In this document: positions 1 through 56,853 of the stretch, piece by piece
Position numbering within the stretch: the first letter of the stretch is position 1
Layout: each line of letters opens with the position of its first letter
Assembly: GCA_023142995.1 (NCBI GenBank)
Contig: JAGLIM010000036.1
Coordinates: 1-56,853, forward strand
Direction of reading: 5' to 3'
DNA: 56,853 bases
Origin: Minisyncoccota bacterium
GTDB lineage: Bacteria; Patescibacteriota; Minisyncoccia; JAHIHE01; JAGLIN01
Made by a program: the position numbers and the translations under genes
The notes under the pieces: generated by a model
Seen by the model: the letters and a program-made list of their open reading frames with translations, nothing else
The model's database searches: none
What the model was told of the DNA's origin: nothing

Positions 1-168
1 GCAACACTTTTTGTCCTTTAAACCCTAAGTTTAGTGTTAAAAGTAAAATAACAGAAAAAAATCAGTCTGTCAATTTCCTCGTTATTTCCTTAACAAAAAA
101 TTAACAAACAGTTTTATCATTATAATATATAGGAAGCTCTAAAAAACTATCAAAATATAAATTTAAGT

Positions 169-609
169 CTACCACGTTAATTTTATTGCTCTGGAAGTTT
201 CTGCGTACACACCCAAAGATCTAATTCCTAAAAATTCTGTACCAGTAATATCAATCCTAGTAACCGTATATGAAACTTCTTGCGGAGAAGAGCTTATTAT
301 TTTTGACATAATTACTGGATTTGTGATTATATCAAAATCATTAATATTGATCTTGTTCGGACTTAAAAGAGGTTGTCTAATTCCCCATAAAGTTCTTTCT
401 GCTCCCATATCTGCATAATAATATGCCTGCACCGAATGAAGAGAACTTCTTAAATTAGCTGTTTGTTTTGTTGTCATATTTACTAAAAACAAAGTCATAA
501 ACAAAAGAATTGACATAACAACAAAAACAACAAATATTGCAACTTGTCCATTTTGATTTTCCATATTTCTACTGAAATTATTAATTTTCATATTGATTTT
601 AATTTTCAT
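169..609 (-). CDS. PilX-like pilus assembly / minor pilin-associated protein (hypothetical)
   Basis: 146-aa ORF at the end of the minor-pilin gene string, overlapping the upstream pilin gene by 11 nt. Single N-terminal hydrophobic helix GQVAIFVVFVVMSILLFMTLFLV with no G|F..E cleavage site, as in PilX-type proteins. Assignment rests on context and topology only. Confidence 0.4.
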   Translation of the reverse strand: MKIKINMKINNFSRNMENQNGQVAIFVVFVVMSILLFMTLFLVNMTTKQTANLRSSLHSVQAYYYADMGAERTLWGIRQPLLSPNKININDFDIITNPVIMSKIISSSPQEVSYTVTRIDITGTEFLGIRSLGVYAETSRAIKLTW

Positions 610-1162
610 ATATTCTCAGAGATACACTGGTTTGCAAATCTATTTTACTCTGAAACTTTCCCTTAGACCTTAAGCTTAACGATACAGTAACAAACCGCTG
701 TAACTGTGTATCAAAATTGTTAACATAAAATATTAAATTTTCAACAATTACATCGTCAGAACTTATTCTCTTATTGTTTATCGCAAAATAATCTCCAGTT
801 GCATCACAAACACCGTCTATATCTGAACGGCAATATTTTCTATCTGTTCCTCCCGAATCTTTAAATTCAAGAAAATCGTCTTTTTGAAGTTTTTGAACAT
901 CACCATTAGTATAATCATTCTCTGGTAAATCACTTGCCATTCTTAATTCTCTTGAAAGTGTTTCCATCAAATAGCCTCCTTCTCTTTGTACTAAAAATAA
1001 CTCAATTGTTTTTCTTTGATAATTACTGCCTCCAACAAATATACCAAGCGCAATTGACATTACCAAAGAAAATAGCCCCAAAGAAACAAGCATTTCAATT
1101 AATGTAAATCCTTTTTGTTTTTTTTCTTTGGCAATTTTTAATAAAAAGCAACTTTCGTTCAT
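599..1162 (-). CDS. prepilin-type N-terminal cleavage/methylation domain protein (minor pilin, PilW-like)
   Basis: Class III signal: leader MNESCFLLKIAKEKKQKG followed by FTLIEMLVSLGLFSLVMSIALGIF (G-1, F+1, E+5, hydrophobic helix). Confidence 0.7.
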   Translation of the reverse strand: MNESCFLLKIAKEKKQKGFTLIEMLVSLGLFSLVMSIALGIFVGGSNYQRKTIELFLVQREGGYLMETLSRELRMASDLPENDYTNGDVQKLQKDDFLEFKDSGGTDRKYCRSDIDGVCDATGDYFAINNKRISSDDVIVENLIFYVNNFDTQLQRFVTVSLSLRSKGKFQSKIDLQTSVSLRIYEN

Positions 1163-1180
1163 AATATTTATTATATAATT

Positions 1181-1801
1181 TTAATACCACTGCCCATAGA
1201 GATAAGCTGTTATCTCAGCAAGTTTAACATCGTCAAATATAACAGCAGATTTAACGCGCAAACAATAATCTCCAGTATCAGCTTCACACTTACTTCCTCC
1301 TCCTGTTCCCTTTTTTATACTTAGAACTCTTGAAAAACCAGTATCAGTATAGTCTGCAAAGCCTGATAGATCTACATCACTTTGGACATAATATTTTTCT
1401 GTATTATGAAGATATATTCTTTTTTTAATTCCAGATATATCAGAAAGAATCCATCCGCTGAGAAGATCTGTCTGGTCAATATCACCATCTGGCTCAGAAT
1501 CTGTTATGATTGGAACTTCTTTATTATTATCAATACCAGTTAACCAGTCACTACCAATAAAAAAATTATTATCTCTTATTTGTCTTACAACTTCAATCCC
1601 TTCCTGCGCAAGATATATTGCGATCACCTTGTTTTTATTTTTTATCTCGTTTTTAAGATTAAAACTCAGAAGATTAACGATAGAAACAATTCCAACCGTT
1701 ATGATCCCAATTGCAATAATAACTTCTATTAGACTGAAGCCATCTGATTCTAATTGTCTTTTTTTAAAATCAATTCTTGTTATTTTTGAAATAATTTTCA
1801 T
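1181..1801 (-). CDS. prepilin-type N-terminal cleavage/methylation domain protein (minor pilin, PilV-like)
   Basis: ...QLESDG|FSLIEVIIAIGIITVGIVSIVNLL class III signal with E+5. Sits inside the minor-pilin gene string. Confidence 0.7.
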   Translation of the reverse strand: MKIISKITRIDFKKRQLESDGFSLIEVIIAIGIITVGIVSIVNLLSFNLKNEIKNKNKVIAIYLAQEGIEVVRQIRDNNFFIGSDWLTGIDNNKEVPIITDSEPDGDIDQTDLLSGWILSDISGIKKRIYLHNTEKYYVQSDVDLSGFADYTDTGFSRVLSIKKGTGGGSKCEADTGDYCLRVKSAVIFDDVKLAEITAYLYGQWY

Positions 1802-1842
1802 TATATCAACATTATTTTTATTATATTAAATCTTTTGTATAA

Positions 1843-2769
1843 CTATTTTTCAATTAAGCCAGACCCATAAATTGATATACTTTTAGTATCATTTCTATTG
1901 TTTTTTACTGTTATAATAATTTCTTCATTTAGATCAGAAGTCCCATCAAAAAATACCTTACCATATGGGGGTTTAAACACAATATTAATAGTATTTGGTG
2001 TACCTGCAGAAGAAACTACAGAGATCTCTGAAAGATCAGATCTTTGTGGAAGTTCGATCTCTTGATACATTTCAATGGGAGCATCGTAAATACCATCACT
2101 GTCTAAATCGGCGAATACTATATATTCATCTGAATTACCTTTATCAAAATATATTCCATAACCACCATCAGGAAACGTTCCGTTATGCTTTAATAACCTA
2201 AACGAATAATCTTGAACCATTTTAGCATCATTGATTATTTGACTTTCAGCTAAATGTAAAGCCTTTTTATCAATAGATTCAAAATAACTTGGCACATTTA
2301 CAGCCACCATCACACTAACAATAGCCATCACCACAATTAGTTCAAGCAATGTAAAGCCACTATTAGAATTTTGAATTTTGAATTTTGAATTTTGAATATC
2401 TTTTGATTTTTTTATTAGACCGTTTAGAAGCTTATGAACTATAACTGACTTATCAGCAATATTATCAAAATCTTGCTCATTGATATAATTTATATCTCTT
2501 GCAACTAATAACTGACTTTGAACTTCTGTTAGAGAACCTCTGGCTATAGAATAAAATTGAATTTTCTCTTTATAGGTTTGCCTTGAAAAACCTTCTGCAA
2601 TATTAGATGTTATGGAAATTGCAGCTCTTCTAATTTGGCTTGTTAACCCAAATATTTCTTCTTTTGGAAAGTTTTTAGTGATTTTATAAATCATTAATAC
2701 TAATTGATGCGCTTCTTTCCAAGCGTTTAAATCTGTAAATGATTCTATTCTCTTTGAATTGTCATTCAT
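1843..2769 (-). CDS. in-frame fusion: four-helix-bundle (23S rRNA intervening-sequence type, TIGR02436-like) protein + GspH/FimT-like minor prepilin
   Basis: Residues 1 to about 125 (FTDLNAWKEAHQLVLMIYKITKNFPKEEIFGLTSQIRRAAISITSNIAEGFSRQ...GSLTEVQSQLL) match the four-helix-bundle family consensus. A KFKIQNS linker encoded by (GAATTTT)n follows. Next comes SG|FTLLELIVVMAIVSVMVAV (G-1, F+1, E+5) and a pilin-like globular part. No in-frame ATG/GTG/TTG lies near the pilin signal. Confidence 0.75.
   Translation of the reverse strand: MNDNSKRIESFTDLNAWKEAHQLVLMIYKITKNFPKEEIFGLTSQIRRAAISITSNIAEGFSRQTYKEKIQFYSIARGSLTEVQSQLLVARDINYINEQDFDNIADKSVIVHKLLNGLIKKSKDIQNSKFKIQNSNSGFTLLELIVVMAIVSVMVAVNVPSYFESIDKKALHLAESQIINDAKMVQDYSFRLLKHNGTFPDGGYGIYFDKGNSDEYIVFADLDSDGIYDAPIEMYQEIELPQRSDLSEISVVSSAGTPNTINIVFKPPYGKVFFDGTSDLNEEIIITVKNNRNDTKSISIYGSGLIEK
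2366..2397 (-). repeat. (GAATTTT)4.5 heptamer tandem repeat, 3' arm of the cassette bracketing the four-helix-bundle ORF
   Basis: Direct reading. Encodes the KFKIQNSKFKIQNS linker. Imperfectly complementary (17/20) to 2770-2789 just upstream of the ORF start. Confidence 0.85.
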
Positions 2770-2797
2770 AATTCTAAATTCAATATTCCAAATAATT

Positions 2798-4003
2798 TTA
2801 AATCATTGTTGTCATTTGGTAGATTGGCATTAGGATTGATGCTACTAGGGCTGCTACTGCGCCACCAAGAACAAATATCATTATAGGTTCTATTATTGCA
2901 GTTAAACCGTCTATAGCAATATCAACTTCTTTTGTATAAAAGTCTGCAATATCTTTTAATACAACATCCAACTTTCCTGTTTTCTCGCCAACTCTTATCA
3001 TTTTTGGAACCAAATTTGGCAATACATCACTTCTTTCAAAAGTATAAGCAATTGAACCACCGATCTTTACTTCATCTATACTGCTATAAATTAATTTTTT
3101 ATATACATTATTACCAACAACATCACCAGATATTTGTAAAGCGCTTATGATCGGAATACCACTAGATATTAACATTGAAAGATTTTCTGCAAATCTTGCT
3201 ACATAGAACTTTTTAATGATCGTATTGAACTGAGGTATTTTTAATATCAAAGCATCTACTTTGTTTTTACCACTGGTAGTCTGAACATATTTTTTAAACA
3301 AATAAGCTCCTACAATGACCGCTATAAAGATCAAAATTATATGATTTTTTATAATATCACTTGTAAGAATTAATATTTTGGTAGGAAGTGGTAATTCCTG
3401 ATCAGTTCCTTCAAATACACTTACAAGCTGAGGTACTACAAATGCCATCATTCCAACACCAACTAAAGCAAACCCTCCTAATATTACTGCAGGATACATT
3501 AAAGCACTTTTTACTTTGCTTGAGAGTAAATATTGTTTTTCAATATAATCTGACAGATGAAGAAGAGATTCTTGCATTCTTCCAGAGGCTTCTCCTGATT
3601 TAACAATACTTATAAAAAAGTTAGAGAACACATTTGGAAATTTTGACAAAGCAGTAGAAAACGGAACACCATCTTCTACCATATTTGATATTTTGAAAAT
3701 ATGTTCTTTAAAAAACAAATTTTCTTCCTGTTCATATTGCATTCGGAGTGATTCAACCAAAGGAACTCCTGCCATTAAAAGGATTGAAAGTTCCTTCGCA
3801 AATATTGTGATCTTCTTGTGATTAACTCTATTAATCGCATTTAAATATTTCTTGAATGAAAAAAATTCTTTTGTCTCAGTGATTGACATAACAACAAGTT
3901 TGTGTTTTTGCAATAATTCAATAGCTCTTTCTTTGCTTCCAGCCTCAATCTTTCCAATTTGCTCTGTTCCACTAACAGATATTGCCCTATATTTAAATTT
4001 CAT
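2798..4003 (-). CDS. pilC: type IV pilus platform protein PilC (GspF/T2SS F family)
   Basis: 401 aa with two T2SS-F repeats, each carrying the GE.(S/T)G.(M/L) signature (GEASGRMQESL and GEKTGKLDVVL), plus the expected three TM segments. Confidence 0.9.
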   Translation of the reverse strand: MKFKYRAISVSGTEQIGKIEAGSKERAIELLQKHKLVVMSITETKEFFSFKKYLNAINRVNHKKITIFAKELSILLMAGVPLVESLRMQYEQEENLFFKEHIFKISNMVEDGVPFSTALSKFPNVFSNFFISIVKSGEASGRMQESLLHLSDYIEKQYLLSSKVKSALMYPAVILGGFALVGVGMMAFVVPQLVSVFEGTDQELPLPTKILILTSDIIKNHIILIFIAVIVGAYLFKKYVQTTSGKNKVDALILKIPQFNTIIKKFYVARFAENLSMLISSGIPIISALQISGDVVGNNVYKKLIYSSIDEVKIGGSIAYTFERSDVLPNLVPKMIRVGEKTGKLDVVLKDIADFYTKEVDIAIDGLTAIIEPIMIFVLGGAVAALVASILMPIYQMTTMI

Positions 4004-4008
4004 ATTTT

Positions 4009-7000
4009 TTAATTAGAAGACGAAACTTCATTCCATTTTGGATATTTTCTACCTTCAAATGGTATATTTTTTCTTTTCGGACATGATTGTCCTGAAATAT
4101 CTTGCCTATACAAAATTACTGTATAGAAATCTTTTTTTGATTCAATATAAATATTTATTGGATCTTCTTCTATGCTATCTATCGTCGCATTATCATAGAA
4201 ATCCCACTGTCTAATGATAGTCTCAATGCACTTGCCATTATCATCACACTGGAAGCCACCGTCACAATCTGTATCATCTTCACAAGGAGAACAAACTGTA
4301 GAATTGCATTTGAAAAGATCTAATGTCTTACAAGGCGTTCCGACAGAACACTCAAAAGTCCCAGATGGTAAGCAAACTCCAGTGACACAAGTATAATCAC
4401 CGAATTTAGTACATTGTGAAGAATCAGTACAAGCGTCACAATCATTATCACTATTGCACATTGCCTTATCCGAATAAAGACACTGACTATCGTTTAAACA
4501 CTCAACAACATTTGAAATATCTTCAAAATGAATTTCCTCTCCAAAAGAACATCGACTAGTTACATCTTCGCCCTCATCATAAGCACACTGATCAGAATCA
4601 TCATTCACTGCAACAAAATCTACATCAGGATATTCATGAGGCGGAGTCGTAAACAAAGGACCATGACCATTCGGCGATCCCCAATCCGAAACTTTTTCAA
4701 GACCTCCAGACTTATCATCCGTAACTCGAACTCTCCAATAATATGTTTTACCACCATATTCTAAATCAACGCTTTTAATTTCATAGAAAGAAGTAGCATC
4801 TGGGTCTGTGATCCAATTATCAGCAACCACGATCTCGGTTGCTTCGTTAGATATTATTTCTCTGATCCCATTATCAGTTCCAGTGCCGCCTACTATTTCT
4901 ATAGTTCCACCTTGCCATTCATTTTTGATCCAAGTTGCATCATCATCAAATAACTTTTTAACGCCCGAAGATTTAACTGTATCTGATCTCATATTTCCAC
5001 CAGATTGAACAAAATGATATTCGCTATTTCCACCTTTATAATTCAATATTAATGGTCCGATACTAAAATCATCATTAGCTTCTTTTACTTGTATCTCATA
5101 ATATTTTTGACTATCTGTCAAATCATCATCAGTAAACTCCCATTCTAATTTATAATTGAAACTTCCACCACAAAGTTGAGGTTCAACAACTATAAGATTC
5201 TCTACAGTTGGAACTCTGTTTGTATCTATTATAGATATGCTGTACTCATTCGTACATCTATAATTATGATTAACTGAATTATCAGTTGCACAAGATCTAT
5301 ATTTAAATGTTTTATTCGCACTCAGGAATGTAGTATTTATTAAATCTTTTTTCACTTTGATAACATAGCTAGAAGTAGCATCGGGAATAGGAGCATGACT
5401 CCAATTAGAATCTGCTGTTATTGTCTGCTCTGTGTTTGATGATATTGTTTTTAATTCAGTAGTGGCATCTGCATAAGTAATTTCAATAGTTCCTCCAGCC
5501 CATTCACCTATGATCCAATCTTTATCATTAACAGTAATAGTATCTGCTCCTGCAGAAAACACTTGACCATTATTTTCATTTTCACAATCTCCTCCAGAAA
5601 TACAAACATTACAAATCCCTCCGCTACACGCGTTATTCTCTGTAGTAGTCCAATCATCCACAGTCCATTCAATAGATGACTGAAGAATATTACTATCATC
5701 AAAACTATCAGTTGATATTGTAAACTTATTTTCAACAGTGCTAATATCTGAATCATTTATATTTCCAGAAATATTAGTAAGTTTATTTCCTTCAGTTATA
5801 ACTACAGTTGGTATTGTGGTATAACCAGACCCACCATCACTAATATTTATGGCAGAAATCACACCGTCAGTATCAATTACAGAAGTAGCGCTTGCACCAG
5901 TTCCATCGCCAATTATTGTTATAGTAGGCGCCGTAACATAATTTAACCCTCCTGTAAAAGTGATATTACTCACACTTCCACCTAACAATTCTGCAATCGC
6001 AGTTGCTTGAGTTATGTCAATTCTCAACGATTGCGCATCAACAGTAACGCTATTGACTATTCCATCACATTTATTTGCTGCATTATCAAAAGCGCCATTA
6101 CAATCATTATCAATACCATCATTACAAACTTGCCAATGAAGAGGAACATTTCCTGTTAGACCGCTTGAACTAGTGCTATGATATTTCTTCCAGCTAGGTC
6201 CATTGGGACTGCTTAATGCTCCATCATTCCCATTTATAGAACTATCTGTAACAGTTCCACCAGAACCTTTATCAAGGTTCCAATGTCCAATCAAATTTGT
6301 ATTATCAAAAAATATACCATCATACTGATCTGCTATTTCTTGACCAGACAAAACACGATCATAAATTCTTACATCATCCATCAGACCATTATAATATCTA
6401 TTATCACCAATAACTCTTCTGCCAAGAAGAACGGGATTTGAAGATGAGTTAATATTTCCATTCTTTAACTCACTTTTAGATAAAGTACCATCAACATAAA
6501 TTTTTACTTCATAACCATTATAAGTTCCAACTAGATGATGCCATTGATTTTGTGTTAACGGATTATCAGCAACTGCTTGAGTAAAAGAATCAGTATATAC
6601 TCTCATTCTAGGTTTTTCATCGTTTTTAATTCCAAGCATATAACTCTCTTCGTTCATTAATGGTCCTTTTGTGATTATTCCTACATCACTATTTTGATCA
6701 CCTATATAAACCCACGCCACGCACGAAATATTATTTCCCGTAATATCTAAACTTGAGCTATTAGGAATTTCCACATAGTCATCTACTCCATCAAATTCAA
6801 GTGATGAATATGTTTTTTCTTCAATGTCATAACCTCCACAATCACAGTTACAAACTGTATCATTACCATCAAAATCACTGGCAATAGAACAATCTATATC
6901 TGTTGCAGCAGCAATAATCCCGCAAACTCCAAGATCACATCCTTTATTAGTTAGATATTTTCCATCTGTTCCTCCACAAGAATCGAAACCTATTCCTGCT

Positions 7001-10000
7001 AGATCGGGAACACAAAATCCAGCAGTACATTCATTTCCACCACGACAACCAGTATAAAAAGGAGAACAAGATGGTCCACCACCACAAGTTACACCGTCTG
7101 CTTTCAGATTTGGCGTCCAAACTGTTCCAGTACATGTATCAGTATAGCATTCAGAATTAAACAAGTTTGGATTGCTAATTGCAGCATTACAAACTCCACC
7201 ACAACATTCTCCAGTAACTGAAGCATTTTCTCCACATCCAGTTAAAGGATCTTGATCTGCCGCAGTATCCGTGTTCACAATATGATAAGTAACAGGATCA
7301 TCAATAACTATATTTGAACAATCACTATCTAAAACGACAAAATTATAAGTATCAGTTGTTTCAGTATTAGTGTTAATATCAGTTCCTATCGCATAAAAGC
7401 TAAAGGTTTGACCTATGTCAGAATACGCTAATGTTTTTTCTGCTTGACACGTACACGTAAATGCTCCAGCACAATTACATGTTTTAAAAATTGATCCATC
7501 TAAATATACTACAATATTATCAACACCGCTTGTATCACTAGCTGAGGTTCTAATTAAAACATTTTTAGTTTCATAAACACTTCCTGGATCAATTGTGATA
7601 TTAGCATCACCTGCTATAAATGAATCGCTAACATCATATGCCAAATCATCAGACGAATATGAATTAATCCAATCAAAACTAGTAAAAACACTATCACAGA
7701 TAGAACTTGTATTAGTAGATACAAGATTGCAAGTACCAGTCCTTCCACCAACACATGAATAATTTGCTAATCTCAATGGTTCACTATTATATCCACAATA
7801 ATCATTACTTTTGGCTTTATCAGTATCCTTTGCTTTACAGTAACCATTATAACATCTAAGATTTCTGATCTCACATCCTCCTTCTGGCGGATTAAAATAA
7901 GTATATGATTCACCAAATAAATCTGGCGGATTAGCATACGACTCTTGATAGGAATAACAACCACTATCATAATCAGTTCCACCTGAATTAAAAACGCAAG
8001 ATGGATTACCAACAAGTGTTGGATCAGGTTCTAATTCTAACCTTATTCCATTACAAGTTTTTCTTGTACACTCATCTTCATCGTAAGGACCTTCGGGACC
8101 ACTGTTATATGCAGATGTATTGCACACATTTCCACAACATTGACCGCCTGTACAAACAGAAAGATCAGCGCCTGTACATTCAGAACTTTTAATCAAAAAT
8201 GATTTAGTTGCTGAAGTTGAAGAAATATCATTTCCGGAATTATCAGTGACCACAGTTCTAAATTCAATTATCGTTCCAGGTGAATATGAAGAAATATCAA
8301 TTGGACTTGATGTCACACTGTCCATAGTCTGACCATCACCATCACATTTTCCAGAAGGCGAGGCAATATCAATACAATTATACTTTGCTATCCATCCTCC
8401 ACTATTTATATTGAATTGAACTTCATATTCTTTTATTCCATTTGAATCATTTGCCTCTGTAATTATCGTCACAGAACCAGTGAGTTCAGTAACATCAGTT
8501 CCTTCTGGAGGACTCGCTCTTTGGATTTTCGTAATAGTTGGACCTGTTCCATCACACGCAAGTGTTTCTCCTCCATCTATTAAATTATCACAATCATTAT
8601 CGATTCCATCTGAACAAGTAGGATTCCCATCACTATTATTAAAGCCAATTCCTTCTGATGGTTCATTGATCGGTAAACCAAGCGTCTGAAATACCGGACC
8701 ACTATGAAAATCACCTCCAGTTTTAACGTAATAATAAACATCTAAAGTATTATTAAGATAAGTTCCATTATATGAACAATCAATATTTAAAGGATAATTA
8801 CAGCTATAAATTGTTCCATTCAACGAACATGAAGTCATCTCTGAAGCGTTATCTTGTTCACTAACAACTCTTTCTAATGCTCCATTATCAATTCTAATAT
8901 AAAAATTATCTAAATTCGCTAAATTGGGATAATTATTAATATTAATCTTAAATTCTTGATCCACATTCCTCAACAATGCAGGTATTGTTGCAAAAACAGT
9001 AGCAACTGTAACATCTTTTACTGTTACTCCATCTATTACTTCGCTTTGGTTACTATTTGAATCAACTGCATGCGAAGAATAATCTATCTTTGTACCAGCA
9101 TTGAACAATCCTAACGATCCACTGCTACAACTTACAGATGTTCCGACAATACTACAATTGTTAATAACATTTATAGGTGCTCCAGGTGGTGTTGCTATCC
9201 ATTCAATATAATGATCACTAAAACCGAAGTTATCTGTTGCGTTTGAAACCAGTGTTAATTCATCTACATTATACAAAGTACCAGACGGAGTTCTATAGAT
9301 ACCAACAGTTGGAGATATTTCATCACAAACTGCAGAAGTTATTTTATTAACAATATTTTCTAAACTAGCATCTAAACTGCCTTCTACATAATTACAATTT
9401 TCAATTGTACTTTTCATTGTTAATCCAGGTTCATCGTCTGGACTGGCAAGAGTATAATAGCAATCGTTTGGCAAGACATATTGATTATTTATAAAACTTA
9501 TGGCGCTACCTCTTTCCCCATCATCAACAATTTCATCAAAATTAACTCCTATAGTGATCGTTCTTACCGGAGACGCAGATTCTTTCGCAATTTTCACTTC
9601 TTCAATTGCCGAAGTAATATCTATTGGACCACCGCTAACAATTAAAACTATCGTTTTTGTTGCTAAGTAGTTATCACTATTTAAAAGAAATGTCCGAGAA
9701 AGACTTATAGCATCAGTTATATTTCTTGATCCAGACAATTCAACCATAGATCCAATTACAGTTTGAATATCTTCTTTTATCTTCGTTAAAGACCAACTTG
9801 AAACATTTGAATTAAAAGTTGCTAGTCCTACTTGATGATAATCCAAGTTTTCTGCTGCTCCAAAAGCAGGAACAGTAGAAAATAACCCCGAAGGAGTCGT
9901 CCCGTCTTTGTATATAAAATCTATACTTGAATTTTTTACATCACTTAATTTAGTACCAGACATATTTGCTGAATTGTCTATTGCTAAAATAACATCAGCT

Positions 10001-10140
10001 GGTCCTTTACAAGAAGTCGTGGCAGAAGAAACTTTATTTTTATAAACACCAACAGCTGCAAACACAAAAACAATAAGTAACATAAAAAATGCTTTTCTCT
10101 TGAATTGTATTTCTTTTTTTTGTTTTTTTATATTTTTCAT
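4009..10140 (-). CDS. giant (2043 aa) membrane-anchored/secreted vWA + LamG + Cys-rich repeat protein, candidate pilus-associated adhesin (PilY1 analogue)
   Basis: N-terminal anchor FFMLLIVFVFAAVGV. vWA MIDAS-type start ILAIDNSANMSG (about 9540-10000). Metal-binding-like CxDGxDNDC motifs (CSDGIDNDCDNLIDGGE, CNDGIDNDCNGAFD). Laminin-G_3/concanavalin-like block LEFDGVDDYVEIP...WHHLVGTYNG...LMDDVRIYDRVLSGQEI (about 6330-6810). Many Cys-rich stretches and internal duplications (W.(G/N)EW.GGTIEI...). Lies between pilC and the pilO/pilN-like genes. Confidence 0.75.
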   Translation of the reverse strand: MKNIKKQKKEIQFKRKAFFMLLIVFVFAAVGVYKNKVSSATTSCKGPADVILAIDNSANMSGTKLSDVKNSSIDFIYKDGTTPSGLFSTVPAFGAAENLDYHQVGLATFNSNVSSWSLTKIKEDIQTVIGSMVELSGSRNITDAISLSRTFLLNSDNYLATKTIVLIVSGGPIDITSAIEEVKIAKESASPVRTITIGVNFDEIVDDGERGSAISFINNQYVLPNDCYYTLASPDDEPGLTMKSTIENCNYVEGSLDASLENIVNKITSAVCDEISPTVGIYRTPSGTLYNVDELTLVSNATDNFGFSDHYIEWIATPPGAPINVINNCSIVGTSVSCSSGSLGLFNAGTKIDYSSHAVDSNSNQSEVIDGVTVKDVTVATVFATIPALLRNVDQEFKININNYPNLANLDNFYIRIDNGALERVVSEQDNASEMTSCSLNGTIYSCNYPLNIDCSYNGTYLNNTLDVYYYVKTGGDFHSGPVFQTLGLPINEPSEGIGFNNSDGNPTCSDGIDNDCDNLIDGGETLACDGTGPTITKIQRASPPEGTDVTELTGSVTIITEANDSNGIKEYEVQFNINSGGWIAKYNCIDIASPSGKCDGDGQTMDSVTSSPIDISSYSPGTIIEFRTVVTDNSGNDISSTSATKSFLIKSSECTGADLSVCTGGQCCGNVCNTSAYNSGPEGPYDEDECTRKTCNGIRLELEPDPTLVGNPSCVFNSGGTDYDSGCYSYQESYANPPDLFGESYTYFNPPEGGCEIRNLRCYNGYCKAKDTDKAKSNDYCGYNSEPLRLANYSCVGGRTGTCNLVSTNTSSICDSVFTSFDWINSYSSDDLAYDVSDSFIAGDANITIDPGSVYETKNVLIRTSASDTSGVDNIVVYLDGSIFKTCNCAGAFTCTCQAEKTLAYSDIGQTFSFYAIGTDINTNTETTDTYNFVVLDSDCSNIVIDDPVTYHIVNTDTAADQDPLTGCGENASVTGECCGGVCNAAISNPNLFNSECYTDTCTGTVWTPNLKADGVTCGGGPSCSPFYTGCRGGNECTAGFCVPDLAGIGFDSCGGTDGKYLTNKGCDLGVCGIIAAATDIDCSIASDFDGNDTVCNCDCGGYDIEEKTYSSLEFDGVDDYVEIPNSSSLDITGNNISCVAWVYIGDQNSDVGIITKGPLMNEESYMLGIKNDEKPRMRVYTDSFTQAVADNPLTQNQWHHLVGTYNGYEVKIYVDGTLSKSELKNGNINSSSNPVLLGRRVIGDNRYYNGLMDDVRIYDRVLSGQEIADQYDGIFFDNTNLIGHWNLDKGSGGTVTDSSINGNDGALSSPNGPSWKKYHSTSSSGLTGNVPLHWQVCNDGIDNDCNGAFDNAANKCDGIVNSVTVDAQSLRIDITQATAIAELLGGSVSNITFTGGLNYVTAPTITIIGDGTGASATSVIDTDGVISAINISDGGSGYTTIPTVVITEGNKLTNISGNINDSDISTVENKFTISTDSFDDSNILQSSIEWTVDDWTTTENNACSGGICNVCISGGDCENENNGQVFSAGADTITVNDKDWIIGEWAGGTIEITYADATTELKTISSNTEQTITADSNWSHAPIPDATSSYVIKVKKDLINTTFLSANKTFKYRSCATDNSVNHNYRCTNEYSISIIDTNRVPTVENLIVVEPQLCGGSFNYKLEWEFTDDDLTDSQKYYEIQVKEANDDFSIGPLILNYKGGNSEYHFVQSGGNMRSDTVKSSGVKKLFDDDATWIKNEWQGGTIEIVGGTGTDNGIREIISNEATEIVVADNWITDPDATSFYEIKSVDLEYGGKTYYWRVRVTDDKSGGLEKVSDWGSPNGHGPLFTTPPHEYPDVDFVAVNDDSDQCAYDEGEDVTSRCSFGEEIHFEDISNVVECLNDSQCLYSDKAMCNSDNDCDACTDSSQCTKFGDYTCVTGVCLPSGTFECSVGTPCKTLDLFKCNSTVCSPCEDDTDCDGGFQCDDNGKCIETIIRQWDFYDNATIDSIEEDPINIYIESKKDFYTVILYRQDISGQSCPKRKNIPFEGRKYPKWNEVSSSN

Positions 10141-10173
10141 TTTTTTAAAAATAATATTTGAAAATATTGATTA

Positions 10174-10833
10174 TTACTGTAATTTTTCGTTAATAGTTAT
10201 ACCTCCACCACCTACAGCTATTATCTCTAAATACTCCCTGCAACTATCAAAAGTCACTGAATATAAACCATCTTCTAATATAAAAGAATCAGCATTAACA
10301 TATTCCATTAATTCCAAATTATTTTCATCTTGATGCGCAGTCTTAAAGCTTCTAATCACACATTCTCCCTGTGTTGATACTTTTATTTTTAATTCAAGTT
10401 TATTATCAATACAATTACTATCTTTTACTTCAATATCTCCTCGACATTTTTCAATCATTTTTTCAGCTAGCTCTCTGTCATGTTTAATCTTTTTTCTTAT
10501 TTTGATATTTTCTTCAACGTCTATAGTACCAATACCATAATCTTGAACACAATCATATATTTCACAAGTCAAATATTTTTTGTCATTACAAAGAAAAAAT
10601 TTGTCACATTTTGAATCAACGCAATCATTCTCAATAATCTTACATCCTGGAAAATAAGCTTCAAATTTATTTTCAGAATTTTCATTTATTTCAGGTGGCT
10701 TTGGAGTTATACGCTTTCTATTTTTGGATTCGTTCATACAGATCAATACAACACTACAAACAACAACTACCACTAGAATTAACAAAAATATAATTATATT
10801 TGTTTTTGTCTTTTTGTTTTTGTCTTTTTTCAT
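10174..10833 (-). CDS. membrane-anchored cysteine-rich hypothetical protein
   Basis: 219-aa ORF with N-terminal TM IIIFLLILVVVVVCSVVLICM, then a Cys-rich ectodomain (CKIIENDCVDSKCDKFFLCND...CEIYDC). Embedded in the T4P block. No recognisable family. Confidence 0.5.
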   Translation of the reverse strand: MKKDKNKKTKTNIIIFLLILVVVVVCSVVLICMNESKNRKRITPKPPEINENSENKFEAYFPGCKIIENDCVDSKCDKFFLCNDKKYLTCEIYDCVQDYGIGTIDVEENIKIRKKIKHDRELAEKMIEKCRGDIEVKDSNCIDNKLELKIKVSTQGECVIRSFKTAHQDENNLELMEYVNADSFILEDGLYSVTFDSCREYLEIIAVGGGGITINEKLQ

Positions 10834-10848
10834 ATTTGTTTTAAATTA

Positions 10849-11196
10849 TTAATAAATTTTATAGAAAGGGTCTTTATTTCTTTTTTCATAGAAATCTCCA
10901 CTTAAAAAGCTTTCTCCTTCTTCCATTATATCTAATTGATTATTTTTAAGAAGCTCTTCTGTTTCTCTTTTGATTCTTTTAATTTCTCTATTATATTCAC
11001 TAGAATTATTTTCAGTTAATCTTTCATAATCAGGAATATCACTTTCCACTGGATCTATATTAAAAAAGATATAGATAGCTACTAACATAAAAACCAAGAT
11101 TGTCACTAACTTAATCACCAATCCAATTTGCTGATCAATTACTTTCCTTGTTTCTTTAATTAGCTTTTTATCAAAATTATTTTTTTTCATTATCAA
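10849..11196 (-). CDS. small single-pass membrane protein (hypothetical, T4P-block)
   Basis: 115 aa with TM LVIKLVTILVFMLVAIYIFF. Overlaps the stop of the upstream pilO-like gene by 20 nt, which suggests translational coupling. Confidence 0.45.
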   Translation of the reverse strand: MIMKKNNFDKKLIKETRKVIDQQIGLVIKLVTILVFMLVAIYIFFNIDPVESDIPDYERLTENNSSEYNREIKRIKRETEELLKNNQLDIMEEGESFLSGDFYEKRNKDPFYKIY

Positions 11197-11767
11197 AATA
11201 ATAAAATTTAGTATTTACTGAAATATTTAAGATTTTAGATTGCTCTTCATTGTTATTATCACCACTCTTTTTAAGACCTAAAGAATCTATATGGATCAGT
11301 GGAATGCTTTTTTCTAGATCTTCTAAAAAATTTAACAAACTTGTATATCCTCCAGATGCAGAAAAGGAAACATTTTTGCTATAAAAATCTTTATTCACTT
11401 CACCAGCCGTAGATATTGAAAAATTTTCCACTAGTATGCCTCTTTTTTGAGAAATATCAATTATTTTTGCTAGAAAACCTTCATAATTATTTCTTGCATA
11501 TACTAAATTTTTAATTTTTTCAATATTTTCAATATAAGTTTCATTTTCATTCTTTTCTCTTGAGTCTATAATATTAGATAGCAATACTTCTCTTGCTTCA
11601 ACATTTTCAGCCTTTACGTCAATTTCTAAAAGATCAATCCTATAAGTTCTATACAGTGGCGCTACAAAAAAATATAATATAACGCACGACACAATAAGAG
11701 ATGATATAAGAAATACAAAATCTTTTAATATAATTACATTCTTATTAACTAATTTTCTATAATACAT
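11177..11767 (-). CDS. PilO-like pilus assembly protein
   Basis: 196 aa with an N-terminal TM (FVFLISSLIVSCVILYFFV), a predicted coiled segment and a small globular C-terminus. Lies immediately after the pilN-like gene. Assigned by architecture and context only. Confidence 0.45.
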   Translation of the reverse strand: MYYRKLVNKNVIILKDFVFLISSLIVSCVILYFFVAPLYRTYRIDLLEIDVKAENVEAREVLLSNIIDSREKNENETYIENIEKIKNLVYARNNYEGFLAKIIDISQKRGILVENFSISTAGEVNKDFYSKNVSFSASGGYTSLLNFLEDLEKSIPLIHIDSLGLKKSGDNNNEEQSKILNISVNTKFYYFDNEKK

Positions 11768-11890
11768 AATTATCCTAAATATAATAATTTATGATCTGCT
11801 ATGTTGAACTTACTGCATAATTAATCCTTACTACAAGACCTTCTAAGCCTTCTAAGTAAATATCATAAAGCTAATTACACAACAAATTTA

Positions 11891-12739
11891 TTAATTATAG
11901 CTTATATACTCCATCGTTCCATTGAATTCATAAAACTCCAGACTACTATCTTTTTTAAAATTATATGATATCTTTGCGTTTGTAACAAAAGACTTGATTG
12001 ATTTTAGGTCATTTTCAAACCGCTCAAGACGGTCACTATCATAAGAATATCCGCTGAAATTTGCAACGACCTTCTTTTGTCCATTTTCATCCTCTATTAG
12101 CTCAGCTGAAAAGTGATCAACCTTCAAAAATCTATCTGTTTTCGAAGTAAGAATTGATAAACCACGATTCCAGTATTCTTGATGATATAATACTATGTCT
12201 TCTTTAAGAAATAAAATCCCATCAAATACGATTTCTTCATTGCCATTAGGATTTATGCTCGTAATATCAATACCATCTATCCAATAGTTATCTTTAAAAA
12301 CAGTAATTTGTTTTAACGCTTCAGAAACATTTTTAGCATATCCCTGAAATTTGAATGTTAACATTCTTTTATCTTTGTTTAAGGAAAATTCGCCGCTCGT
12401 TAAATATATGTCTTTATTTATTATATTTTGTATTTCACTTAGCGCATTAGAATAATAACTATGATTATCAAGCAATGCTGAAGCATTCTTTATACTATCC
12501 TTAATTAATTCTGACTTATTCTTGTCTATTTCCTCAATTATACTATCGTCTAATTCACCTAGCTTTGTATCAATAAATTTTGATTCACCTGCAATAGCCA
12601 TATTAAAGATAAAAATAATTGCATAACAAAAAATAGACAGAGACAACATTGTAAAAGAAATTACAAAAACGCCTTTTTTGTTATCCTCAACATATTTTTT
12701 TTCTTTTACATTCTTTGGTAATAAGTTAACAGAATTCAT
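11891..12739 (-). CDS. PilN-like fimbrial assembly protein (extended)
   Basis: N-terminus MNSVNLLPKN carries the (I/V)NLLP motif typical of PilN, followed by a TM (VFVISFTMLSLSIFCYAIIFIF). At 282 aa it is longer than classical PilN. Confidence 0.55.
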   Translation of the reverse strand: MNSVNLLPKNVKEKKYVEDNKKGVFVISFTMLSLSIFCYAIIFIFNMAIAGESKFIDTKLGELDDSIIEEIDKNKSELIKDSIKNASALLDNHSYYSNALSEIQNIINKDIYLTSGEFSLNKDKRMLTFKFQGYAKNVSEALKQITVFKDNYWIDGIDITSINPNGNEEIVFDGILFLKEDIVLYHQEYWNRGLSILTSKTDRFLKVDHFSAELIEDENGQKKVVANFSGYSYDSDRLERFENDLKSIKSFVTNAKISYNFKKDSSLEFYEFNGTMEYISYN

Positions 12740-12831
12740 TTTATATAACTTATTTCGATTAAAAACTTGTGAATTTAATATTAGCTATTTATACGCCTAA
12801 TATCTAATAATATAATTTATTATTTATGTTT

Positions 12832-12860
12832 ATTATAACATAATTGCTAATTAATCGCAA
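12832..12860 (-). promoter_or_regulatory. sigma70-type promoter upstream of the pilN-like operon
   Basis: Minus strand reads TTGCGA - 17 nt - TATAAT, about 90 nt upstream of ATG 12739. Confidence 0.5.
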
Positions 12861-12934
12861 AACTAAAAAATAACTTTCTATATAAAAGAATATTTTTATC
12901 AAAATCATATAATTACACTGAAATAAGCGCTAAT

Positions 12935-13462
12935 CTATAACACACAAATTTCTTTTAATGTTTTTTCAAAAACACTTATAGCTCTTTTCGCTTCTTCAGG
13001 ATCAACATCAAAGTTTGGATCATTAACGATTCTTTCCCTTAGTTTGGAAGACCAGATAATTTCATCTTTTAGCTCTATTTGCTCTTCTGGAACTTTTCTT
13101 AATTTTTGTTCAACACTATCACCCGAAAAATTAGCTACTTTTAAAACTCTATTAAACAACTCTTCTGCTGAGACAATCGCACCTTTATAATCATCTGGAT
13201 TTTTAGATTCAACATCTAAACTAATTGATTCCCATTGTCTTTGTATTTTGCTTTTAGATAATTTTCCATCTTCAATTGCCTCTGCAACGATCTCTTTAAT
13301 TCTAATTTTGAACCCATCTTCAACTCTATATAATATAAATATGATCCCAGCAGTAAATGATATTGTCAAAAAAATAAAGAAACATTTAATCAGCCAAAAA
13401 AGATACGGCCACCAACTGACATCTATCGTTAAACCCCCAATTTCCATTATTTCCTGAGCCAT
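12935..13462 (-). CDS. hypothetical membrane protein
   Basis: 175-aa ORF with an N-terminal hydrophobic hairpin (WWPYLFWLIKCFFIFLTISFTAGIIFILY) and a charged C-terminal domain. No family recognised. Confidence 0.5.
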   Translation of the reverse strand: MAQEIMEIGGLTIDVSWWPYLFWLIKCFFIFLTISFTAGIIFILYRVEDGFKIRIKEIVAEAIEDGKLSKSKIQRQWESISLDVESKNPDDYKGAIVSAEELFNRVLKVANFSGDSVEQKLRKVPEEQIELKDEIIWSSKLRERIVNDPNFDVDPEEAKRAISVFEKTLKEICVL

Positions 13463-13464
13463 AG

Positions 13465-13548
13465 ATTAGTATTAAGTATTAAGTATTAAGTATTAAGTAT
13501 TAAGTATCGAGCTTAATACTAAATACTAAATACTTGATACTGAATATT
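13465..13548. repeat. inverted heptamer arrays (AGTATTA)5-6 / (AATACT-type)4 forming a ~35-bp imperfect hairpin
   Basis: Direct reading. Loop centred at about 13503-13510. The right arm encodes the last residues and stop codon of gatA (..YSVSSI*). Confidence 0.85.
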
Positions 13549-15007
13549 TGTGCCACTTCGTGTTTTTCTCATATACATTAGCTAATCTTAAAACAGTTTT
13601 CTCGTCAAAAGCTTTTCCAATGATCTGCATACCAATTGGCATTTCTTTTTCTCCATCATTTGGCTTTACAAATCCGCATGGAATAGAAACGGCTGGCAAT
13701 CCTGCAAGACTTATAGCACTCAAGAAAATATCCTCCATATACATTTCCAAAGGGTTACCACTATGCTCACCAATTTTGAAAGCAACGTTTGGAGTTGTTG
13801 GAGAAATGATCAAATCAACATTTTCAAAAGCATCCTTGAAGTCCTTAATGATCAAGGCTCTAACCTTTTGTGCTTTTAAGTAATATGCATCATAATATCC
13901 ACTGCTCAGAGCATATGTTCCAAGCATTATCCTTCTTTTTGCTTCACTTCCGAACCCCTTACCTCGAGATTTTATATACACGTCTAATAATTTTGAGCTT
14001 TGAGTTTCTGAATGTCCATATTTAATACCATCAAATCTTGCTAAATTAGAACTTACTTCACAAGGCGTAATTATATAATAAGTCGGTACTGCATATTTTG
14101 TATGCGGAAGACTTATTTCTATGATTTCAGCACCCAAACTTTTAATTTTCTCTATTGCGTTTTCAACGGCTTTCTTGATATCGCTGTCTAATTCATCAAT
14201 AAAGTATTCACTAGGAATACCAATTTTTAATCCTTTGATATTTTCATTTTTCAAAAGTTCTTGATAACTATCAATTTTATTGCCAGAAATTGTTGAGTCT
14301 TTTTTATCAATCCCAGCAATTTTTTCAAGAACAATCGCCACATCTGTAACATTTTTTGCCATAATACTTGGACAATCTGTTGAAGATGTCATTGAGATTA
14401 AACCGAAACGTGAAACTCGTCCATAAGTCGGCTTCAATCCAACAAGACCACAAAATGCTGCGGGTTGCCGTATAGATCCTCCGGTATCAGTTCCAATCGA
14501 ATAGATACATTGGTCTGCAGAAACAGAAGATGCGCTCCCTCCAGATGAACCACCAGGAACCCTTTGCAGATCCCATGGATTATGAGTTGTAAAAAAGTCT
14601 GAATTTTCAGTTGAAGCACCATGCGCAAAAGCATCACAATTCACTTTTCCAAGCATCACCATCCCTTCTTTTTTAAGTTTAGAGATCAAAGTGGCGTCAT
14701 AAGCTGGAATATAATTTTTCAAAATGTTTGAAGCCGCAGTTGTTAAAATTCCTTTAGTATTAATTATATCCTTAATTGAACAAGGAATTCCCAATAAAGT
14801 ATTATTATTTTCTCCCGCTTTGATCTTTTTATCAGCTTCTTTAGCTTGGCTTAGTGCCAAATCCTCTGTAACGGTTATAAAAGACTTAATCTTATCATCA
14901 GTCTTTTTTATCCTATCCAGATAAACCTCGGTCAATTCAACAGACGAGAATTCTTTTTTTTGTAAGCCAACACTGGCCTGTGTAATGCTTAATTCGTTGA
15001 GAGTCAT
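13526..15007 (-). CDS. gatA: Asp-tRNA(Asn)/Glu-tRNA(Gln) amidotransferase subunit A
   Basis: 493 aa with amidase signature GGSSGGSASSV...GTDTGGSIRQPAAFCG. Typical GatA N-terminus (ELTEVYLDRI). gatC lies immediately upstream. Confidence 0.95.
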   Translation of the reverse strand: MTLNELSITQASVGLQKKEFSSVELTEVYLDRIKKTDDKIKSFITVTEDLALSQAKEADKKIKAGENNNTLLGIPCSIKDIINTKGILTTAASNILKNYIPAYDATLISKLKKEGMVMLGKVNCDAFAHGASTENSDFFTTHNPWDLQRVPGGSSGGSASSVSADQCIYSIGTDTGGSIRQPAAFCGLVGLKPTYGRVSRFGLISMTSSTDCPSIMAKNVTDVAIVLEKIAGIDKKDSTISGNKIDSYQELLKNENIKGLKIGIPSEYFIDELDSDIKKAVENAIEKIKSLGAEIIEISLPHTKYAVPTYYIITPCEVSSNLARFDGIKYGHSETQSSKLLDVYIKSRGKGFGSEAKRRIMLGTYALSSGYYDAYYLKAQKVRALIIKDFKDAFENVDLIISPTTPNVAFKIGEHSGNPLEMYMEDIFLSAISLAGLPAVSIPCGFVKPNDGEKEMPIGMQIIGKAFDEKTVLRLANVYEKNTKWHKYSVSSI

Positions 15008-15083
15008 AAGTAATACGTGGTTTTAGTTTGTTTAATATATTTAAAGCTTCAATAATTTCAAAATAATATATAATATTTTTTAT

Positions 15084-15282
15084 AATTTTCAATTCACAAT
15101 TTTCAATTTTCAGTGAATAATCAATTTTCAATTTTCAAACTTCTATTTCTTTTGATTTTTCAGTTTTTTGTCATAATTTTCTTGTAGAATCTTTTATCTT
15201 TAGATTTACAATTTAATAATGTTTGTTTGAAAATTAAATAATTGAAAATTAAATGAAAATTGAAAATTGTGAATTGAAAATT
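15084..15282. repeat. long inverted repeat of heptamer-periodic sequence (TTTTCAA-type) between gatC and gatA
   Basis: Perfect 29-bp arms AATTTTCAATTCACAATTTTCAATTTTCA (15084-15112) and its reverse complement (15254-15282). The arms extend imperfectly to about 57 bp and enclose about 85-140 nt of non-coding sequence. Confidence 0.9.
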
Positions 15283-15286
15283 CTTA

Positions 15287-15589
15287 TCACATCACCTGCT
15301 TCACCTTAATATAGCCATCTTTTCCCTGAGGAAAATTATCAATTATCTTATCTTTACTATCTTCGTCACAATCTTCTGCGACATCGTCTCTTAGGGCATT
15401 CATAATTCCAGTTACCTGAGATACAGGTTCAACTTCTTTTGTATTAACTTCGGCAAGCTGATCAATATAACCCAAAACATCAGAAAGCTCATTTGCGTAT
15501 TTCTCTGTTTCTTCTGAAGTTAATTCTATTCTTGCTAAATCTGCGATATGTTCAACTTCTTTTGTTGATATTTTTTTATTGTCTGTCAT
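15287..15589 (-). CDS. gatC: Asp-tRNA(Asn)/Glu-tRNA(Gln) amidotransferase subunit C
   Basis: 100 aa, with VEHIADLARIELTSEETEKYANELSDVLGYIDQL matching the GatC consensus. Lies upstream of gatA. Confidence 0.9.
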   Translation of the reverse strand: MTDNKKISTKEVEHIADLARIELTSEETEKYANELSDVLGYIDQLAEVNTKEVEPVSQVTGIMNALRDDVAEDCDEDSKDKIIDNFPQGKDGYIKVKQVM

Positions 15590-15647
15590 TTTTTTTATTT
15601 ACACTCCTTCGCTTTTTAAATTTCACTTTTTGTTATTTTAAGATAAT

Positions 15648-15745
15648 ATTTATCTTTAGGAACATCTGAAAAACGCAATTTTTGTCATTCCCTTACTGAA
15701 ATAAATTCTAAAGTAGAAATTTATTAGTTTATCAGAACTTCCTTA
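15648..15745. repeat. short member of the CTCTGAAAAAC-ended repeat family
   Basis: AGGAACATCTGAAAAACGCAATTTTTGTCATTCCC ... AGTTTATCAGAACTTCCT. Related ends occur at 26118-26240 and 39805-40128. Confidence 0.55.
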
Positions 15746-15800
15746 ATTTACCATCAGTTTGCTTTCTATTAGTATAACATCATTTCAAACATATTAAAAC

Positions 15801-17798
<1,998 letters not shown>

Positions 17799-17936
17799 TT
17801 AGAAAACAAAATTATTTAACAGTCCTTTTGGGACTCATCTATAGATAACATCCCTAAGTTCACTCAGTTTTGTGCTAGATTAGTTTAAAAATTGAAGGAT
17901 ATTGTATATAATTATAAAACCATCCAATTTCAACCT

Positions 17937-17974
17937 ATAACCTCTTTACTGACGACCGTCAGTAAAGAGGTTAT
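17937..17974. repeat. 18-bp-stem perfect hairpin ATAACCTCTTTACTGACG-AC-CGTCAGTAAAGAGGTTAT, copy 1 (about 60 nt after the pilD stop)
   Basis: Direct reading. A second copy lies at 51891-51932. Confidence 0.85.
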
Positions 17975-18032
17975 CGTTGAATTTATTGTAAAATGATTAT
18001 AAAATGATTATAAAAAAACAACAAAATTCTTC

Positions 18033-18809
18033 TTAGACAAAAAATGTTTGAATATACCAATTTATTATTTCATTACCCCAGAACAATGCTATGAAAGTTC
18101 CCATGACTAAAAACGGTCCGAAAGGTACCATGGAGTTCATTTTCTTTTTACCTGCGATGACAAGTGGAATTCCGTAAATTGAACCTAGTATAAATGATAT
18201 TAACATCGCAAATAATAATACAGGCCATCCCAAGATCAAACCCATTAAAAAAGCTAATTTCACATCACCGCCACCCATTCCTTTCCCTTTCGTCAAAAGA
18301 AGGATTGAGAAAAGAAAAAGAGAACCAACAAGTGCTGCGGCAAGAGTATTGAGAAATTGTAAATTAGCAAAAATAAGATTATAGATCAATGCAATAATAA
18401 CCGCTGGAAATATGATCTTATCAGGTATGATAAAATGTTTTAGATCATAAGAAAGCACAACTATCAATACTGAGAGCATATAAAATAAAAATAACCATTC
18501 TATCAATAATGGAATACTAGATACAAATGGGAAATAACAACAAACTAGAATAAACAATAAGCCAGTTGTAATTTCTATGATCGGATATTGAAAAGATATT
18601 TTTTTTCTGCAATATCTACATTTTCCTTTTAAAAATAAAAAGCTGAAAACCGGCACTAGATCATACCAGCTTAATTTGTGACCACAGTATAAACACTTTG
18701 ATCTATCATTTATAATCTTATCGCCTGTTTCTAACCTGAAAATAACAACGTTTAAGAAACTGCCAATAGCTAAACCAAAAATAAAAATTATAAGATAAAA
18801 AATAATCAT
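18033..18809 (-). CDS. pilD: prepilin peptidase / N-methyltransferase family (A24)
   Basis: CLYCGHKLSWYDLVPVFSF...CRYCRKKIS zinc-binding N-domain. Catalytic Asp contexts DLKHFIIPD and GGGDVKL. Polytopic membrane protein. Confidence 0.9.
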   Translation of the reverse strand: MIIFYLIIFIFGLAIGSFLNVVIFRLETGDKIINDRSKCLYCGHKLSWYDLVPVFSFLFLKGKCRYCRKKISFQYPIIEITTGLLFILVCCYFPFVSSIPLLIEWLFLFYMLSVLIVVLSYDLKHFIIPDKIIFPAVIIALIYNLIFANLQFLNTLAAALVGSLFLFSILLLTKGKGMGGGDVKLAFLMGLILGWPVLLFAMLISFILGSIYGIPLVIAGKKKMNSMVPFGPFLVMGTFIALFWGNEIINWYIQTFFV

Positions 18810-18894
18810 TTAAATTGTTAATTAATTAGTATCATCTTTTGATAAGAGTCTGCTCTAAGAGATACCGAGGATTAAAGAAAATTTCACATAAAAT

Positions 18895-18966
18895 TTACAG
18901 AGCATTATACAAAATTACAACCAAAAGTTCAATTACTGCGAATCTTTTATGTTCTATATTATTCAT
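18895..18966 (-). pseudogene. 23-codon remnant of a pilin 5' end
   Basis: Minus strand ATG AAT AAT ATA GAA CAT AAA AGA TTC GCA GTA ATT GAA CTT TTG GTT GTA ATT TTG TAT AAT GCT CTG TAA translates to MNNIEHKRFAVIELLVVILYNAL*. The nucleotides ATTGAACTTTTGGTTGTAATT are identical to the pilA segment encoding IELLVVI. Gly-1 is missing. Confidence 0.5.
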
Positions 18967-18993
18967 AAATTTATGTTACTGAATTATTTTCTG

Positions 18994-20238
18994 TTAAATC
19001 ACCGGGCTAACGAAATTGCTTAGCATTATTAAATATAAAATTTTATACAAAAAGAAAATAACTATGAATTTCACTACTAGATTGTTAATTGTAAACTTAG
19101 AACTTATTCTTTCTTTGTAAAATAATAATATTCTATAGATTCCAATTGCAGCACAAATATCAATAATTATCACGCTTAACATCATATATCTATAGAATAC
19201 CAAACTAGCAAAATAAGTTACAAACATAAAATATATAACTGAAAATAATAATAATATAAATATATTTTTATAAAATATATTTTTAGAAGATATTTTAAAG
19301 TTTAATCCATGCAATAATGTTTTTCTAAAACAAAATATTAAAAATAGAATAAAGAATATTAAAGTAATAGGAGCTACTATTGATGATTCCCAAATAGATG
19401 AATATTTATATATTTTTTCATCAAACGAAAGGATTGCAATTCTTTCTGTTTCCGTTCCAGATATTAAAACATTATTATTACGGCTAAAAATTTTCTGCAA
19501 AGATAAAATAGGATTAAAAATAAAACCAGGAAATAATATTAATGAAGTAATTAATATATAAAATAAATAATAAAAATAATCATTAAACGCTCCTCGTATT
19601 TTTTTATAATTCAATTGTGAATAATACAACAATACAAATAAAGAGAATGGTACAACGATCAAAGCTGATAATTTACTAAGTATAGCAAAACTTGCAAAAA
19701 AAGATGACCAAAACAAATACTTTTTATATTTATAGCCTTGATTTGTATAAACAATTAAAAATAATAGACTTAATAATATGGATATTGTAGAAAATTTATC
19801 TACAGGCGATGAAGATGTTATGTAATATGAATTTGAAAATATTAACATTACTATCAACAAGGACAAAGCTTTATTAAATTTTAATTTTTTTAATAAAAAA
19901 TATAAAATAAAAAAGAATAACGATATATAAATAATTATTGGAATATTAAAAAAATATAACAGCATTGGTCCATTCATCGTTTCGGCATAAAAAGTGTAAA
20001 TATAAATTGATAAACCTGACAGTGCCATAACAGTTATTCCTGGATGTATGGTCTGTAATCCCCCTACAAAATTATAATTAATAAAATTTTCAACATATAT
20101 TTGCGATCTATCTATCCATATTCTCTCATCAACATTCAAGAAGTCTAAAGGATTTAGTTTTATCTCAGTTGCAAACAAAAGAAAAGATAAACCAAATACC
20201 AAAACTAAATAAAAAAACTCTTTTAACTTTTCATTCAT
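18994..20238 (-). CDS. GT-C fold (ArnT/PMT-like) polytopic membrane glycosyltransferase, candidate pilin glycosylase
   Basis: About 12 predicted TM segments. First-loop acidic motif (NVDERIWIDRS) and an HPG element (TIHPGITVMAL) resemble GT39/GT83-type enzymes. The ORF opens at TTG 20256; ATG 20238 is preferred. Lies directly downstream of pilA. Confidence 0.45.
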   Translation of the reverse strand: MNEKLKEFFYLVLVFGLSFLLFATEIKLNPLDFLNVDERIWIDRSQIYVENFINYNFVGGLQTIHPGITVMALSGLSIYIYTFYAETMNGPMLLYFFNIPIIIYISLFFFILYFLLKKLKFNKALSLLIVMLIFSNSYYITSSSPVDKFSTISILLSLLFLIVYTNQGYKYKKYLFWSSFFASFAILSKLSALIVVPFSLFVLLYYSQLNYKKIRGAFNDYFYYLFYILITSLILFPGFIFNPILSLQKIFSRNNNVLISGTETERIAILSFDEKIYKYSSIWESSIVAPITLIFFILFLIFCFRKTLLHGLNFKISSKNIFYKNIFILLLFSVIYFMFVTYFASLVFYRYMMLSVIIIDICAAIGIYRILLFYKERISSKFTINNLVVKFIVIFFLYKILYLIMLSNFVSPVI

Positions 20239-20291
20239 AAAATTTACTATAAACAAGCATTACAACGATTAAACACTTTTTAAAAGTATAA

Positions 20292-20334
20292 CAAAAAAAA
20301 ACAAAAGAGTAAATTTAAATATTACTCTTTTGTT
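20292..20334 (-). terminator. intrinsic terminator downstream of pilA
   Basis: Minus strand: ACAAAAGAGTAA - 9-nt loop - TTACTCTTTTGT, then a T9 run, starting 26 nt after the pilA stop. Confidence 0.75.
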
Positions 20335-20359
20335 AATAAATTAAACAAACAGCACTAAA

Positions 20360-20791
20360 TTAGTTGAAACAGTCTGAAGTAGAAGCGTTAAGATCAGTTG
20401 TAAGAGTGGATTTTGAAACTCCAGAAGCATCAGCACACCAAGTCATTGTAGTATCGCTACATAATGGTGCACGAATTTTATATCCCTGAGCTCCAACAGT
20501 TATAGTATATGCACCAGGAACAGTAGTATTACTACATCCTGGAGGAGTTATTGCAGTAGTTCCAAGTTCAGCAGCAGTATCACAAGCTAATCCGTATTCT
20601 CCATTATTATCATCATAACAAATTTCCATTGCATTCTTAATTTGAGAAATTTCAGATTTTATTTCAGTATCATATCCCTTATTTCTTGCATCATTCAAAG
20701 ATACAAGGACAATAGATGCCAAGATACCAATAATTGCAATTACAACCAAAAGTTCAATTAATGTAAAACCTTTTTGATTTGTTTTTATCAT
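20360..20791 (-). CDS. pilA: type IV major pilin
   Basis: MIKTNQKG|FTLIELLVVIAIIGILASIVLVSL canonical T4a signal. Cys pairs and a Ser/Thr-rich C-terminus. Strong RBS AAGGAGGTG, with its own promoter and terminator. Confidence 0.9.
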   Translation of the reverse strand: MIKTNQKGFTLIELLVVIAIIGILASIVLVSLNDARNKGYDTEIKSEISQIKNAMEICYDDNNGEYGLACDTAAELGTTAITPPGCSNTTVPGAYTITVGAQGYKIRAPLCSDTTMTWCADASGVSKSTLTTDLNASTSDCFN

Positions 20792-20858
20792 CTATTTCAC
20801 CTCCTTTCTTGTATTTAAAATTTAGTTTTTATAGAATAGATATTTACTAACTTCTTTA

Positions 20859-20887
20859 ATTATAACACTTTTTACTTTTGTTGGCAA
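20859..20887 (-). promoter_or_regulatory. sigma70-type promoter of pilA
   Basis: Minus strand reads TTGCCA - 17 nt - TATAAT (-35 at 20882-20887, -10 at 20859-20864), about 65 nt upstream of the pilA ATG. Confidence 0.6.
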
Positions 20888-20896
20888 TACAACAAA

Positions 20897-21976
20897 TTAT
20901 CTTCTTTGCATCATCATTTTTAGATCATTAACATCCAAAGAATATGTTTCACCATTTTCAAGAGATATTTGTCCATCTTTGATCAAGTTTGCAAGCGAAC
21001 TATTCAGAGATGTCATCCCTTCATCAGCACTGGTATTGATCACTAGGTCAAGCTGATGAGTTTTATTCTCCCTGATCAAATTTCTTACTGCAGAATTTGC
21101 CAGCAAGATCTCAATCGCTGGAACTCTTCCTCCCTCAATCTTGGGAACAAGTCTTTGTGAGACAATTCCTAATAGATTTCCTGCAAGCTGAGCTCTGATT
21201 TGATCTTGTTGTCCAGCTGGAAAACTGTCAATGATTCTATCAATAGTTTGCGCAGCAGAATTTGTATGAAGTGTTGCAAATACAAGATGACCAGTTTCAG
21301 CAGCTGTAATCGCTGTACTAATTGTTTCTGGATCTCTCATCTCTCCAACAAGAACAACATCAGCATCTTCTCTAAACACACTTCTGAGCGCAGTACTAAA
21401 TGATTCTGTATCAGAATGAACTTCTCTTTGATTTATTATACATCTATCCTGAGAATATACATACTCAATCGGATCTTCAATTGTGACAATATGAGCATAT
21501 CGTTGATGATTTATTCTATCAATAAGAGCGGCTAACGTCGTTGACTTTCCATGTCCAGATGGACCTACAACAAGAACAAATCCTTGAGATGCAGCTGTAA
21601 AATCATAAATAATACTTGGAATTTGAAGATCTTCTAAAGTTCTTATTTCAGATGATATTAATCTAAATGCAGCACTAACATAGCCTCTTTGATAGAAAAC
21701 ATTCACTCTGAATCTAATTTTTTCTTCAAATTCATAAGAAGTATCAAGTTCTTTTGTTCTTATAAAACTTTCCTTTTGTTCATCAGTTAGTATTGAAAAA
21801 ATAATATCTTCTGCATTTGCAGGAGTAAGCATTTCCTTATTTGTAAGAGGGATTAATCTCCCATCAATTCGAAGTGTTGGATATCTTCCCACAGCCAAAT
21901 GAAGATCAGACGCATTTTCTTGCGCTGTCATTACTAATAAATTATCTAATTCTTGTTTTGTACTTATGCTTGTCAT
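20897..21976 (-). CDS. pilT: twitching-motility (retraction) ATPase PilT
   Basis: 359 aa. Walker A GPSGHGKST, Asp and His boxes, and the PilT-specific AVRNLIRENKTHQL motif. Confidence 0.92.
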   Translation of the reverse strand: MTSISTKQELDNLLVMTAQENASDLHLAVGRYPTLRIDGRLIPLTNKEMLTPANAEDIIFSILTDEQKESFIRTKELDTSYEFEEKIRFRVNVFYQRGYVSAAFRLISSEIRTLEDLQIPSIIYDFTAASQGFVLVVGPSGHGKSTTLAALIDRINHQRYAHIVTIEDPIEYVYSQDRCIINQREVHSDTESFSTALRSVFREDADVVLVGEMRDPETISTAITAAETGHLVFATLHTNSAAQTIDRIIDSFPAGQQDQIRAQLAGNLLGIVSQRLVPKIEGGRVPAIEILLANSAVRNLIRENKTHQLDLVINTSADEGMTSLNSSLANLIKDGQISLENGETYSLDVNDLKMMMQRR

Positions 21977-21993
21977 TGTTTATGAATTATGAA

Positions 21994-22383
21994 TTATGAT
22001 TCTTTCTCTATTACTTCTTTGATCTTTTTTACAACCTCGGAAGGAGTGAAATGAGCTTTTATAATATAGCTCGCTGCACCAAGCTCAAACCCTTTTTCAA
22101 TATTTTCTTTTTGAGATAGATTTGTCAAAAGAATAACAGGTACATTTTTTAATATATCATTTTCCTTAATCATTTTCAAAACACTAAAACCATCGATCTT
22201 AGGCATAACAATATCCAGTAATATTACATCAGGGATATCTTTTTCTAATCTTTTCATCCCTTCTATTCCATCACTTGCAACATTAACCTCATAATTATCA
22301 GCTTCTAACTTAATTTTATACATATCAGAGATATATATATCATCTTCGATTATAAATACTTTAATTTTTTCGTTATTATTCAT
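21994..22383 (-). CDS. stand-alone response-regulator receiver domain protein (CheY/PilH-like)
   Basis: 129 aa with IIEDD acidic pocket, phospho-acceptor context LLDIVMP, LTN and conserved Lys (IIKAHF). No output domain. Confidence 0.85.
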   Translation of the reverse strand: MNNNEKIKVFIIEDDIYISDMYKIKLEADNYEVNVASDGIEGMKRLEKDIPDVILLDIVMPKIDGFSVLKMIKENDILKNVPVILLTNLSQKENIEKGFELGAASYIIKAHFTPSEVVKKIKEVIEKES

Positions 22384-22460
22384 ATTTATTAACTTAAATA
22401 TATTAACATATTAGCATACTAACACATTTAAAATTTCTATTTCAGTTTGTTAAAATGTTT

Positions 22461-24209
22461 CTAGTCTTCTGTAGCTTTTAAAACCTCTTCAATCGTAGTA
22501 TATCCTTTTAAAGCTTTTAATATACCATCTTGCTTCATTGATAGCATACCTTGTTTTACAGCCTCTTTGGCAATATCAGTGTCAGTAATTTTTGATGTCA
22601 TAATCTCTTCAATACCAGATGTCATTGAAAGAACTTCATAAACACCAATTCTTCCAGAAGTTCCTGATTTATTACAATCACTACAACCCTTACCTTGATA
22701 AACTTTAATTCCTTTTGAAAAATCTATACCGACCTTTTGATCTTCTGGTATTTGATCAAGTTCTTTGAGAATCATTTTTTCTAGACCTTTGGATAATTTA
22801 GCTTCTTCTTTACATTTTTTACATATTTTTCGTACAAGTCGCTGTCCGACTGCAAGATTCAATGATGAAGAAATTAGAAAAGGTTCAATTCCCATATCTA
22901 TCAATCTCGGAATAACACCAACAGCATTATTAGTATGCAAAGTAGATAATACCAGATGTCCAGTTAATGCTGCATGAGTAGCAAGTTCAGCAGTTTCTTT
23001 ATCTCTAATTTCACCAACCATAATTATATCTGGATCCTGACGTAAAATTGACCTTAAACCTGATGAAAAAGTATATCCTATCTCTGCTTTTATCTGAGAT
23101 TGATTGATACCAGCCATAAAATATTCAACAGGATCTTCCAGAGTAACAATATTAACTCCTTCTTCATTTAATATCTTGAGCATAGCATAAAGAGTTGTTG
23201 ACTTTCCAGATCCTGTAGGGCCTGTTACAAGAATTATACCAAATGGTTTTCCAATATTTTCGTTTATTATTTTTAATCCACGACCAGAAATTCCGAGAGA
23301 TTCCAAAGAGTTTATATCAGATGACGTATCAAGAATTCTCATTACTACTTTTTCACCTGTCACTGTTGGAAAAGTTGAAACACGCAAATCAACACTTTTA
23401 GCACCGCTAGCATTTGAATTCAAATCAAATCTAAATCTTCCATCTTGTGGCTTTCGAGTTTCATCAATTTTCAAACTTGATAATATTTTGATTCTTGATA
23501 CTACTGCGGGACCTATTTTAGCTGGTAGAACTAAACTATTATGTAAAACTCCATCAAGTCTATATCTTACTCTTAGTTCGTTCTCTGAAGGTTCAATATG
23601 AATATCACTTGCCTTGCCCTCTACAGCATGTGAGACAATAATATCAACTATTTTACTTACTGGCGCTTTCTCTAGAATTGTTCCTCCTTTTTCCTTTTTT
23701 TCTTCTTTTTTTTCTTCAATATGTACATCAACATTCTTCAATACATTTTCGATCTCATCACTGAACTTCCTATATTGCTTGGAAATTGTATTAAAACCAT
23801 TTCCAGATATTAAATAAATTTCTGTTTTTAAATTATGTTTAACCGAAATAAACTTCAAAGCATCCAAAGCATCAACATTAGTTGGATCAGCCATTGCGAC
23901 TTTTAAAGAATCATCATCTCTTTTAAATGGTATGAACTTATAAAATAACGAGGCTTTCTCAGGAATTTCTTTCAAAACTTCCGGTTCAATTATTTCATCC
24001 TTCAAATTAATATATGGAATACTTAGAAATTCAGCTTTGGCTTTAATGATCTCTTCTTCTTCCGCAAATTTTTTCTTGATCAAAACATTAAATATATCTA
24101 GATTTTTGTCTTTTGCTTCTTCAAATGATTCATTAAGTTTTTTGGTACTACCAAGTTTCTTCGCAACAAGATCGTTATAAGCTTTTTCTAGATATTCATC
24201 ATTCATCAC
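22461..24209 (-). CDS. pilB: type IV pilus assembly (extension) ATPase PilB/GspE family
   Basis: 582 aa. T2SSE N-domain, Walker A GPTGSGKST, Walker B/Asp box, His box, tetracysteine motif CKKCKEE...CSDCNKSG. Confidence 0.92.
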   Translation of the reverse strand: MMNDEYLEKAYNDLVAKKLGSTKKLNESFEEAKDKNLDIFNVLIKKKFAEEEEIIKAKAEFLSIPYINLKDEIIEPEVLKEIPEKASLFYKFIPFKRDDDSLKVAMADPTNVDALDALKFISVKHNLKTEIYLISGNGFNTISKQYRKFSDEIENVLKNVDVHIEEKKEEKKEKGGTILEKAPVSKIVDIIVSHAVEGKASDIHIEPSENELRVRYRLDGVLHNSLVLPAKIGPAVVSRIKILSSLKIDETRKPQDGRFRFDLNSNASGAKSVDLRVSTFPTVTGEKVVMRILDTSSDINSLESLGISGRGLKIINENIGKPFGIILVTGPTGSGKSTTLYAMLKILNEEGVNIVTLEDPVEYFMAGINQSQIKAEIGYTFSSGLRSILRQDPDIIMVGEIRDKETAELATHAALTGHLVLSTLHTNNAVGVIPRLIDMGIEPFLISSSLNLAVGQRLVRKICKKCKEEAKLSKGLEKMILKELDQIPEDQKVGIDFSKGIKVYQGKGCSDCNKSGTSGRIGVYEVLSMTSGIEEIMTSKITDTDIAKEAVKQGMLSMKQDGILKALKGYTTIEEVLKATED

Positions 24210-24294
24210 GTTTTTATTATTAATAATAAATTTTCCAAAAACTGCAAACAGATAATATTATATTTTCTAAAGAAATAAACATCTAATCAGATAT

Positions 24295-25413
24295 CTATTT
24301 TCTATTTTCCAATCCTCTTAATGCTAATCCAACAGCTACTGAAAAATACGGGGAAGACTCTTCAAGTCTTTTATCTAATGCTCTATCATAAGAAATCTCT
24401 TTCCATGGATTACCAATCTCTGTTGGTATCCCAATTTCTGTTGTAAAATATTCAGCTAAACCAGAGATATAAGATGTTCTTCCTGTTACTATAATTTTAT
24501 TAACACTTTTCTTATTTGATTTAGTATAATTTCCATTTATTTTTCTTATTTCAGAAATGATTATACTCATTATTGGTAACACTATTTCAGAGACTTGCTT
24601 TTGAGAATTATCCTCTTTATTAAGTCCAATATCTTTTTTAAGTTGTTCAGCTCTATGAAAATCAACATCTACTCCGTGACTAATAATTCTTGTTATCTCT
24701 TCACCTCCTGTACCAGAGATACTATGACCGCTTATTACTTCTCCGCTTTCTACAATAGTAATGCTTGTTGTTTTATTACCTATATCAACAATTGAAATTG
24801 TACCTTTCTCACCTCTTGAGAAAGCCATAGCAAGCGAAAACGATTCAGTCTCTAATGCAACAAGCTCTAACCCTAATGAATCCACAATACTAACATATTT
24901 ATTTGTAATTTCTTTTGGTATCGCAACTAATAATATTTTCAATTTCTTTATATTTTTCTCCTCTACAATACTATCCTTATTTCCATTTTTAGTTCCGCCT
25001 GTTCTTCCAATAACAACCCAATCAAATATTACTTCATCTATAGCTATCGGAATATATTGTCTTGCTTCAAAATTTATTGCATTTTCTATCTCTTCCTCAG
25101 GCATATCAGGTAAACTTATTATTGAGGAAAATGCCGATGATATAGGAACAGCCATTGAAACCCTTTTTGAACTTATACCAGCATCGCTTATAATTTTTGC
25201 TAGATCATCTGATATTTTCTTATCAGACATTCTGATATTATTAAATTTACTATCACTACCTAAAATCTCCAAATAATCTTTAGTTTCTATTGAAGCATAA
25301 TTTTCAAGACTAACTTTCTTATCCTTCGATCCCAACTGAACAACTCTTATTCCAGTTGTTCCTATATCAACTCCCAAAGAACTAGCTGCTTGTTTTTTTA
25401 AAATATTGAACAT
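24295..25413 (-). CDS. pilM: type IV pilus assembly protein PilM (actin-like ATPase fold)
   Basis: LGVDIGTTGIRVVQL phosphate-1-like motif, 372 aa, first gene of the pilM-pilB-pilT string. Confidence 0.85.
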   Translation of the reverse strand: MFNILKKQAASSLGVDIGTTGIRVVQLGSKDKKVSLENYASIETKDYLEILGSDSKFNNIRMSDKKISDDLAKIISDAGISSKRVSMAVPISSAFSSIISLPDMPEEEIENAINFEARQYIPIAIDEVIFDWVVIGRTGGTKNGNKDSIVEEKNIKKLKILLVAIPKEITNKYVSIVDSLGLELVALETESFSLAMAFSRGEKGTISIVDIGNKTTSITIVESGEVISGHSISGTGGEEITRIISHGVDVDFHRAEQLKKDIGLNKEDNSQKQVSEIVLPIMSIIISEIRKINGNYTKSNKKSVNKIIVTGRTSYISGLAEYFTTEIGIPTEIGNPWKEISYDRALDKRLEESSPYFSVAVGLALRGLENRK

Positions 25414-25427
25414 TTTTATATTAAGAA

Positions 25428-26003
25428 TTACTCTTCTTTAATCTCAATCTTCATTGAAGTATTTTTCTCTATTTTAGGAAGTTTTATTGTTAATATTCCA
25501 TTTTTTATCGTAGCTTCTACTCCATCTGCCTTTATGTCACAAGGTAAGATTATAGAACGAGAAAAGTTTCCCCAGAAACATTCTTGATAATAGTAATCGT
25601 CTTCAACAACTTCATCAATGTTATTTCTTTTTCCCTTGATCGTAACCATATCATTTGTAACAGAAATATCCAGATCCTCAGATCTAACACCACCAATAAT
25701 TGATTTAATAACAATATCTTCTTCTGTTTTATAAACATCCACTGTCAATTGTCCTTCTTCATCACTACTACCCGATTCTTTATCAAACCATTCCTTGTCA
25801 TTCTCATCTTTTCTTTCAGTTTCATCTAAAGCCATATCATCTTTCTCATTTTCAGCTATTTCTTCTTCCTTTAGTCTTTCTTCAAGATCACTGCTCAAAT
25901 TTTCATCAACTGAATTTTTAATTTCTATATCCTTCTCTTGAATTTCATCATTATCATCAGAAGAACCAATTTTGTCTAGAAATGATTGTTTTTGTTTGGT
26001 CAT
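25428..26003 (-). CDS. Hsp20/alpha-crystallin small heat-shock protein with long acidic N-terminal extension
   Basis: C-terminal alpha-crystallin domain (VDVYKTEEDIVIKSIIGGV...VEATIKNGILTIKLPK). Preceded by about 85 residues rich in D/E. Confidence 0.8.
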   Translation of the reverse strand: MTKQKQSFLDKIGSSDDNDEIQEKDIEIKNSVDENLSSDLEERLKEEEIAENEKDDMALDETERKDENDKEWFDKESGSSDEEGQLTVDVYKTEEDIVIKSIIGGVRSEDLDISVTNDMVTIKGKRNNIDEVVEDDYYYQECFWGNFSRSIILPCDIKADGVEATIKNGILTIKLPKIEKNTSMKIEIKEE

Positions 26004-26042
26004 ATTTTTGTTTTATTTTTTTAAATTATCATACACAATAAT

Positions 26043-26070
26043 ATTATACCATTTTTAAAAATTACAACAA
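26043..26070 (-). promoter_or_regulatory. possible extended -10 promoter of hsp20
   Basis: Minus strand reads TTGTTG - 16 nt - TATAAT with an extended -10 (TGGTATAAT), about 40 nt upstream of ATG 26003. Confidence 0.35.
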
Positions 26071-26117
26071 GTGGGACTAGCTTTTTAGGCTGTAGCTTCT
26101 TAGCTTTTTAGGGATTT

Positions 26118-26240
26118 AGTATAAAAACCTTTGAAAAACGCAGTTTTTGTCATTCCCTCGGAGGAGGGAATCCAGTATTTAAATCAAAAGACAAATTTTA
26201 AAATATGACTTTTGATAGTTTTTCAGAGCTTCCTATATTA
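26118..26240. repeat. member of the CTCTGAAAAAC-ended repeat family with inverted termini
   Basis: Left end CCTTTGAAAAACGCAGTTTTTGTCATTCCCTCGGAGGAGGGAATCC (internal hairpin GGGAATCC/..ATTCCC). Right end GTTTTTCAGAGCTTCCT is the inverted complement of the left terminus. Confidence 0.6.
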
Positions 26241-26301
26241 ACATTTTAACATTTTCTTACTAATTCCTTTAGATCACAAAATTCAAAGTAATTAACAATG
26301 T

Positions 26302-29300
26302 TTAATTATCTAACAATTCCAGTTTCCCTTTCAGTTTTTCTAGCTTTATTGTACTTTCTTGATGTTTTTCCCTTTCTTTTTCAACAATTTCTCGCGGAGC
26401 ACTAGCGACAAAGTTATCATTACCAAGTTTTTTTCTTATCTGTGTAATATATTTTTCTATATTCTCAATTTCTTTTTTAGTTTTTTCTATCTCTTTTTCT
26501 GTATCAATCAAATCCCCGATATTTACATAAACTGAAACCTTATGATCAAAATGAATCCACCCTTCTATCTTTTTTACTCCAACTTCAAATTCTAAACTTT
26601 TAACTCCTGCTAATTTTTCAATAATATTTTTATTTTTTTCTATTACATCAAAATCTGCTTTCGTTAGATCCTTTCTTGTTTCAGAATTTATTACAACATC
26701 CACTTTTTCTTTTAAGGAAATTTTATTCTCATTCTTTATCCTTCTTATTTCTGAAATTATTCCCTGAAGAAGATCAAAATCAACATTTACTTGAATTAAT
26801 TCTAAACATCTTTTTTTATCCTCTGGCCATTTTTCAACCATTAATAAACTATTTTTATCCATCTCTTCCCATATCCTTTCTGTCACAAAAGGTATGAACG
26901 GATGACATAGCTTTAATAAAGTTTCCAAAACATAAATTAAAACCGCATCATTTTTCTCTTGTACTTTTGAAACCTCTAAATACCAATCAGCAAATTTATT
27001 CCACATAAAATCTCTAATACCATCACCAACTTCAAGCGCAGAAGAAAATTGATAATTTTCTAAAGAATTATTAACTATATAAATAAGATTATCCAATTCT
27101 TCTAAAATCCATTTATCCGCCAAAGTTAAATTATCATAATCAATTTCTGACTTTTGACTTTTGACTTTTGACTTTTGACTTAGAATTATATACCGCGACA
27201 CATTCCAAAGCTTATTCACAAAATTCCGATACCCTTCAATTTTCTCTTCATACATTTTGATGTCATTTCCTGGACTGGACCCGATGATCATACTCAATCG
27301 CAAAGCATCTGTTCCATATTTTTCGATCATTGTGGCAGGATCAATTCCATTTCCAAGAGATTTGCTCATTTTCTTTCCTTGTTTATCACGCACCATTCCA
27401 TGAAGATAAACATTTTCAAATGGCACTTCGTCTAAAGTATAAGTCGTCATCAAGATCATTCTGGCTATCCAAAAAAACAAAATATCATATCCAGTTTCCA
27501 TTACTGAAGTTGGATGAAATTTTTTCAAATCCGGACTACCAGCGACCCACTCCTCAAATGTTTTATACTTCTCGTGATCTTGATCAAGCAAAGTTGAAAA
27601 AGTCCAAATCCCAGAAGAGAACCAGGTGTCAAGAGTATCAAAATCCTGAGTCCACTCCGAGTTTTTTAAAAATACATTTCCACCAATTAAAATTTTATCA
27701 TCTTTATATCTAACATATATTTCATTTTCAAAATTTTCTGTTCCTTGCTTAACAATAAAATCATTATCAAAAAATGCAGCTAATGCACCAGCAGCAACAG
27801 CTGTTGCTTCATCTTCATTAATTCCTAAAAATGGATTAAATTGTCTTACAAAAACTAAGTTTTTATTTTTTTTATCTTCAACAAAAAGACAATATCCAGA
27901 AAAATTCTTTTCCTTATTCCATTTTTTAAGATTTTCAAAATCAGGATTTACTTTTCTTAAAGTTTCAATATCTTTTATCCTTACTATAAGCTTTGGCACG
28001 CCAATAGAAAATATTCCTAAAAGTTCAAACTCTTCTTTTTCAATTCCCAAAAATTCAAATGGCAGTTCTTCAGAAAAATTCGACTTGATTCTTATAGACT
28101 TATCTGTTTGAAAAAATATTTTATTATCTTCTTTTTGAACTACAATATCTCCTGCTAATGTTTTAATTTTAAGATCTGATTTATCAAAACTCGTAGCTCC
28201 AGCAAGCAAAGCATGACCGCAAAGCGGAGTTTCTTCTCCTATTTTTGAAAAAAATCTAAACTCAGCATCATAATTTGAATTTTTAGATTTTAAAACAAAA
28301 ACGCTTTCAGAAGCACCAATCTCTTTTGCAATTTCTGGCATTTCGTTTTCTTTAAATTCTTTATCTACTACGCCTGCTATATTGCCACTGCTTATATTAG
28401 AACCAAAAACATTTGCAATTTTATAATCATTCTCTGGCAACTTACCGCCAATATAAATTTCCTGACTTTCTACTTTATGAACTTTATCAACTTTTAACTT
28501 ATAATACACCGGAATCCGATGTCCAAACCACAACTGCCGTGAAATGCACCAGTCATGAAGATTTTCCATCCAGTTATAATAAGTTTTCTCAAATCTCTCT
28601 GGAATGATCTTGATCTCCCTATTTCTGACAACTTCAAGAGAAACATCTTTAAGGGACTTGTTTTGAAAATATTTATTTCCTTCAATCGTAATTTTTTTAT
28701 CAACGGCAACAAACCATTGCTTTGACGGCAGAGGTTCAATTGGAGTATCGCAACGATAGCAAATGCTCAAAGATTGGTCTACTTCTTCAACTTTTTCAAT
28801 TAAATCATTTTTTTGTAGATATTTTACAAATTTCTTTCGCGCTTTTAAAGCTGTTAGTCCCGCATAATCTTTCCCCGCACCAACATTCATTTTCCCATCT
28901 TCACCGATTACTTTTATTTTTTCTAAATCATTCTTTTCTGCTATTTCCCAATCAATCATACTGTGTGCTGGCGTTACTCCTATTGCTCCTGTTCCAAATT
29001 CCATATCAATCCCCCGATCAGCAATAACTTTGATCTTATGTGTGCCATTTCCCAGATCAATTTCAAAAATCTGTCCAATATATTTCTTATATCTCTTGTC
29101 CTTGGGATTCACCGCAATTGCTGTATCGCCCAATTTTGTCTCTGGTCTTGTCGTGGCAATTGTGATCGGAAAATCTTTATTATATTTAAAATAATAAAAT
29201 TTTCCTTTTTGATCTTTATGTTCAACTTCATCATCCGCAAGAGTTGACTCGCATCTTGGACACCAGTTAACAATTCTGTCTCCGCGATATATTAATCCAT

Positions 29301-29805
29301 CATTATACATCTTCGTGAAAACCTCTCTAACCGCGCGCGATAGACCATCATCAAGAGTATATCTTTCCCGCGACCAATCACAAGAAGATCCCATTTTTCG
29401 TGTTTGGTTTTTAATCGTGTTTTTTGAATTTTCTACATATTCATTAATTCGCTCTAAAAACTTTTCTCTCCCCAGATCATATTTCGTTTTACCTTCTTTC
29501 GCGATTATCTTCTCAACTTTCGTCTGCGTCGCAATTGAAGCATGATCCGTCCCTGGAAGCCATAATGCCTTTTTCCCCTGCATCCGATTATACCTGATCA
29601 TTAAATCCTGATAAGTAAGCATTGAGGCATGCCCCAAATGTAAAAAACCAGTCGCATTCGGCGGTGGCATTGAAATTGAAAACTTTTCAGCATCTTCTGG
29701 CAACTCTAAATTATCTGGATCAAACTTCCCAGATTCTTCCCATTTTTTATATATTTTATCCTCAACTTCTTGTGGATTATATGCTTTTGGAATTTCTTTT
29801 TTCAT
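26302..29805 (-). CDS. valS: valine--tRNA ligase carrying an internal PhzF-like domain insertion
   Basis: HIGH-type FLHLGHA, CP1 editing region, WCISRQLWFGHRIPVYY, DTLDTWFSS, KMSKS and a C-terminal coiled coil. At 1167 aa it exceeds the usual roughly 880 because of an insert of about 256 aa between the WFGHRIP and DTWFSS elements. Confidence 0.95.
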   Translation of the reverse strand: MKKEIPKAYNPQEVEDKIYKKWEESGKFDPDNLELPEDAEKFSISMPPPNATGFLHLGHASMLTYQDLMIRYNRMQGKKALWLPGTDHASIATQTKVEKIIAKEGKTKYDLGREKFLERINEYVENSKNTIKNQTRKMGSSCDWSRERYTLDDGLSRAVREVFTKMYNDGLIYRGDRIVNWCPRCESTLADDEVEHKDQKGKFYYFKYNKDFPITIATTRPETKLGDTAIAVNPKDKRYKKYIGQIFEIDLGNGTHKIKVIADRGIDMEFGTGAIGVTPAHSMIDWEIAEKNDLEKIKVIGEDGKMNVGAGKDYAGLTALKARKKFVKYLQKNDLIEKVEEVDQSLSICYRCDTPIEPLPSKQWFVAVDKKITIEGNKYFQNKSLKDVSLEVVRNREIKIIPERFEKTYYNWMENLHDWCISRQLWFGHRIPVYYKLKVDKVHKVESQEIYIGGKLPENDYKIANVFGSNISSGNIAGVVDKEFKENEMPEIAKEIGASESVFVLKSKNSNYDAEFRFFSKIGEETPLCGHALLAGATSFDKSDLKIKTLAGDIVVQKEDNKIFFQTDKSIRIKSNFSEELPFEFLGIEKEEFELLGIFSIGVPKLIVRIKDIETLRKVNPDFENLKKWNKEKNFSGYCLFVEDKKNKNLVFVRQFNPFLGINEDEATAVAAGALAAFFDNDFIVKQGTENFENEIYVRYKDDKILIGGNVFLKNSEWTQDFDTLDTWFSSGIWTFSTLLDQDHEKYKTFEEWVAGSPDLKKFHPTSVMETGYDILFFWIARMILMTTYTLDEVPFENVYLHGMVRDKQGKKMSKSLGNGIDPATMIEKYGTDALRLSMIIGSSPGNDIKMYEEKIEGYRNFVNKLWNVSRYIILSQKSKVKSQKSEIDYDNLTLADKWILEELDNLIYIVNNSLENYQFSSALEVGDGIRDFMWNKFADWYLEVSKVQEKNDAVLIYVLETLLKLCHPFIPFVTERIWEEMDKNSLLMVEKWPEDKKRCLELIQVNVDFDLLQGIISEIRRIKNENKISLKEKVDVVINSETRKDLTKADFDVIEKNKNIIEKLAGVKSLEFEVGVKKIEGWIHFDHKVSVYVNIGDLIDTEKEIEKTKKEIENIEKYITQIRKKLGNDNFVASAPREIVEKEREKHQESTIKLEKLKGKLELLDN
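27149..27181 (-). repeat. (GACTTTT)4.7 heptamer tandem repeat in frame inside valS
   Basis: Direct reading. Encodes SQKSKVKSQKS in the loop between NKLWNVSRYI and LTLADKWILEEL. Confidence 0.85.
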
Positions 29806-29842
29806 AAAATCATTTTTAGCAAAGCACGCATTTTATTTATCT

Positions 29843-30715
29843 TCAAGATCCATTTACTTCAGAATCTTCATACCCTGAAATAACACACTGTTTATTATCT
29901 AATGCTTCTTGTAATGGATTTTCAACTTCTTTACCATCAATCGTATATGTTATTTTTATTTCTTCACTTCCCAAATCTGCTTCTATGCTAGTTCCAATAG
30001 ATTTCGCTATAGTAGTGTCCCTATGATACTGCGCAATTGCTTTTCTCATATCTTCTGAATATTCACAATACATCTTACCATTATTTGGCATTTCTTCAGT
30101 ATACTGGCATTTATCATTTACCATCCCAACTATCTTTCTTTCCATCATCTCGCCAGTGAATGGATGCTTGAATTTATATGAAAATGGTTCACATAGATCA
30201 AGTTTATCCGGAAAAATGATATATTCTTCAACAGAATCTTCAAACATCTTTGTATATAATCCTTCATTTTTATTCTTTATCTCATTTTTCAGATTTTCCC
30301 ATTCTTCTTCTGTTAACTTTTTATCATTAAGCGGATTATAACCACTTTTAATTTCATCAAAATCGCTATAAGTATCACCGTCTGTATCTGTTTCATAAAA
30401 ATTAGTCCCTAATATCTCCTCAATGTAATCAGGCAATCCATCTAGATCAGTATCAAATTCTTTGTCAATCTTGTCTTCCTCTACCTTTTTATCTTCTAAA
30501 GTATCCACATTTACCTCTACTGGCAACTCATCATCGTCTTCCTTGTTTGAAAACAAAAAATATACCATACCAAAACCAATAATGATTAAAATAATTACAA
30601 TTAATAAGATGATCTTTTTATTGATCTTTTCTTCAGATCCAGGAGCAATCGGCTCACCTTCACTATCCAATTTGATCTCTGCGCTATTTTCACCAGATTG
30701 TATATTTTGTTCCAT
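29843..30715 (-). CDS. membrane-anchored hypothetical protein with thrombospondin type-3-like Ca-binding repeats
   Basis: TM IILLIVIILIIIGFGMVYFLF, then DTDLDGLPDYIEEILGTN...DTDGDTYSDFDEI (TSP3-like D-x-D-x-D repeats) and a Cys-containing C-terminal domain. Confidence 0.5.
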   Translation of the reverse strand: MEQNIQSGENSAEIKLDSEGEPIAPGSEEKINKKIILLIVIILIIIGFGMVYFLFSNKEDDDELPVEVNVDTLEDKKVEEDKIDKEFDTDLDGLPDYIEEILGTNFYETDTDGDTYSDFDEIKSGYNPLNDKKLTEEEWENLKNEIKNKNEGLYTKMFEDSVEEYIIFPDKLDLCEPFSYKFKHPFTGEMMERKIVGMVNDKCQYTEEMPNNGKMYCEYSEDMRKAIAQYHRDTTIAKSIGTSIEADLGSEEIKITYTIDGKEVENPLQEALDNKQCVISGYEDSEVNGS

Positions 30716-30859
30716 ACTTTTATTTTAATTTGAATTAACCTTTATAATGCTATTTTAACACATTTTTTTAAATAAAAAAAGGATACAAATTAATGATAAA
30801 TATTTATGCCAAAAATCACATTATGTATTGATATCTTACCAGAATGTAGGTGCAAAACA

Positions 30860-30888
30860 TTGACAAAAAGCTGTTTTTATGATAATAT
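30860..30888 (+). promoter_or_regulatory. sigma70-type promoter of the 30939-34013 gene
   Basis: TTGACA - 17 nt - TAATAT, about 50 nt upstream of the ATG. Confidence 0.5.
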
Positions 30889-30938
30889 GTTTTAATATAA
30901 GAACAATTTTACATTTACTAATTAAATAATGAGTAATT

Positions 30939-33900
30939 ATGAAAAAGACTAAAGAAACTTTTAAAAAACAAATAAATAAAATTGCTATTAGAGGAACGTT
31001 ACTAACAATGGCATTTTTAATAATTAGCGTTACTCAGATATCAAATGCTAGAGAATCCGAAATAAATAAAATAGTTATTTCAACAAACAGTTCTAGCGAC
31101 ATTGAAATAAACAGCATAAACCTTACAATAAGCGATGACAATGCTTCTTATTGTGAATCATATACAACTACTTATAATTCATCAGAAATAGAGCACACTT
31201 ATTATTCTAAAATAAGTTATGTTGGCAATTCTGTTTCCTTATATGATGGTTGGGTTGAAAGTGGAGCAGGTAATGGTTTAATCTATGAGTCAGAAGCAAT
31301 GCCTGAAATTGATACATTAGAATTATTTGGTCCCGAAAGTACTTATGGTTGCGCTGATAAGATAGAATCTATTTGGAATTATGATTGGGATAAAGATAAA
31401 TGGAGTTGTTATACTTTTAATCTAGAGTCTTTTGTATGGTTAAATGATTTAATAACGATTAAAAACGGGAAACAATATGAAATAATAATGAAAGAAGGTC
31501 AATCTTGTACACTAACTCACCCTGCAAGCGATGGTAGTTTCTGGAAAGCTGATTATTGTAAAAATGGTTGCGAAAATGGAACTTGCTTAACAGAAACTGA
31601 TCCTTCAATAACTGTAATATCTCCTGTTTATAATGAAAAAGTAGATTTTAATAAAACATACTCTATTAAGTGGGAACAATCCGCCTTAGGCAGTGATACT
31701 ATAAAAGTTGACTTATACAATACGGACAACAATTTTATTGTTAATATTTCCACTGGTTTATATCATGGTATTTTTGCGGTAATTAGTAAAGATTGGGCTG
31801 TACCGTCCAACTACATAGGATCAGGATATAGAATAAAAGTTTCCAGCGTAGAAAATCCTGATATTTATGATTGGAGCGACAGGTTTTATATTTACAGTCC
31901 AGACAACACAACAACCCCCGCAAAACCAACTAATATTTCCGTGTATCAAAATAGTTCTTCAGATCCAATATATAAATTAGCTTTTGATTATACGACTCCA
32001 ATGGTTGTTGATTATTATTGCGCTAATATTTATCGTTCTACCGTTTCGGGACAACTTGGCAAGAAAGTTCTTGATTGTGTTGGCAAAGACACAAAACCTG
32101 GCGCTAATACAAGTTATTTCCCATACGAAGATTCATATATTAAAGATAATTCCGATGGAACTGTTTATTACACAATTAGAGCAGTTGACACGGCTGGCAA
32201 TGAATCAACTAACATAGATCAATATTCTTATTCCTGGGATGTTTGCGAAGGTCCATATCATGTATTATCTCCTGACGGACGATGCGTTTGGTCGTGCGGA
32301 CTTAATACTACTCCAGACAATATAACCAATGAATGTGTTTGTAAAGATGGTCATACGGAGTCTGGAAATGATAAATTTGGTAGAAGAGTTTGTAGTATTG
32401 ATTCAAATTCTCCTTCAATTACCATAATTTATCCAAATGGCGGAGAAAAATGGGAAGCTGGAAAAGCTTACAGCATTGTTTGGCATTCTACTGGTTATGA
32501 TAAAGTTAGAGTTTATGTAGGATGCGAAGGGTATGCTTCAGGAGCTATTATGGATGTTCCAAGTGGCACTGTTGGCGGTTCATATATTTATACCGTTCCG
32601 GCAAATTGGGCAGTTCAAGATCAGTGCAAAGTTCAAGTTTCAGAAAATGTAAAAATGTTAACCAATATTACAGATGGTGTGAATTCTGATATGAGTAATA
32701 ATTATTTTAGTATTATAAAATCCTCAACAAAATCTATCACTGTCACTTCTCCAAATGATGGCGATAAACTGGAAATTGGAAAACAATATCAAATAAAATG
32801 GAATACAACAGGATTGTCTTCTGATGAAAAATTAAAAATTATCATTTATACAGAATCCAAGCAAAGAAGTCACATTATTACTGAATCTGTTGATAATACA
32901 GGCAGTTATAATTGGACGGCTGAATTTCCCGGATTAATAATTCAACCGAATCAAAAATATTCTATTTATATTACAAATTCAAACGTTTATGCTTATTCTG
33001 AAAATTTTTATCTTTCAAAAACTTCTACCGACAAATCTATCACTGTCATTTCTCCAAATGGCGGAGAAACGCTAAAAATAGGTGAACAACACTTAATTAA
33101 ATGGGACACAACTGGAGATATAGATCAAGTTACCATCGCTTTAAATAAAAACGGCGTATATATCAAAAACTTAATTTGGAACATAAAAAATAACAGCTCT
33201 ATCTCTTGGACTCCAGATCTTAGTCTTGAACCTGGAGACGATTATAAAATTAGAATTACAGATCCAGACAGTAGCTCCTATGACTATGACGAAAGTGATA
33301 ACTATTTCAGCATCACTAAATCATCTAAATCAACCTGCTTTCCTGATGGCACTCTTATAAAAGTCCCGAACGATCCAAAAATTTATATTATTAAAGATTG
33401 CGAAAAACAATGGATTGAGAGTGCAGAAGAATTTAAACACAAAGGATATAAATGGGGAGATGTTCGGGAAGTAAATATAGAAATAATTAATATGTATGTT
33501 GAACATAACGAAATTTCAATAGCAATAAATCTTTTAAAAGAAGTTGACAACTCAAAGATCTATTGTATCGTTAACGGCAAAAGATTGTGGATTCCAACTG
33601 CTACCGCTTTTAACGCCCAAGGATTAAAATGGAATGATGTTCAAAATGTCGAAAAAGCAAATATTAATCAATATCCTATAATTAAATTAGCTAAACTAGC
33701 TGACAGCCCTAAAGTTTATTATTTAACAGATAATGGATTTAAAAAGCATATTCCAACCGCTGAAGTATTTAATTCTTACAATAATAGATGGGACGATATA
33801 GCTGAAATTTCAGCTATATCGCTTGATGCTTATAACGATGTTCAATTGATTAAAACTGAAAAAGATTCTAAGGTTTACAAATTAGAAAACGGCAAAAAAA

Positions 33901-34013
33901 GATGGGTTAAAACAGCAAACGCCTTTGAAAGACTTAGATTCAACTGGACAGAAATTATGATAATAAATAATATTGATATTAATGCTTATCCCGCTGGAAT
34001 AAACATTGAATAA
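30939..34013 (+). CDS. large secreted repeat protein (four Kre9/GPI-anchored-like beta modules + four C-terminal ~55-aa repeats)
   Basis: Signal-like N-terminus (LLTMAFLIISVTQISNA). Repeated modules ITVISPVYNEKV.., SITIIYPNGGEKWEAGKAYSIVW, SITVTSPNDGDKLEIGKQYQIKW, SITVISPNGGETLKIGEQHLIKW. C-terminal repeats (P/S)K(I/V)Y.....G.K.WI.(S/T)A..F...G..W.D(V/I) x4 at about 33337-34010. Confidence 0.6.
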   Translation: MKKTKETFKKQINKIAIRGTLLTMAFLIISVTQISNARESEINKIVISTNSSSDIEINSINLTISDDNASYCESYTTTYNSSEIEHTYYSKISYVGNSVSLYDGWVESGAGNGLIYESEAMPEIDTLELFGPESTYGCADKIESIWNYDWDKDKWSCYTFNLESFVWLNDLITIKNGKQYEIIMKEGQSCTLTHPASDGSFWKADYCKNGCENGTCLTETDPSITVISPVYNEKVDFNKTYSIKWEQSALGSDTIKVDLYNTDNNFIVNISTGLYHGIFAVISKDWAVPSNYIGSGYRIKVSSVENPDIYDWSDRFYIYSPDNTTTPAKPTNISVYQNSSSDPIYKLAFDYTTPMVVDYYCANIYRSTVSGQLGKKVLDCVGKDTKPGANTSYFPYEDSYIKDNSDGTVYYTIRAVDTAGNESTNIDQYSYSWDVCEGPYHVLSPDGRCVWSCGLNTTPDNITNECVCKDGHTESGNDKFGRRVCSIDSNSPSITIIYPNGGEKWEAGKAYSIVWHSTGYDKVRVYVGCEGYASGAIMDVPSGTVGGSYIYTVPANWAVQDQCKVQVSENVKMLTNITDGVNSDMSNNYFSIIKSSTKSITVTSPNDGDKLEIGKQYQIKWNTTGLSSDEKLKIIIYTESKQRSHIITESVDNTGSYNWTAEFPGLIIQPNQKYSIYITNSNVYAYSENFYLSKTSTDKSITVISPNGGETLKIGEQHLIKWDTTGDIDQVTIALNKNGVYIKNLIWNIKNNSSISWTPDLSLEPGDDYKIRITDPDSSSYDYDESDNYFSITKSSKSTCFPDGTLIKVPNDPKIYIIKDCEKQWIESAEEFKHKGYKWGDVREVNIEIINMYVEHNEISIAINLLKEVDNSKIYCIVNGKRLWIPTATAFNAQGLKWNDVQNVEKANINQYPIIKLAKLADSPKVYYLTDNGFKKHIPTAEVFNSYNNRWDDIAEISAISLDAYNDVQLIKTEKDSKVYKLENGKKRWVKTANAFERLRFNWTEIMIINNIDINAYPAGINIE

Positions 34014-34041
34014 AAATCACAGATAAAGATTATTCTAATTT

Positions 34042-34067
34042 AAAAACAAACCATCTGGTTTGTTTTT
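34042..34067. terminator. bidirectional intrinsic terminator between convergent genes
   Basis: AAAAACAAACC-ATCT-GGTTTGTTTTT: an 11-bp stem flanked by an A-run and a T-run. Confidence 0.7.
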
Positions 34068-34169
34068 AAATTTCTTTGAATTATAGAGCACATATCCTAA
34101 ATGAATTTTAGTCTAAGGTATATATATTTATCAAAAATAAATTGCTTGAAAAATTTAATATTTTAGAAT

Positions 34170-34949
34170 CTATTTATAATCAGCTTCGTACATATCATTT
34201 AATTCTTTTAAGATGTCATCTCTTTTTCTATACAAAGGATGATCCTCTGACATTTCCTCAAAAGCTGGTATAAAAACTTCTTTTATAACTGGACCATATC
34301 TTTTTATAAGATGTTCTCTCTTTTTCTCTTCTTTAGGAATATTACCAGCATTTCTTATAAAATCGGATAATTTTATAACAAATACATCAGAATCTTCTAT
34401 TGCTTCTCCAACATGTTTTTTGTAAAATTTCCTTTTTCTTCCTGTTGTTATTCCTTTTAATTTTTCTTCTTCCATCATTTGATTAAAATCCGGATTTGTT
34501 AATCCTTCAATTATCTTTGCAACTCTTTCTCCATAAATATCATCTATTTTTGTAATAGCTAATCTTTGCAATTCCTCTTCGTCTAGTTTTTCCAAGTCTT
34601 CATCCACGGAATCCATACTCAATAATTTATAAGCTTGATCCTCAGCTGAATCATGAAGTAATGCTCCTATAACCAAATCAGCATCGTCTATCTCGTATTT
34701 ATTTACTAGATCATCAGCAACTTCCAGAGGATGGATTATATATGGATTACCATCAATCCTGTCTTTTTGATCACAATGCAAAAATAGCATTAAATCTAAC
34801 GCGTTTAATATTTTCTCACAATCTTCGCTTTCAAATTTGTCTATGACTGCTTCCTTAAATTGATCGATCTCTTCTTCTATCCTCTTTATATTTTCTTTTC
34901 CTATGTCTTGACTTGATCCTAAATTTTCATAATTAAATTCCGGATTCAT
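34170..34949 (-). CDS. HD-domain phosphohydrolase (RelA/SpoT-type HD, small alarmone hydrolase-like)
   Basis: HPLEVADDL ... GALLHDSAEDQ (H..HD..ED pattern of the HD_4 / SpoT hydrolase domain). 259 aa with no synthetase domain. Confidence 0.65.
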   Translation of the reverse strand: MNPEFNYENLGSSQDIGKENIKRIEEEIDQFKEAVIDKFESEDCEKILNALDLMLFLHCDQKDRIDGNPYIIHPLEVADDLVNKYEIDDADLVIGALLHDSAEDQAYKLLSMDSVDEDLEKLDEEELQRLAITKIDDIYGERVAKIIEGLTNPDFNQMMEEEKLKGITTGRKRKFYKKHVGEAIEDSDVFVIKLSDFIRNAGNIPKEEKKREHLIKRYGPVIKEVFIPAFEEMSEDHPLYRKRDDILKELNDMYEADYK

Positions 34950-35156
34950 TTGATTATTTTAAAAATTAGATTTTACAAACACTAATGCGAATAGTGGGAA
35001 CGAGGCAGTGCCTCGTCTCTACGAGATTATAGACATTGAAATTCCTATTCATCAAATCATTTTATCTTTACATTTCCTGCTTTTACTCTATCATTCCTGC
35101 CTTAAAAAATCAATTTTACATATTCAAAAATAGAATTCAGGAATAGAGTTTTGCTA

Positions 35157-35185
35157 TTGACAAAAATAGAAAAATACGATAAACT
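35157..35185 (+). promoter_or_regulatory. sigma70-type promoter with long structured leader
   Basis: TTGACA - 17 nt - TAAACT, followed by a leader of about 180 nt ending in hairpin CACCAAATTGTCTGCTAAA/TTTAGCAGATGGTTTGGTG just before ATG 35368. Confidence 0.45.
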
Positions 35186-35367
35186 GTTTTGTTGTACTTA
35201 AGACAGTATAACCAGTGTGAGAAAGTGTAAGCTAAATTATACCTATCGCCAAGTTCTTTGAAAAAGGGGAAGGAAAAGTAAGACTCTTAAATTTTTGTAT
35301 CTTGAAATATCATGGTCTCACCAAATTGTCTGCTAAAATTTATTTAGCAGATGGTTTGGTGAAAACC

Positions 35368-35748
35368 ATGAGTAAAAAAGCAACACAAATCAAAGTTAAA
35401 AGCGCATTTTCAATTAGAGAGAACTCCAACGAAGAAGAATTGGAGAAAACTGTTCATATACCCAAATGGGTATGTGACTTGGCATTTAAGTTCAAGCTTC
35501 CGCGTGTCGAACTGACAATGCTTGAGAAAAAGCTGGGATCCTCTCTTACAGTTTCCGTTGAAGTTGAGGGATTGAATGAAAAATTCCTTGTTTGTTCCGA
35601 AGAAAACGTTTTTATCGTCAAGTACTTCTATCGATCAACTGATATAGAAGAAAAAATAGAAGCAGCAAATCTTGATGAAATTGTTTCTCTAATTCGGAAA
35701 CACATTGAGGAACAAACGACATTTGCTCTCGGAAACACGTTTCCGTGA
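35368..35748 (+). CDS. hypothetical protein
   Basis: ORF is open from TTG 35302; ATG 35368 is preferred because 35313-35365 forms a strong hairpin. No family recognised. A sigma70-like promoter lies at 35157-35185. Confidence 0.4.
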   Translation: MSKKATQIKVKSAFSIRENSNEEELEKTVHIPKWVCDLAFKFKLPRVELTMLEKKLGSSLTVSVEVEGLNEKFLVCSEENVFIVKYFYRSTDIEEKIEAANLDEIVSLIRKHIEEQTTFALGNTFP

Positions 35749-35943
35749 AATTTTCCTCCCCTTTTTCTTTTTTTTCAAATTTGCCTTTTTGGGAAGACGG
35801 ATTTGAAAAAGAAAACAATATGCTATACTCTACAGTCAAATATATAATTTGTCTGACTAAGGTGTTTTTATCTATTTAAAAATATCTTAGATAGATAAAA
35901 TCTATCTTTCTTTGACAACTTAAAAAGGAGGTAAAAATAAACA

Positions 35944-37233
35944 ATGGAAGATACCAAAAAGATCATTAATGTATATTTTACTTTGAGCGCATTTAGAAGA
36001 TTCGCAATATCATTATTTGTTGCTACTGTCGTAATGTTTTTTTTATATAGAGGGATCAACCTGCTTGAAGTAAGTATTATTCATTTGGCACTTTATGGAA
36101 GTATTTTTCTTTTCGAAATTCCAACCGGAGTGATATCTGATGTATTTAGCAGGAAAATATCTTTTATATGTTCCTGCTTTCTGATGTCAATCGGAATGTT
36201 GATCTTTGCCTTTGCAAACACTCTTGAATATTTTATAATTGCCGCTATAGTCTATGGAATAGGAGCCACACTTGAAAGCGGATCCTTTGAAGCATGGCTT
36301 ATAGATAGTCTAGATCATAAACTATACAAAGACTCTGATTCAGTTCTTGCAAAAAATTCACTGATAACAAGTACTTTTGCAATATTTGGAGTGATCTTTG
36401 GTGCATCTCTAGCAAACAAAAATATGATGTTTCCATGGATATTAGGTAGCATTATAATGTTGATTGTTGGAATATTGGCAGTGATCTATATGAAAGAAGA
36501 ATACTTGAAAAAAAGAGATAATGATTCAGCAAAGGAGACTGTCAAATTAACGAGAAGAACTATATCAAGAAGTATAGAATGTATAAAAACCAACAAAGCA
36601 GTCAGACTTTTGATGGTCCTGGTCTTTATTCAGACATTTGCCTTGGCCGTTCTTGTCCAATGGCAACCGTTGTTTGAGGAATATTTGCATCAATCAAGCC
36701 TAGGTTTCGTTGGTGCAGGAATATTCATTGCCACAGGATTAGGCGCAGTAGCATGCCTGATAATCATTCCAAAGAAAGATAATTCAAATGAATCATTCTT
36801 TTTGAAAAGTCTGAGAAATATTGTCAACAAAATTGCAAAAATAGCAGACAATGATTTATATTCAAAATTACAGAATAAAAAGAATATATTAATCGTGTCT
36901 CAAATTGTAATTGGACTTGGAATCTTTATTTCTGGCGCTTCAAATATTTTTCCAATAATATTAATTGCATTTCTATTATATGGTTTTGCAAACGGAATAT
37001 TTGATCCAATAAGCAGAGGATATTTAAATGAAAATATACTCAAAGAAGAAAGAGCTACTCTTATTTCTTTTGTCTCAATGACAGGCAATATTGGGTTATC
37101 TTTTGGTTTAATATTCAGCGGAATTGTTGCAGAGAATTTGTCCATCTCAATCGCTTGGATGATCTCTGGGGGAATATTGATCATCTCAACTTTGGTGATC
37201 ATAATAAATGAAAGATTCAAACGGCATACATAA
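35944..37233 (+). CDS. MFS transporter
   Basis: 429 aa, about 12 TM segments in 6+6 arrangement with a long central loop. RBS AAAGGAGG upstream. Confidence 0.75.
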   Translation: MEDTKKIINVYFTLSAFRRFAISLFVATVVMFFLYRGINLLEVSIIHLALYGSIFLFEIPTGVISDVFSRKISFICSCFLMSIGMLIFAFANTLEYFIIAAIVYGIGATLESGSFEAWLIDSLDHKLYKDSDSVLAKNSLITSTFAIFGVIFGASLANKNMMFPWILGSIIMLIVGILAVIYMKEEYLKKRDNDSAKETVKLTRRTISRSIECIKTNKAVRLLMVLVFIQTFALAVLVQWQPLFEEYLHQSSLGFVGAGIFIATGLGAVACLIIIPKKDNSNESFFLKSLRNIVNKIAKIADNDLYSKLQNKKNILIVSQIVIGLGIFISGASNIFPIILIAFLLYGFANGIFDPISRGYLNENILKEERATLISFVSMTGNIGLSFGLIFSGIVAENLSISIAWMISGGILIISTLVIIINERFKRHT

Positions 37234-37325
37234 TGTCGTTTTATTTTTTTGATATTTTAAGGGTCATTCGCAATTTAACCCTATTTTGATTTTCTTGTTC
37301 TATTTTTCTATTCTCAAAAAATTCT

Positions 37326-37558
37326 GTCATTCTGAATTTAGTTCAGAATCTTTAAGCTATTGCACTAATCAAACCTATAAATCATTAAATGTTTTGTCTG
37401 AGATGAAAACGTAATTGCTGTCTTTAAAATAAACAAAAAGAATAATTGTATTTGCGTCGTAGATGAAAGATAATTGTAAAATAGGATAAATTAAACCTAA
37501 TATATAATAGATTCTGAACTAAGCTTGTCCTGAGCGATAGCCGAATGGATTCTGACAT
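37326..37558. mobile_element. MITE-like composite repeat, copy A (hairpin modules + ~150-bp core)
   Basis: GTCATTCTGAATTTAGTTCAGAATC hairpin, a core related to copies B/C (AAACCTATAAATCAT...AACCTAATATATAATAGATTCTGAAC), then a terminal GATTCTGAA...GGATTCTGAC module. Confidence 0.6.
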
Positions 37559-37596
37559 CAATAAAAAAGTTCTACTTTTTTATTTTAAAACATATC

Positions 37597-39777
37597 TCAC
37601 TCAAAATGCACTTCCTTTGTAAATTTTTTCAGCTTCTCAGCCAATTTTGGATATTTAGATAGCTTATGGTCTGTATCAATTAATTTCCCTGCTTCTTCTC
37701 TTGTGTTTTTAATAAGTTGCGAATCAGACAAAGATGCCATTGCCAGATCAGGCAATCCTGATTGGCGAACACCAACTAATTCTCCTGGACCTCTGATCTT
37801 CAGATCTTGTTCCGCTAGTTCAAATCCATTGTTACTTTTGATAAGCGCTTTTAATCGTCTGGCAGTTGTCGCAGAAGTTGAATCTGTAAAAAGAAAACAG
37901 AATGACTGATATTCTCCCCTACCGACACGCCCTCTGAATTGATGAAGCTGGGCAAGTCCAAACCGATCCGATCCTTCAACAAGCATTATAGAAGCATTCG
38001 GAATATCAATTCCGACTTCAATGACTGAAGTTGAAACCAAAATATCAATTTTCTTTTTGATAAACTTTTGCATTACTTCCTCTTTTTCTTTTGATTTCAT
38101 TTTCCCATGCAAAAGACCAACGCTAAAATCAGAATATATGTTTTTACTTAATTTTTCATATTCTTCCGTGGCTGATCTAACTTCCAAAACATCTGACTCC
38201 TCTATTAATGGACAAATTACAAAGACCTGTCTACCTTTTTTAATTTGATCACGAATAAAATCATAAGCTAGATCGCGATTTGCCGGCGCGACTAATTTTG
38301 TAATTATTTTTCGCCTTCCTTTTGGCATTTCATCTAAAATTGATAGATCTAGATCACCATAGACCGTTAATGCTAAAGTTCGCGGAATTGGCGTTGCTGT
38401 CATAGAGAGAAGATGCGGAACGGTTTTAAGTCCATCTTTAACTTTTAAAACCTCTGTCTGTATTTTTGCCCGCTGGTCAATTCCAAATCGATGTTGTTCG
38501 TCAACAATAGAAAAGGCTAAGTTTTTGAAAACAATTTTTTCCTGTATCAAAGAATGAGTTCCGATTATAAAGTTTATCTCCCCTTTTTCTATTTTTTCTA
38601 ATAATTTCTTTTTGCTTATTTCTTTTACTTCTCCGTCTTCATAGATTTTGCTTTCGCTCCCTGTAAGAAGAGCAATTTTACACACCCCAACCCCTCTCAA
38701 GAGGGGATTTTTTATATTCCTCTTCATTTTTATATTCCCCTCTTGAGAGGGACTAGGGGTGTGTTTTTTTTCAAACCTTCTCACCGCCTCCTTAAAATGT
38801 TGTCTTGCTAAAATTTCAGTCGGTGCCATAAATGCAACTTGATAACCAGATTTTATGACAACAAGAGCAGAGATCAAAGCAACCAAAGTTTTTCCAGACC
38901 CAACATCACCTTCCAGCAGTCTATTCATCGGTCTATTGTTTTCAAAATCTTTAATGATATTCCAAGAAGAGATTCTTTGAGCATCAGTTAATTCAAAAGG
39001 TAAATTATCAACAAAATCTTTTATTTCTTTTTTTAACTTCTTATTAAAATTTATTCTCACTGATTTGTTCTCCTGCCATTTCTTTTTTTGCAACATCATA
39101 TAAAGCTGAACTAGAAACAATTCATCAAAAGCAAGTCTTCTTTTAGCATCTCTAGCTTTTTCTTCACTATCTGGAAAATGAATCTGCTTAACAGCTTTTG
39201 AATATGAAAAAAGATTTTGATCTTTTATTATACTAGCAGGTAAAAATTCTTCAATTTCATCTGCGAATTTTATAACAGGTTTAATATGCGCTCGAAGCCA
39301 TTTCGAAGAAAGCCCTTGCGTTTCGTGATACACTGGAACAAGTCGCGCGGTATGAAGCGATTGTCCGCTTCCCAAAAGTTCATAAGATGGATTTGAAAGT
39401 TGCAATCCCTCTTGCGCGTAAACAACTTTCCCGCTTAAGCTAACATTAGCGCCTTTTTTCAAATTACGAACCAAAAATGGCTGATTGAACCAAACCGCTT
39501 TTATCGCGCTTGTTTCATCTTCAATTAACGCTTCTGTGATATTCATTTTTCTTTTCCATGATCTGATATTTTTAATTTCAATGATCTTCCCCTGAACACT
39601 TACAACCTCGCCAAGTTCAACTTCGCTTATTTTTTTCACATCAGAGAAATCATCATATCTAAACGGAAAATAGAAAAGCAAATCTCCAGCCGTTTTGATC
39701 CCAATTCTATGAAGTTTCTTCACATAAGCTGGACCAATTAATGGAAGTTTTTCAATTTTTGTTCTAAGAAATGACAT
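37597..39777 (-). CDS. recG: ATP-dependent DNA helicase RecG (with 28-aa in-frame palindrome-encoded insert)
   Basis: Wedge/OB N-domain, Walker A GDVGSGKT, DEQHRFG, TATPIPRT, QLHQFRGRVGRG. 726 aa. Confidence 0.93.
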   Translation of the reverse strand: MSFLRTKIEKLPLIGPAYVKKLHRIGIKTAGDLLFYFPFRYDDFSDVKKISEVELGEVVSVQGKIIEIKNIRSWKRKMNITEALIEDETSAIKAVWFNQPFLVRNLKKGANVSLSGKVVYAQEGLQLSNPSYELLGSGQSLHTARLVPVYHETQGLSSKWLRAHIKPVIKFADEIEEFLPASIIKDQNLFSYSKAVKQIHFPDSEEKARDAKRRLAFDELFLVQLYMMLQKKKWQENKSVRINFNKKLKKEIKDFVDNLPFELTDAQRISSWNIIKDFENNRPMNRLLEGDVGSGKTLVALISALVVIKSGYQVAFMAPTEILARQHFKEAVRRFEKKHTPSPSQEGNIKMKRNIKNPLLRGVGVCKIALLTGSESKIYEDGEVKEISKKKLLEKIEKGEINFIIGTHSLIQEKIVFKNLAFSIVDEQHRFGIDQRAKIQTEVLKVKDGLKTVPHLLSMTATPIPRTLALTVYGDLDLSILDEMPKGRRKIITKLVAPANRDLAYDFIRDQIKKGRQVFVICPLIEESDVLEVRSATEEYEKLSKNIYSDFSVGLLHGKMKSKEKEEVMQKFIKKKIDILVSTSVIEVGIDIPNASIMLVEGSDRFGLAQLHQFRGRVGRGEYQSFCFLFTDSTSATTARRLKALIKSNNGFELAEQDLKIRGPGELVGVRQSGLPDLAMASLSDSQLIKNTREEAGKLIDTDHKLSKYPKLAEKLKKFTKEVHFE
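38681..38764. repeat. 84-bp GC-rich double palindrome inserted in frame within recG
   Basis: CACACCCCAACCCCTCTCAAGAGGGGA ... TCCCCTCTTGAGAGGGACTAGGGGTGTG. Each arm also contains its own CCCCTCT..AGAGGGG hairpin. Local GC is far above the surrounding sequence. Confidence 0.9.
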
Positions 39778-39804
39778 TACTTAAAGTTTTATTTATTATC
39801 TTAA

Positions 39805-40128
39805 AGAACCTCTGAAAAACACAGTTTTTGTCCTGAACAATATCATTCCTGAACTAAATTCAGGACAGGCTCTGAACTTGTTTCAGAATCTTCTATATAT
39901 TGGACTTTAACTTATACTATTTACATAATACTTTCATTTAAAATGTAAATACAATTATCTTTTTGTAATAATACAGCTATTATATTTTTAATCTATTCAA
40001 ATATTTTGTGATTTATAGGTTTAATTAGATGTAAGAGAAAATAGATTCTGAAATAAGCTTGTCCTCGTGAAAACGGAGATTCAGAATGACAATTTATTGT
40101 CAATGGATTATCTACTAAAGCTTCCTTC
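39805..40128. mobile_element. MITE-like composite repeat, copy B (inverted relative to A and C)
   Basis: Left end AGAACCTCTGAAAAACACAGTTTTTGTC, hairpin module CATTCCTGAACTAAATTCAGGACAGGCTCTGAACTTGTTTCAGAATC, and a ~165-bp core about 88% identical to the reverse complement of copy C. Then a GATTCTGAA...TTCAGAATGAC hairpin and right end ..AAAGCTTCC. Confidence 0.7.
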
Positions 40129-40156
40129 GTATTATTAAATTGTTCGTAAATTAATT

Positions 40157-41365
40157 TTAAGTTATATCTTTATCATCTAATTCATTTTTAATTTCCACTT
40201 CAATTCCCATTCTTTGCAAATTTTTTCTAGCCTCTATTCCAATTTCTGTGGTAATTACCTTGTCAGCCTTTATTAATTTGACAAATTTTGTTCCATATCC
40301 CTTGCCAGTTACAAAGTAAGGGTTTTTAATTATTTTCTGTTGAATTATTTTTCCTTGTTGATCACGATCAATCACCAAATATTCTAAAGCGCCAAAGTCA
40401 TAATAGAAATTGCCATTTTGATAGGAAATAATCGTTCGTAACCCCTTTTTATCAAAATCTATTTTCGGAAATGATTTCTGAGAATAAACAGATTGCCCTA
40501 CTTCTAACGTTTGCTTTTCTTTTTCAAGACTACGAGAAGCAACCTGAATAGTAATAAAATCTAAAGCACTTATATCTTGCAATAAAATATTTTCTAGATT
40601 TTCTATCACTTCTGAAACTTTTTTCATCTTCCATTCTTTATTTAGCCTGATTTTCAATTCGGCAGAATTTTTAGCACCCAACTTACGAGTTTTAAGTTCC
40701 ATAATCTTAATCTCTTCAGTAGAACAAATTTTCCTGATCTGTGTTTCAATCTCAGGATTAGCAACGTCTAAAAGATTATCAATAACTTCTTTGCCTAATT
40801 TCCATGTTTCATAAAAAATAAAAAGACCAACGAGAATAGCCGTTACACCATCTGCCATTGGAAAGTAGCGTGTAGCAAATAAACCAACTAAAACAGCAAC
40901 TGAAGAAAGGCTATCAGCACGAGAATGTTCTCCATCGGCAATAACAGCCAAAGAATTCTCTCGTTTTCCTATTTTAAATTTCATCCGCGCCATTACTTCA
41001 TTAACAATCACAGAGATACCAACGATCACTAGCGCAACAGTACCGATTTGAGACGATTCATTTTTTATTATGCTCAACGATCCTTCATAAATGATCCAAG
41101 CAGCAGATAAGAAAAGTAAAAAAACAACAATAAGACTAGCAATCGTTTCACTACGATAATGACCGTAAGGATGTTCTTTGTCTGCTGGTTTTTCTGCTGT
41201 CTTAACACCAAGATAAGTAACAACACTAGAGAGAATATCTGTTCCAGAATGAATTCCATCAGCGATCAATCCAGCACTTTTAATTGAAAAACCAACCGAT
41301 AGCTTTAAAAAGGCTAAAACGAGATTAACTAAAATACTAACAATTGAAATATTCTTCTTATTCAT
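40157..41365 (-). CDS. cation diffusion facilitator (CDF) transporter fused to a C-terminal NifX/NifB-like (PF02579-type) domain
   Basis: Six TM with metal-site motifs ADGIHSGTDILSS and ADGEHSRADSLSS, followed by a CDF cytoplasmic domain. An extra roughly 115 aa resembles dinitrogenase FeMo-cofactor-binding (NifX/NifB-C) family proteins: FGALEYLVIDRDQQGKII...GKGYGTKFVKLIKADKVITTEIGIEARKNLQRMGIEV. Confidence 0.8.
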   Translation of the reverse strand: MNKKNISIVSILVNLVLAFLKLSVGFSIKSAGLIADGIHSGTDILSSVVTYLGVKTAEKPADKEHPYGHYRSETIASLIVVFLLFLSAAWIIYEGSLSIIKNESSQIGTVALVIVGISVIVNEVMARMKFKIGKRENSLAVIADGEHSRADSLSSVAVLVGLFATRYFPMADGVTAILVGLFIFYETWKLGKEVIDNLLDVANPEIETQIRKICSTEEIKIMELKTRKLGAKNSAELKIRLNKEWKMKKVSEVIENLENILLQDISALDFITIQVASRSLEKEKQTLEVGQSVYSQKSFPKIDFDKKGLRTIISYQNGNFYYDFGALEYLVIDRDQQGKIIQQKIIKNPYFVTGKGYGTKFVKLIKADKVITTEIGIEARKNLQRMGIEVEIKNELDDKDIT

Positions 41366-41405
41366 ATTTTAAAATTATATTTTTTCAACACACATGCAAA
41401 ACGTA

Positions 41406-41569
41406 ACGTAAGATTGGAGTCCTTGCATTGAACTAAATTCAACATAAACTCCAGCAAGGGTGAAGTTTCGTAAGACTGGAGTCCTTGCGAGAGCAAGGGT
41501 GAAGTTTCGTAAGACTAATGAACTTCTAAAGTATTATGATATTTCTCCCTTACTTTCGTAAGGACTCCG
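41406..41569. repeat. cluster of short direct/inverted repeat modules upstream of the CDF gene
   Basis: GCAAGGGTGAAGTTTCGTAAGACT occurs twice (41454-41477 and 41493-41516). GGAGTCCTTGC occurs twice (41415-41425 and 41478-41488). Hairpins CCTTGC-GAGA-GCAAGG and CCTTAC-TTTC-GTAAGG are present. Confidence 0.8.
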
Positions 41570-41645
41570 TGATATCGAAATTCCTATACTTTGAATTAAG
41601 TTTTATAAATATAAAATATTTTACAAACTTTATGAACTTTGCTCT

Positions 41646-42509
41646 TTATCGTTTTAATTCTATCACGGTAACCTCTGGCGGACAATTAAATCTTATCGGC
41701 AGGCAAGGAGATAATCCAATTCCACGATTAACATATAAATTTATATTATTGACTTTGAATAACCCACTGGCATACTTGCCTTGATTTTTTGTTGGTACCC
41801 AAAATGGTCTTATAAATGGAATTACAATTTGCCCGCCATGCGTATGACCTGCAAGAATTAGATCTACTTTTTCTCCTTGAAGATTATCAATGATATCTGG
41901 CGAATGAGCTAGTAAGATCTTAGAGATATTTTCTTCTGTGCCAATCATTGCTTTTGGCAAATCATCTTTTTTTGAATCAGGATCATCAACGCCTAACAGA
42001 TAAATAAATTCATCTCCTTGAAATATTTTTTGGTTTTCATTATTTAAAATAGAGATTCCATTGTTTTCCAACATTTTACTTATAGCATCAATATCTGGAG
42101 ACCCAATCCAATGTTCATGATTTCCCAAAACACCAAAAACTTTTCCTTGATAACGACCACTTAATTCTGACCAAAATTTTTCACAGGATTTTATATCTTC
42201 ACTGCTATGATCAATAAAATCACCAGTGATAAAAATAAGATCAGGATCTATGTTTTCTAGAATTTTCAAAACTCTTTTTTCTCTTTTACCAAAATCATCA
42301 GAATGGAAATCAGTTAAATGAACTATTTTTATGTTATCAAATGATTCTGGCAAATTTTCTATCTTCACACTTATCCTTTCTATCTGAATATTATTCGGCT
42401 CAAAAATAAAACCGTACCAAATTAAGATAACAACAAAAAATAAAAATGATAACAAAAAAAATAGTTTTTTCGATTTTCCCTCTTTGATATATTTCATTTT
42501 ATTTGACAA
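41646..42509 (-). CDS. membrane-anchored metallophosphoesterase (calcineurin-like, YaeI-type)
   Basis: HLTDFHSD, GDFID, GNHE, GHTHGGQ motifs with an N-terminal TM. Confidence 0.85.
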   Translation of the reverse strand: MSNKMKYIKEGKSKKLFFLLSFLFFVVILIWYGFIFEPNNIQIERISVKIENLPESFDNIKIVHLTDFHSDDFGKREKRVLKILENIDPDLIFITGDFIDHSSEDIKSCEKFWSELSGRYQGKVFGVLGNHEHWIGSPDIDAISKMLENNGISILNNENQKIFQGDEFIYLLGVDDPDSKKDDLPKAMIGTEENISKILLAHSPDIIDNLQGEKVDLILAGHTHGGQIVIPFIRPFWVPTKNQGKYASGLFKVNNINLYVNRGIGLSPCLPIRFNCPPEVTVIELKR

Positions 42510-43125
42510 ATTTAAAAGTAGAAATCATTTGCTGACTAATAGAATATTCTTCCGGATTGCCCAATCCCCATGTATCAATATCAAGTATCAGTGAACCTTC
42601 TTTAAACATTTTCCCAGTTACATTTTTCTCGGAAAGTCTTCGAACGATTGTAAACGGATAATCTTGAGCAGGAACATTTTTGCTAAAAGATACGATTTTA
42701 TATTCAAATCCTAAATAGTCAGCACGGTTTGCTTCAAGATACTTCCAATCTAAGGGATATCTTAGTTCAAACTCATGTTCATTATTTTTATATATTTGCC
42801 AATCAGCAGAAAACGCTAGATCACAGCTAATTATTTCAAGTTCTCCTTCAAAAATTTCTTCTTTTTGATTATAACTAATTTTACTTTTTTCCATCACTCC
42901 TCCTCTTCCACATGTATCGTTTTTAGCTTTCCAAAAACCATCTTCGCTTAATTCAGATAGAAATACTTTTGAGATCCATTTTTTACTTTTTAAAACAACA
43001 TCATCATCAGTTTTCTCTTTCAGATTAAAATCATATTGAATGATTCTATCTTTATTTTCACTATAGCCTAAAATTGTCATCAAAGGAGAAATGCATGATG
43101 GAGAATCAAAAAACGCAAACTCCAA
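42499..43125 (-). CDS. hypothetical protein (possibly the 3' part of a disrupted gene)
   Basis: 208-aa ORF opening at TTG, with no signal or TM. Same reading frame as ORF 43396-43653. See the pseudogene entry. Confidence 0.4.
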   Translation of the reverse strand: MEFAFFDSPSCISPLMTILGYSENKDRIIQYDFNLKEKTDDDVVLKSKKWISKVFLSELSEDGFWKAKNDTCGRGGVMEKSKISYNQKEEIFEGELEIISCDLAFSADWQIYKNNEHEFELRYPLDWKYLEANRADYLGFEYKIVSFSKNVPAQDYPFTIVRRLSEKNVTGKMFKEGSLILDIDTWGLGNPEEYSISQQMISTFKFVK

Positions 43126-43160
43126 ATTTTTTGTATCTTTGTTATAATCCTTTAATTTAA

Positions 43161-43653
43161 TTATAACTGGCTTTCCTTCAGCTCTTTCTGAGTTTTTTCT
43201 CTTACAAAATATAAACCCATATCATCTCTTATTTGATAAGGAATATAAAATTCATCTTTATTTGTTAGTGAACTTATAATTTTAATTGTGTTTATAATTT
43301 TCATTTTTTCCAGATCAACAAGAGAAACTCTTGTCCGTCCTTGATAATAACTTCCTCTTGTTACCTCTGGACAAGTATAAAGGTCATCAGTTTTTTCATT
43401 TTTCTCTGGATCTATCATCCATAAGACTATGGCTCGTTTTTCTTTGGAATCGAGATTTCACAAATTGAGTTTCAATTACTTGAGTCTCTTGTGGAAATAG
43501 TTCTACAATACTTATTTTTTCTTTCTCTTGTTGTATATTTTTCGGCATCATCAAAAGATAACCGAACATACCCATCAGAGCTCCGATCTCCACAATTAAA
43601 CCTACCGAGAGAATTAATTTTGTCACTGATATAAATAAAGCTTCTTTTTCCAT
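43161..43653 (-). pseudogene. two overlapping 85-aa ORFs, likely the frameshifted 5' part of a membrane-anchored protein gene
   Basis: ORF 43396-43653 starts MEKEALFISVTKLILSVGLIVEIGALMGMFGYLL, paralogous to the N-terminus of the 44044-45261 product (MKEKTLSISIAKLIIALNLIVGIGVILGITGYSL). It overlaps ORF 43161-43418, in another frame, by 23 nt in an A/T homopolymer-rich stretch. Confidence 0.3.
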
Positions 43654-43683
43654 TATTTTTATTTTAATTTATAAATTCTTTCC

Positions 43684-43950
43684 TGTAAATGTTTACTAAT
43701 TCACTGACAGATATTCTGTCATAAACTTGATTCAGGATCTATTTTCTCTTACATCTAATTAAACCTATAGATCATAAAACATTTGAATAGATTGAAAATA
43801 CAATAGCTGTATTGCTACAAAAGGATAACCGTGTTTACGTTTTAAACGAAAGTATTATGTAGATAGTATAAGTTAGAACCTAATATATGAAAGATTCTGA
43901 ATCAAGTTCAGAATGACAAATTTTTATCAGTGAATTAGTAAACATCTACA
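43684..43950. mobile_element. MITE-like repeat, copy C, with 24-bp terminal inverted repeats
   Basis: TIRs TGTAAATGTTTACTAATTCACTGA (43684-43707) and TCAGTGAATTAGTAAACATCTACA (43927-43950). Internal hairpin modules at 43717-43739 and 43893-43917 flank the ~165-bp core. Confidence 0.75.
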
Positions 43951-44043
43951 ATCGGAAAAAAGAATCTAGAATTTAAGACAAAAAATAAATTATAAAAAGA
44001 TAGATTTATTAATTTGTCAAAACTTCCTGAATATTATTGATCA

Positions 44044-45261
44044 TTAATCATTGATCCCCACAACTCTTGATGAATATCTATTTGAAGCATTCCATAAGAT
44101 CCAACCAACTCCACCAGAAACATTACTTGCGTCAATTTGAGCCTTGATCATATTAGGACCATAGATAGCACCTATATCAAAAGCTTGAAGCCATGGACGA
44201 ATTTCTGCAAGTGACTTATTCTGATCTTCTATGTCTTCCTGATTTGCTATTCTATATGCCTCTAATCTATTATGAGCATACTCAATTGAATATTTCACAA
44301 CTTCGTGCGGATATTGAGCTGGATTTTGAAATCCAATAAAACCGTTCGCATAATGAGATGGATACACCATTGGACAAATATAGTCAAAATTCTCAAAAGT
44401 ATCTTCAATTGTTTGTCCGATACCAAGATCACCATCATTAATTGTTGCTAGTCCAAAAAGATCTACTGAGATCGAAATATCTGGCAAGCTAGAACGAAAA
44501 TGTTCAAACACTTCTCTCATAGCCTCTCTTTTGGATTGTTCTTTATCATTATAGAATGGAAAGCTCATTTGGCGAAGCGGACCATCTGAAGGAAATCTAA
44601 TATAATCAAAATTGATCTCATCGAAACCTCGCTCTGAAGCTTCTTTGGCAATTTTCACAATATAATCCCGATATTCCATTGAAGCTGGATCAATCCATTC
44701 TATACCTTGATAGTTTTCCCACAAACCGCCTGTAAGTTTATTCTTAATTGCCAGATCAGGTCTTTTTTTTGCAACAATTGGATCTTCAAATACAACGATT
44801 CTTGCTACTGCATAAATATTATTGTTATGTAATCTTTCAATCAATTCATCGATTTGTTTTATTTTAATATATTTAGCATCATATCTATCAACATCTGGAA
44901 CATTAATGTCATAAGCAATATTTCCAGATGCATCTTTTATATCAACAACAACAGCATTAAAATTTTCCTTCTTAATCAAATCTATATAACTATCCATTTT
45001 CTCAGAACTTCCTGCAGAAAATGCTGTGAGATATATCGCCCTAATCTCTTCTGGAGGATCTTTCAAAATTTTTAAATTTCTACTTTCAGATTCACTGACA
45101 GAAGGTACAGATATTTCTATTTGTTGCGTTGAATTCATAGAAGACTCGTTATTTACTTTTAGACTATAACCCGTAATTCCTAGAATTACTCCAATTCCCA
45201 CAATCAAATTGAGCGCTATGATTAATTTTGCTATTGATATTGATAAAGTTTTTTCCTTCAT
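44044..45261 (-). CDS. membrane-anchored putative glycoside hydrolase (DUF4015/GHL TIM-barrel-like)
   Basis: N-terminal TM, then IRAIYLTAFSAGS...FNAVVVDIKDASGNIAYD...YAVARIVVFEDP...FDEINFDYIRFP, resembling the PF13200 putative glycosyl hydrolase family. Confidence 0.6.
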   Translation of the reverse strand: MKEKTLSISIAKLIIALNLIVGIGVILGITGYSLKVNNESSMNSTQQIEISVPSVSESESRNLKILKDPPEEIRAIYLTAFSAGSSEKMDSYIDLIKKENFNAVVVDIKDASGNIAYDINVPDVDRYDAKYIKIKQIDELIERLHNNNIYAVARIVVFEDPIVAKKRPDLAIKNKLTGGLWENYQGIEWIDPASMEYRDYIVKIAKEASERGFDEINFDYIRFPSDGPLRQMSFPFYNDKEQSKREAMREVFEHFRSSLPDISISVDLFGLATINDGDLGIGQTIEDTFENFDYICPMVYPSHYANGFIGFQNPAQYPHEVVKYSIEYAHNRLEAYRIANQEDIEDQNKSLAEIRPWLQAFDIGAIYGPNMIKAQIDASNVSGGVGWILWNASNRYSSRVVGIND

Positions 45262-45278
45262 AATTCTTATTTTGATTT

Positions 45279-45582
45279 GTCATCCTGAACAATGTCATTC
45301 CTGAACTAAATTCAGGACAGGCTCTGAGCTTGTCGTGGGATTGTTTCAGGATCTTTGTTAATTTAGGTTTTAATTTAATAATATTGTTCGACTTTATGGA
45401 GAACTCCACGCATTTGATTTCTCCACAAGGTTGAAAAATATTAAAAGATTATTGTATTTTCAATTTATTCAAAGGTTTTATGATTTATAGATTTGATTAG
45501 ATGTAAGAGAATGAAGATTCTGAACCAAGTTCAGAATGACATTAATAATATCAATGTCAATAAATTAGTAAACATCTGTAGG
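45279..45582. mobile_element. MITE-like composite repeat, copy D (truncated core, carries a nested 63-bp palindrome)
   Basis: GTCATCCTGAACAATGTCATTCCTGAACTAAATTCAGGACAGGCTCTGAGCTTGTCGTGGGATTGTTTCAGGATC module; palindrome at 45380-45442; half core (TTTATGATTTATAGATTTGATTAGATGTAAGAGAATGAAGATTCTGAACC); hairpin; right end AATTAGTAAACATCTGTA matching the copy C TIR. Confidence 0.7.
45380..45442. repeat. 63-bp palindromic element, family AATATTGTTCGACTTTATGGAGAA...TTCTCCACAAG.T.GAAAAATATT, copy 1
   Basis: Direct reading. The arms are imperfect reverse complements. Confidence 0.8.
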
Positions 45583-45620
45583 ATAACAGACAAACATATA
45601 AAATTATATACTTTCATCCC

Positions 45621-46751
45621 CTATTTTCTCAACAAACTCACTGGCAATCCTGCTATCGCACTGATAATTATTCCATAGAGCAAAGCATCTTTTAAGGAAA
45701 GTGATTGAATTAAAAAAACAAATAGCAAGAATCCAAAAAGAGTGAAAAATGCTCCGCTTAGTTCTAAAAAGAAAACATATTCTGTACGCGGTTCTTCGTC
45801 CATATGCTCATAGATCTTGGCATGATAAGGAATCTTTCTAAACGACCAGGAAAAGTTTTTAGCAATATTGACTAAAAAGATGCTAGCAAAAGAATTCGCG
45901 AATATTCGCAAAGCGTTTATCAACATATCGAAAATATTACTCCAAAATAAAAACTTCTTTCGGTCAAATTTATCCGTCCATCTGCCAGCAAGCGCAAACG
46001 CAATTATAGAAATAAGCAAAGAAACTGTCTGAATAAAACCAATCTGATTATAATAAGGAACGATCAAAAAAATAAAAGCGGGCCAAATCAAAAAATTAAG
46101 AAAGTTTTGAAAATTATAAAAACCATTAGCGATCAGATCAGGAAAGATCTTTTTAATATTAATCAATCTAAAATTAATTTTTCTAATTTTTGATTTTTCA
46201 GGCGTTGATAGTAAAAGATAGATAGATGGAATTATCAACAGGATCACTAGTGCAAACCCATATTCAAATCCATAAACACTAATTATGATACCACCAAAAA
46301 TAGGTCCGAACGCTCTGGCAAGAGCTGTAAAAATATTAATTCTCCCAATGATCTTTCCTCTAATGCCATTAGGCGATATCTTAGAAAGATGAACTAAATA
46401 AGGTATCCATAAAAAAGCAAAAAATGCTCCAAAAATCAAAGCGCACGAATAGAAAATGACTGGAGAATGATCAATCCTTTGCAACAACGCATAAAAAATA
46501 GCTGACAGAATAAATGCAAAACTGATGATTTTCTTGGCTCCAAAACGGCTAGATAGATAGGCGCTTAACGGTAAAAAAATAATCCGTCCGAATTGAACCG
46601 CGATATAGAACAGAATAACAGAAGTTAGAGAAAAATCTTTATCTATCAATAAATATAAGGGAACGAAAATTTCAATAATTGAAGTAGCAAAACTAAATAC
46701 GCCAACACTGAGATAGAAGTTCTTTATTTCTTTCAACAGATCTGAATTCAT
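45621..46751 (-). CDS. MFS transporter
   Basis: 376 aa, about 11-12 TM segments, with G-rich helix motifs (GRIIFLPLSAYLSSRFGAKK resembles the MFS loop 2-3 motif). Confidence 0.7.
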   Translation of the reverse strand: MNSDLLKEIKNFYLSVGVFSFATSIIEIFVPLYLLIDKDFSLTSVILFYIAVQFGRIIFLPLSAYLSSRFGAKKIISFAFILSAIFYALLQRIDHSPVIFYSCALIFGAFFAFLWIPYLVHLSKISPNGIRGKIIGRINIFTALARAFGPIFGGIIISVYGFEYGFALVILLIIPSIYLLLSTPEKSKIRKINFRLINIKKIFPDLIANGFYNFQNFLNFLIWPAFIFLIVPYYNQIGFIQTVSLLISIIAFALAGRWTDKFDRKKFLFWSNIFDMLINALRIFANSFASIFLVNIAKNFSWSFRKIPYHAKIYEHMDEEPRTEYVFFLELSGAFFTLFGFLLFVFLIQSLSLKDALLYGIIISAIAGLPVSLLRK

Positions 46752-46923
46752 ATTTTAAAAAGAATTAATGCTTCTTTATTAGCTTAAATGAATTTGAGTT
46801 TGACATTAACTCAAAACTATTATAGATTTTAGATATTATACAAAATTATTTAAACAAGGAAGTATAATATAGATTATTTTAAATGATCTAATAAAAAAGT
46901 TCCCAAAAAGGAGGAGGATAAAT

Positions 46924-47262
46924 GTGGCAGAAATATTGATCATATGGATACTTGTGATGGCATTTGTCTATTACGCTATAATCGTAGCAACAGATACTAT
47001 TGCTATAACACGCAAAGAAGAAATAAGCTTCACAAAATTTGTGGCAAAAGCATTTATTATGACAATATTTGTAGGAGCAAGCCCCGCAATGATATATCAA
47101 GCTATCGTAGGAGATATTCACTTTTTTGATATTTTCTTAGAAAGTGGATTAAAAACAATTTTCTATCTCTTGATCATATCAGTACCATTGCATCTTGTTA
47201 TTTTTAGAAAAAGCATTTCCGAGAATATAAGAAAGGCAGCTACAAATATCAGTTATAACTGA
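46924..47262 (+). CDS. small hypothetical membrane protein
   Basis: GTG start preceded by strong RBS AAAGGAGGAGG; three predicted TM helices. Preferred over the antisense ORF 46888-47121, which has no RBS. Confidence 0.45.
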   Translation: MAEILIIWILVMAFVYYAIIVATDTIAITRKEEISFTKFVAKAFIMTIFVGASPAMIYQAIVGDIHFFDIFLESGLKTIFYLLIISVPLHLVIFRKSISENIRKAATNISYN

Positions 47263-47287
47263 GAGAGAAGGGCCTCTTTCAGTTTTT

Positions 47288-48094
47288 TTATTGCAATAAT
47301 CTTAATCTATCGCATATTAAAAACCCCGCATAAACTAAACAGGCAACAAAAATGATCATTGGACCAGAAGGCATATTTAGATAATACGACAGAAATATCC
47401 CTGTTGTAGTAAATAGACAGCCAAAGAAGATTGACCAAGGAATTATTTTCTTAAAACTTTTATTAAATGTCTGCGCACTAGCAGCAGGCAAAGTAAGAAG
47501 AGCGATCACTAAGATCACACCAACGATTCTGATAAGAATTACTATTGTCAAAGCAACTAAACATAACAAAAATAAATAGATCGGAAAAGTAGCAATATTT
47601 GTCACTTCAGCAAATTCTTCGTCAAAAATAATTGCTGAAAACCAACGATAAAAAATAAAAACGCTTGTTATAATAATGATATTTAAAGTAACAGCTAGAA
47701 ATAGATCAGTGAAACTTGTCATTAAAATATTACCAAATAAATAGCTGAACAGATCAGCACTATAGCCAGGTGTTAAATAGATGAATACAAGTCCAATCGC
47801 CATTCCCAAAGACCACATCGCGCCAATTGCAGCATCTTCATTCTTCTTAAATTTTTTACTCACAACGCCAATTCCTAAAGCTGACATAACACTAAAAATA
47901 GCCGCGCCAATTAGCGGATTAAATCCTAAAAAATAAGCCAATCCAATTCCCCCAAAAGAAGAATGAGCAATACTACCACTCAAAAACGAAATTCTTTTTG
48001 CCACCACAAAAGGACCGATAATTCCGCAAGCAATGCTAGCAAGAATTCCGATGAGAAGAGCGTTCTGGAAGAAATTGTATGTGAGAATTTCCAT
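47288..48094 (-). CDS. znuB: metal (Zn/Mn) ABC transporter permease, ABC-3 family
   Basis: Polytopic permease beginning MEILTYNFFQNALLIGILASIACGIIGPFVV, typical of the ZnuB/TroC N-terminus. The ORF is open to TTG 48133; ATG 48094 is preferred. Confidence 0.85.
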   Translation of the reverse strand: MEILTYNFFQNALLIGILASIACGIIGPFVVAKRISFLSGSIAHSSFGGIGLAYFLGFNPLIGAAIFSVMSALGIGVVSKKFKKNEDAAIGAMWSLGMAIGLVFIYLTPGYSADLFSYLFGNILMTSFTDLFLAVTLNIIIITSVFIFYRWFSAIIFDEEFAEVTNIATFPIYLFLLCLVALTIVILIRIVGVILVIALLTLPAASAQTFNKSFKKIIPWSIFFGCLFTTTGIFLSYYLNMPSGPMIIFVACLVYAGFLICDRLRLLQ

Positions 48095-48186
48095 AATTAA
48101 ATTTATTGACCTTGCTAAGAAACAAGAACACAAGAAACAATAACCAAAAAATAATCAATAATCAAATATTTATATGATATAATCTT

Positions 48187-48250
48187 AATATTGTTCGACT
48201 TTATGGAGAACTTTGCGCATCTAAATTTCTCCACAAGATCGAAAAATATT
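48187..48250. repeat. same palindromic element, copy 2, in the znuC-znuB intercistronic gap
   Basis: AATATTGTTCGACTTTATGGAGAACTTTGCGCATCTAAATTTCTCCACAAGATCGAAAAATATT. Confidence 0.8.
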
Positions 48251-48372
48251 TAGTAAATTTAAATATTTATTGTTTATTTAGAATCAAGTGTGAAAGTAAG
48301 GCTAGTCCATTCCCGAAATAGGCGCAGCGTTTTGGTCTGATAATTTGGTTATTGGTTATTGTATCTTTATTT

Positions 48373-49131
48373 CTAGTGTTTCTTCAACACCCGATGCGGC
48401 AATCCATGTCCCAGCAATTCAATATCACATTTATAGGTTTTATCTAACATTTCGTTTGTCATTTCATTGGTACTATGACAATATAATCTTTTATTCAAAC
48501 AAGCAACTTTATTAACATGCTTAAATATCACACCAATATCGTGAGAAACAATAATAACAGCTGAATTCTTATTTATATCTTTTAATAGTTCCCAGAATTC
48601 TTTTTCTGATTTTTCATCTATACTTGCAGTTGGTTCATCTAGAATAAGTAACTTTGGATCTCTGATCAAAGCGCGCGCAATATAGACTCTCTGTCTTTGA
48701 CCGCCAGATAGTTCACCAATCTGCTTATCTTTAAGCTTCCATAAATCAACAAACTTCAAAGCTTGCTTTGCTAATTTTAGATCTTCCTTGTTATATTTTT
48801 GAAATATACTTTTTTTGCTTAAAATCCCCATTAAAACAATATCCAAAACACTTACAGGACAATCCAGATCAATTTTTAAAAACTGCGGAACATAACCAAC
48901 AAAATCTCTTACTTTCTTTGGTTTTTTATTAAACACCAAAATACTCCCCTTGTCTGGCTTTAAAAGTCCTAGAACAATTTTTAACAAAGTAGTTTTTCCT
49001 CCACCATTAGGACCAATAATACCCAAAAAATCATTTTCAAAAACTTCTAAATTTATATTTTTTAGAATCTTATTCTCTTTCTGATAAGCAAAAGAGAGAT
49101 TTTTGATTGTGATGATTGGTTTATTTATCAT
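48373..49131 (-). CDS. znuC: metal ABC transporter ATP-binding protein
   Basis: Walker A GPNGGGKTT, signature LSGGQRQR, Walker B LLILDEP, H-loop VSHD. Confidence 0.9.
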   Translation of the reverse strand: MINKPIITIKNLSFAYQKENKILKNINLEVFENDFLGIIGPNGGGKTTLLKIVLGLLKPDKGSILVFNKKPKKVRDFVGYVPQFLKIDLDCPVSVLDIVLMGILSKKSIFQKYNKEDLKLAKQALKFVDLWKLKDKQIGELSGGQRQRVYIARALIRDPKLLILDEPTASIDEKSEKEFWELLKDINKNSAVIIVSHDIGVIFKHVNKVACLNKRLYCHSTNEMTNEMLDKTYKCDIELLGHGLPHRVLKKH

Positions 49132-49205
49132 ATGTATTTTAGAAATATCATTTCAATACTGAACTAAATTCAGCATAAACTACAACGAAAATCTATTATT
49201 ACTAC

Positions 49206-49679
49206 TTATTTTACTATATCACTTTTATCTACTATTAAATTTTTAATTTCCTTATATTGTGATTGATCCATCTTTATTGTTTGAGTAATAAATATCATAA
49301 CTATAATTGATATTACAGATAGTATAATAGCACCCATAGCAGTTCTATATGCTTCAGCAGCTGTCTTTCTGGCTTCTTTTAATTCAAGATAATCAATATA
49401 TTTAAATTGCGAATCTAAATTAATTATAAATTTAGTTTTGTCATCCTGATATCCCGTCGTTGTCTCAACAGCCAAAAATAGTGTTTCTAAATTAGGATAA
49501 TTACTATTAATAGTAAGTGGTTGTTCATTTTCGTAAGCTCTATTTAAATATCTATTAACTATATTCTTTTCCCAATTATTTAGTTTTAATTGTTTATCAT
49601 TAATAATACTATCATAATTAAATCCTTCTGGATGTTCTATGCCAAATTTGATAACTCGTATATAAATATTTTCTTTCAT
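49206..49679 (-). CDS. hypothetical protein with C-terminal TM, embedded in the znu cluster
   Basis: 157-aa ORF with TM GAIILSVISIIVMIFIT. No family recognised. Confidence 0.4.
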   Translation of the reverse strand: MKENIYIRVIKFGIEHPEGFNYDSIINDKQLKLNNWEKNIVNRYLNRAYENEQPLTINSNYPNLETLFLAVETTTGYQDDKTKFIINLDSQFKYIDYLELKEARKTAAEAYRTAMGAIILSVISIIVMIFITQTIKMDQSQYKEIKNLIVDKSDIVK

Positions 49680-49727
49680 TTATTTATAATAATTTTTAAA
49701 TGCAATGGTTTATGCTTACAAAAAATT

Positions 49728-49862
49728 TGTCATTCCGACTGGAATGAGTGAGGTACGAACGAATGGAACGGAGGAATCGCTCTGAAACTCGTATTCCTTT
49801 AATAAACATTTTGTGAAATTAAGAGGGATCCCTCGACTCCTATCGTCGCTCGGGATGACAAG
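49728..49862. repeat. GTCATTCC.../...GGGATGAC-type palindromic modules between znuA and ORF 49206-49679
   Basis: GTCATTCCGACTGGAATGAGTGAGG... and GGGATCCCTCGACTCCTATCGTCGCTCGGGATGAC. GC-rich relative to the flanks. Confidence 0.7.
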
Positions 49863-49874
49863 TTCATCAATTTC

Positions 49875-50735
49875 CTAATTTCCAATTTCTATTGCTATTC
49901 TCCTTAGATTTTCAATATAATCTTCTGCCAGCGGATCAAGAGAAACAACATTACCATCTATTTGCCTTGCAATCGCTTCAGCGCTTTTTTGACTAAATTG
50001 TCTTTGGACAAAAATCGTTTTGATATTCTCTTTTTTTGCTGTATCAATAATTTTCACTAAATTTTCCGCACTTGGTTCTTTACCGTCTATTTCAATCGCA
50101 ATCTGTTTAAATCCGTAATCCCTTGCTAAATATCCAAACGCTGGATGGAAAACTAATATCTTTTTTCCTTGCATCTTTGAAAAGACATCTTGCAGTTCAA
50201 GATCTAAACTATCTAATTCTACTAAGTATTCATTTTTATTTTTCTTATAAAAATCTTCATTTTCAGGATCTATTCTTACAAGAGCATTACAAATATTTTC
50301 TATTTGTATTTTTACTAATTTAGGTGATAACCAAATATGCGGATCACTATTATAAACCTCAATTCCTTCTGAAGAATCTATTACTTTCATTTTAGAATTT
50401 AAATCCTTCAATTTCTTCATCTGCGATCTCTCAAAAGGAATATGTCCAATCTTAATATATAGATCAGCTCTACTTAATTTTTTCAACTGTTCTATGGATG
50501 GCTCATAAGCCGCAGGACTAAACCCTGGTGGGATCATCGCTTCAACATTTACTTTATCTTTACCAATACTTTTTGCAAAATCAATCTGTGGTAAAATAGA
50601 AACTACAATATTTATTTTTTCTTTTTTGTTATTAGAAGCTGTATTTTCAATATTTATAGTGATAAAAATGATCACAGCTAAAATAACCAACAAGCCACTA
50701 GCTAAAACGATTAGATTATTTCTTGTTATTTTCAT
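49875..50735 (-). CDS. znuA: metal ABC transporter substrate-binding protein (ZnuA/TroA family)
   Basis: N-terminal anchor, then IVVSILPQIDFAKSIG...DPHIWLSP...LVFHPAFGYLARDYG...VQRQFS, the typical cluster A-I SBP pattern. Confidence 0.85.
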   Translation of the reverse strand: MKITRNNLIVLASGLLVILAVIIFITINIENTASNNKKEKINIVVSILPQIDFAKSIGKDKVNVEAMIPPGFSPAAYEPSIEQLKKLSRADLYIKIGHIPFERSQMKKLKDLNSKMKVIDSSEGIEVYNSDPHIWLSPKLVKIQIENICNALVRIDPENEDFYKKNKNEYLVELDSLDLELQDVFSKMQGKKILVFHPAFGYLARDYGFKQIAIEIDGKEPSAENLVKIIDTAKKENIKTIFVQRQFSQKSAEAIARQIDGNVVSLDPLAEDYIENLRRIAIEIGN

Positions 50736-50882
50736 AAACCCTTTAAGTATTTTTAATTACAAAATTCAACTATAGAAAACCGTCTAATATTTATGATACT
50801 TTTTACTTTATTCACACTATTAAATTGCTTTGCACTTCACTTTGGTGAAGATTTAACAGGGTAAACTTTCAACTTATTTATG

Positions 50883-50975
50883 TGCTCTCAGTAGGAATCC
50901 GTAAGTCCGCCTTGGGAGGAGAACCTACGTCACGGATTCCGCAAACCCGCGTTCTATCCGTTGAACTATGAGAGC
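50883..50975 (-). tRNA. tRNA-Arg(GCG)-like gene with a 21-nt insertion in the T-loop (possible intron-containing tRNA or pseudogene)
   Basis: Minus-strand read: acceptor GCTCTCA/TGAGAGC (7 bp perfect), U8, D-arm GTTC-AACGGATA-GAAC (G18 G19 A20), anticodon arm CGGGT-TTGCGGA-ATCCG (anticodon GCG), 4-nt variable region, T-stem GTAGG/CCTAC. The T-loop is 28 nt: TTC + 21 nt (50900-50920) + GATT. Discriminator is A and no CCA is encoded. Confidence 0.5.
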
Positions 50976-51038
50976 TTAAAAGATTATTTCGAAACAAAAC
51001 CATTCAATAAAACTAAAAATGACTGATCTTTAGAACAA

Positions 51039-51785
51039 TCATTCATCATCATTATCTTTTCTTTTTTCTGTCATATAATCATATAGCTCGTCATCAGAAA
51101 CATAATCATCTATATCATCTTCTTTTTCAAAATTAAGCAAAGATTCAGTTAGTTCATTTTCATAAAGAAAATTATCCAGTACTGCTCTAATATAAAGCGG
51201 GTCTTGATCAATTAAATAAATAGTTTTAATCGGCAACACAGAGTTTTTTAATTCAAATTTCAAAACACTATATTCTTCATCTTCAATTACCTGAAACAAC
51301 CTGATCTGACGATATCTATATAGCTTATCATCAATGCTAATCCCATCTAAATCAATCTTATACTCAACATCACGTGGCTCTTGATACATATATATTCCAA
51401 GAACAACGAGCATCATCATAAACGTAAGAACTGGGATAAAGCTTCCTTGCAAAACAAAATGTACAACAGCAATTATTGCCAATGCCGCAGAAAGATAATA
51501 GATAACCATATCTCGCAAAGTTTTAATATGCTCTGGCGCTGTCCATTTAGCAAAGTTTTGATCGTCATCTTTTGCTTTCTTTATTGCCTTTTTCACAGTT
51601 TTCTTAATCTTCGCTTCTTGCTCTTTCAAAGCAACAGCTTCTTTTTTCTTAGGAGCTACTCTTTTAGGAGCTGTTTTCTTTTTTGTTAAGTTAGCTTTTT
51701 TAACAGTTTTGCTTTTTAGCTTTTTAGCTTTTGGTTTTAATATTTCTTTTTTATTTATTTTTTTTGTTGCCATATTTTTGAACAA
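51039..51785 (-). CDS. hypothetical membrane protein with lysine-rich (histone H1-like) N-terminal tail
   Basis: The first roughly 75 residues are K/A/P-rich (KPKAKKLKSKTVKKANLTKKKTAPKRVAPKKK). Two TM helices follow, then a small PH-like C-terminal domain and an acidic tail. Confidence 0.5.
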   Translation of the reverse strand: MFKNMATKKINKKEILKPKAKKLKSKTVKKANLTKKKTAPKRVAPKKKEAVALKEQEAKIKKTVKKAIKKAKDDDQNFAKWTAPEHIKTLRDMVIYYLSAALAIIAVVHFVLQGSFIPVLTFMMMLVVLGIYMYQEPRDVEYKIDLDGISIDDKLYRYRQIRLFQVIEDEEYSVLKFELKNSVLPIKTIYLIDQDPLYIRAVLDNFLYENELTESLLNFEKEDDIDDYVSDDELYDYMTEKRKDNDDE

Positions 51786-51890
51786 TTAAATTAAGCTTCG
51801 CATATTTTTCTGCTTTTACTTTTTTATTTTATCATTTCAAAGACAAATAGTAAAGAAAAAAGATAAAAAATACAACAATCAAAAATAAAC

Positions 51891-51932
51891 TAATAACCTC
51901 TTTTCTGACGACCGTCAGGAAAGAGGTTATTA
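51891..51932. repeat. same hairpin family, copy 2 (about 40 nt after the capA stop)
   Basis: TAATAACCTCTTTTCTGACGACCGTCAGGAAAGAGGTTATTA. Confidence 0.85.
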
Positions 51933-51971
51933 GCAAAATTTAGTGAAATACGGACAAAATCTGAAACAATA

Positions 51972-52997
51972 TTAAAACTTCAATCTTTCTAAGATCATTT
52001 CTGCTTCTGTGCCCTCTAGGATGGTTGGTTGAGAATAATCATAGATCTTAACTGGGATGAATTCAATGCTTTTGATCTTCTTGTTTTGAAATGTGATCTC
52101 CGCAATCGCGCCTAGTCTTGTTTCGTTTGACCACATTTGATCAAAAACAAAATTACCAAGACTATAAATGATATATCCTTGTTTATATTTTTGAACATTT
52201 TGAACAACATGCGGATGATGACCAATGATCAAATCTGCTCCTGCATCAATTGCTTTTTGCGCAAAGTTTTCTTGAAACGAACTTGAAGAAGTTTTATATT
52301 CAGTTCCAGCATGCATAGAGACTATTACAATATCATTTTTAGATTTTGTTTTTTTGACATTCTCTTCCATCTTAGTAATAGACATATTCGCCATACCATA
52401 GATATCCCCATCAGAAGATCTGCGTTGATCAAAATTATATGTAAATCCAAGAAAAGCAAATTTTGTTCCCTTGATATCTTTGATCACAGGCTTATAAATT
52501 TCTTCTTCACTCATTCCTGCTCCAATGTGCGAAATATTATTCTCATCTAAAGTCTTAATCGTACTTTCAAGACCATCTCTCCCAAAGTTCATAATGTGAT
52601 TATTTGCCAATGATAAAACATTAAATCCTGCAAAAACAAGACCTTCAACTGCTCTTAAGTCTGTTCGAAACACCATTTCGTTATTCCGTATCGCTCTTCC
52701 ATTTATTATTGAAGTTTCAAGATTTCCAAAAATAATATCTCCAGTCTTTGTTTTCTCCGCTGTTTTTAAAAAAGGATACTTAAAATCCCCATTATTAATC
52801 ATTTTTCTTTCTACTTCCCGAGAAAGCATAATATCGCCAACTGCAATCATCCTTACTTCATCTGAAACATCATTTTGCGTATATTCTTCATTATTAGAAT
52901 TATTCAAAATTGATGGAAAACCAGCACTTGATACTAGAAAAAGACTCATAACAATGAATCCAATAATATTAATTTTAATTTTTACTAACTTATTCAT
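51972..52997 (-). CDS. capA: CapA-family (PGA_cap) metallophosphatase-like protein
   Basis: GDIMLSR, GNLE, ANNH, HAGTEY and GHHPH motifs of the CapA/PGA_cap family, with an N-terminal anchor. Confidence 0.8.
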   Translation of the reverse strand: MNKLVKIKINIIGFIVMSLFLVSSAGFPSILNNSNNEEYTQNDVSDEVRMIAVGDIMLSREVERKMINNGDFKYPFLKTAEKTKTGDIIFGNLETSIINGRAIRNNEMVFRTDLRAVEGLVFAGFNVLSLANNHIMNFGRDGLESTIKTLDENNISHIGAGMSEEEIYKPVIKDIKGTKFAFLGFTYNFDQRRSSDGDIYGMANMSITKMEENVKKTKSKNDIVIVSMHAGTEYKTSSSSFQENFAQKAIDAGADLIIGHHPHVVQNVQKYKQGYIIYSLGNFVFDQMWSNETRLGAIAEITFQNKKIKSIEFIPVKIYDYSQPTILEGTEAEMILERLKF

Positions 52998-53103
52998 AAA
53001 AGAAGCTGTTTTTATTAGACATATCTCAGATATATTTTATCACATAACTCAAGCTCTTGCCAAATCTAAAGCAAAATGCTATTTTGTTTAGGTAACCGAA
53101 TTT

Positions 53104-53131
53104 AGTATCAAGTATATAGTATTAAGTATTA
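53104..53131. repeat. (AGTATNA)4 heptamer array
   Basis: AGTATCA AGTATAT AGTATTA AGTATTA. Same unit as the array at 13468-13509. Confidence 0.7.
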
Positions 53132-53143
53132 AACGTTATTGTT

Positions 53144-53211
53144 ATTCTGAACTAATCCCACGACAAGCTCAGAGCCTGTCCTGAATTTAGTTCAGGAATG
53201 ACATTATTCAG
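53144..53211. repeat. hairpin module, near-identical inverted copy of 45294-45353
   Basis: ATTCTGAACTAATCCCACGACAAGCTCAGAGCCTGTCCTGAATTTAGTTCAGGAATGAC matches the reverse complement of 45294-45353 at about 95% identity. Confidence 0.85.
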
Positions 53212-53259
53212 ACAAAAAATTGAGAAAAATTTAAATTTTATAAATTATCTTATTTATCT

Positions 53260-53349
53260 GGAGAGTTGACAGAGCGGTCGAATGTACCGGTCTTGAAAAC
53301 CGGAGGGCCCTCACGGGTCCCGGGGGTTCGAATCCTCCACTCTCCGCCA
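53260..53349 (+). tRNA. tRNA-Ser (anticodon UGA)
   Basis: GGAGAGT acceptor pairing with ACTCTCC; D-arm with GAGCGGTCGAA; anticodon loop CTTGAAA (UGA); long variable arm GGGCCCTCACGGGTCCC; T-arm GGGGGTTCGAATCCTCC; discriminator G; encoded CCA. Confidence 0.92.
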
Positions 53350-53375
53350 CATTGAGCTAGCACGAAGAGACTTGT

Positions 53376-53403
53376 ATAACACTCTACTAAGAGTGTTATT
53401 TAT
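53376..53403 (+). terminator. hairpin terminator after tRNA-Ser
   Basis: ATAACACTCT-ACTA-AGAGTGTTAT followed by TTAT. Confidence 0.5.
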
Positions 53404-53506
53404 ATATTCAATTTTCTATTTTTTAATATAAAATAATGTTATAATATTGTTATAAACAAAAGAAATTATTTCAGAAATATTAATCTAATTATTAACTAAT
53501 TTTAAA

Positions 53507-55666
53507 ATGACAACTGATTGGGAAAATATACATTTGCATAAACGAGTTAATGAAGTAGAAGAAGAAAATAAAAAAGAAGTTGAACTTTGGTCTATCACGG
53601 AAACTGATGATGGAAAGTTTGAAGTAATATTTCCATCTGTTCTTTTTTATGAAATTGAAGGATATTGTGGAACTCAAAAGATATTATTTGAAAGTAGAGA
53701 TGAGGCAGAAAAAGAAGTTGAAAGTTCAAAAAAAAGAGATAAGATATTATTTGAACTATGGTCACTCAAAAAAAGTTTTATCAAAGATTTTTACGAAATT
53801 GATCTAATTGAAGATGATAGATTTAAGGTTACAATTCCTGCTTTTTTTGATTCAGAAAATGGTCATTATATTGGAAAAACTTCAAAAGATTTTGATTCTT
53901 GGGATGAAGCAAAAGCTTTTTACTTAGAACATCTTGATGATCAATCAAAATTAGTAAAGAACCCCATTATTGAAATTCAACTTAGCGAAACAGAGAAAAT
54001 AGCCTATTCAGATCTAGATAATTTTGATCCAATCGTAATACCGTCAGATAAACCAAAGAAGATTCCAAAATCCGTTGAAAAATATATGAGAAATCAAGAA
54101 AAAGAAGTAATGAAGTTTGAAAGTGATACCACTTATCAAAAAACGATCAAAGAAGATAACTGGGAAATGAAATTGTTTGGTTTTATCTCTTCGTATTTAA
54201 AAGAGGAAGGAAAAGAGATAATGGAAGATTTGCAAATTGAAAATCTTAACTATCTCACCCCTCGACAAGCCATAGATATAACAACACGAATCATAGTTGA
54301 ACTGACAAAATATAAATGGAGCGATGTAAAAAATAAAAAAGATAATAATCATTTAGATTGCTCTAAAAAAACAAATGCTGATCAGAGTACTACTATAAAT
54401 TTATTAAAGCAAGGTCTTGCCAATGGGAATAATGATCAATGGGAAGGAAATGGTGTATGCAGAAATTTTGCATCAATGACTAAAGCAGTATTTGAAGCAA
54501 TTAAAGCAAATCAAACAAAATTCAATTATTTGCAAGATACGTATTGCTTGTATAAGGATGGCTCTGATCATAAGCCTCAGCGTAAAAATTATGCAGTTAC
54601 CGAGACTAATGTTGTTGGTCATGCCTGGAATCCTTTTGTAGCAATATCTGAAAATGAAGCAAACGCAACTATAGTTGACACTACATGGGCAAAGAAAAAT
54701 CTTGATACGGGAGAAATCGAGGGTCTTGATCATACATTAACACGAATGGAGCCTGTTATTCATAAAATTGCATTAAATTTAAATGAAAATACACCGAACA
54801 AGAATGAACAGCTTGAGCATATTTTATCATATTATGCGCTAAAAATAGAAAGTCCAGCTGTAATAACATACCGTCTTTCATCTATTAACAAATTAGATGC
54901 AGAAAGAAAAGGATATTATAAAGATATGGCAATTAAATATTTTAATCATCATAAATTAGATCTGAATCAAACATCAGAAAACGAACTAATCAACATTGGT
55001 CAAAAATTAATACAATATTCTTCGGCAATAAAAAGACATAAAAGAGAAACTCAATTTTTTGTATGCCAAACGGTAGAAATTTTAAATAAACAAAATGACA
55101 TTCCTTCAATTGATGCAGGTCTTTTGAAAGCAATCAATTCAGAATATATTGAAATTGCGGAAAGTTCTGAATTATCAGAAATTGAAACTTTATGGCAAAT
55201 TAAAAAATCAAATCCTGATTTCTCAATTGACGAAATTATAAAAAATTATTTTAAAAATAAAACTATAAGTGATTATAATAAAAATGAAATAATGACTAAG
55301 AATAATGAATTGCAACAAGCTCTATTTAAACAAATCAAAACTTTTCCAAATTTTGAGGAGATCATAAACAATAATCCTGAATTAAGAATCAGGATAAGAG
55401 AAACGATGCCAGAATTATTTTCAGAATTTTCCCCTGCTTCAAATGAAGCAGATATTAAAGAATTAATGAATTTGATAAAATATAAAACACGTTTTGACTC
55501 AATTGTTTCATTACTAGATAAAAAAACATTAACTCAAGAAAATGTAGATATCTTTTTTGAAAAAGCAAGAGAGAAATTAAAAGAAGATAGACCAGAACAA
55601 TATGAAAGTCACGCAAAGCATCTTGATGATTATGAGCTAATTAAGCAATTCAATTCATTTTATTAA
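53507..55666 (+). CDS. large hypothetical protein with central transglutaminase-like (papain-fold Cys-His-Asp) core
   Basis: 719 aa. GNGVCRNFASMTKAVFEAI (Cys), VVGHAWNPFVAI (His) and ATIVDTTWAK (Asp), in the order and spacing of transglutaminase-like cysteine peptidase cores. The flanks are helical and lysine/glutamate-rich. Confidence 0.5.
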   Translation: MTTDWENIHLHKRVNEVEEENKKEVELWSITETDDGKFEVIFPSVLFYEIEGYCGTQKILFESRDEAEKEVESSKKRDKILFELWSLKKSFIKDFYEIDLIEDDRFKVTIPAFFDSENGHYIGKTSKDFDSWDEAKAFYLEHLDDQSKLVKNPIIEIQLSETEKIAYSDLDNFDPIVIPSDKPKKIPKSVEKYMRNQEKEVMKFESDTTYQKTIKEDNWEMKLFGFISSYLKEEGKEIMEDLQIENLNYLTPRQAIDITTRIIVELTKYKWSDVKNKKDNNHLDCSKKTNADQSTTINLLKQGLANGNNDQWEGNGVCRNFASMTKAVFEAIKANQTKFNYLQDTYCLYKDGSDHKPQRKNYAVTETNVVGHAWNPFVAISENEANATIVDTTWAKKNLDTGEIEGLDHTLTRMEPVIHKIALNLNENTPNKNEQLEHILSYYALKIESPAVITYRLSSINKLDAERKGYYKDMAIKYFNHHKLDLNQTSENELINIGQKLIQYSSAIKRHKRETQFFVCQTVEILNKQNDIPSIDAGLLKAINSEYIEIAESSELSEIETLWQIKKSNPDFSIDEIIKNYFKNKTISDYNKNEIMTKNNELQQALFKQIKTFPNFEEIINNNPELRIRIRETMPELFSEFSPASNEADIKELMNLIKYKTRFDSIVSLLDKKTLTQENVDIFFEKAREKLKEDRPEQYESHAKHLDDYELIKQFNSFY

Positions 55667-55715
55667 GTGATTAAGATGAAACTCCCCACCGCAAGTAAAT
55701 GAAATATTAAAAAGT

Positions 55716-55748
55716 TAAAAAAACCACACTAAAACGAGTGTGGTTTTT
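55716..55748 (+). terminator. intrinsic terminator after the 53507-55666 gene
   Basis: AAACCACACT-AAAACG-AGTGTGGTTT followed by a T-run and preceded by an A-run. Confidence 0.7.
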
Positions 55749-55756
55749 GAGATTAT

Positions 55757-55897
55757 AAAAAACTCTGCGCAAATAATTTCGGAGCAAGATCGAAGAATAT
55801 TTATGTTTTTATGATATATTTAAATATTGTTCGACTTTATGGAGAACTTTACGCAATAAACTTATCAACTACGCTATCGCTCCGCTCAAAGAATATT
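55757..55897. repeat. same palindromic family: partial copy (55757-55803) plus divergent full copy 3 (55823-55897)
   Basis: AATATTGTTCGACTTTATGGAGAACTTTACGCAATAAAC...GCTCCGCTCAAAGAATATT. Upstream, AACTCTGCGCAAATAATTTCGGAGCAAGATCGAAGAATATT resembles the right half. Confidence 0.65.
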
Positions 55898-55933
55898 ATA
55901 ACTGTTGCAAAGAAAATTTAAAACACACCTCTC

Positions 55934-56830
55934 CTACTCATCAAAAAACATTATATGGAAATAACTTGTTGTTTGATAGTCATTATTCTTTGTTATGTCA
56001 GTTGAATTTGAATTTTCAATGACTGAAAAGTCAGTCAGTCCAAGAAAGCTCATATTATAAAGAAGAATTGAGATAGAAGCAGCAGAATCTAAATTATCGC
56101 TATTAAACGAATATAATCTTTCAAAATCAAAATTTTCCATAGCTGTAAGAGTTACAGCATCTCTCAGTCTTGCCTGAGATCCTGTTAGATAGTGAGAAAA
56201 ATCCACTGACGAAACTATAACTACTCCATCTTTGGCAGAATATTTTTCCAGTTCAGTCGCAAATTCGTATGCCTGATCCAGATCTGTCTCTAACGAAAAT
56301 AGTATAGGAACAATTTTAACTTCTGGAATATAATATTCAATAAAAGGAATATGAGACCCAATTGCATGGTCTTTTTCCAGAACCTGATCATCAATCTTGA
56401 TCAAACCTTTATTCATCAGCTCATCAATTATCAAGCTATCCGTTTTGATGATCTTTTCATTTGCCATCCACGGCAATTTACTGCTCAGTGGAGCTTCTCT
56501 GTTTAACTGGTAATGATTTGGACCCAAAATAATGATCGTATTAACTTCTGTCTTTGATAAATTGTAATAGAAATCCGCAATTATTCTGCTTGCAAGCATA
56601 TGATGTGGAACAATTCCACCTTTTATATTCCCAGAATAAGAAACATCCTTTCTTTGAGAAGATATTCCAGCTTCAAATAGTTCTTTTTCATATTCAACTT
56701 TGTGATATTCGTCCGTTTGAATTTTGCCAGAAAAGCTATATTTATTACCAGATAACAGATCAAAATCAAATGAACTAAAGAATATGATCAAAACGAATAT
56801 TAATAATACAATTATTTTTCCTAATACCAT
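55934..56830 (-). CDS. AmmeMemoRadiSam system protein B (MEMO1-like)
   Basis: GGIVPHHMLAS, IIILGPNH, DHAIGSHIPFIEYY and VDFSHYL motifs typical of the Memo family, plus an N-terminal TM. Confidence 0.75.
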   Translation of the reverse strand: MVLGKIIVLLIFVLIIFFSSFDFDLLSGNKYSFSGKIQTDEYHKVEYEKELFEAGISSQRKDVSYSGNIKGGIVPHHMLASRIIADFYYNLSKTEVNTIIILGPNHYQLNREAPLSSKLPWMANEKIIKTDSLIIDELMNKGLIKIDDQVLEKDHAIGSHIPFIEYYIPEVKIVPILFSLETDLDQAYEFATELEKYSAKDGVVIVSSVDFSHYLTGSQARLRDAVTLTAMENFDFERLYSFNSDNLDSAASISILLYNMSFLGLTDFSVIENSNSTDITKNNDYQTTSYFHIMFFDE

Positions 56831-56853
56831 TAATCTTTTTTATGATGTAATAA

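Follow-up and report, generated by a model that had tools for sequence, protein, structure and literature searches.

Few known proteins are as conserved as the aminoacyl-tRNA synthetases, in which the appearance of a new domain has repeatedly pointed to new biology such as editing, signalling or complex assembly. The CP1 editing domain of the class Ia enzymes, an ancient and universal element with a proven aminoacyl-tRNA hydrolase role, is held within the connective polypeptide, and the GNAT-containing IleRS of the NCBIfam model NF040702 follows the same principle. CP3, as defined in earlier work (PMC7191050; PMC7955072), is a variable peripheral subdomain of class Ia synthetases (PMC7191050) and, in human IARS1, a surface onto which proteins dock (PMC13439101). 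A class I synthetase fused to a complete metabolic-type enzyme has been described in the reduced-genome bacterium Mycoplasma penetrans, where MetRS and an alanine-glyoxylate aminotransferase form N-terminal tandem domains (PMC13215547).

Here we analyze a valS gene from an uncultured Minisyncoccota (Patescibacteria, Paceibacteria-type) bacterium, located in a stretch of 56,853 nucleotides (the window), whose product carries a complete PhzF-family domain at the tip of CP3. Members of this family (Pseudomonas PhzF, E. coli YddE, yeast YHI9, B. anthracis 3EDN) are free-standing, homodimeric proteins of ~280–300 aa and, to our knowledge, most of them have no known activity or substrate; the insert shares their DapF-like fold above HMM cutoffs, but is nested in another enzyme and measures ~257 aa. 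The host shares all domains and motifs with Thermus thermophilus ValRS (1GAX/1IVS), whereas its CP3 comprises ~290 residues, owing to the foreign enzyme fold, compared with ~30 in bacterial ValRS. Unlike the M. penetrans fusion, which is terminal, PhzF is nested in CP3, and both the enzyme family and the synthetase differ (PMC13215547). In contrast to CP1, the insert is recent, limited to one lineage and unrelated to known editing folds. The closest parallels are ValRS of sister Patescibacteria with PF06821 or PF00300 inserts, which have in common the host gene, the locus, the CP3 hairpin and the uptake of whole small-molecule enzyme folds, whereas the folds themselves are unrelated to PhzF. 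The full-text literature searched holds no prior description of a synthetase with a PhzF insert, in keeping with the original prediction from the DNA sequence, nor did we find in it the arrangement of whole enzymes nested in the ValRS CP3 hairpin, be it PhzF or the sister cargoes.

Results

The valS gene forms one uninterrupted ORF of 1167 aa on the minus strand (26302..29805) and encodes, by ORF and HMM analysis, a valine--tRNA ligase with a nested domain. Its product scores 992 bits against NF004349 (cutoff 704) and 918 bits against TIGR00422 (cutoff 612), and matches 1GAX at an E value of 6e-172 in two blocks, residues 4–437 and 720–1161; this split identifies T. thermophilus residues 418–448 as the segment equivalent to the insert location. 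Residues 1–459 (28429..29805, minus strand) comprise the first Rossmann half, the CP core, the CP1 editing domain, CP2, the CP2-3 linker and the CP3 N-arm. This part, modeled at a pLDDT of mostly 85–97 within the full-length protein, carries the motifs PPNATGFLHLGH (residue 48), CPRC (182), TTRPET (218), GTGAIGVTPAHS (271) and CYRC (349). Its linker motif WCISRQLWFGHRIPVYY, read from the translation (residues 419–435; 28501..28551, minus strand), is homologous to the yeast IleRS “linker CP2-3” ARDWNVSRNRYWG, an element lining the tRNA 3′-end pocket (PMC7955072). The 24-aa N-arm of the CP3 hairpin follows (residues 436–459; 28429..28500, minus strand), as delimited by alignment with the insert-free orthologue P0043. 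Beyond the insert, 15 residues of the hairpin C-arm and the beginning of the second Rossmann half (residues 717–731; 27613..27657, minus strand) lead into residues 732–1167 (26302..27612, minus strand), which contain Rossmann half 2 with KMSKS at residue 812 (27358–27372), the anticodon-binding domain and a C-terminal coiled coil, with Pfam matches to PF08264 at residues 897–1039 and PF10458 at 1101–1165. HIGH, KMSKS, the CP1 editing motifs, the anticodon-binding domain and the coiled coil are all present, and tblastn found no second valS within the 57-kb window. The gene probably encodes the organism’s ordinary housekeeping ValRS, made into a two-enzyme polypeptide by a PhzF-family domain taken into the CP3 tip.

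HMM matches, model and alignment delimit the nested PhzF-family (DapF-fold) domain to residues ~460–716, that is 257 aa (27658..28428, minus strand). The domain occupies the CP3 β-hairpin tip, flanked by WCISRQLWFGHRIPVYY and DTLDTWFSS, where the insert-free orthologue has ~30 residues. The distance from WCISRQ to DTWFSS amounts to 307 aa, compared with 41–49 aa in most related ValRS, and P0043 aligns by tblastn on either side of a clean 759-nt gap (27667–28425). PF02567 matches the whole protein with 102.7 bits (E 3.3e-29) and the insert alone with 107.4 bits (cutoff 27), and TIGR00654 scores 91–94.8 bits (cutoff 76.2), a resemblance to PhzF that chance does not come near to explaining. The AlphaFold (AF2) model of the insert reaches a pLDDT of 89.7 and a pTM of 0.86; its best PDB match by Foldseek is YddE (1qya, E 6.5e-21, TMq 0.82), TM scores range from 0.75 to 0.82 for YddE, PhzF and YHI9, with PhzF at 0.77, and the matches to 1qya, 3edn, 1ym5 and 1t6k each span ~280–300 aligned columns. 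Both DapF-like lobes are present in the model, and the outermost strands exit and rejoin the CP3 hairpin. Judged from profiles and predicted structure, the insert is a whole PhzF/DapF-fold domain in an otherwise normal ValRS. The original prediction of a single uninterrupted 1167-aa frame with a PhzF-like block in the CP2/CP3 connective region was borne out: the block, then placed at 27652–28419, moved by a few codons, the site was narrowed to CP3 directly after the linker motif, the quoted motifs (GNIAGVV, MPEIAKEIGASESVFV, RFFSKIGEETPLCGHALLAGA and VRQFNPFLGINEDEATAVAAGALAAFF) all occur in the translation, and the structure prediction that it had called for returned the PhzF fold.

Other identities for the insert were considered. 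Pfam, NCBIfam and PDB fold searches returned only the PhzF/DapF/proline-racemase superfamily, whose amino-acid racemases and epimerases of the DapF fold rank next in the fold search, and detected no homology to the CP1, INS/YbaK, AlaX or DTD editing folds. A DapF-type epimerase was rejected, as TIGR00652 yields 26–29 bits against a cutoff of 114.65 and the expected second Cys is Thr668; this is the position at which the second member of what we take to be the DapF catalytic pair, Cys73/Cys217, would fall. An intein or mobile element was likewise rejected: PhzF is the only Pfam match, Hint and endonuclease domains are absent, and the insert, beginning with DYKIA, starts with neither Cys nor Ser. 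The only repeats at its boundaries are AT-rich matches of the kind that arise by chance.

Alignment to 1t6k with HMMER equates S499-E500 (28306..28311, minus strand) with PhzF Ser44-Glu45, including the proton-shuttle Glu, C529-G530-H531 (28213..28221, minus strand) with Ala72-Gly73-His74, the Cys being that of the family-invariant LCGHA, and E664-D665-E-A-T668-A669-V670 (27796..27816, minus strand) with Glu207-Asp208-Ala-Ala-Thr211-Gly212-Ser213. The original prediction had recognized the Glu position and the CGHA and ED..T elements, which the alignment assigns to PhzF Glu45, Gly73-His74 and Glu207-Asp208-Thr211. E500, H531 and D665 align with Glu45, His74 and Asp208, the catalytic residues among those with described roles in PhzF (PMC4586147); Glu and His are kept in both homologues described below (P0039 and P0158), and Asp is kept in P0039. 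Of 57 columns that are nearly invariant in the family, the insert nevertheless deviates from the consensus at 22. Among the deviations are A669-V670 in place of the Gly212-Ser213 substrate-carboxylate clamp, a Cys for the family His at 639, and the RPSE motif, so that the domain may only bind a ligand or be purely structural; a Val in the Ser213 position also occurs in a free-standing PhzF subgroup with TG[VI]AAGAL. As no phz genes are found among the annotated ORFs of the window, the substrate is probably not DHHA of phenazine biosynthesis. The insert has a pI of 5.1 (median of free-standing PhzF proteins, 5.7), which does not support an RNA-binding adaptation.

An identical protein (P0038) is present on three contigs, a homologue from another sample (P0039) is 77% identical with the insert at the same site, and a partial protein from a Candidatus Pacebacteria MAG (P0158, NCBI MCK4891147.1) is 79–82% identical with the same junctions. 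The PhzF insert is thus found in at least three lineages, while other relatives are insert-free or hold other cargo. An exhaustive HMMER search for further copies added only the fragment P0158; in the GTDB representative genomes we obtained flank matches only, and in JGI metagenome contigs the fusion was not found. Word-indexed searches with insert or junction queries miss full-length fusions, the window’s own protein included, and are unusable for counts. The metagenomic origin of the sequence and the failure of insert-only word-indexed searches to return fused full-length proteins could point to an assembly or annotation artefact, either a chimeric contig or two adjacent genes joined. We consider this exceedingly improbable: the frame is continuous with ValRS sequence flanking the insert on both sides, the protein recurs on three contigs, its junctions are shared by the homologue from the other sample and by the NCBI fragment, and the missing fusions look like a property of the search tool. 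An assembly chimera in particular was rejected on the same junctions in three lineages and several contigs.

Compared with the L001 homologue, the insert evolves at an ω of 0.26, the catalytic core at 0.055 and the C-terminal half at 0.25; the insert comparison gives a dS of 0.35 at 82% amino-acid identity. Substitutions are depleted in family-conserved columns (10/96 compared with 37/160, p = 0.012), and no copy contains a frameshift or stop codon. Codon comparison thereby indicates purifying selection on the insert, which leaves the conserved columns of the PhzF family largely untouched. These values speak against a tolerated passenger that persists in a permissive loop mainly because it is harmless, as does the retention of the catalytic residues. 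The rarity of the fusion and the highly variable length and content of hairpin inserts among near relatives would fit such a passenger, and so would the GC content of the insert (0.275), which lies below that of the N-terminal body (0.362); on balance we regard it as very unlikely.

The PhzF-bearing locus and that of the insert-free P0043 share the gene order valS-HSP20-PilM-T2SSE, and contigs of the serine-hydrolase-bearing P0040 show valS-HSP20 before the contig ends; by this synteny, the host gene sits at the orthologous valS-HSP20-PilM locus. Its neighbors are HSP20, PilM, T2SSE, a 290-aa protein without assigned function and a large surface protein. A sliding-window comparison with P0039 locates a recombination breakpoint near residue 855 (~27240), where the anticodon-binding region begins, so that the insert boundary was rejected as the breakpoint and the catalytic body and insert have one shared history. 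The body tree separated the two PhzF-bearing ValRS. By these sequence comparisons, valS is a recombinational mosaic.

In ValRS of sister Patescibacteria, the same hairpin holds α/β serine hydrolases (PF06821; P0040, P0041, P0044, P0045 and P0048), histidine phosphatases (PF00300; P0057, P0062, P0070, P0108, P0111 and P0124) or unannotated modules of 80–190 aa without a significant Pfam match, and CP3 is therefore an insertion hot spot. The unannotated modules are those of P0042 and P0058, of P0055, P0059 and P0096, of P0073 and P0114, and of P0107 and P0157; the last two types are basic, with a pI of ~9–9.6. Many close relatives have the same locus and no insert. The serine hydrolases join the hairpin at the entry point of PhzF, after IY(V/I)GxExPxx, and the histidine phosphatases join it elsewhere, before EIYVG; hairpin cargo was gained at two or more points, and its distribution is incongruent with the phylogeny of the flanking sequence. 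A CxxC...CxxC pattern occurs in this hairpin in T. thermophilus and some Patescibacteria. NCBI labels the sister ValRS with hydrolase or phosphatase inserts “class I tRNA ligase family protein”, a name that could be corrected to valine--tRNA ligase for several proteins.

All PF06821 inserts keep GRSLG, SSNDPY and NADHF, and with them an intact triad. Among PF00300 inserts, the RHG motif is only partly kept, with VHG instead in P0057 and P0062 and both His lost in P0108; with catalytic motifs degenerate in some histidine phosphatases, the cargo evidently need not be catalytic in every case. This loss, together with the 22 diverged columns and the missing carboxylate clamp of the PhzF insert, would agree with a non-catalytic structural or oligomerization module that, in line with the homodimeric state of PhzF-family proteins, dimerizes ValRS or docks a partner, its enzyme ancestry being incidental. 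CP3 is a protein-protein interface in human IARS1 (PMC13439101), and M. penetrans MetRS dimerizes via its fused aminotransferase domain (PMC13215547). Such a module is nonetheless unlikely in our view, as the Glu/His/Asp set and most first-shell residues are kept in all lineages seen, substitutions shun the family-conserved columns, and the triad is intact in every serine-hydrolase cargo.

Discussion

Most likely, the insert works autonomously, as an isomerase of small molecules or as a ligand-binding module, and is tethered to a ValRS that is itself intact. In the mechanism that we propose, and to which we give about even odds, the tip of the CP3 β-hairpin opened and took in a complete PhzF-family domain. 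The ValRS part would charge tRNA-Val as usual, whereas the insert would bind a small molecule bearing an amino group, other than DHHA, and may isomerize or epimerize it via proton shuttling through E500. Residence within an essential host protein would grant the insert constitutive, stoichiometric expression.

Alternatively, the insert could act in cis, near the synthetic site, on the aminoacyl-adenylate, the aminoacyl-tRNA, a non-cognate amino acid or an inhibitor, for instance by epimerization at the α-carbon, extra proofreading or detoxification, with the cargoes of relatives as alternative solutions to the same problem. CP3 begins right after the CP2-3 linker that lines the tRNA 3′-end pocket (PMC7955072), amino-acid racemases and epimerases abound in the DapF-fold superfamily, each of the three annotated cargo types is a small-molecule enzyme, and the incongruence between insert type and flank phylogeny in a mosaic valS is reminiscent of loci under conflict. 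However, with its CP1 editing motifs intact, the enzyme has no evident need of further proofreading; the insert, being acidic, bears no sign of adaptation to RNA binding; many close relatives keep this locus without any insert; and the chemistries of the cargo folds are unrelated. Nor does the full-length model support a PhzF cleft facing the ValRS site. As MAFFT scattered PhzF proteins across ValRS columns, a mixed ValRS and PhzF alignment was dropped and the model was built from a ValRS-only alignment; the insert is consequently modeled at a pLDDT of 35–75, too low to orient it relative to the ValRS active site. Together, this makes action in cis decidedly unlikely. Of the roles named in the original prediction, an extra catalytic, proofreading or small-molecule-sensing module or a moonlighting enzyme, dedicated proofreading is disfavored by the varied cargo at the site and by the acidity of the insert.

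A more far-reaching reading, to which we give little credence, would regard CP3 of Paceibacteria-type ValRS as a recombination-driven cargo slot, in which small-molecule enzymes such as the PhzF-like isomerase, the α/β serine hydrolase and the histidine phosphatase are swapped among co-occurring lineages and act in cis by the tRNA 3′-end pocket, e.g., by inactivating adenylate-mimicking inhibitors or non-cognate substrates. If true, protective or proofreading modules that are embedded in a synthetase and diversify under conflict would form a new class.

The locus shows that a bacterial ValRS that appears functional can harbor a complete foreign enzyme fold in CP3, retained under selection, and that, in one group of ultra-small Patescibacteria, the hairpin repeatedly took up different enzymes. 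Should the cargo enzymes prove active, their hosts would be naturally occurring bifunctional synthetases that may bring to light missing metabolic steps or quality control in organisms with minimal genomes; a structural cargo would provide a new route to oligomerize or dock a class Ia synthetase. Either way, CP3 is a naturally validated permissive site for engineered domain insertions into ValRS.

Domain architecture and genomic context of the window ValRS

The valS gene of the window, located by ORF translation and profile matches, is a single uninterrupted ORF of 1167 aa on the minus strand (26302–29805). Its product scores above the NCBIfam equivalog cutoffs for valine--tRNA ligase (NF004349, 992 bits vs 704; TIGR00422, 918 vs 612), and its Pfam matches comprise a tRNA-synt_1 domain split in two, PF08264 (anticodon binding) and PF10458 (C-terminal arm of ValRS). 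The ValRS functional motifs (PPNATGFLHLGH, KMSKS, and the CPRC and CYRC cysteines) are all intact, as are the CP1 editing motifs TTRPET and GTGAIGVTPAHS. The order valS-HSP20-PilM-T2SSE is common to the window and the contig encoding P0043, an insert-free ValRS; contigs encoding P0040, a relative with a serine-hydrolase insert, carry valS-HSP20 and then end. Neither a second valS nor a free-standing PhzF gene was found within the window. From motifs and synteny, window valS appears to be the orthologous housekeeping gene.

Directly downstream of valS-HSP20 lies a type IV pilus-like gene set (20897–25413, minus; PilM and two T2SSE/PilB-type ATPases) that is syntenic with the P0043 contig, where a response regulator, N-methyl pilins and a prepilin peptidase are added. 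The gene of a 1024-aa protein in which Kre9_KNH-like modules are repeated (30939–34013, plus) adjoins one (29843–30715, minus) whose 290-aa product is rich in Asp and Glu, has a predicted transmembrane segment and matches no Pfam family; the 290-aa gene is also found immediately upstream of valS on the contig of P0039, a second full-length fusion. Further away, a 2043-aa protein with VWA and Laminin_G_3 (concanavalin-like lectin) domains (4009–10140, minus) is probably a giant surface or adhesion protein.

Position and fold of the PhzF-type insert in CP3

The stretch that separates the two tRNA-synt_1 parts matches PF02567 (PhzC-PhzF) significantly over residues 465–685 (E 3.3e-29, 102.7 bits vs a gathering score of 27), and TIGR00654 (PhzF_family) scores 91 vs a cutoff of 76.2. 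We place the insert at residues 460–716 (257 aa; 27658–28428, minus). WCISRQ and DTWFSS are 307 aa apart in the window protein vs 41–49 aa in most related ValRS, and P0043 aligns on either side of a clean gap of 759 nt (27667–28425). ORF, HMM scores, spacing and gap together confirm, far beyond chance, the original prediction of a complete PhzF domain inside one uninterrupted valS, and all motifs quoted there are present in the ORF.

T. thermophilus ValRS (1GAX) matches the window protein at residues 4–437 and 720–1161; the insert thus stands in place of the tip of the stretch corresponding to T. thermophilus residues 418–448. In class Ia synthetases the CP2–CP3 linker is the motif W-x-(I/V)-S-R-x-x-x-W-G, which lines the pocket for the tRNA 3' end in yeast IleRS (PMC7955072). 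CP3, whose topology and zinc content differ between species, comes after this linker and joins the second half of the Rossmann fold (PMC7191050). Comparison with P0043 around the junctions sets the 257 aa between the hairpin arms of the window protein, thus placing the PhzF domain at the tip of the CP3 β-hairpin, within the CP2/CP3 connective region where it had been expected.

An AlphaFold2 model of residues 455–722, built on an alignment of 37 free-standing PhzF proteins (pLDDT 89.7, pTM 0.86), predicts both PhzF lobes. Foldseek searches of the PDB support this PhzF-like fold, ranking YddE top (E 6.5e-21, TMq 0.82), followed by B. anthracis PhzF-family 3EDN, yeast YHI9 and Pseudomonas PhzF (TMq 0.75–0.81), then DapF and the proline/hydroxyproline epimerases. 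In the full-length model (pLDDT 81, pTM 0.72) the ValRS body is of high confidence on either side of the insert, which itself reaches pLDDT 35–75 because just two sequences cover it in that alignment.

Mapping onto PhzF 1T6K, with residue roles from PMC4586147, indicated that Ser44-Glu45 (S499-E500), Gly73-His74 (G530-H531), Glu207-Asp208 (E664-D665) and Thr211 (T668) are kept, and that Gly212-Ser213, which binds the DHHA carboxylate (PMC4586147), is changed to A669-V670. Valine at the Ser213 position also occurs in a free-standing subgroup with TG[VI]AAGAL. The insert is a divergent PhzF-family member, agreeing with the free-standing family at 35 of 57 columns conserved at ≥90% and departing at 22. 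Its nearest free-standing relatives (Vibrio, Photobacterium, Aneurinibacillus, Clostridium) are at most 41% identical. The nearest short free-standing relatives, P0001, P0002 and P0159 (~250–260 aa, Vibrio/Photobacterium), lack the catalytic Glu, with PVT where SES is expected, and have Cys in both LCGHA and EDSACAV, an apparent DapF-type two-Cys arrangement on a PhzF-family scaffold.

Independent copies and selection on the insert

A protein identical to the window ValRS is on record in three contigs. P0039 (1159 aa, 77% identical), from a different sample, shares the junctions and the upstream gene, and P0158, a partial protein of a Candidatus Pacebacteria MAG that NCBI names 'class I tRNA ligase family protein' (MCK4891147.1), is 79–82% identical to both other fusions, with ValRS sequence giving way to the PhzF N-lobe at an identical position. 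The insert edges show no boundary repeats or mobile-element features. The insert is real, and we consider an assembly artefact exceedingly improbable.

Selection was compared in one gene pair, window valS and the P0039 gene in L001. The insert evolves at ω 0.26 (dN 0.09, dS 0.35, 82% amino-acid identity), the N-terminal ValRS body at 0.055 and the C-terminal half at 0.25. Changes avoid PhzF-conserved columns (10/96 vs 37/160 elsewhere; Fisher p = 0.012). This pattern shows that the insert is maintained as a PhzF-type fold; that it is a tolerated passenger seems improbable. Between the two full-length lineages, dS is lower in the insert (0.35) than in flanking ValRS (0.63 and 1.0), and insert GC (0.275) is below that of the N-terminal body (0.362), possibly reflecting more recent insert exchange or different codon constraints.

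The CP3 hairpin as an insertion hot spot

All extra length in the 120 closest ValRS falls in the same CP3 hairpin as in the window protein (equivalent to window 27613–28551). Five proteins (P0040/41/44/45/48) carry a PF06821 α/β serine hydrolase there, all five keeping GRSLG, SSNDPY and NADHF (intact Ser/Asp/His triad), and six carry a PF00300 histidine phosphatase, in which RH[G/C] and the second His are kept (P0070, P0111, P0124), VHG is found (P0057, P0062) or both His are lost (P0108). Other inserts of 80–190 aa are without annotation (P0042/46/52/54/55/58/59/73/96/107/114/157), two types being basic (pI ~9–9.6). The entry point lies after IY(V/I)GxExPxx for PhzF and serine-hydrolase inserts and before EIYVG for histidine phosphatases; therefore, at least two such points are used. 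Insert type is out of step with flank phylogeny. The CP3 hairpin of Patescibacteria ValRS is an insertion hot spot.

The gene itself is a recombinational mosaic. P0038 (the window ValRS) and P0039 are 78–100% identical per 50-aa window up to about residue 855 (93% over the N-half), and past it (about 855–1167; 26302–27240) identity falls to 25–60% through the anticodon-binding region, returning to ~68% at the extreme C-terminus. In this region P0038 matches the serine-hydrolase type P0040 (82%) and P0039 matches P0058 (85%), and P0052 is 98–100% identical to both over roughly the first 100 residues.

Rarity and proposed function

Searches of 185,579 GTDB representative genomes and of JGI metagenome contigs yielded no close relative of the insert, and an exhaustive HMMER search of 1.84 billion cluster representatives, under which full-length fusions may sit hidden when the representative is insert-free, added solely the fragment P0158. 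Word-indexed searches skip long targets, the window's own protein included: this protein and P0039 were returned by a full-length query and missed by insert or junction queries, and embedded-domain counts are therefore lower bounds.

The insert is acidic (pI 5.1), as are free-standing PhzF proteins, which argues against direct tRNA binding; action in cis on ValRS chemistry or on inhibitors is a rather doubtful alternative. A non-catalytic dimerisation or docking role, for which the M. penetrans MetRS-AGAT fusion (PMC13215547) and human IARS1 CP3 (PMC13439101) are precedents, is somewhat less doubtful, though still unlikely. The best-supported reading, to which we give about even odds, is a bifunctional protein. 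Its ValRS part would work normally, and the CP3 tip would form an autonomous PhzF-like module, co-expressed with an essential enzyme, that would bind a small amino-group-bearing substrate other than DHHA and probably isomerise or epimerise it via E500.

Synthetases with appended or inserted domains are already known; in the full-text literature searched, neither a PhzF-fold domain within a synthetase nor this CP3 hot spot is described. What sets the fusion apart is a whole isomerase-type domain nested in CP3, at a site that in sister lineages carries interchangeable enzyme cargo.

Follow-up and report, generated by a model that had tools for sequence, protein, structure and literature searches.

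A 21-nt insertion at the C56/G57 junction of a patescibacterial tRNA-Arg(GCG) gene, with a young recombination scar as the leading candidate explanation

An interrupted tRNA-Arg(GCG) gene and its setting

We analysed a stretch of 56,853 nt, hereafter the window, that has a G+C content of 31% and encodes an NAD-dependent DNA ligase, RecG, GatA, a PilB-type ATPase, ValRS and a ZnuABC transporter. Named ZnuA relatives come from Andersenbacteria, Pacebacteria, Parcubacteria and ‘Patescibacteria group’, and the host is an uncultured Patescibacteria/CPR bacterium with a small genome. The window carries a tRNA-Arg(GCG) gene that is interrupted within its T-loop (Table 1). On the minus strand, from 50975 to 50883, the first half of the gene reads GCTCTCA TA GTTC AACGGATA GAAC G CGGGT TTGCGGA ATCCG TGAC and the second half GTAGG TTC[TCCTCCCAAGGCGGACTTACG]GATT CCTAC TGAGAGC A, with the insertion in brackets. 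Direct reading and scripted extraction bore out the anatomy of a tRNA-Arg(GCG)-like gene described in a first-pass annotation of this DNA. All 21 stem pairs of the exons are intact (acceptor 7/7, D 4/4, anticodon 5/5 with one G-U, T 5/5), and the gene has U8, G18, G19, A20, U33, anticodon GCG and discriminator A. The arginine features A20 and C35 are thus in place, and G36 and G37 can also be read in the interrupted gene. CCA is not encoded here but is encoded in the tRNA-Ser(UGA) gene of the same window, a difference that the annotation had pointed out correctly.

Table 1 Positions of the interrupted gene, its parts and a neighbouring tRNA gene in the window
Feature	Position	Strand	Content
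Interrupted tRNA-Arg(GCG) gene	50883..50975	minus	93 nt, made up of a 72-nt tRNA and a 21-nt insert
5′ part of tRNA-Arg(GCG), positions 1–56	50921..50975	minus	Acceptor 5′ strand, D arm, anticodon arm (loop TTGCGGA), variable TGAC, GTAGG, T54 T55 C56
Insertion	50900..50920	minus	TCCTCCCAAGGCGGACTTACG, 21 nt, at the C56/G57 junction of the T-loop
3′ part of tRNA-Arg(GCG), positions 57–73	50883..50899	minus	GATT, T-stem 3′ strand CCTAC, acceptor 3′ strand TGAGAGC, discriminator A
Competing hairpin, predicted	50900..50929	minus	C48–C56 (50929–50921) paired with insert nt 13–21 (50908–50900)
tRNA-Ser(UGA)	53260..53349		CCA encoded

The native gene fails the canonical-cloverleaf test that tRNA finders apply and passes it once 50900–50920 are removed. 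ARAGORN made no tRNA call at the locus on the native 93-nt sequence, where its intron and relaxed-score options gave only spurious low-score calls, and over the whole window it reported tRNA-Ser(UGA) alone. With the 21 nt deleted it returned tRNA-Arg(gcg), so that the claim that their removal restores a canonical tRNA held, and a check of the native gene with this program gave no call. The Rfam tRNA model matched the native locus partially (positions 8–63, 23.2 bits compared to a gathering score of 29), and permissive thresholds added nothing around the locus other than chance snoRNA matches. A scan for promoters and terminators gave results at chance level.

We also assessed ~1 Mb of fetched DNA on both strands with a structural filter, which required G53-TTC and R57-A58 separated by an insert of 4–80 nt, together with complementary T-stem strands and an acceptor stem of 7 bp. 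The seven candidates were all this locus or its copies, and ARAGORN called each of them tRNA-Arg(gcg) once the insert was removed. Since the filter returned nothing but the locus and its copies, the arrangement is far beyond chance. Identical copies of the 93 nt are present on at least six contigs, each from a different sample (L001–L005, and L137 with a 112.9-kb contig), and exact ZnuA and PGA_cap proteins were found on contigs of several samples and in the NCBI MAG GCA_030632705.1. The allele with the insert was the sole one recovered for the window lineage, in at least six samples; BioSamples SAMN18200490–97 contain this population. We found no point in favour of an assembly or sequencing artefact, whose probability we regard as negligible; it is excluded by the identity of the 93 nt across contigs of different samples, an NCBI MAG among them, and a second allele with one substitution in the insert sits in another genomic background (L126, see below). 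The observation of an interrupted tRNA-Arg(GCG) gene is confirmed.

The GCG anticodon itself had been taken by the first-pass annotation for an archaeal trait. A pattern scan of species-representative genomes (at least 120 loci) found at least 121 ordinary bacterial tRNA-Arg(GCG) genes, distributed among Patescibacteria, Chloroflexota, Spirochaetes, Armatimonadota and others, so the archaeal flavour of GCG does not hold. Among the matches listed, all 119 genes with an assignable length measured 71–74 nt. These genes are typically clustered with tRNA-Ser genes, as is the one in the window, and the other CGN-box arginine tRNAs in those loci carried UCG or CCG and never ACG (among the at least 120 loci listed). 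The insert is rare: 121 other tRNA-Arg(GCG) genes (among the matches listed) and 332 tRNAs in ~1 Mb were normal, with 7-nt T-loops in every other tRNA examined. An outward walk from the window (window and L144, ~67 kb) met one further tRNA, a normal tRNA-Ser(GCU), and both tRNA-Ser genes of this genome within that span are normal. The variable arm of tRNA-Ser(GCU) (AGGC...TTACGG) bears some likeness to the insert, one that was judged too weak for use.

Empty sites, a second allele and partial tRNA copies

Relatives of the window were taken as a graded series from a ZnuA search and their contigs fetched. The first-pass annotation had proposed looking for the same insertion in related genomes, and we found it in L126 (ZnuA 95% identical) and not in L127/L143, L131, L133, L134 and L135 (ZnuA ~90% identical), which have an intact 72-nt tRNA-Arg(GCG) with the same neighbours. 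Window type and L126 were the only carriers among the loci compared. The T-loop of the empty sites is TTCGATT, and the insert-free orthologues L127 and L131, the two that were scored, reached 64.3 bits with the Rfam tRNA model. The empty-site junction GGTTC|GATTCC shows that the insert is exactly 21 nt at C56/G57, and the boundaries originally assigned to it, 50900 and 50920, proved exact. In L126 the insert has one change (TCCTCCC to TTCTCCC). As sister strains retain the intact gene between the same neighbours, the insertion appears to have been acquired once and recently. A lesion that breaks the structure of a gene still intact in close relatives is a feature of pseudogenes and is present here, and the exons are undecayed, with one change in 72 nt between the two insert alleles.

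The 5′ part of the window gene differs from its sister orthologues only at position 3, where L134 shares the window base, and at position 47; in the 3′ part, positions 64 and 70 differ. Pair 3:70 is U-A in the insert alleles and C-G in the sisters, with an intermediate U-G in L134, and position 64 forms U50-A64 in the insert alleles compared to U50-G64 in the sisters. A64 and A70, both downstream of the insert, are specific to the insert allele. Window and L126 differ at 2 of the 93 nt, namely position 47 (T, not C, in the variable loop of L126) and the insert (C-G to U-G), which leaves 1 of 72 in the exons. Between the same two, dS was 0.475 for the gene just upstream and 0.238 for ZnuA, and these neutral rates would predict 15–25 exon changes and 4–7 insert changes. 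The 65-nt spacer is full of changes, the downstream DNA is non-homologous, and a 100%-identical block of 1.5 kb abuts a block of ~85% identity, such that the region is a mosaic. The tRNA segment may thus be young, in which case conservation and codon counts say nothing. DNA immediately 3′ of tRNA-Arg(GCG) is variable among strains.

Partial copies of tRNA genes were sought in the fetched loci as repeats of the 3′ end of each resident tRNA. Those of tRNA-Arg(GCG) follow intact genes, 0.1–1.6 kb further downstream, in L010, L014 (two), L048, L080 (two), L099 and L114, and L136 also has a partial copy. Across the first eight copies, the block of identity starts at 54, 56, 56, 57, 57 and 58 in six, which come from five genomes of several phyla (L048, L080, L099, L014, L114), and at 32 and 37, in the anticodon loop, in two. 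Blocks that start in the T-loop or the anticodon loop are classical footprints of elements that recombine in tRNA genes. The 3′ exon of the window gene starts at 57, inside the 54–58 range, and its tRNA identity thus ends at a T-loop boundary (56|57), as in the attL and attR sites of T-loop-integrating elements. With partial copies elsewhere starting at 54–58, the insert and 3′ exon together look like a mobile-element junction.

The flanks are consistent with such a junction, as GCG(G)A often occurs 3–9 nt ahead of the boundary on the element side of partial copies. L080 has the flanks AGCGGATAACATAA|TTCG and AGCGGATGATAAAG|GAAT, L048 has GGCGACGTGA|AAGT and L099 has AGCGAAGG|CAAA. The window flank is GGCGGACTTACG|GATT, and the motif stands in the insert as GGCGGA-CTTACG|G. 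L014 and L114, both Chloroflexota, have a partial copy with a 24-nt insert at 56/57, GTGGGTTC[...]GAGTCCCGCC, the first hairpin of which exists in two versions separated by two compensatory pairs. The partial copies in L014 flank a GIY-YIG nuclease ORF, and the window sequence TCTCCTCCCAAGGCGGACTTA matches the opposite strand of a hairpin region inside these copies at 19 of 21 nt.

We found neither a displaced tRNA 3′ fragment nor another copy of the insert in the window, L126, L143 and L131–135, no integrase among the Pfam-scanned neighbour genes and no element body at the window or sister loci, so the donor element is hypothetical. A pattern search of JGI metagenomes (same T stem, insert of 8–38 nt) returned no true case and one false positive, L136, where a normal tRNA is followed by the partial 3′ copy. 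Two scans of viral contigs, one with the window insert and one with the 24-nt insert of Chloroflexota, returned no match, and blastn of the insert and 3′ exon against phage and plasmid collections returned chance matches only (E ≥ 0.4).

Predicted fold, function and origin of the insert

The minimum-energy fold predicted for the interrupted RNA had −38.0 kcal/mol (z = −3.6) and included a 9-bp helix between C48–C56 and insert nt 13–21, on which the insert forms a stem of 3 bp closed by a CCCA loop. Enforcing the cloverleaf gave −31.3 kcal/mol, a cost of 6.7 kcal/mol, and the probability of the T stem in the ensemble was ~0; the L126 allele showed the same behaviour. The T arm is predicted not to form, since the 9-bp helix sequesters the 5′ strand of the T stem. 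Within 2000 composition-matched shuffles of the insert, the T stem stayed intact in 40% and at least nine pairs to its 5′ strand arose in 0.4%, which indicates that the complementarity is non-random. Such complementarity would be expected if the insert contained the T-stem 3′ strand in degenerate form (CTTAC vs CCTAC), and also if an RNA structure had been selected. The competing hairpin was also considered as a minihelix mimic for RNase P or RNase Z, an idea that was dropped as the predicted cuts would not join the exons.

The explanation we place first is a young recombination scar that disables or cripples tRNA-Arg(GCG), with CGU and CGC read by another tRNA, and our confidence in it is evenly balanced. 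The resident, syntenic gene would have gained 21 nt of DNA exactly at C56|G57, such that insert and 3′ exon would represent an attR-like junction (an element arm, then tRNA positions 57–76) fused behind C56, probably through aberrant excision or deletion of an element integrated in the T-loop. Comparison with the partial copies suggests this recombination origin for the insert. The scar is favoured by the changes at A64 and A70 3′ of the insert, which can be read as belonging to an element-derived 3′ half, and by the failure of both Rfam and ARAGORN to recover the native gene. We know of no bacterial pathway or enzyme system that excises such an insert and, given also the predicted misfolding, loss of function is most likely, the gene being crippled or dead and the lesion young. 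CGU and CGC would then be read by tRNA-Arg(UCG) through four-way wobble, as in some Mollicutes, or by an undetected second copy of the gene. Mollicutes that lost the CGY decoder have a tRNA-Arg(UCG) that reads all four CGN codons (PMC3711424), a precedent for a dispensable gene. CGY codons are also rare in the window, at 3.2 per 1000.

Several observations count against the scar. Its donor is hypothetical, and the intact exons and the divergence of 2/93 look like purifying selection, unless the tRNA segment is younger than its surroundings. The interrupted gene may also be the sole dedicated CGY decoder, as CGY codons are used and retained and tRNA-Arg(ACG) was unseen in the GCG-type loci listed. 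CGU and CGC account for 52 of the 16,293 codons in the window (3.2 per 1000), with ligA, valS and recG included. Compared with L143, the sister strain with an intact tRNA, the window had 19 CGY codons to 13 and kept 13/13 of those in L143, and this lack of CGY depletion in the insert-bearing strain is uninformative if the insert is young.

It is possible, though doubtful in our assessment, that the insert-bearing gene is still functional, with the insert either tolerated or cut out by an undescribed bacterial route that may or may not religate the halves. The first-pass annotation had set removal or tolerance against a pseudogene or integration scar; both sides of that alternative are still live, with comparative support added for the integration scar, and its interpretation as a whole was partly supported. 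Excision, by which the gene would be a working CGU/CGC decoder with an intervening sequence, we rate as rather unlikely. The halves could be religated, for example by an RtcB-type ligase, or stay nicked, as with rRNA intervening sequences, while the acceptor and T stems keep the tRNA together, and the 9-bp helix between exon and insert would present cleavage sites. Excision would fit the intact exons and the 91/93 nt shared by alleles whose flanks are ~85% identical or non-homologous, the sole substitution in the insert, which keeps its pair (C-G to U-G), and the complementarity to the 5′ exon, reached by 0.4% of shuffles. The recovery of no other allele for the lineage in at least six samples, and the continued use of CGY codons in a setting where ACG decoders were unseen in the GCG-type loci listed, point the same way. 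There are also precedents in other systems. CPR rRNA genes are rich in insertion sequences that are taken out of their transcripts, and many of these sequences are short and uncharacterised (PMC11270868). Nucleomorph tRNAs lose T-arm inserts of 3–24 nt by an unknown route, and archaeal introns of 12–25 nt occur at 56/57 (PMC4090602).

The insert itself offers little for excision to act on, as it has no BHB motif and at 21 nt is too short for a ribozyme. Its ends do not pair with each other, unlike those of RNase III-type intervening sequences, and that type was rejected for the window since the 3′ part of the insert pairs with the exon and not with its own 5′ end. Excision is also opposed by the lack of any bacterial enzyme system known to us for such removal, by the confinement of the insert to one shallow clade in a genome whose two other tRNAs are normal, and by recombination (a block of 100% identity over 1.5 kb beside blocks of 85%), which weakens the argument from conservation.

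Tolerance, by the translation machinery of this CPR lineage, of an insert that stays in the mature tRNA and expands its T-loop is improbable. It shares the population-level evidence with excision, and a small hairpin forms within the insert when the cloverleaf is enforced. The competing fold is more stable than that cloverleaf by 6.7 kcal/mol, the T-stem probability is ~0, and the other tRNAs examined all have 7-nt T-loops. The tRNA elbow around C56/R57 contacts G18/G19, RNase P, EF-Tu and the ribosome, and the insert would be placed inside it; we know of no natural precedent for a retained insert at C56/R57. By analogy with Sulfolobus, where protection from integrating elements has been proposed for tRNA introns (PMC4090602), an insert that is excised or tolerated may even be favoured, as it destroys the T-loop attachment site for elements that integrate in tRNA-Arg(GCG).

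Intron-type origins were weighed against the same observations. In group I introns, the 5′ splice site usually lies at a U-G pair of the P1 helix and the last intron base is G. In the window, the 5′ exon end GUAGGUUC pairs with GGACUUAC in the insert in a P1-like manner and the insert ends in G, such that it might be a group I remnant that kept the P1 loop, internal guide sequence and terminal G and lost the core, leaving the gene either dead or dependent on trans-splicing by a different group I core. The corresponding full-length T-loop intron would begin UCCUCCCAAGGCGGACUUAC. Group I introns are common in CPR RNA genes (PMC11270868), and one class interrupts the tmRNA T-loop (10.1101/2020.01.27.920355). 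We nevertheless regard such a remnant as very unlikely, as the model Intron_gpI, which covers the catalytic core, matched nothing in the window at either threshold (gathering or E ≤ 10), a C paired with G precedes the splice site in place of the usual U-G, and a full-length intron at this site was unseen in 121 relatives (among the matches listed). A deletion that spared exactly P1 and the last G would be contrived, and the complementarity is equally explained by a degenerate T-stem 3′ copy (CTTAC vs CCTAC).

The archaeal analogy drawn in the first-pass annotation stands for position and length, as 56/57 and 21 nt match archaeal non-canonical introns (PMC4090602), and falls on structure and gene context. 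In a BHB, two bulges of 3 nt at the splice sites enclose a helix of 4 bp (PMC4090602), and such a helix was present in 0/8 registers or topologies, with 2/4 pairs at best. A BHB intron is thereby refuted at the level of its defining motif. The tRNA is orthologous to intact bacterial genes of sister strains and has bacterial neighbours (NAD-dependent ligase, RecG, GatA, PilB-type ATPase), and an archaeal-type intron or a tRNA gene transferred from archaea is extremely improbable.

Relation to known systems

If the gene is a recombination scar, its closest counterparts are attachment sites in T-loops. Mycobacteriophage Ms6, for example, has attB in the T-loop of tRNA-Ala (PMC1762012). With such sites the window shares the break in the T-loop and the strain-variable DNA 3′ of the tRNA, and with the partial copies the start of the 3′ exon (57, within 54–58) and the GCG(G)A flank. 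In known T-loop att cases an intact tRNA is regenerated and a harmless partial copy lies downstream, whereas in the window the junction is inside the sole visible copy and no element, integrase or displaced fragment is left. What would be new is therefore a mobile-element footprint at a tRNA gene that interrupts the gene itself. The host resembles Mollicutes that lost their CGY decoder in its small, AT-rich genome, with rare CGY codons and a GCG/UCG-type decoding set, and an inactivating change in tRNA-Arg(GCG) would equal the first step of such a loss (PMC3711424). Compared with Mollicutes, tRNA-Arg(UCG) is putative in the window genome and the inactivity of the gene is predicted.

Archaeal 56/57 introns share the position and a similar length (median 12–25 nt) with the window insert, and their exons likewise restore a canonical tRNA. 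They depend on a BHB and are removed by EndA (PMC4090602), whereas the window insert has no BHB, resides in a bacterial host and is limited to one shallow clade. Group I introns likewise interrupt tRNA-type genes in bacteria, with those described for tRNAs located in the anticodon loop and a T-loop case known for tmRNA only (10.1101/2020.01.27.920355). The window insert has a P1-like helix between exon and insert and a terminal G in common with them, but is 21 nt compared to >200 nt, has no core and no Rfam match, and sits in another loop than the tRNA introns. In classical intervening sequences the two ends pair into a stem, unlike in the window insert. Closest in host are the CPR rRNA insertions, which occur in the same bacterial group, are in many cases short and without a match to any intron family, and are in some cases probably excised without ligation; they sit in rRNA, and the survey that reports them has no mention of tRNA (PMC11270868).

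The literature searched yielded no bacterial tRNA described as having a short insertion elsewhere than in the anticodon loop. A working interrupted tRNA, if true, would be of a category new to bacteria, as the first short bacterial tRNA insertion beyond the anticodon loop that is processed by proteins or the host, or tolerated. It would extend the unexplained insertion sequences of CPR rRNA to tRNA, and non-ribozyme tRNA splicing in bacteria would become testable on a defined 93-nt substrate. If the insert is a scar, the locus would represent a dated snapshot of the onset of tRNA loss in a reduced-genome bacterium, and of the traffic of mobile elements at tRNA-Arg(GCG). tRNA finders silently omit such interrupted genes from the inventories of metagenome-assembled genomes. 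Sister strains that live in the same samples provide natural insert-free controls.

Strain differences beside the interrupted tRNA

We compared the surroundings of the interrupted tRNA-Arg(GCG) gene in the window with L126, the contig of a second lineage bearing the insert. Window positions 51740-53253 were 100% identical to L126 over about 1.5 kb, one 98-nt indel excepted, in a block that takes in PGA_cap and the first part of the gene after it, while positions 50976-51739, as far as the tRNA, were only about 85% identical. A sharp recombination boundary separates these two blocks, and the region by the interrupted tRNA is a mosaic of strains. The tRNA-znuA spacer was wholly different from strain to strain among the window, L126 and the sister strain L127, and the sister strains L131-L135. 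The extra ORF in the L126/L127 spacer had no Pfam match, and the L131-L135 spacer held (AAGTTAAAAG)n tandem repeats and a long inverted repeat. After znuA, the window carries a 157-aa ORF of which the sister strains hold only 39-55-aa remnants.

Positions of spacers, partial tRNA copies and other genes
Feature	Sequence	Position	Strand	Size or content
tRNA-znuA spacer	window	50736-50882		147 nt
tRNA-znuA spacer	L126/L127	about 2460-3000		extra 157-aa ORF
tRNA-znuA spacer	L131	about 1665-1855		tandem repeats
Partial tRNA-Arg copies	L014	200-900	minus	
Partial tRNA-Arg copies	L114	about 6100-6190		
Valyl-tRNA synthetase	window	26302-29805	minus	1167 aa
Alpha-2-macroglobulin-like protein	L144	4956-10001, just past window position 56853		1681 aa

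Partial tRNA copies and tRNA clusters

Partial 3' tRNA copies occurred downstream of the intact gene, at distances of 0.1-1.6 kb, in L048, L080 (two, in tandem), L099 and L010, all loci from the scan for bacterial tRNA-Arg(GCG), and in the metagenome locus L136, whose copy has a 29-nt insert separating the T stem from the acceptor strand. A tRNA-Ser gene likewise had a partial 3' copy in L087 (about 3960-4170, minus-strand reading). The identity boundary of such copies fell at T-loop positions 54-58. These copies suggest that the T-loops of tRNA genes are frequent sites of small integrative elements, in CPR and in other phyla alike.

Two Chloroflexota MAGs, L014 and L114, had partial tRNA-Arg copies after an intact tRNA-Arg(GCG), and one copy per genome carried a homologous 24-nt insert at T-loop 56/57 (GGCTGGACAGCCGCCCGTCTGGGC and GGGCGGACGCCCGCCCGTCCGGGC, respectively), with two compensatory base-pair changes between the versions in its first hairpin. 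In the L014 copies, a perfect hairpin, TCCGCC-TTA-GGCGGA, takes the place of the anticodon arm, and an ORF for a GIY-YIG nuclease lies between the copies. Small ORFs of this kind (about 90-125 aa) recurred at L081, L087, L054, L116 and L014, from unrelated host phyla, within or adjoining tRNA-Arg(GCG)/tRNA-Ser clusters; in L054 and L116 the ORF end directly abuts a tRNA-Ser gene.

Genes for tRNA-Ser (GCU, UGA, CGA, GGA) were linked to tRNA-Arg(GCG) in Patescibacteria, Chloroflexota and Spirochaetes, with 165 adjoining 120 tRNA-Arg(GCG) genes among the matches listed (loci L006-L125). The linkage is kept in the window (50883-53349), where the distance is about 2.3 kb to Ser-UGA and about 11.6 kb to Ser-GCU.

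Composition and other genes of the window

GC skew was strongly negative all along positions 1-56853 (cumulative about -5, 28 bins), and the minus strand carried nearly all of the long ORFs; the window therefore lies inside a single replichore with co-oriented genes. In its valyl-tRNA synthetase, residues 465-685 form a PhzC/PhzF-like domain (Pfam PF02567) that separates the two halves of the catalytic domain. Internal HINT/intein-type Pfam matches (PT-HINT, Hom_end_hint) suggest an intein in the alpha-2-macroglobulin-like protein of L144, the contig extending the window.
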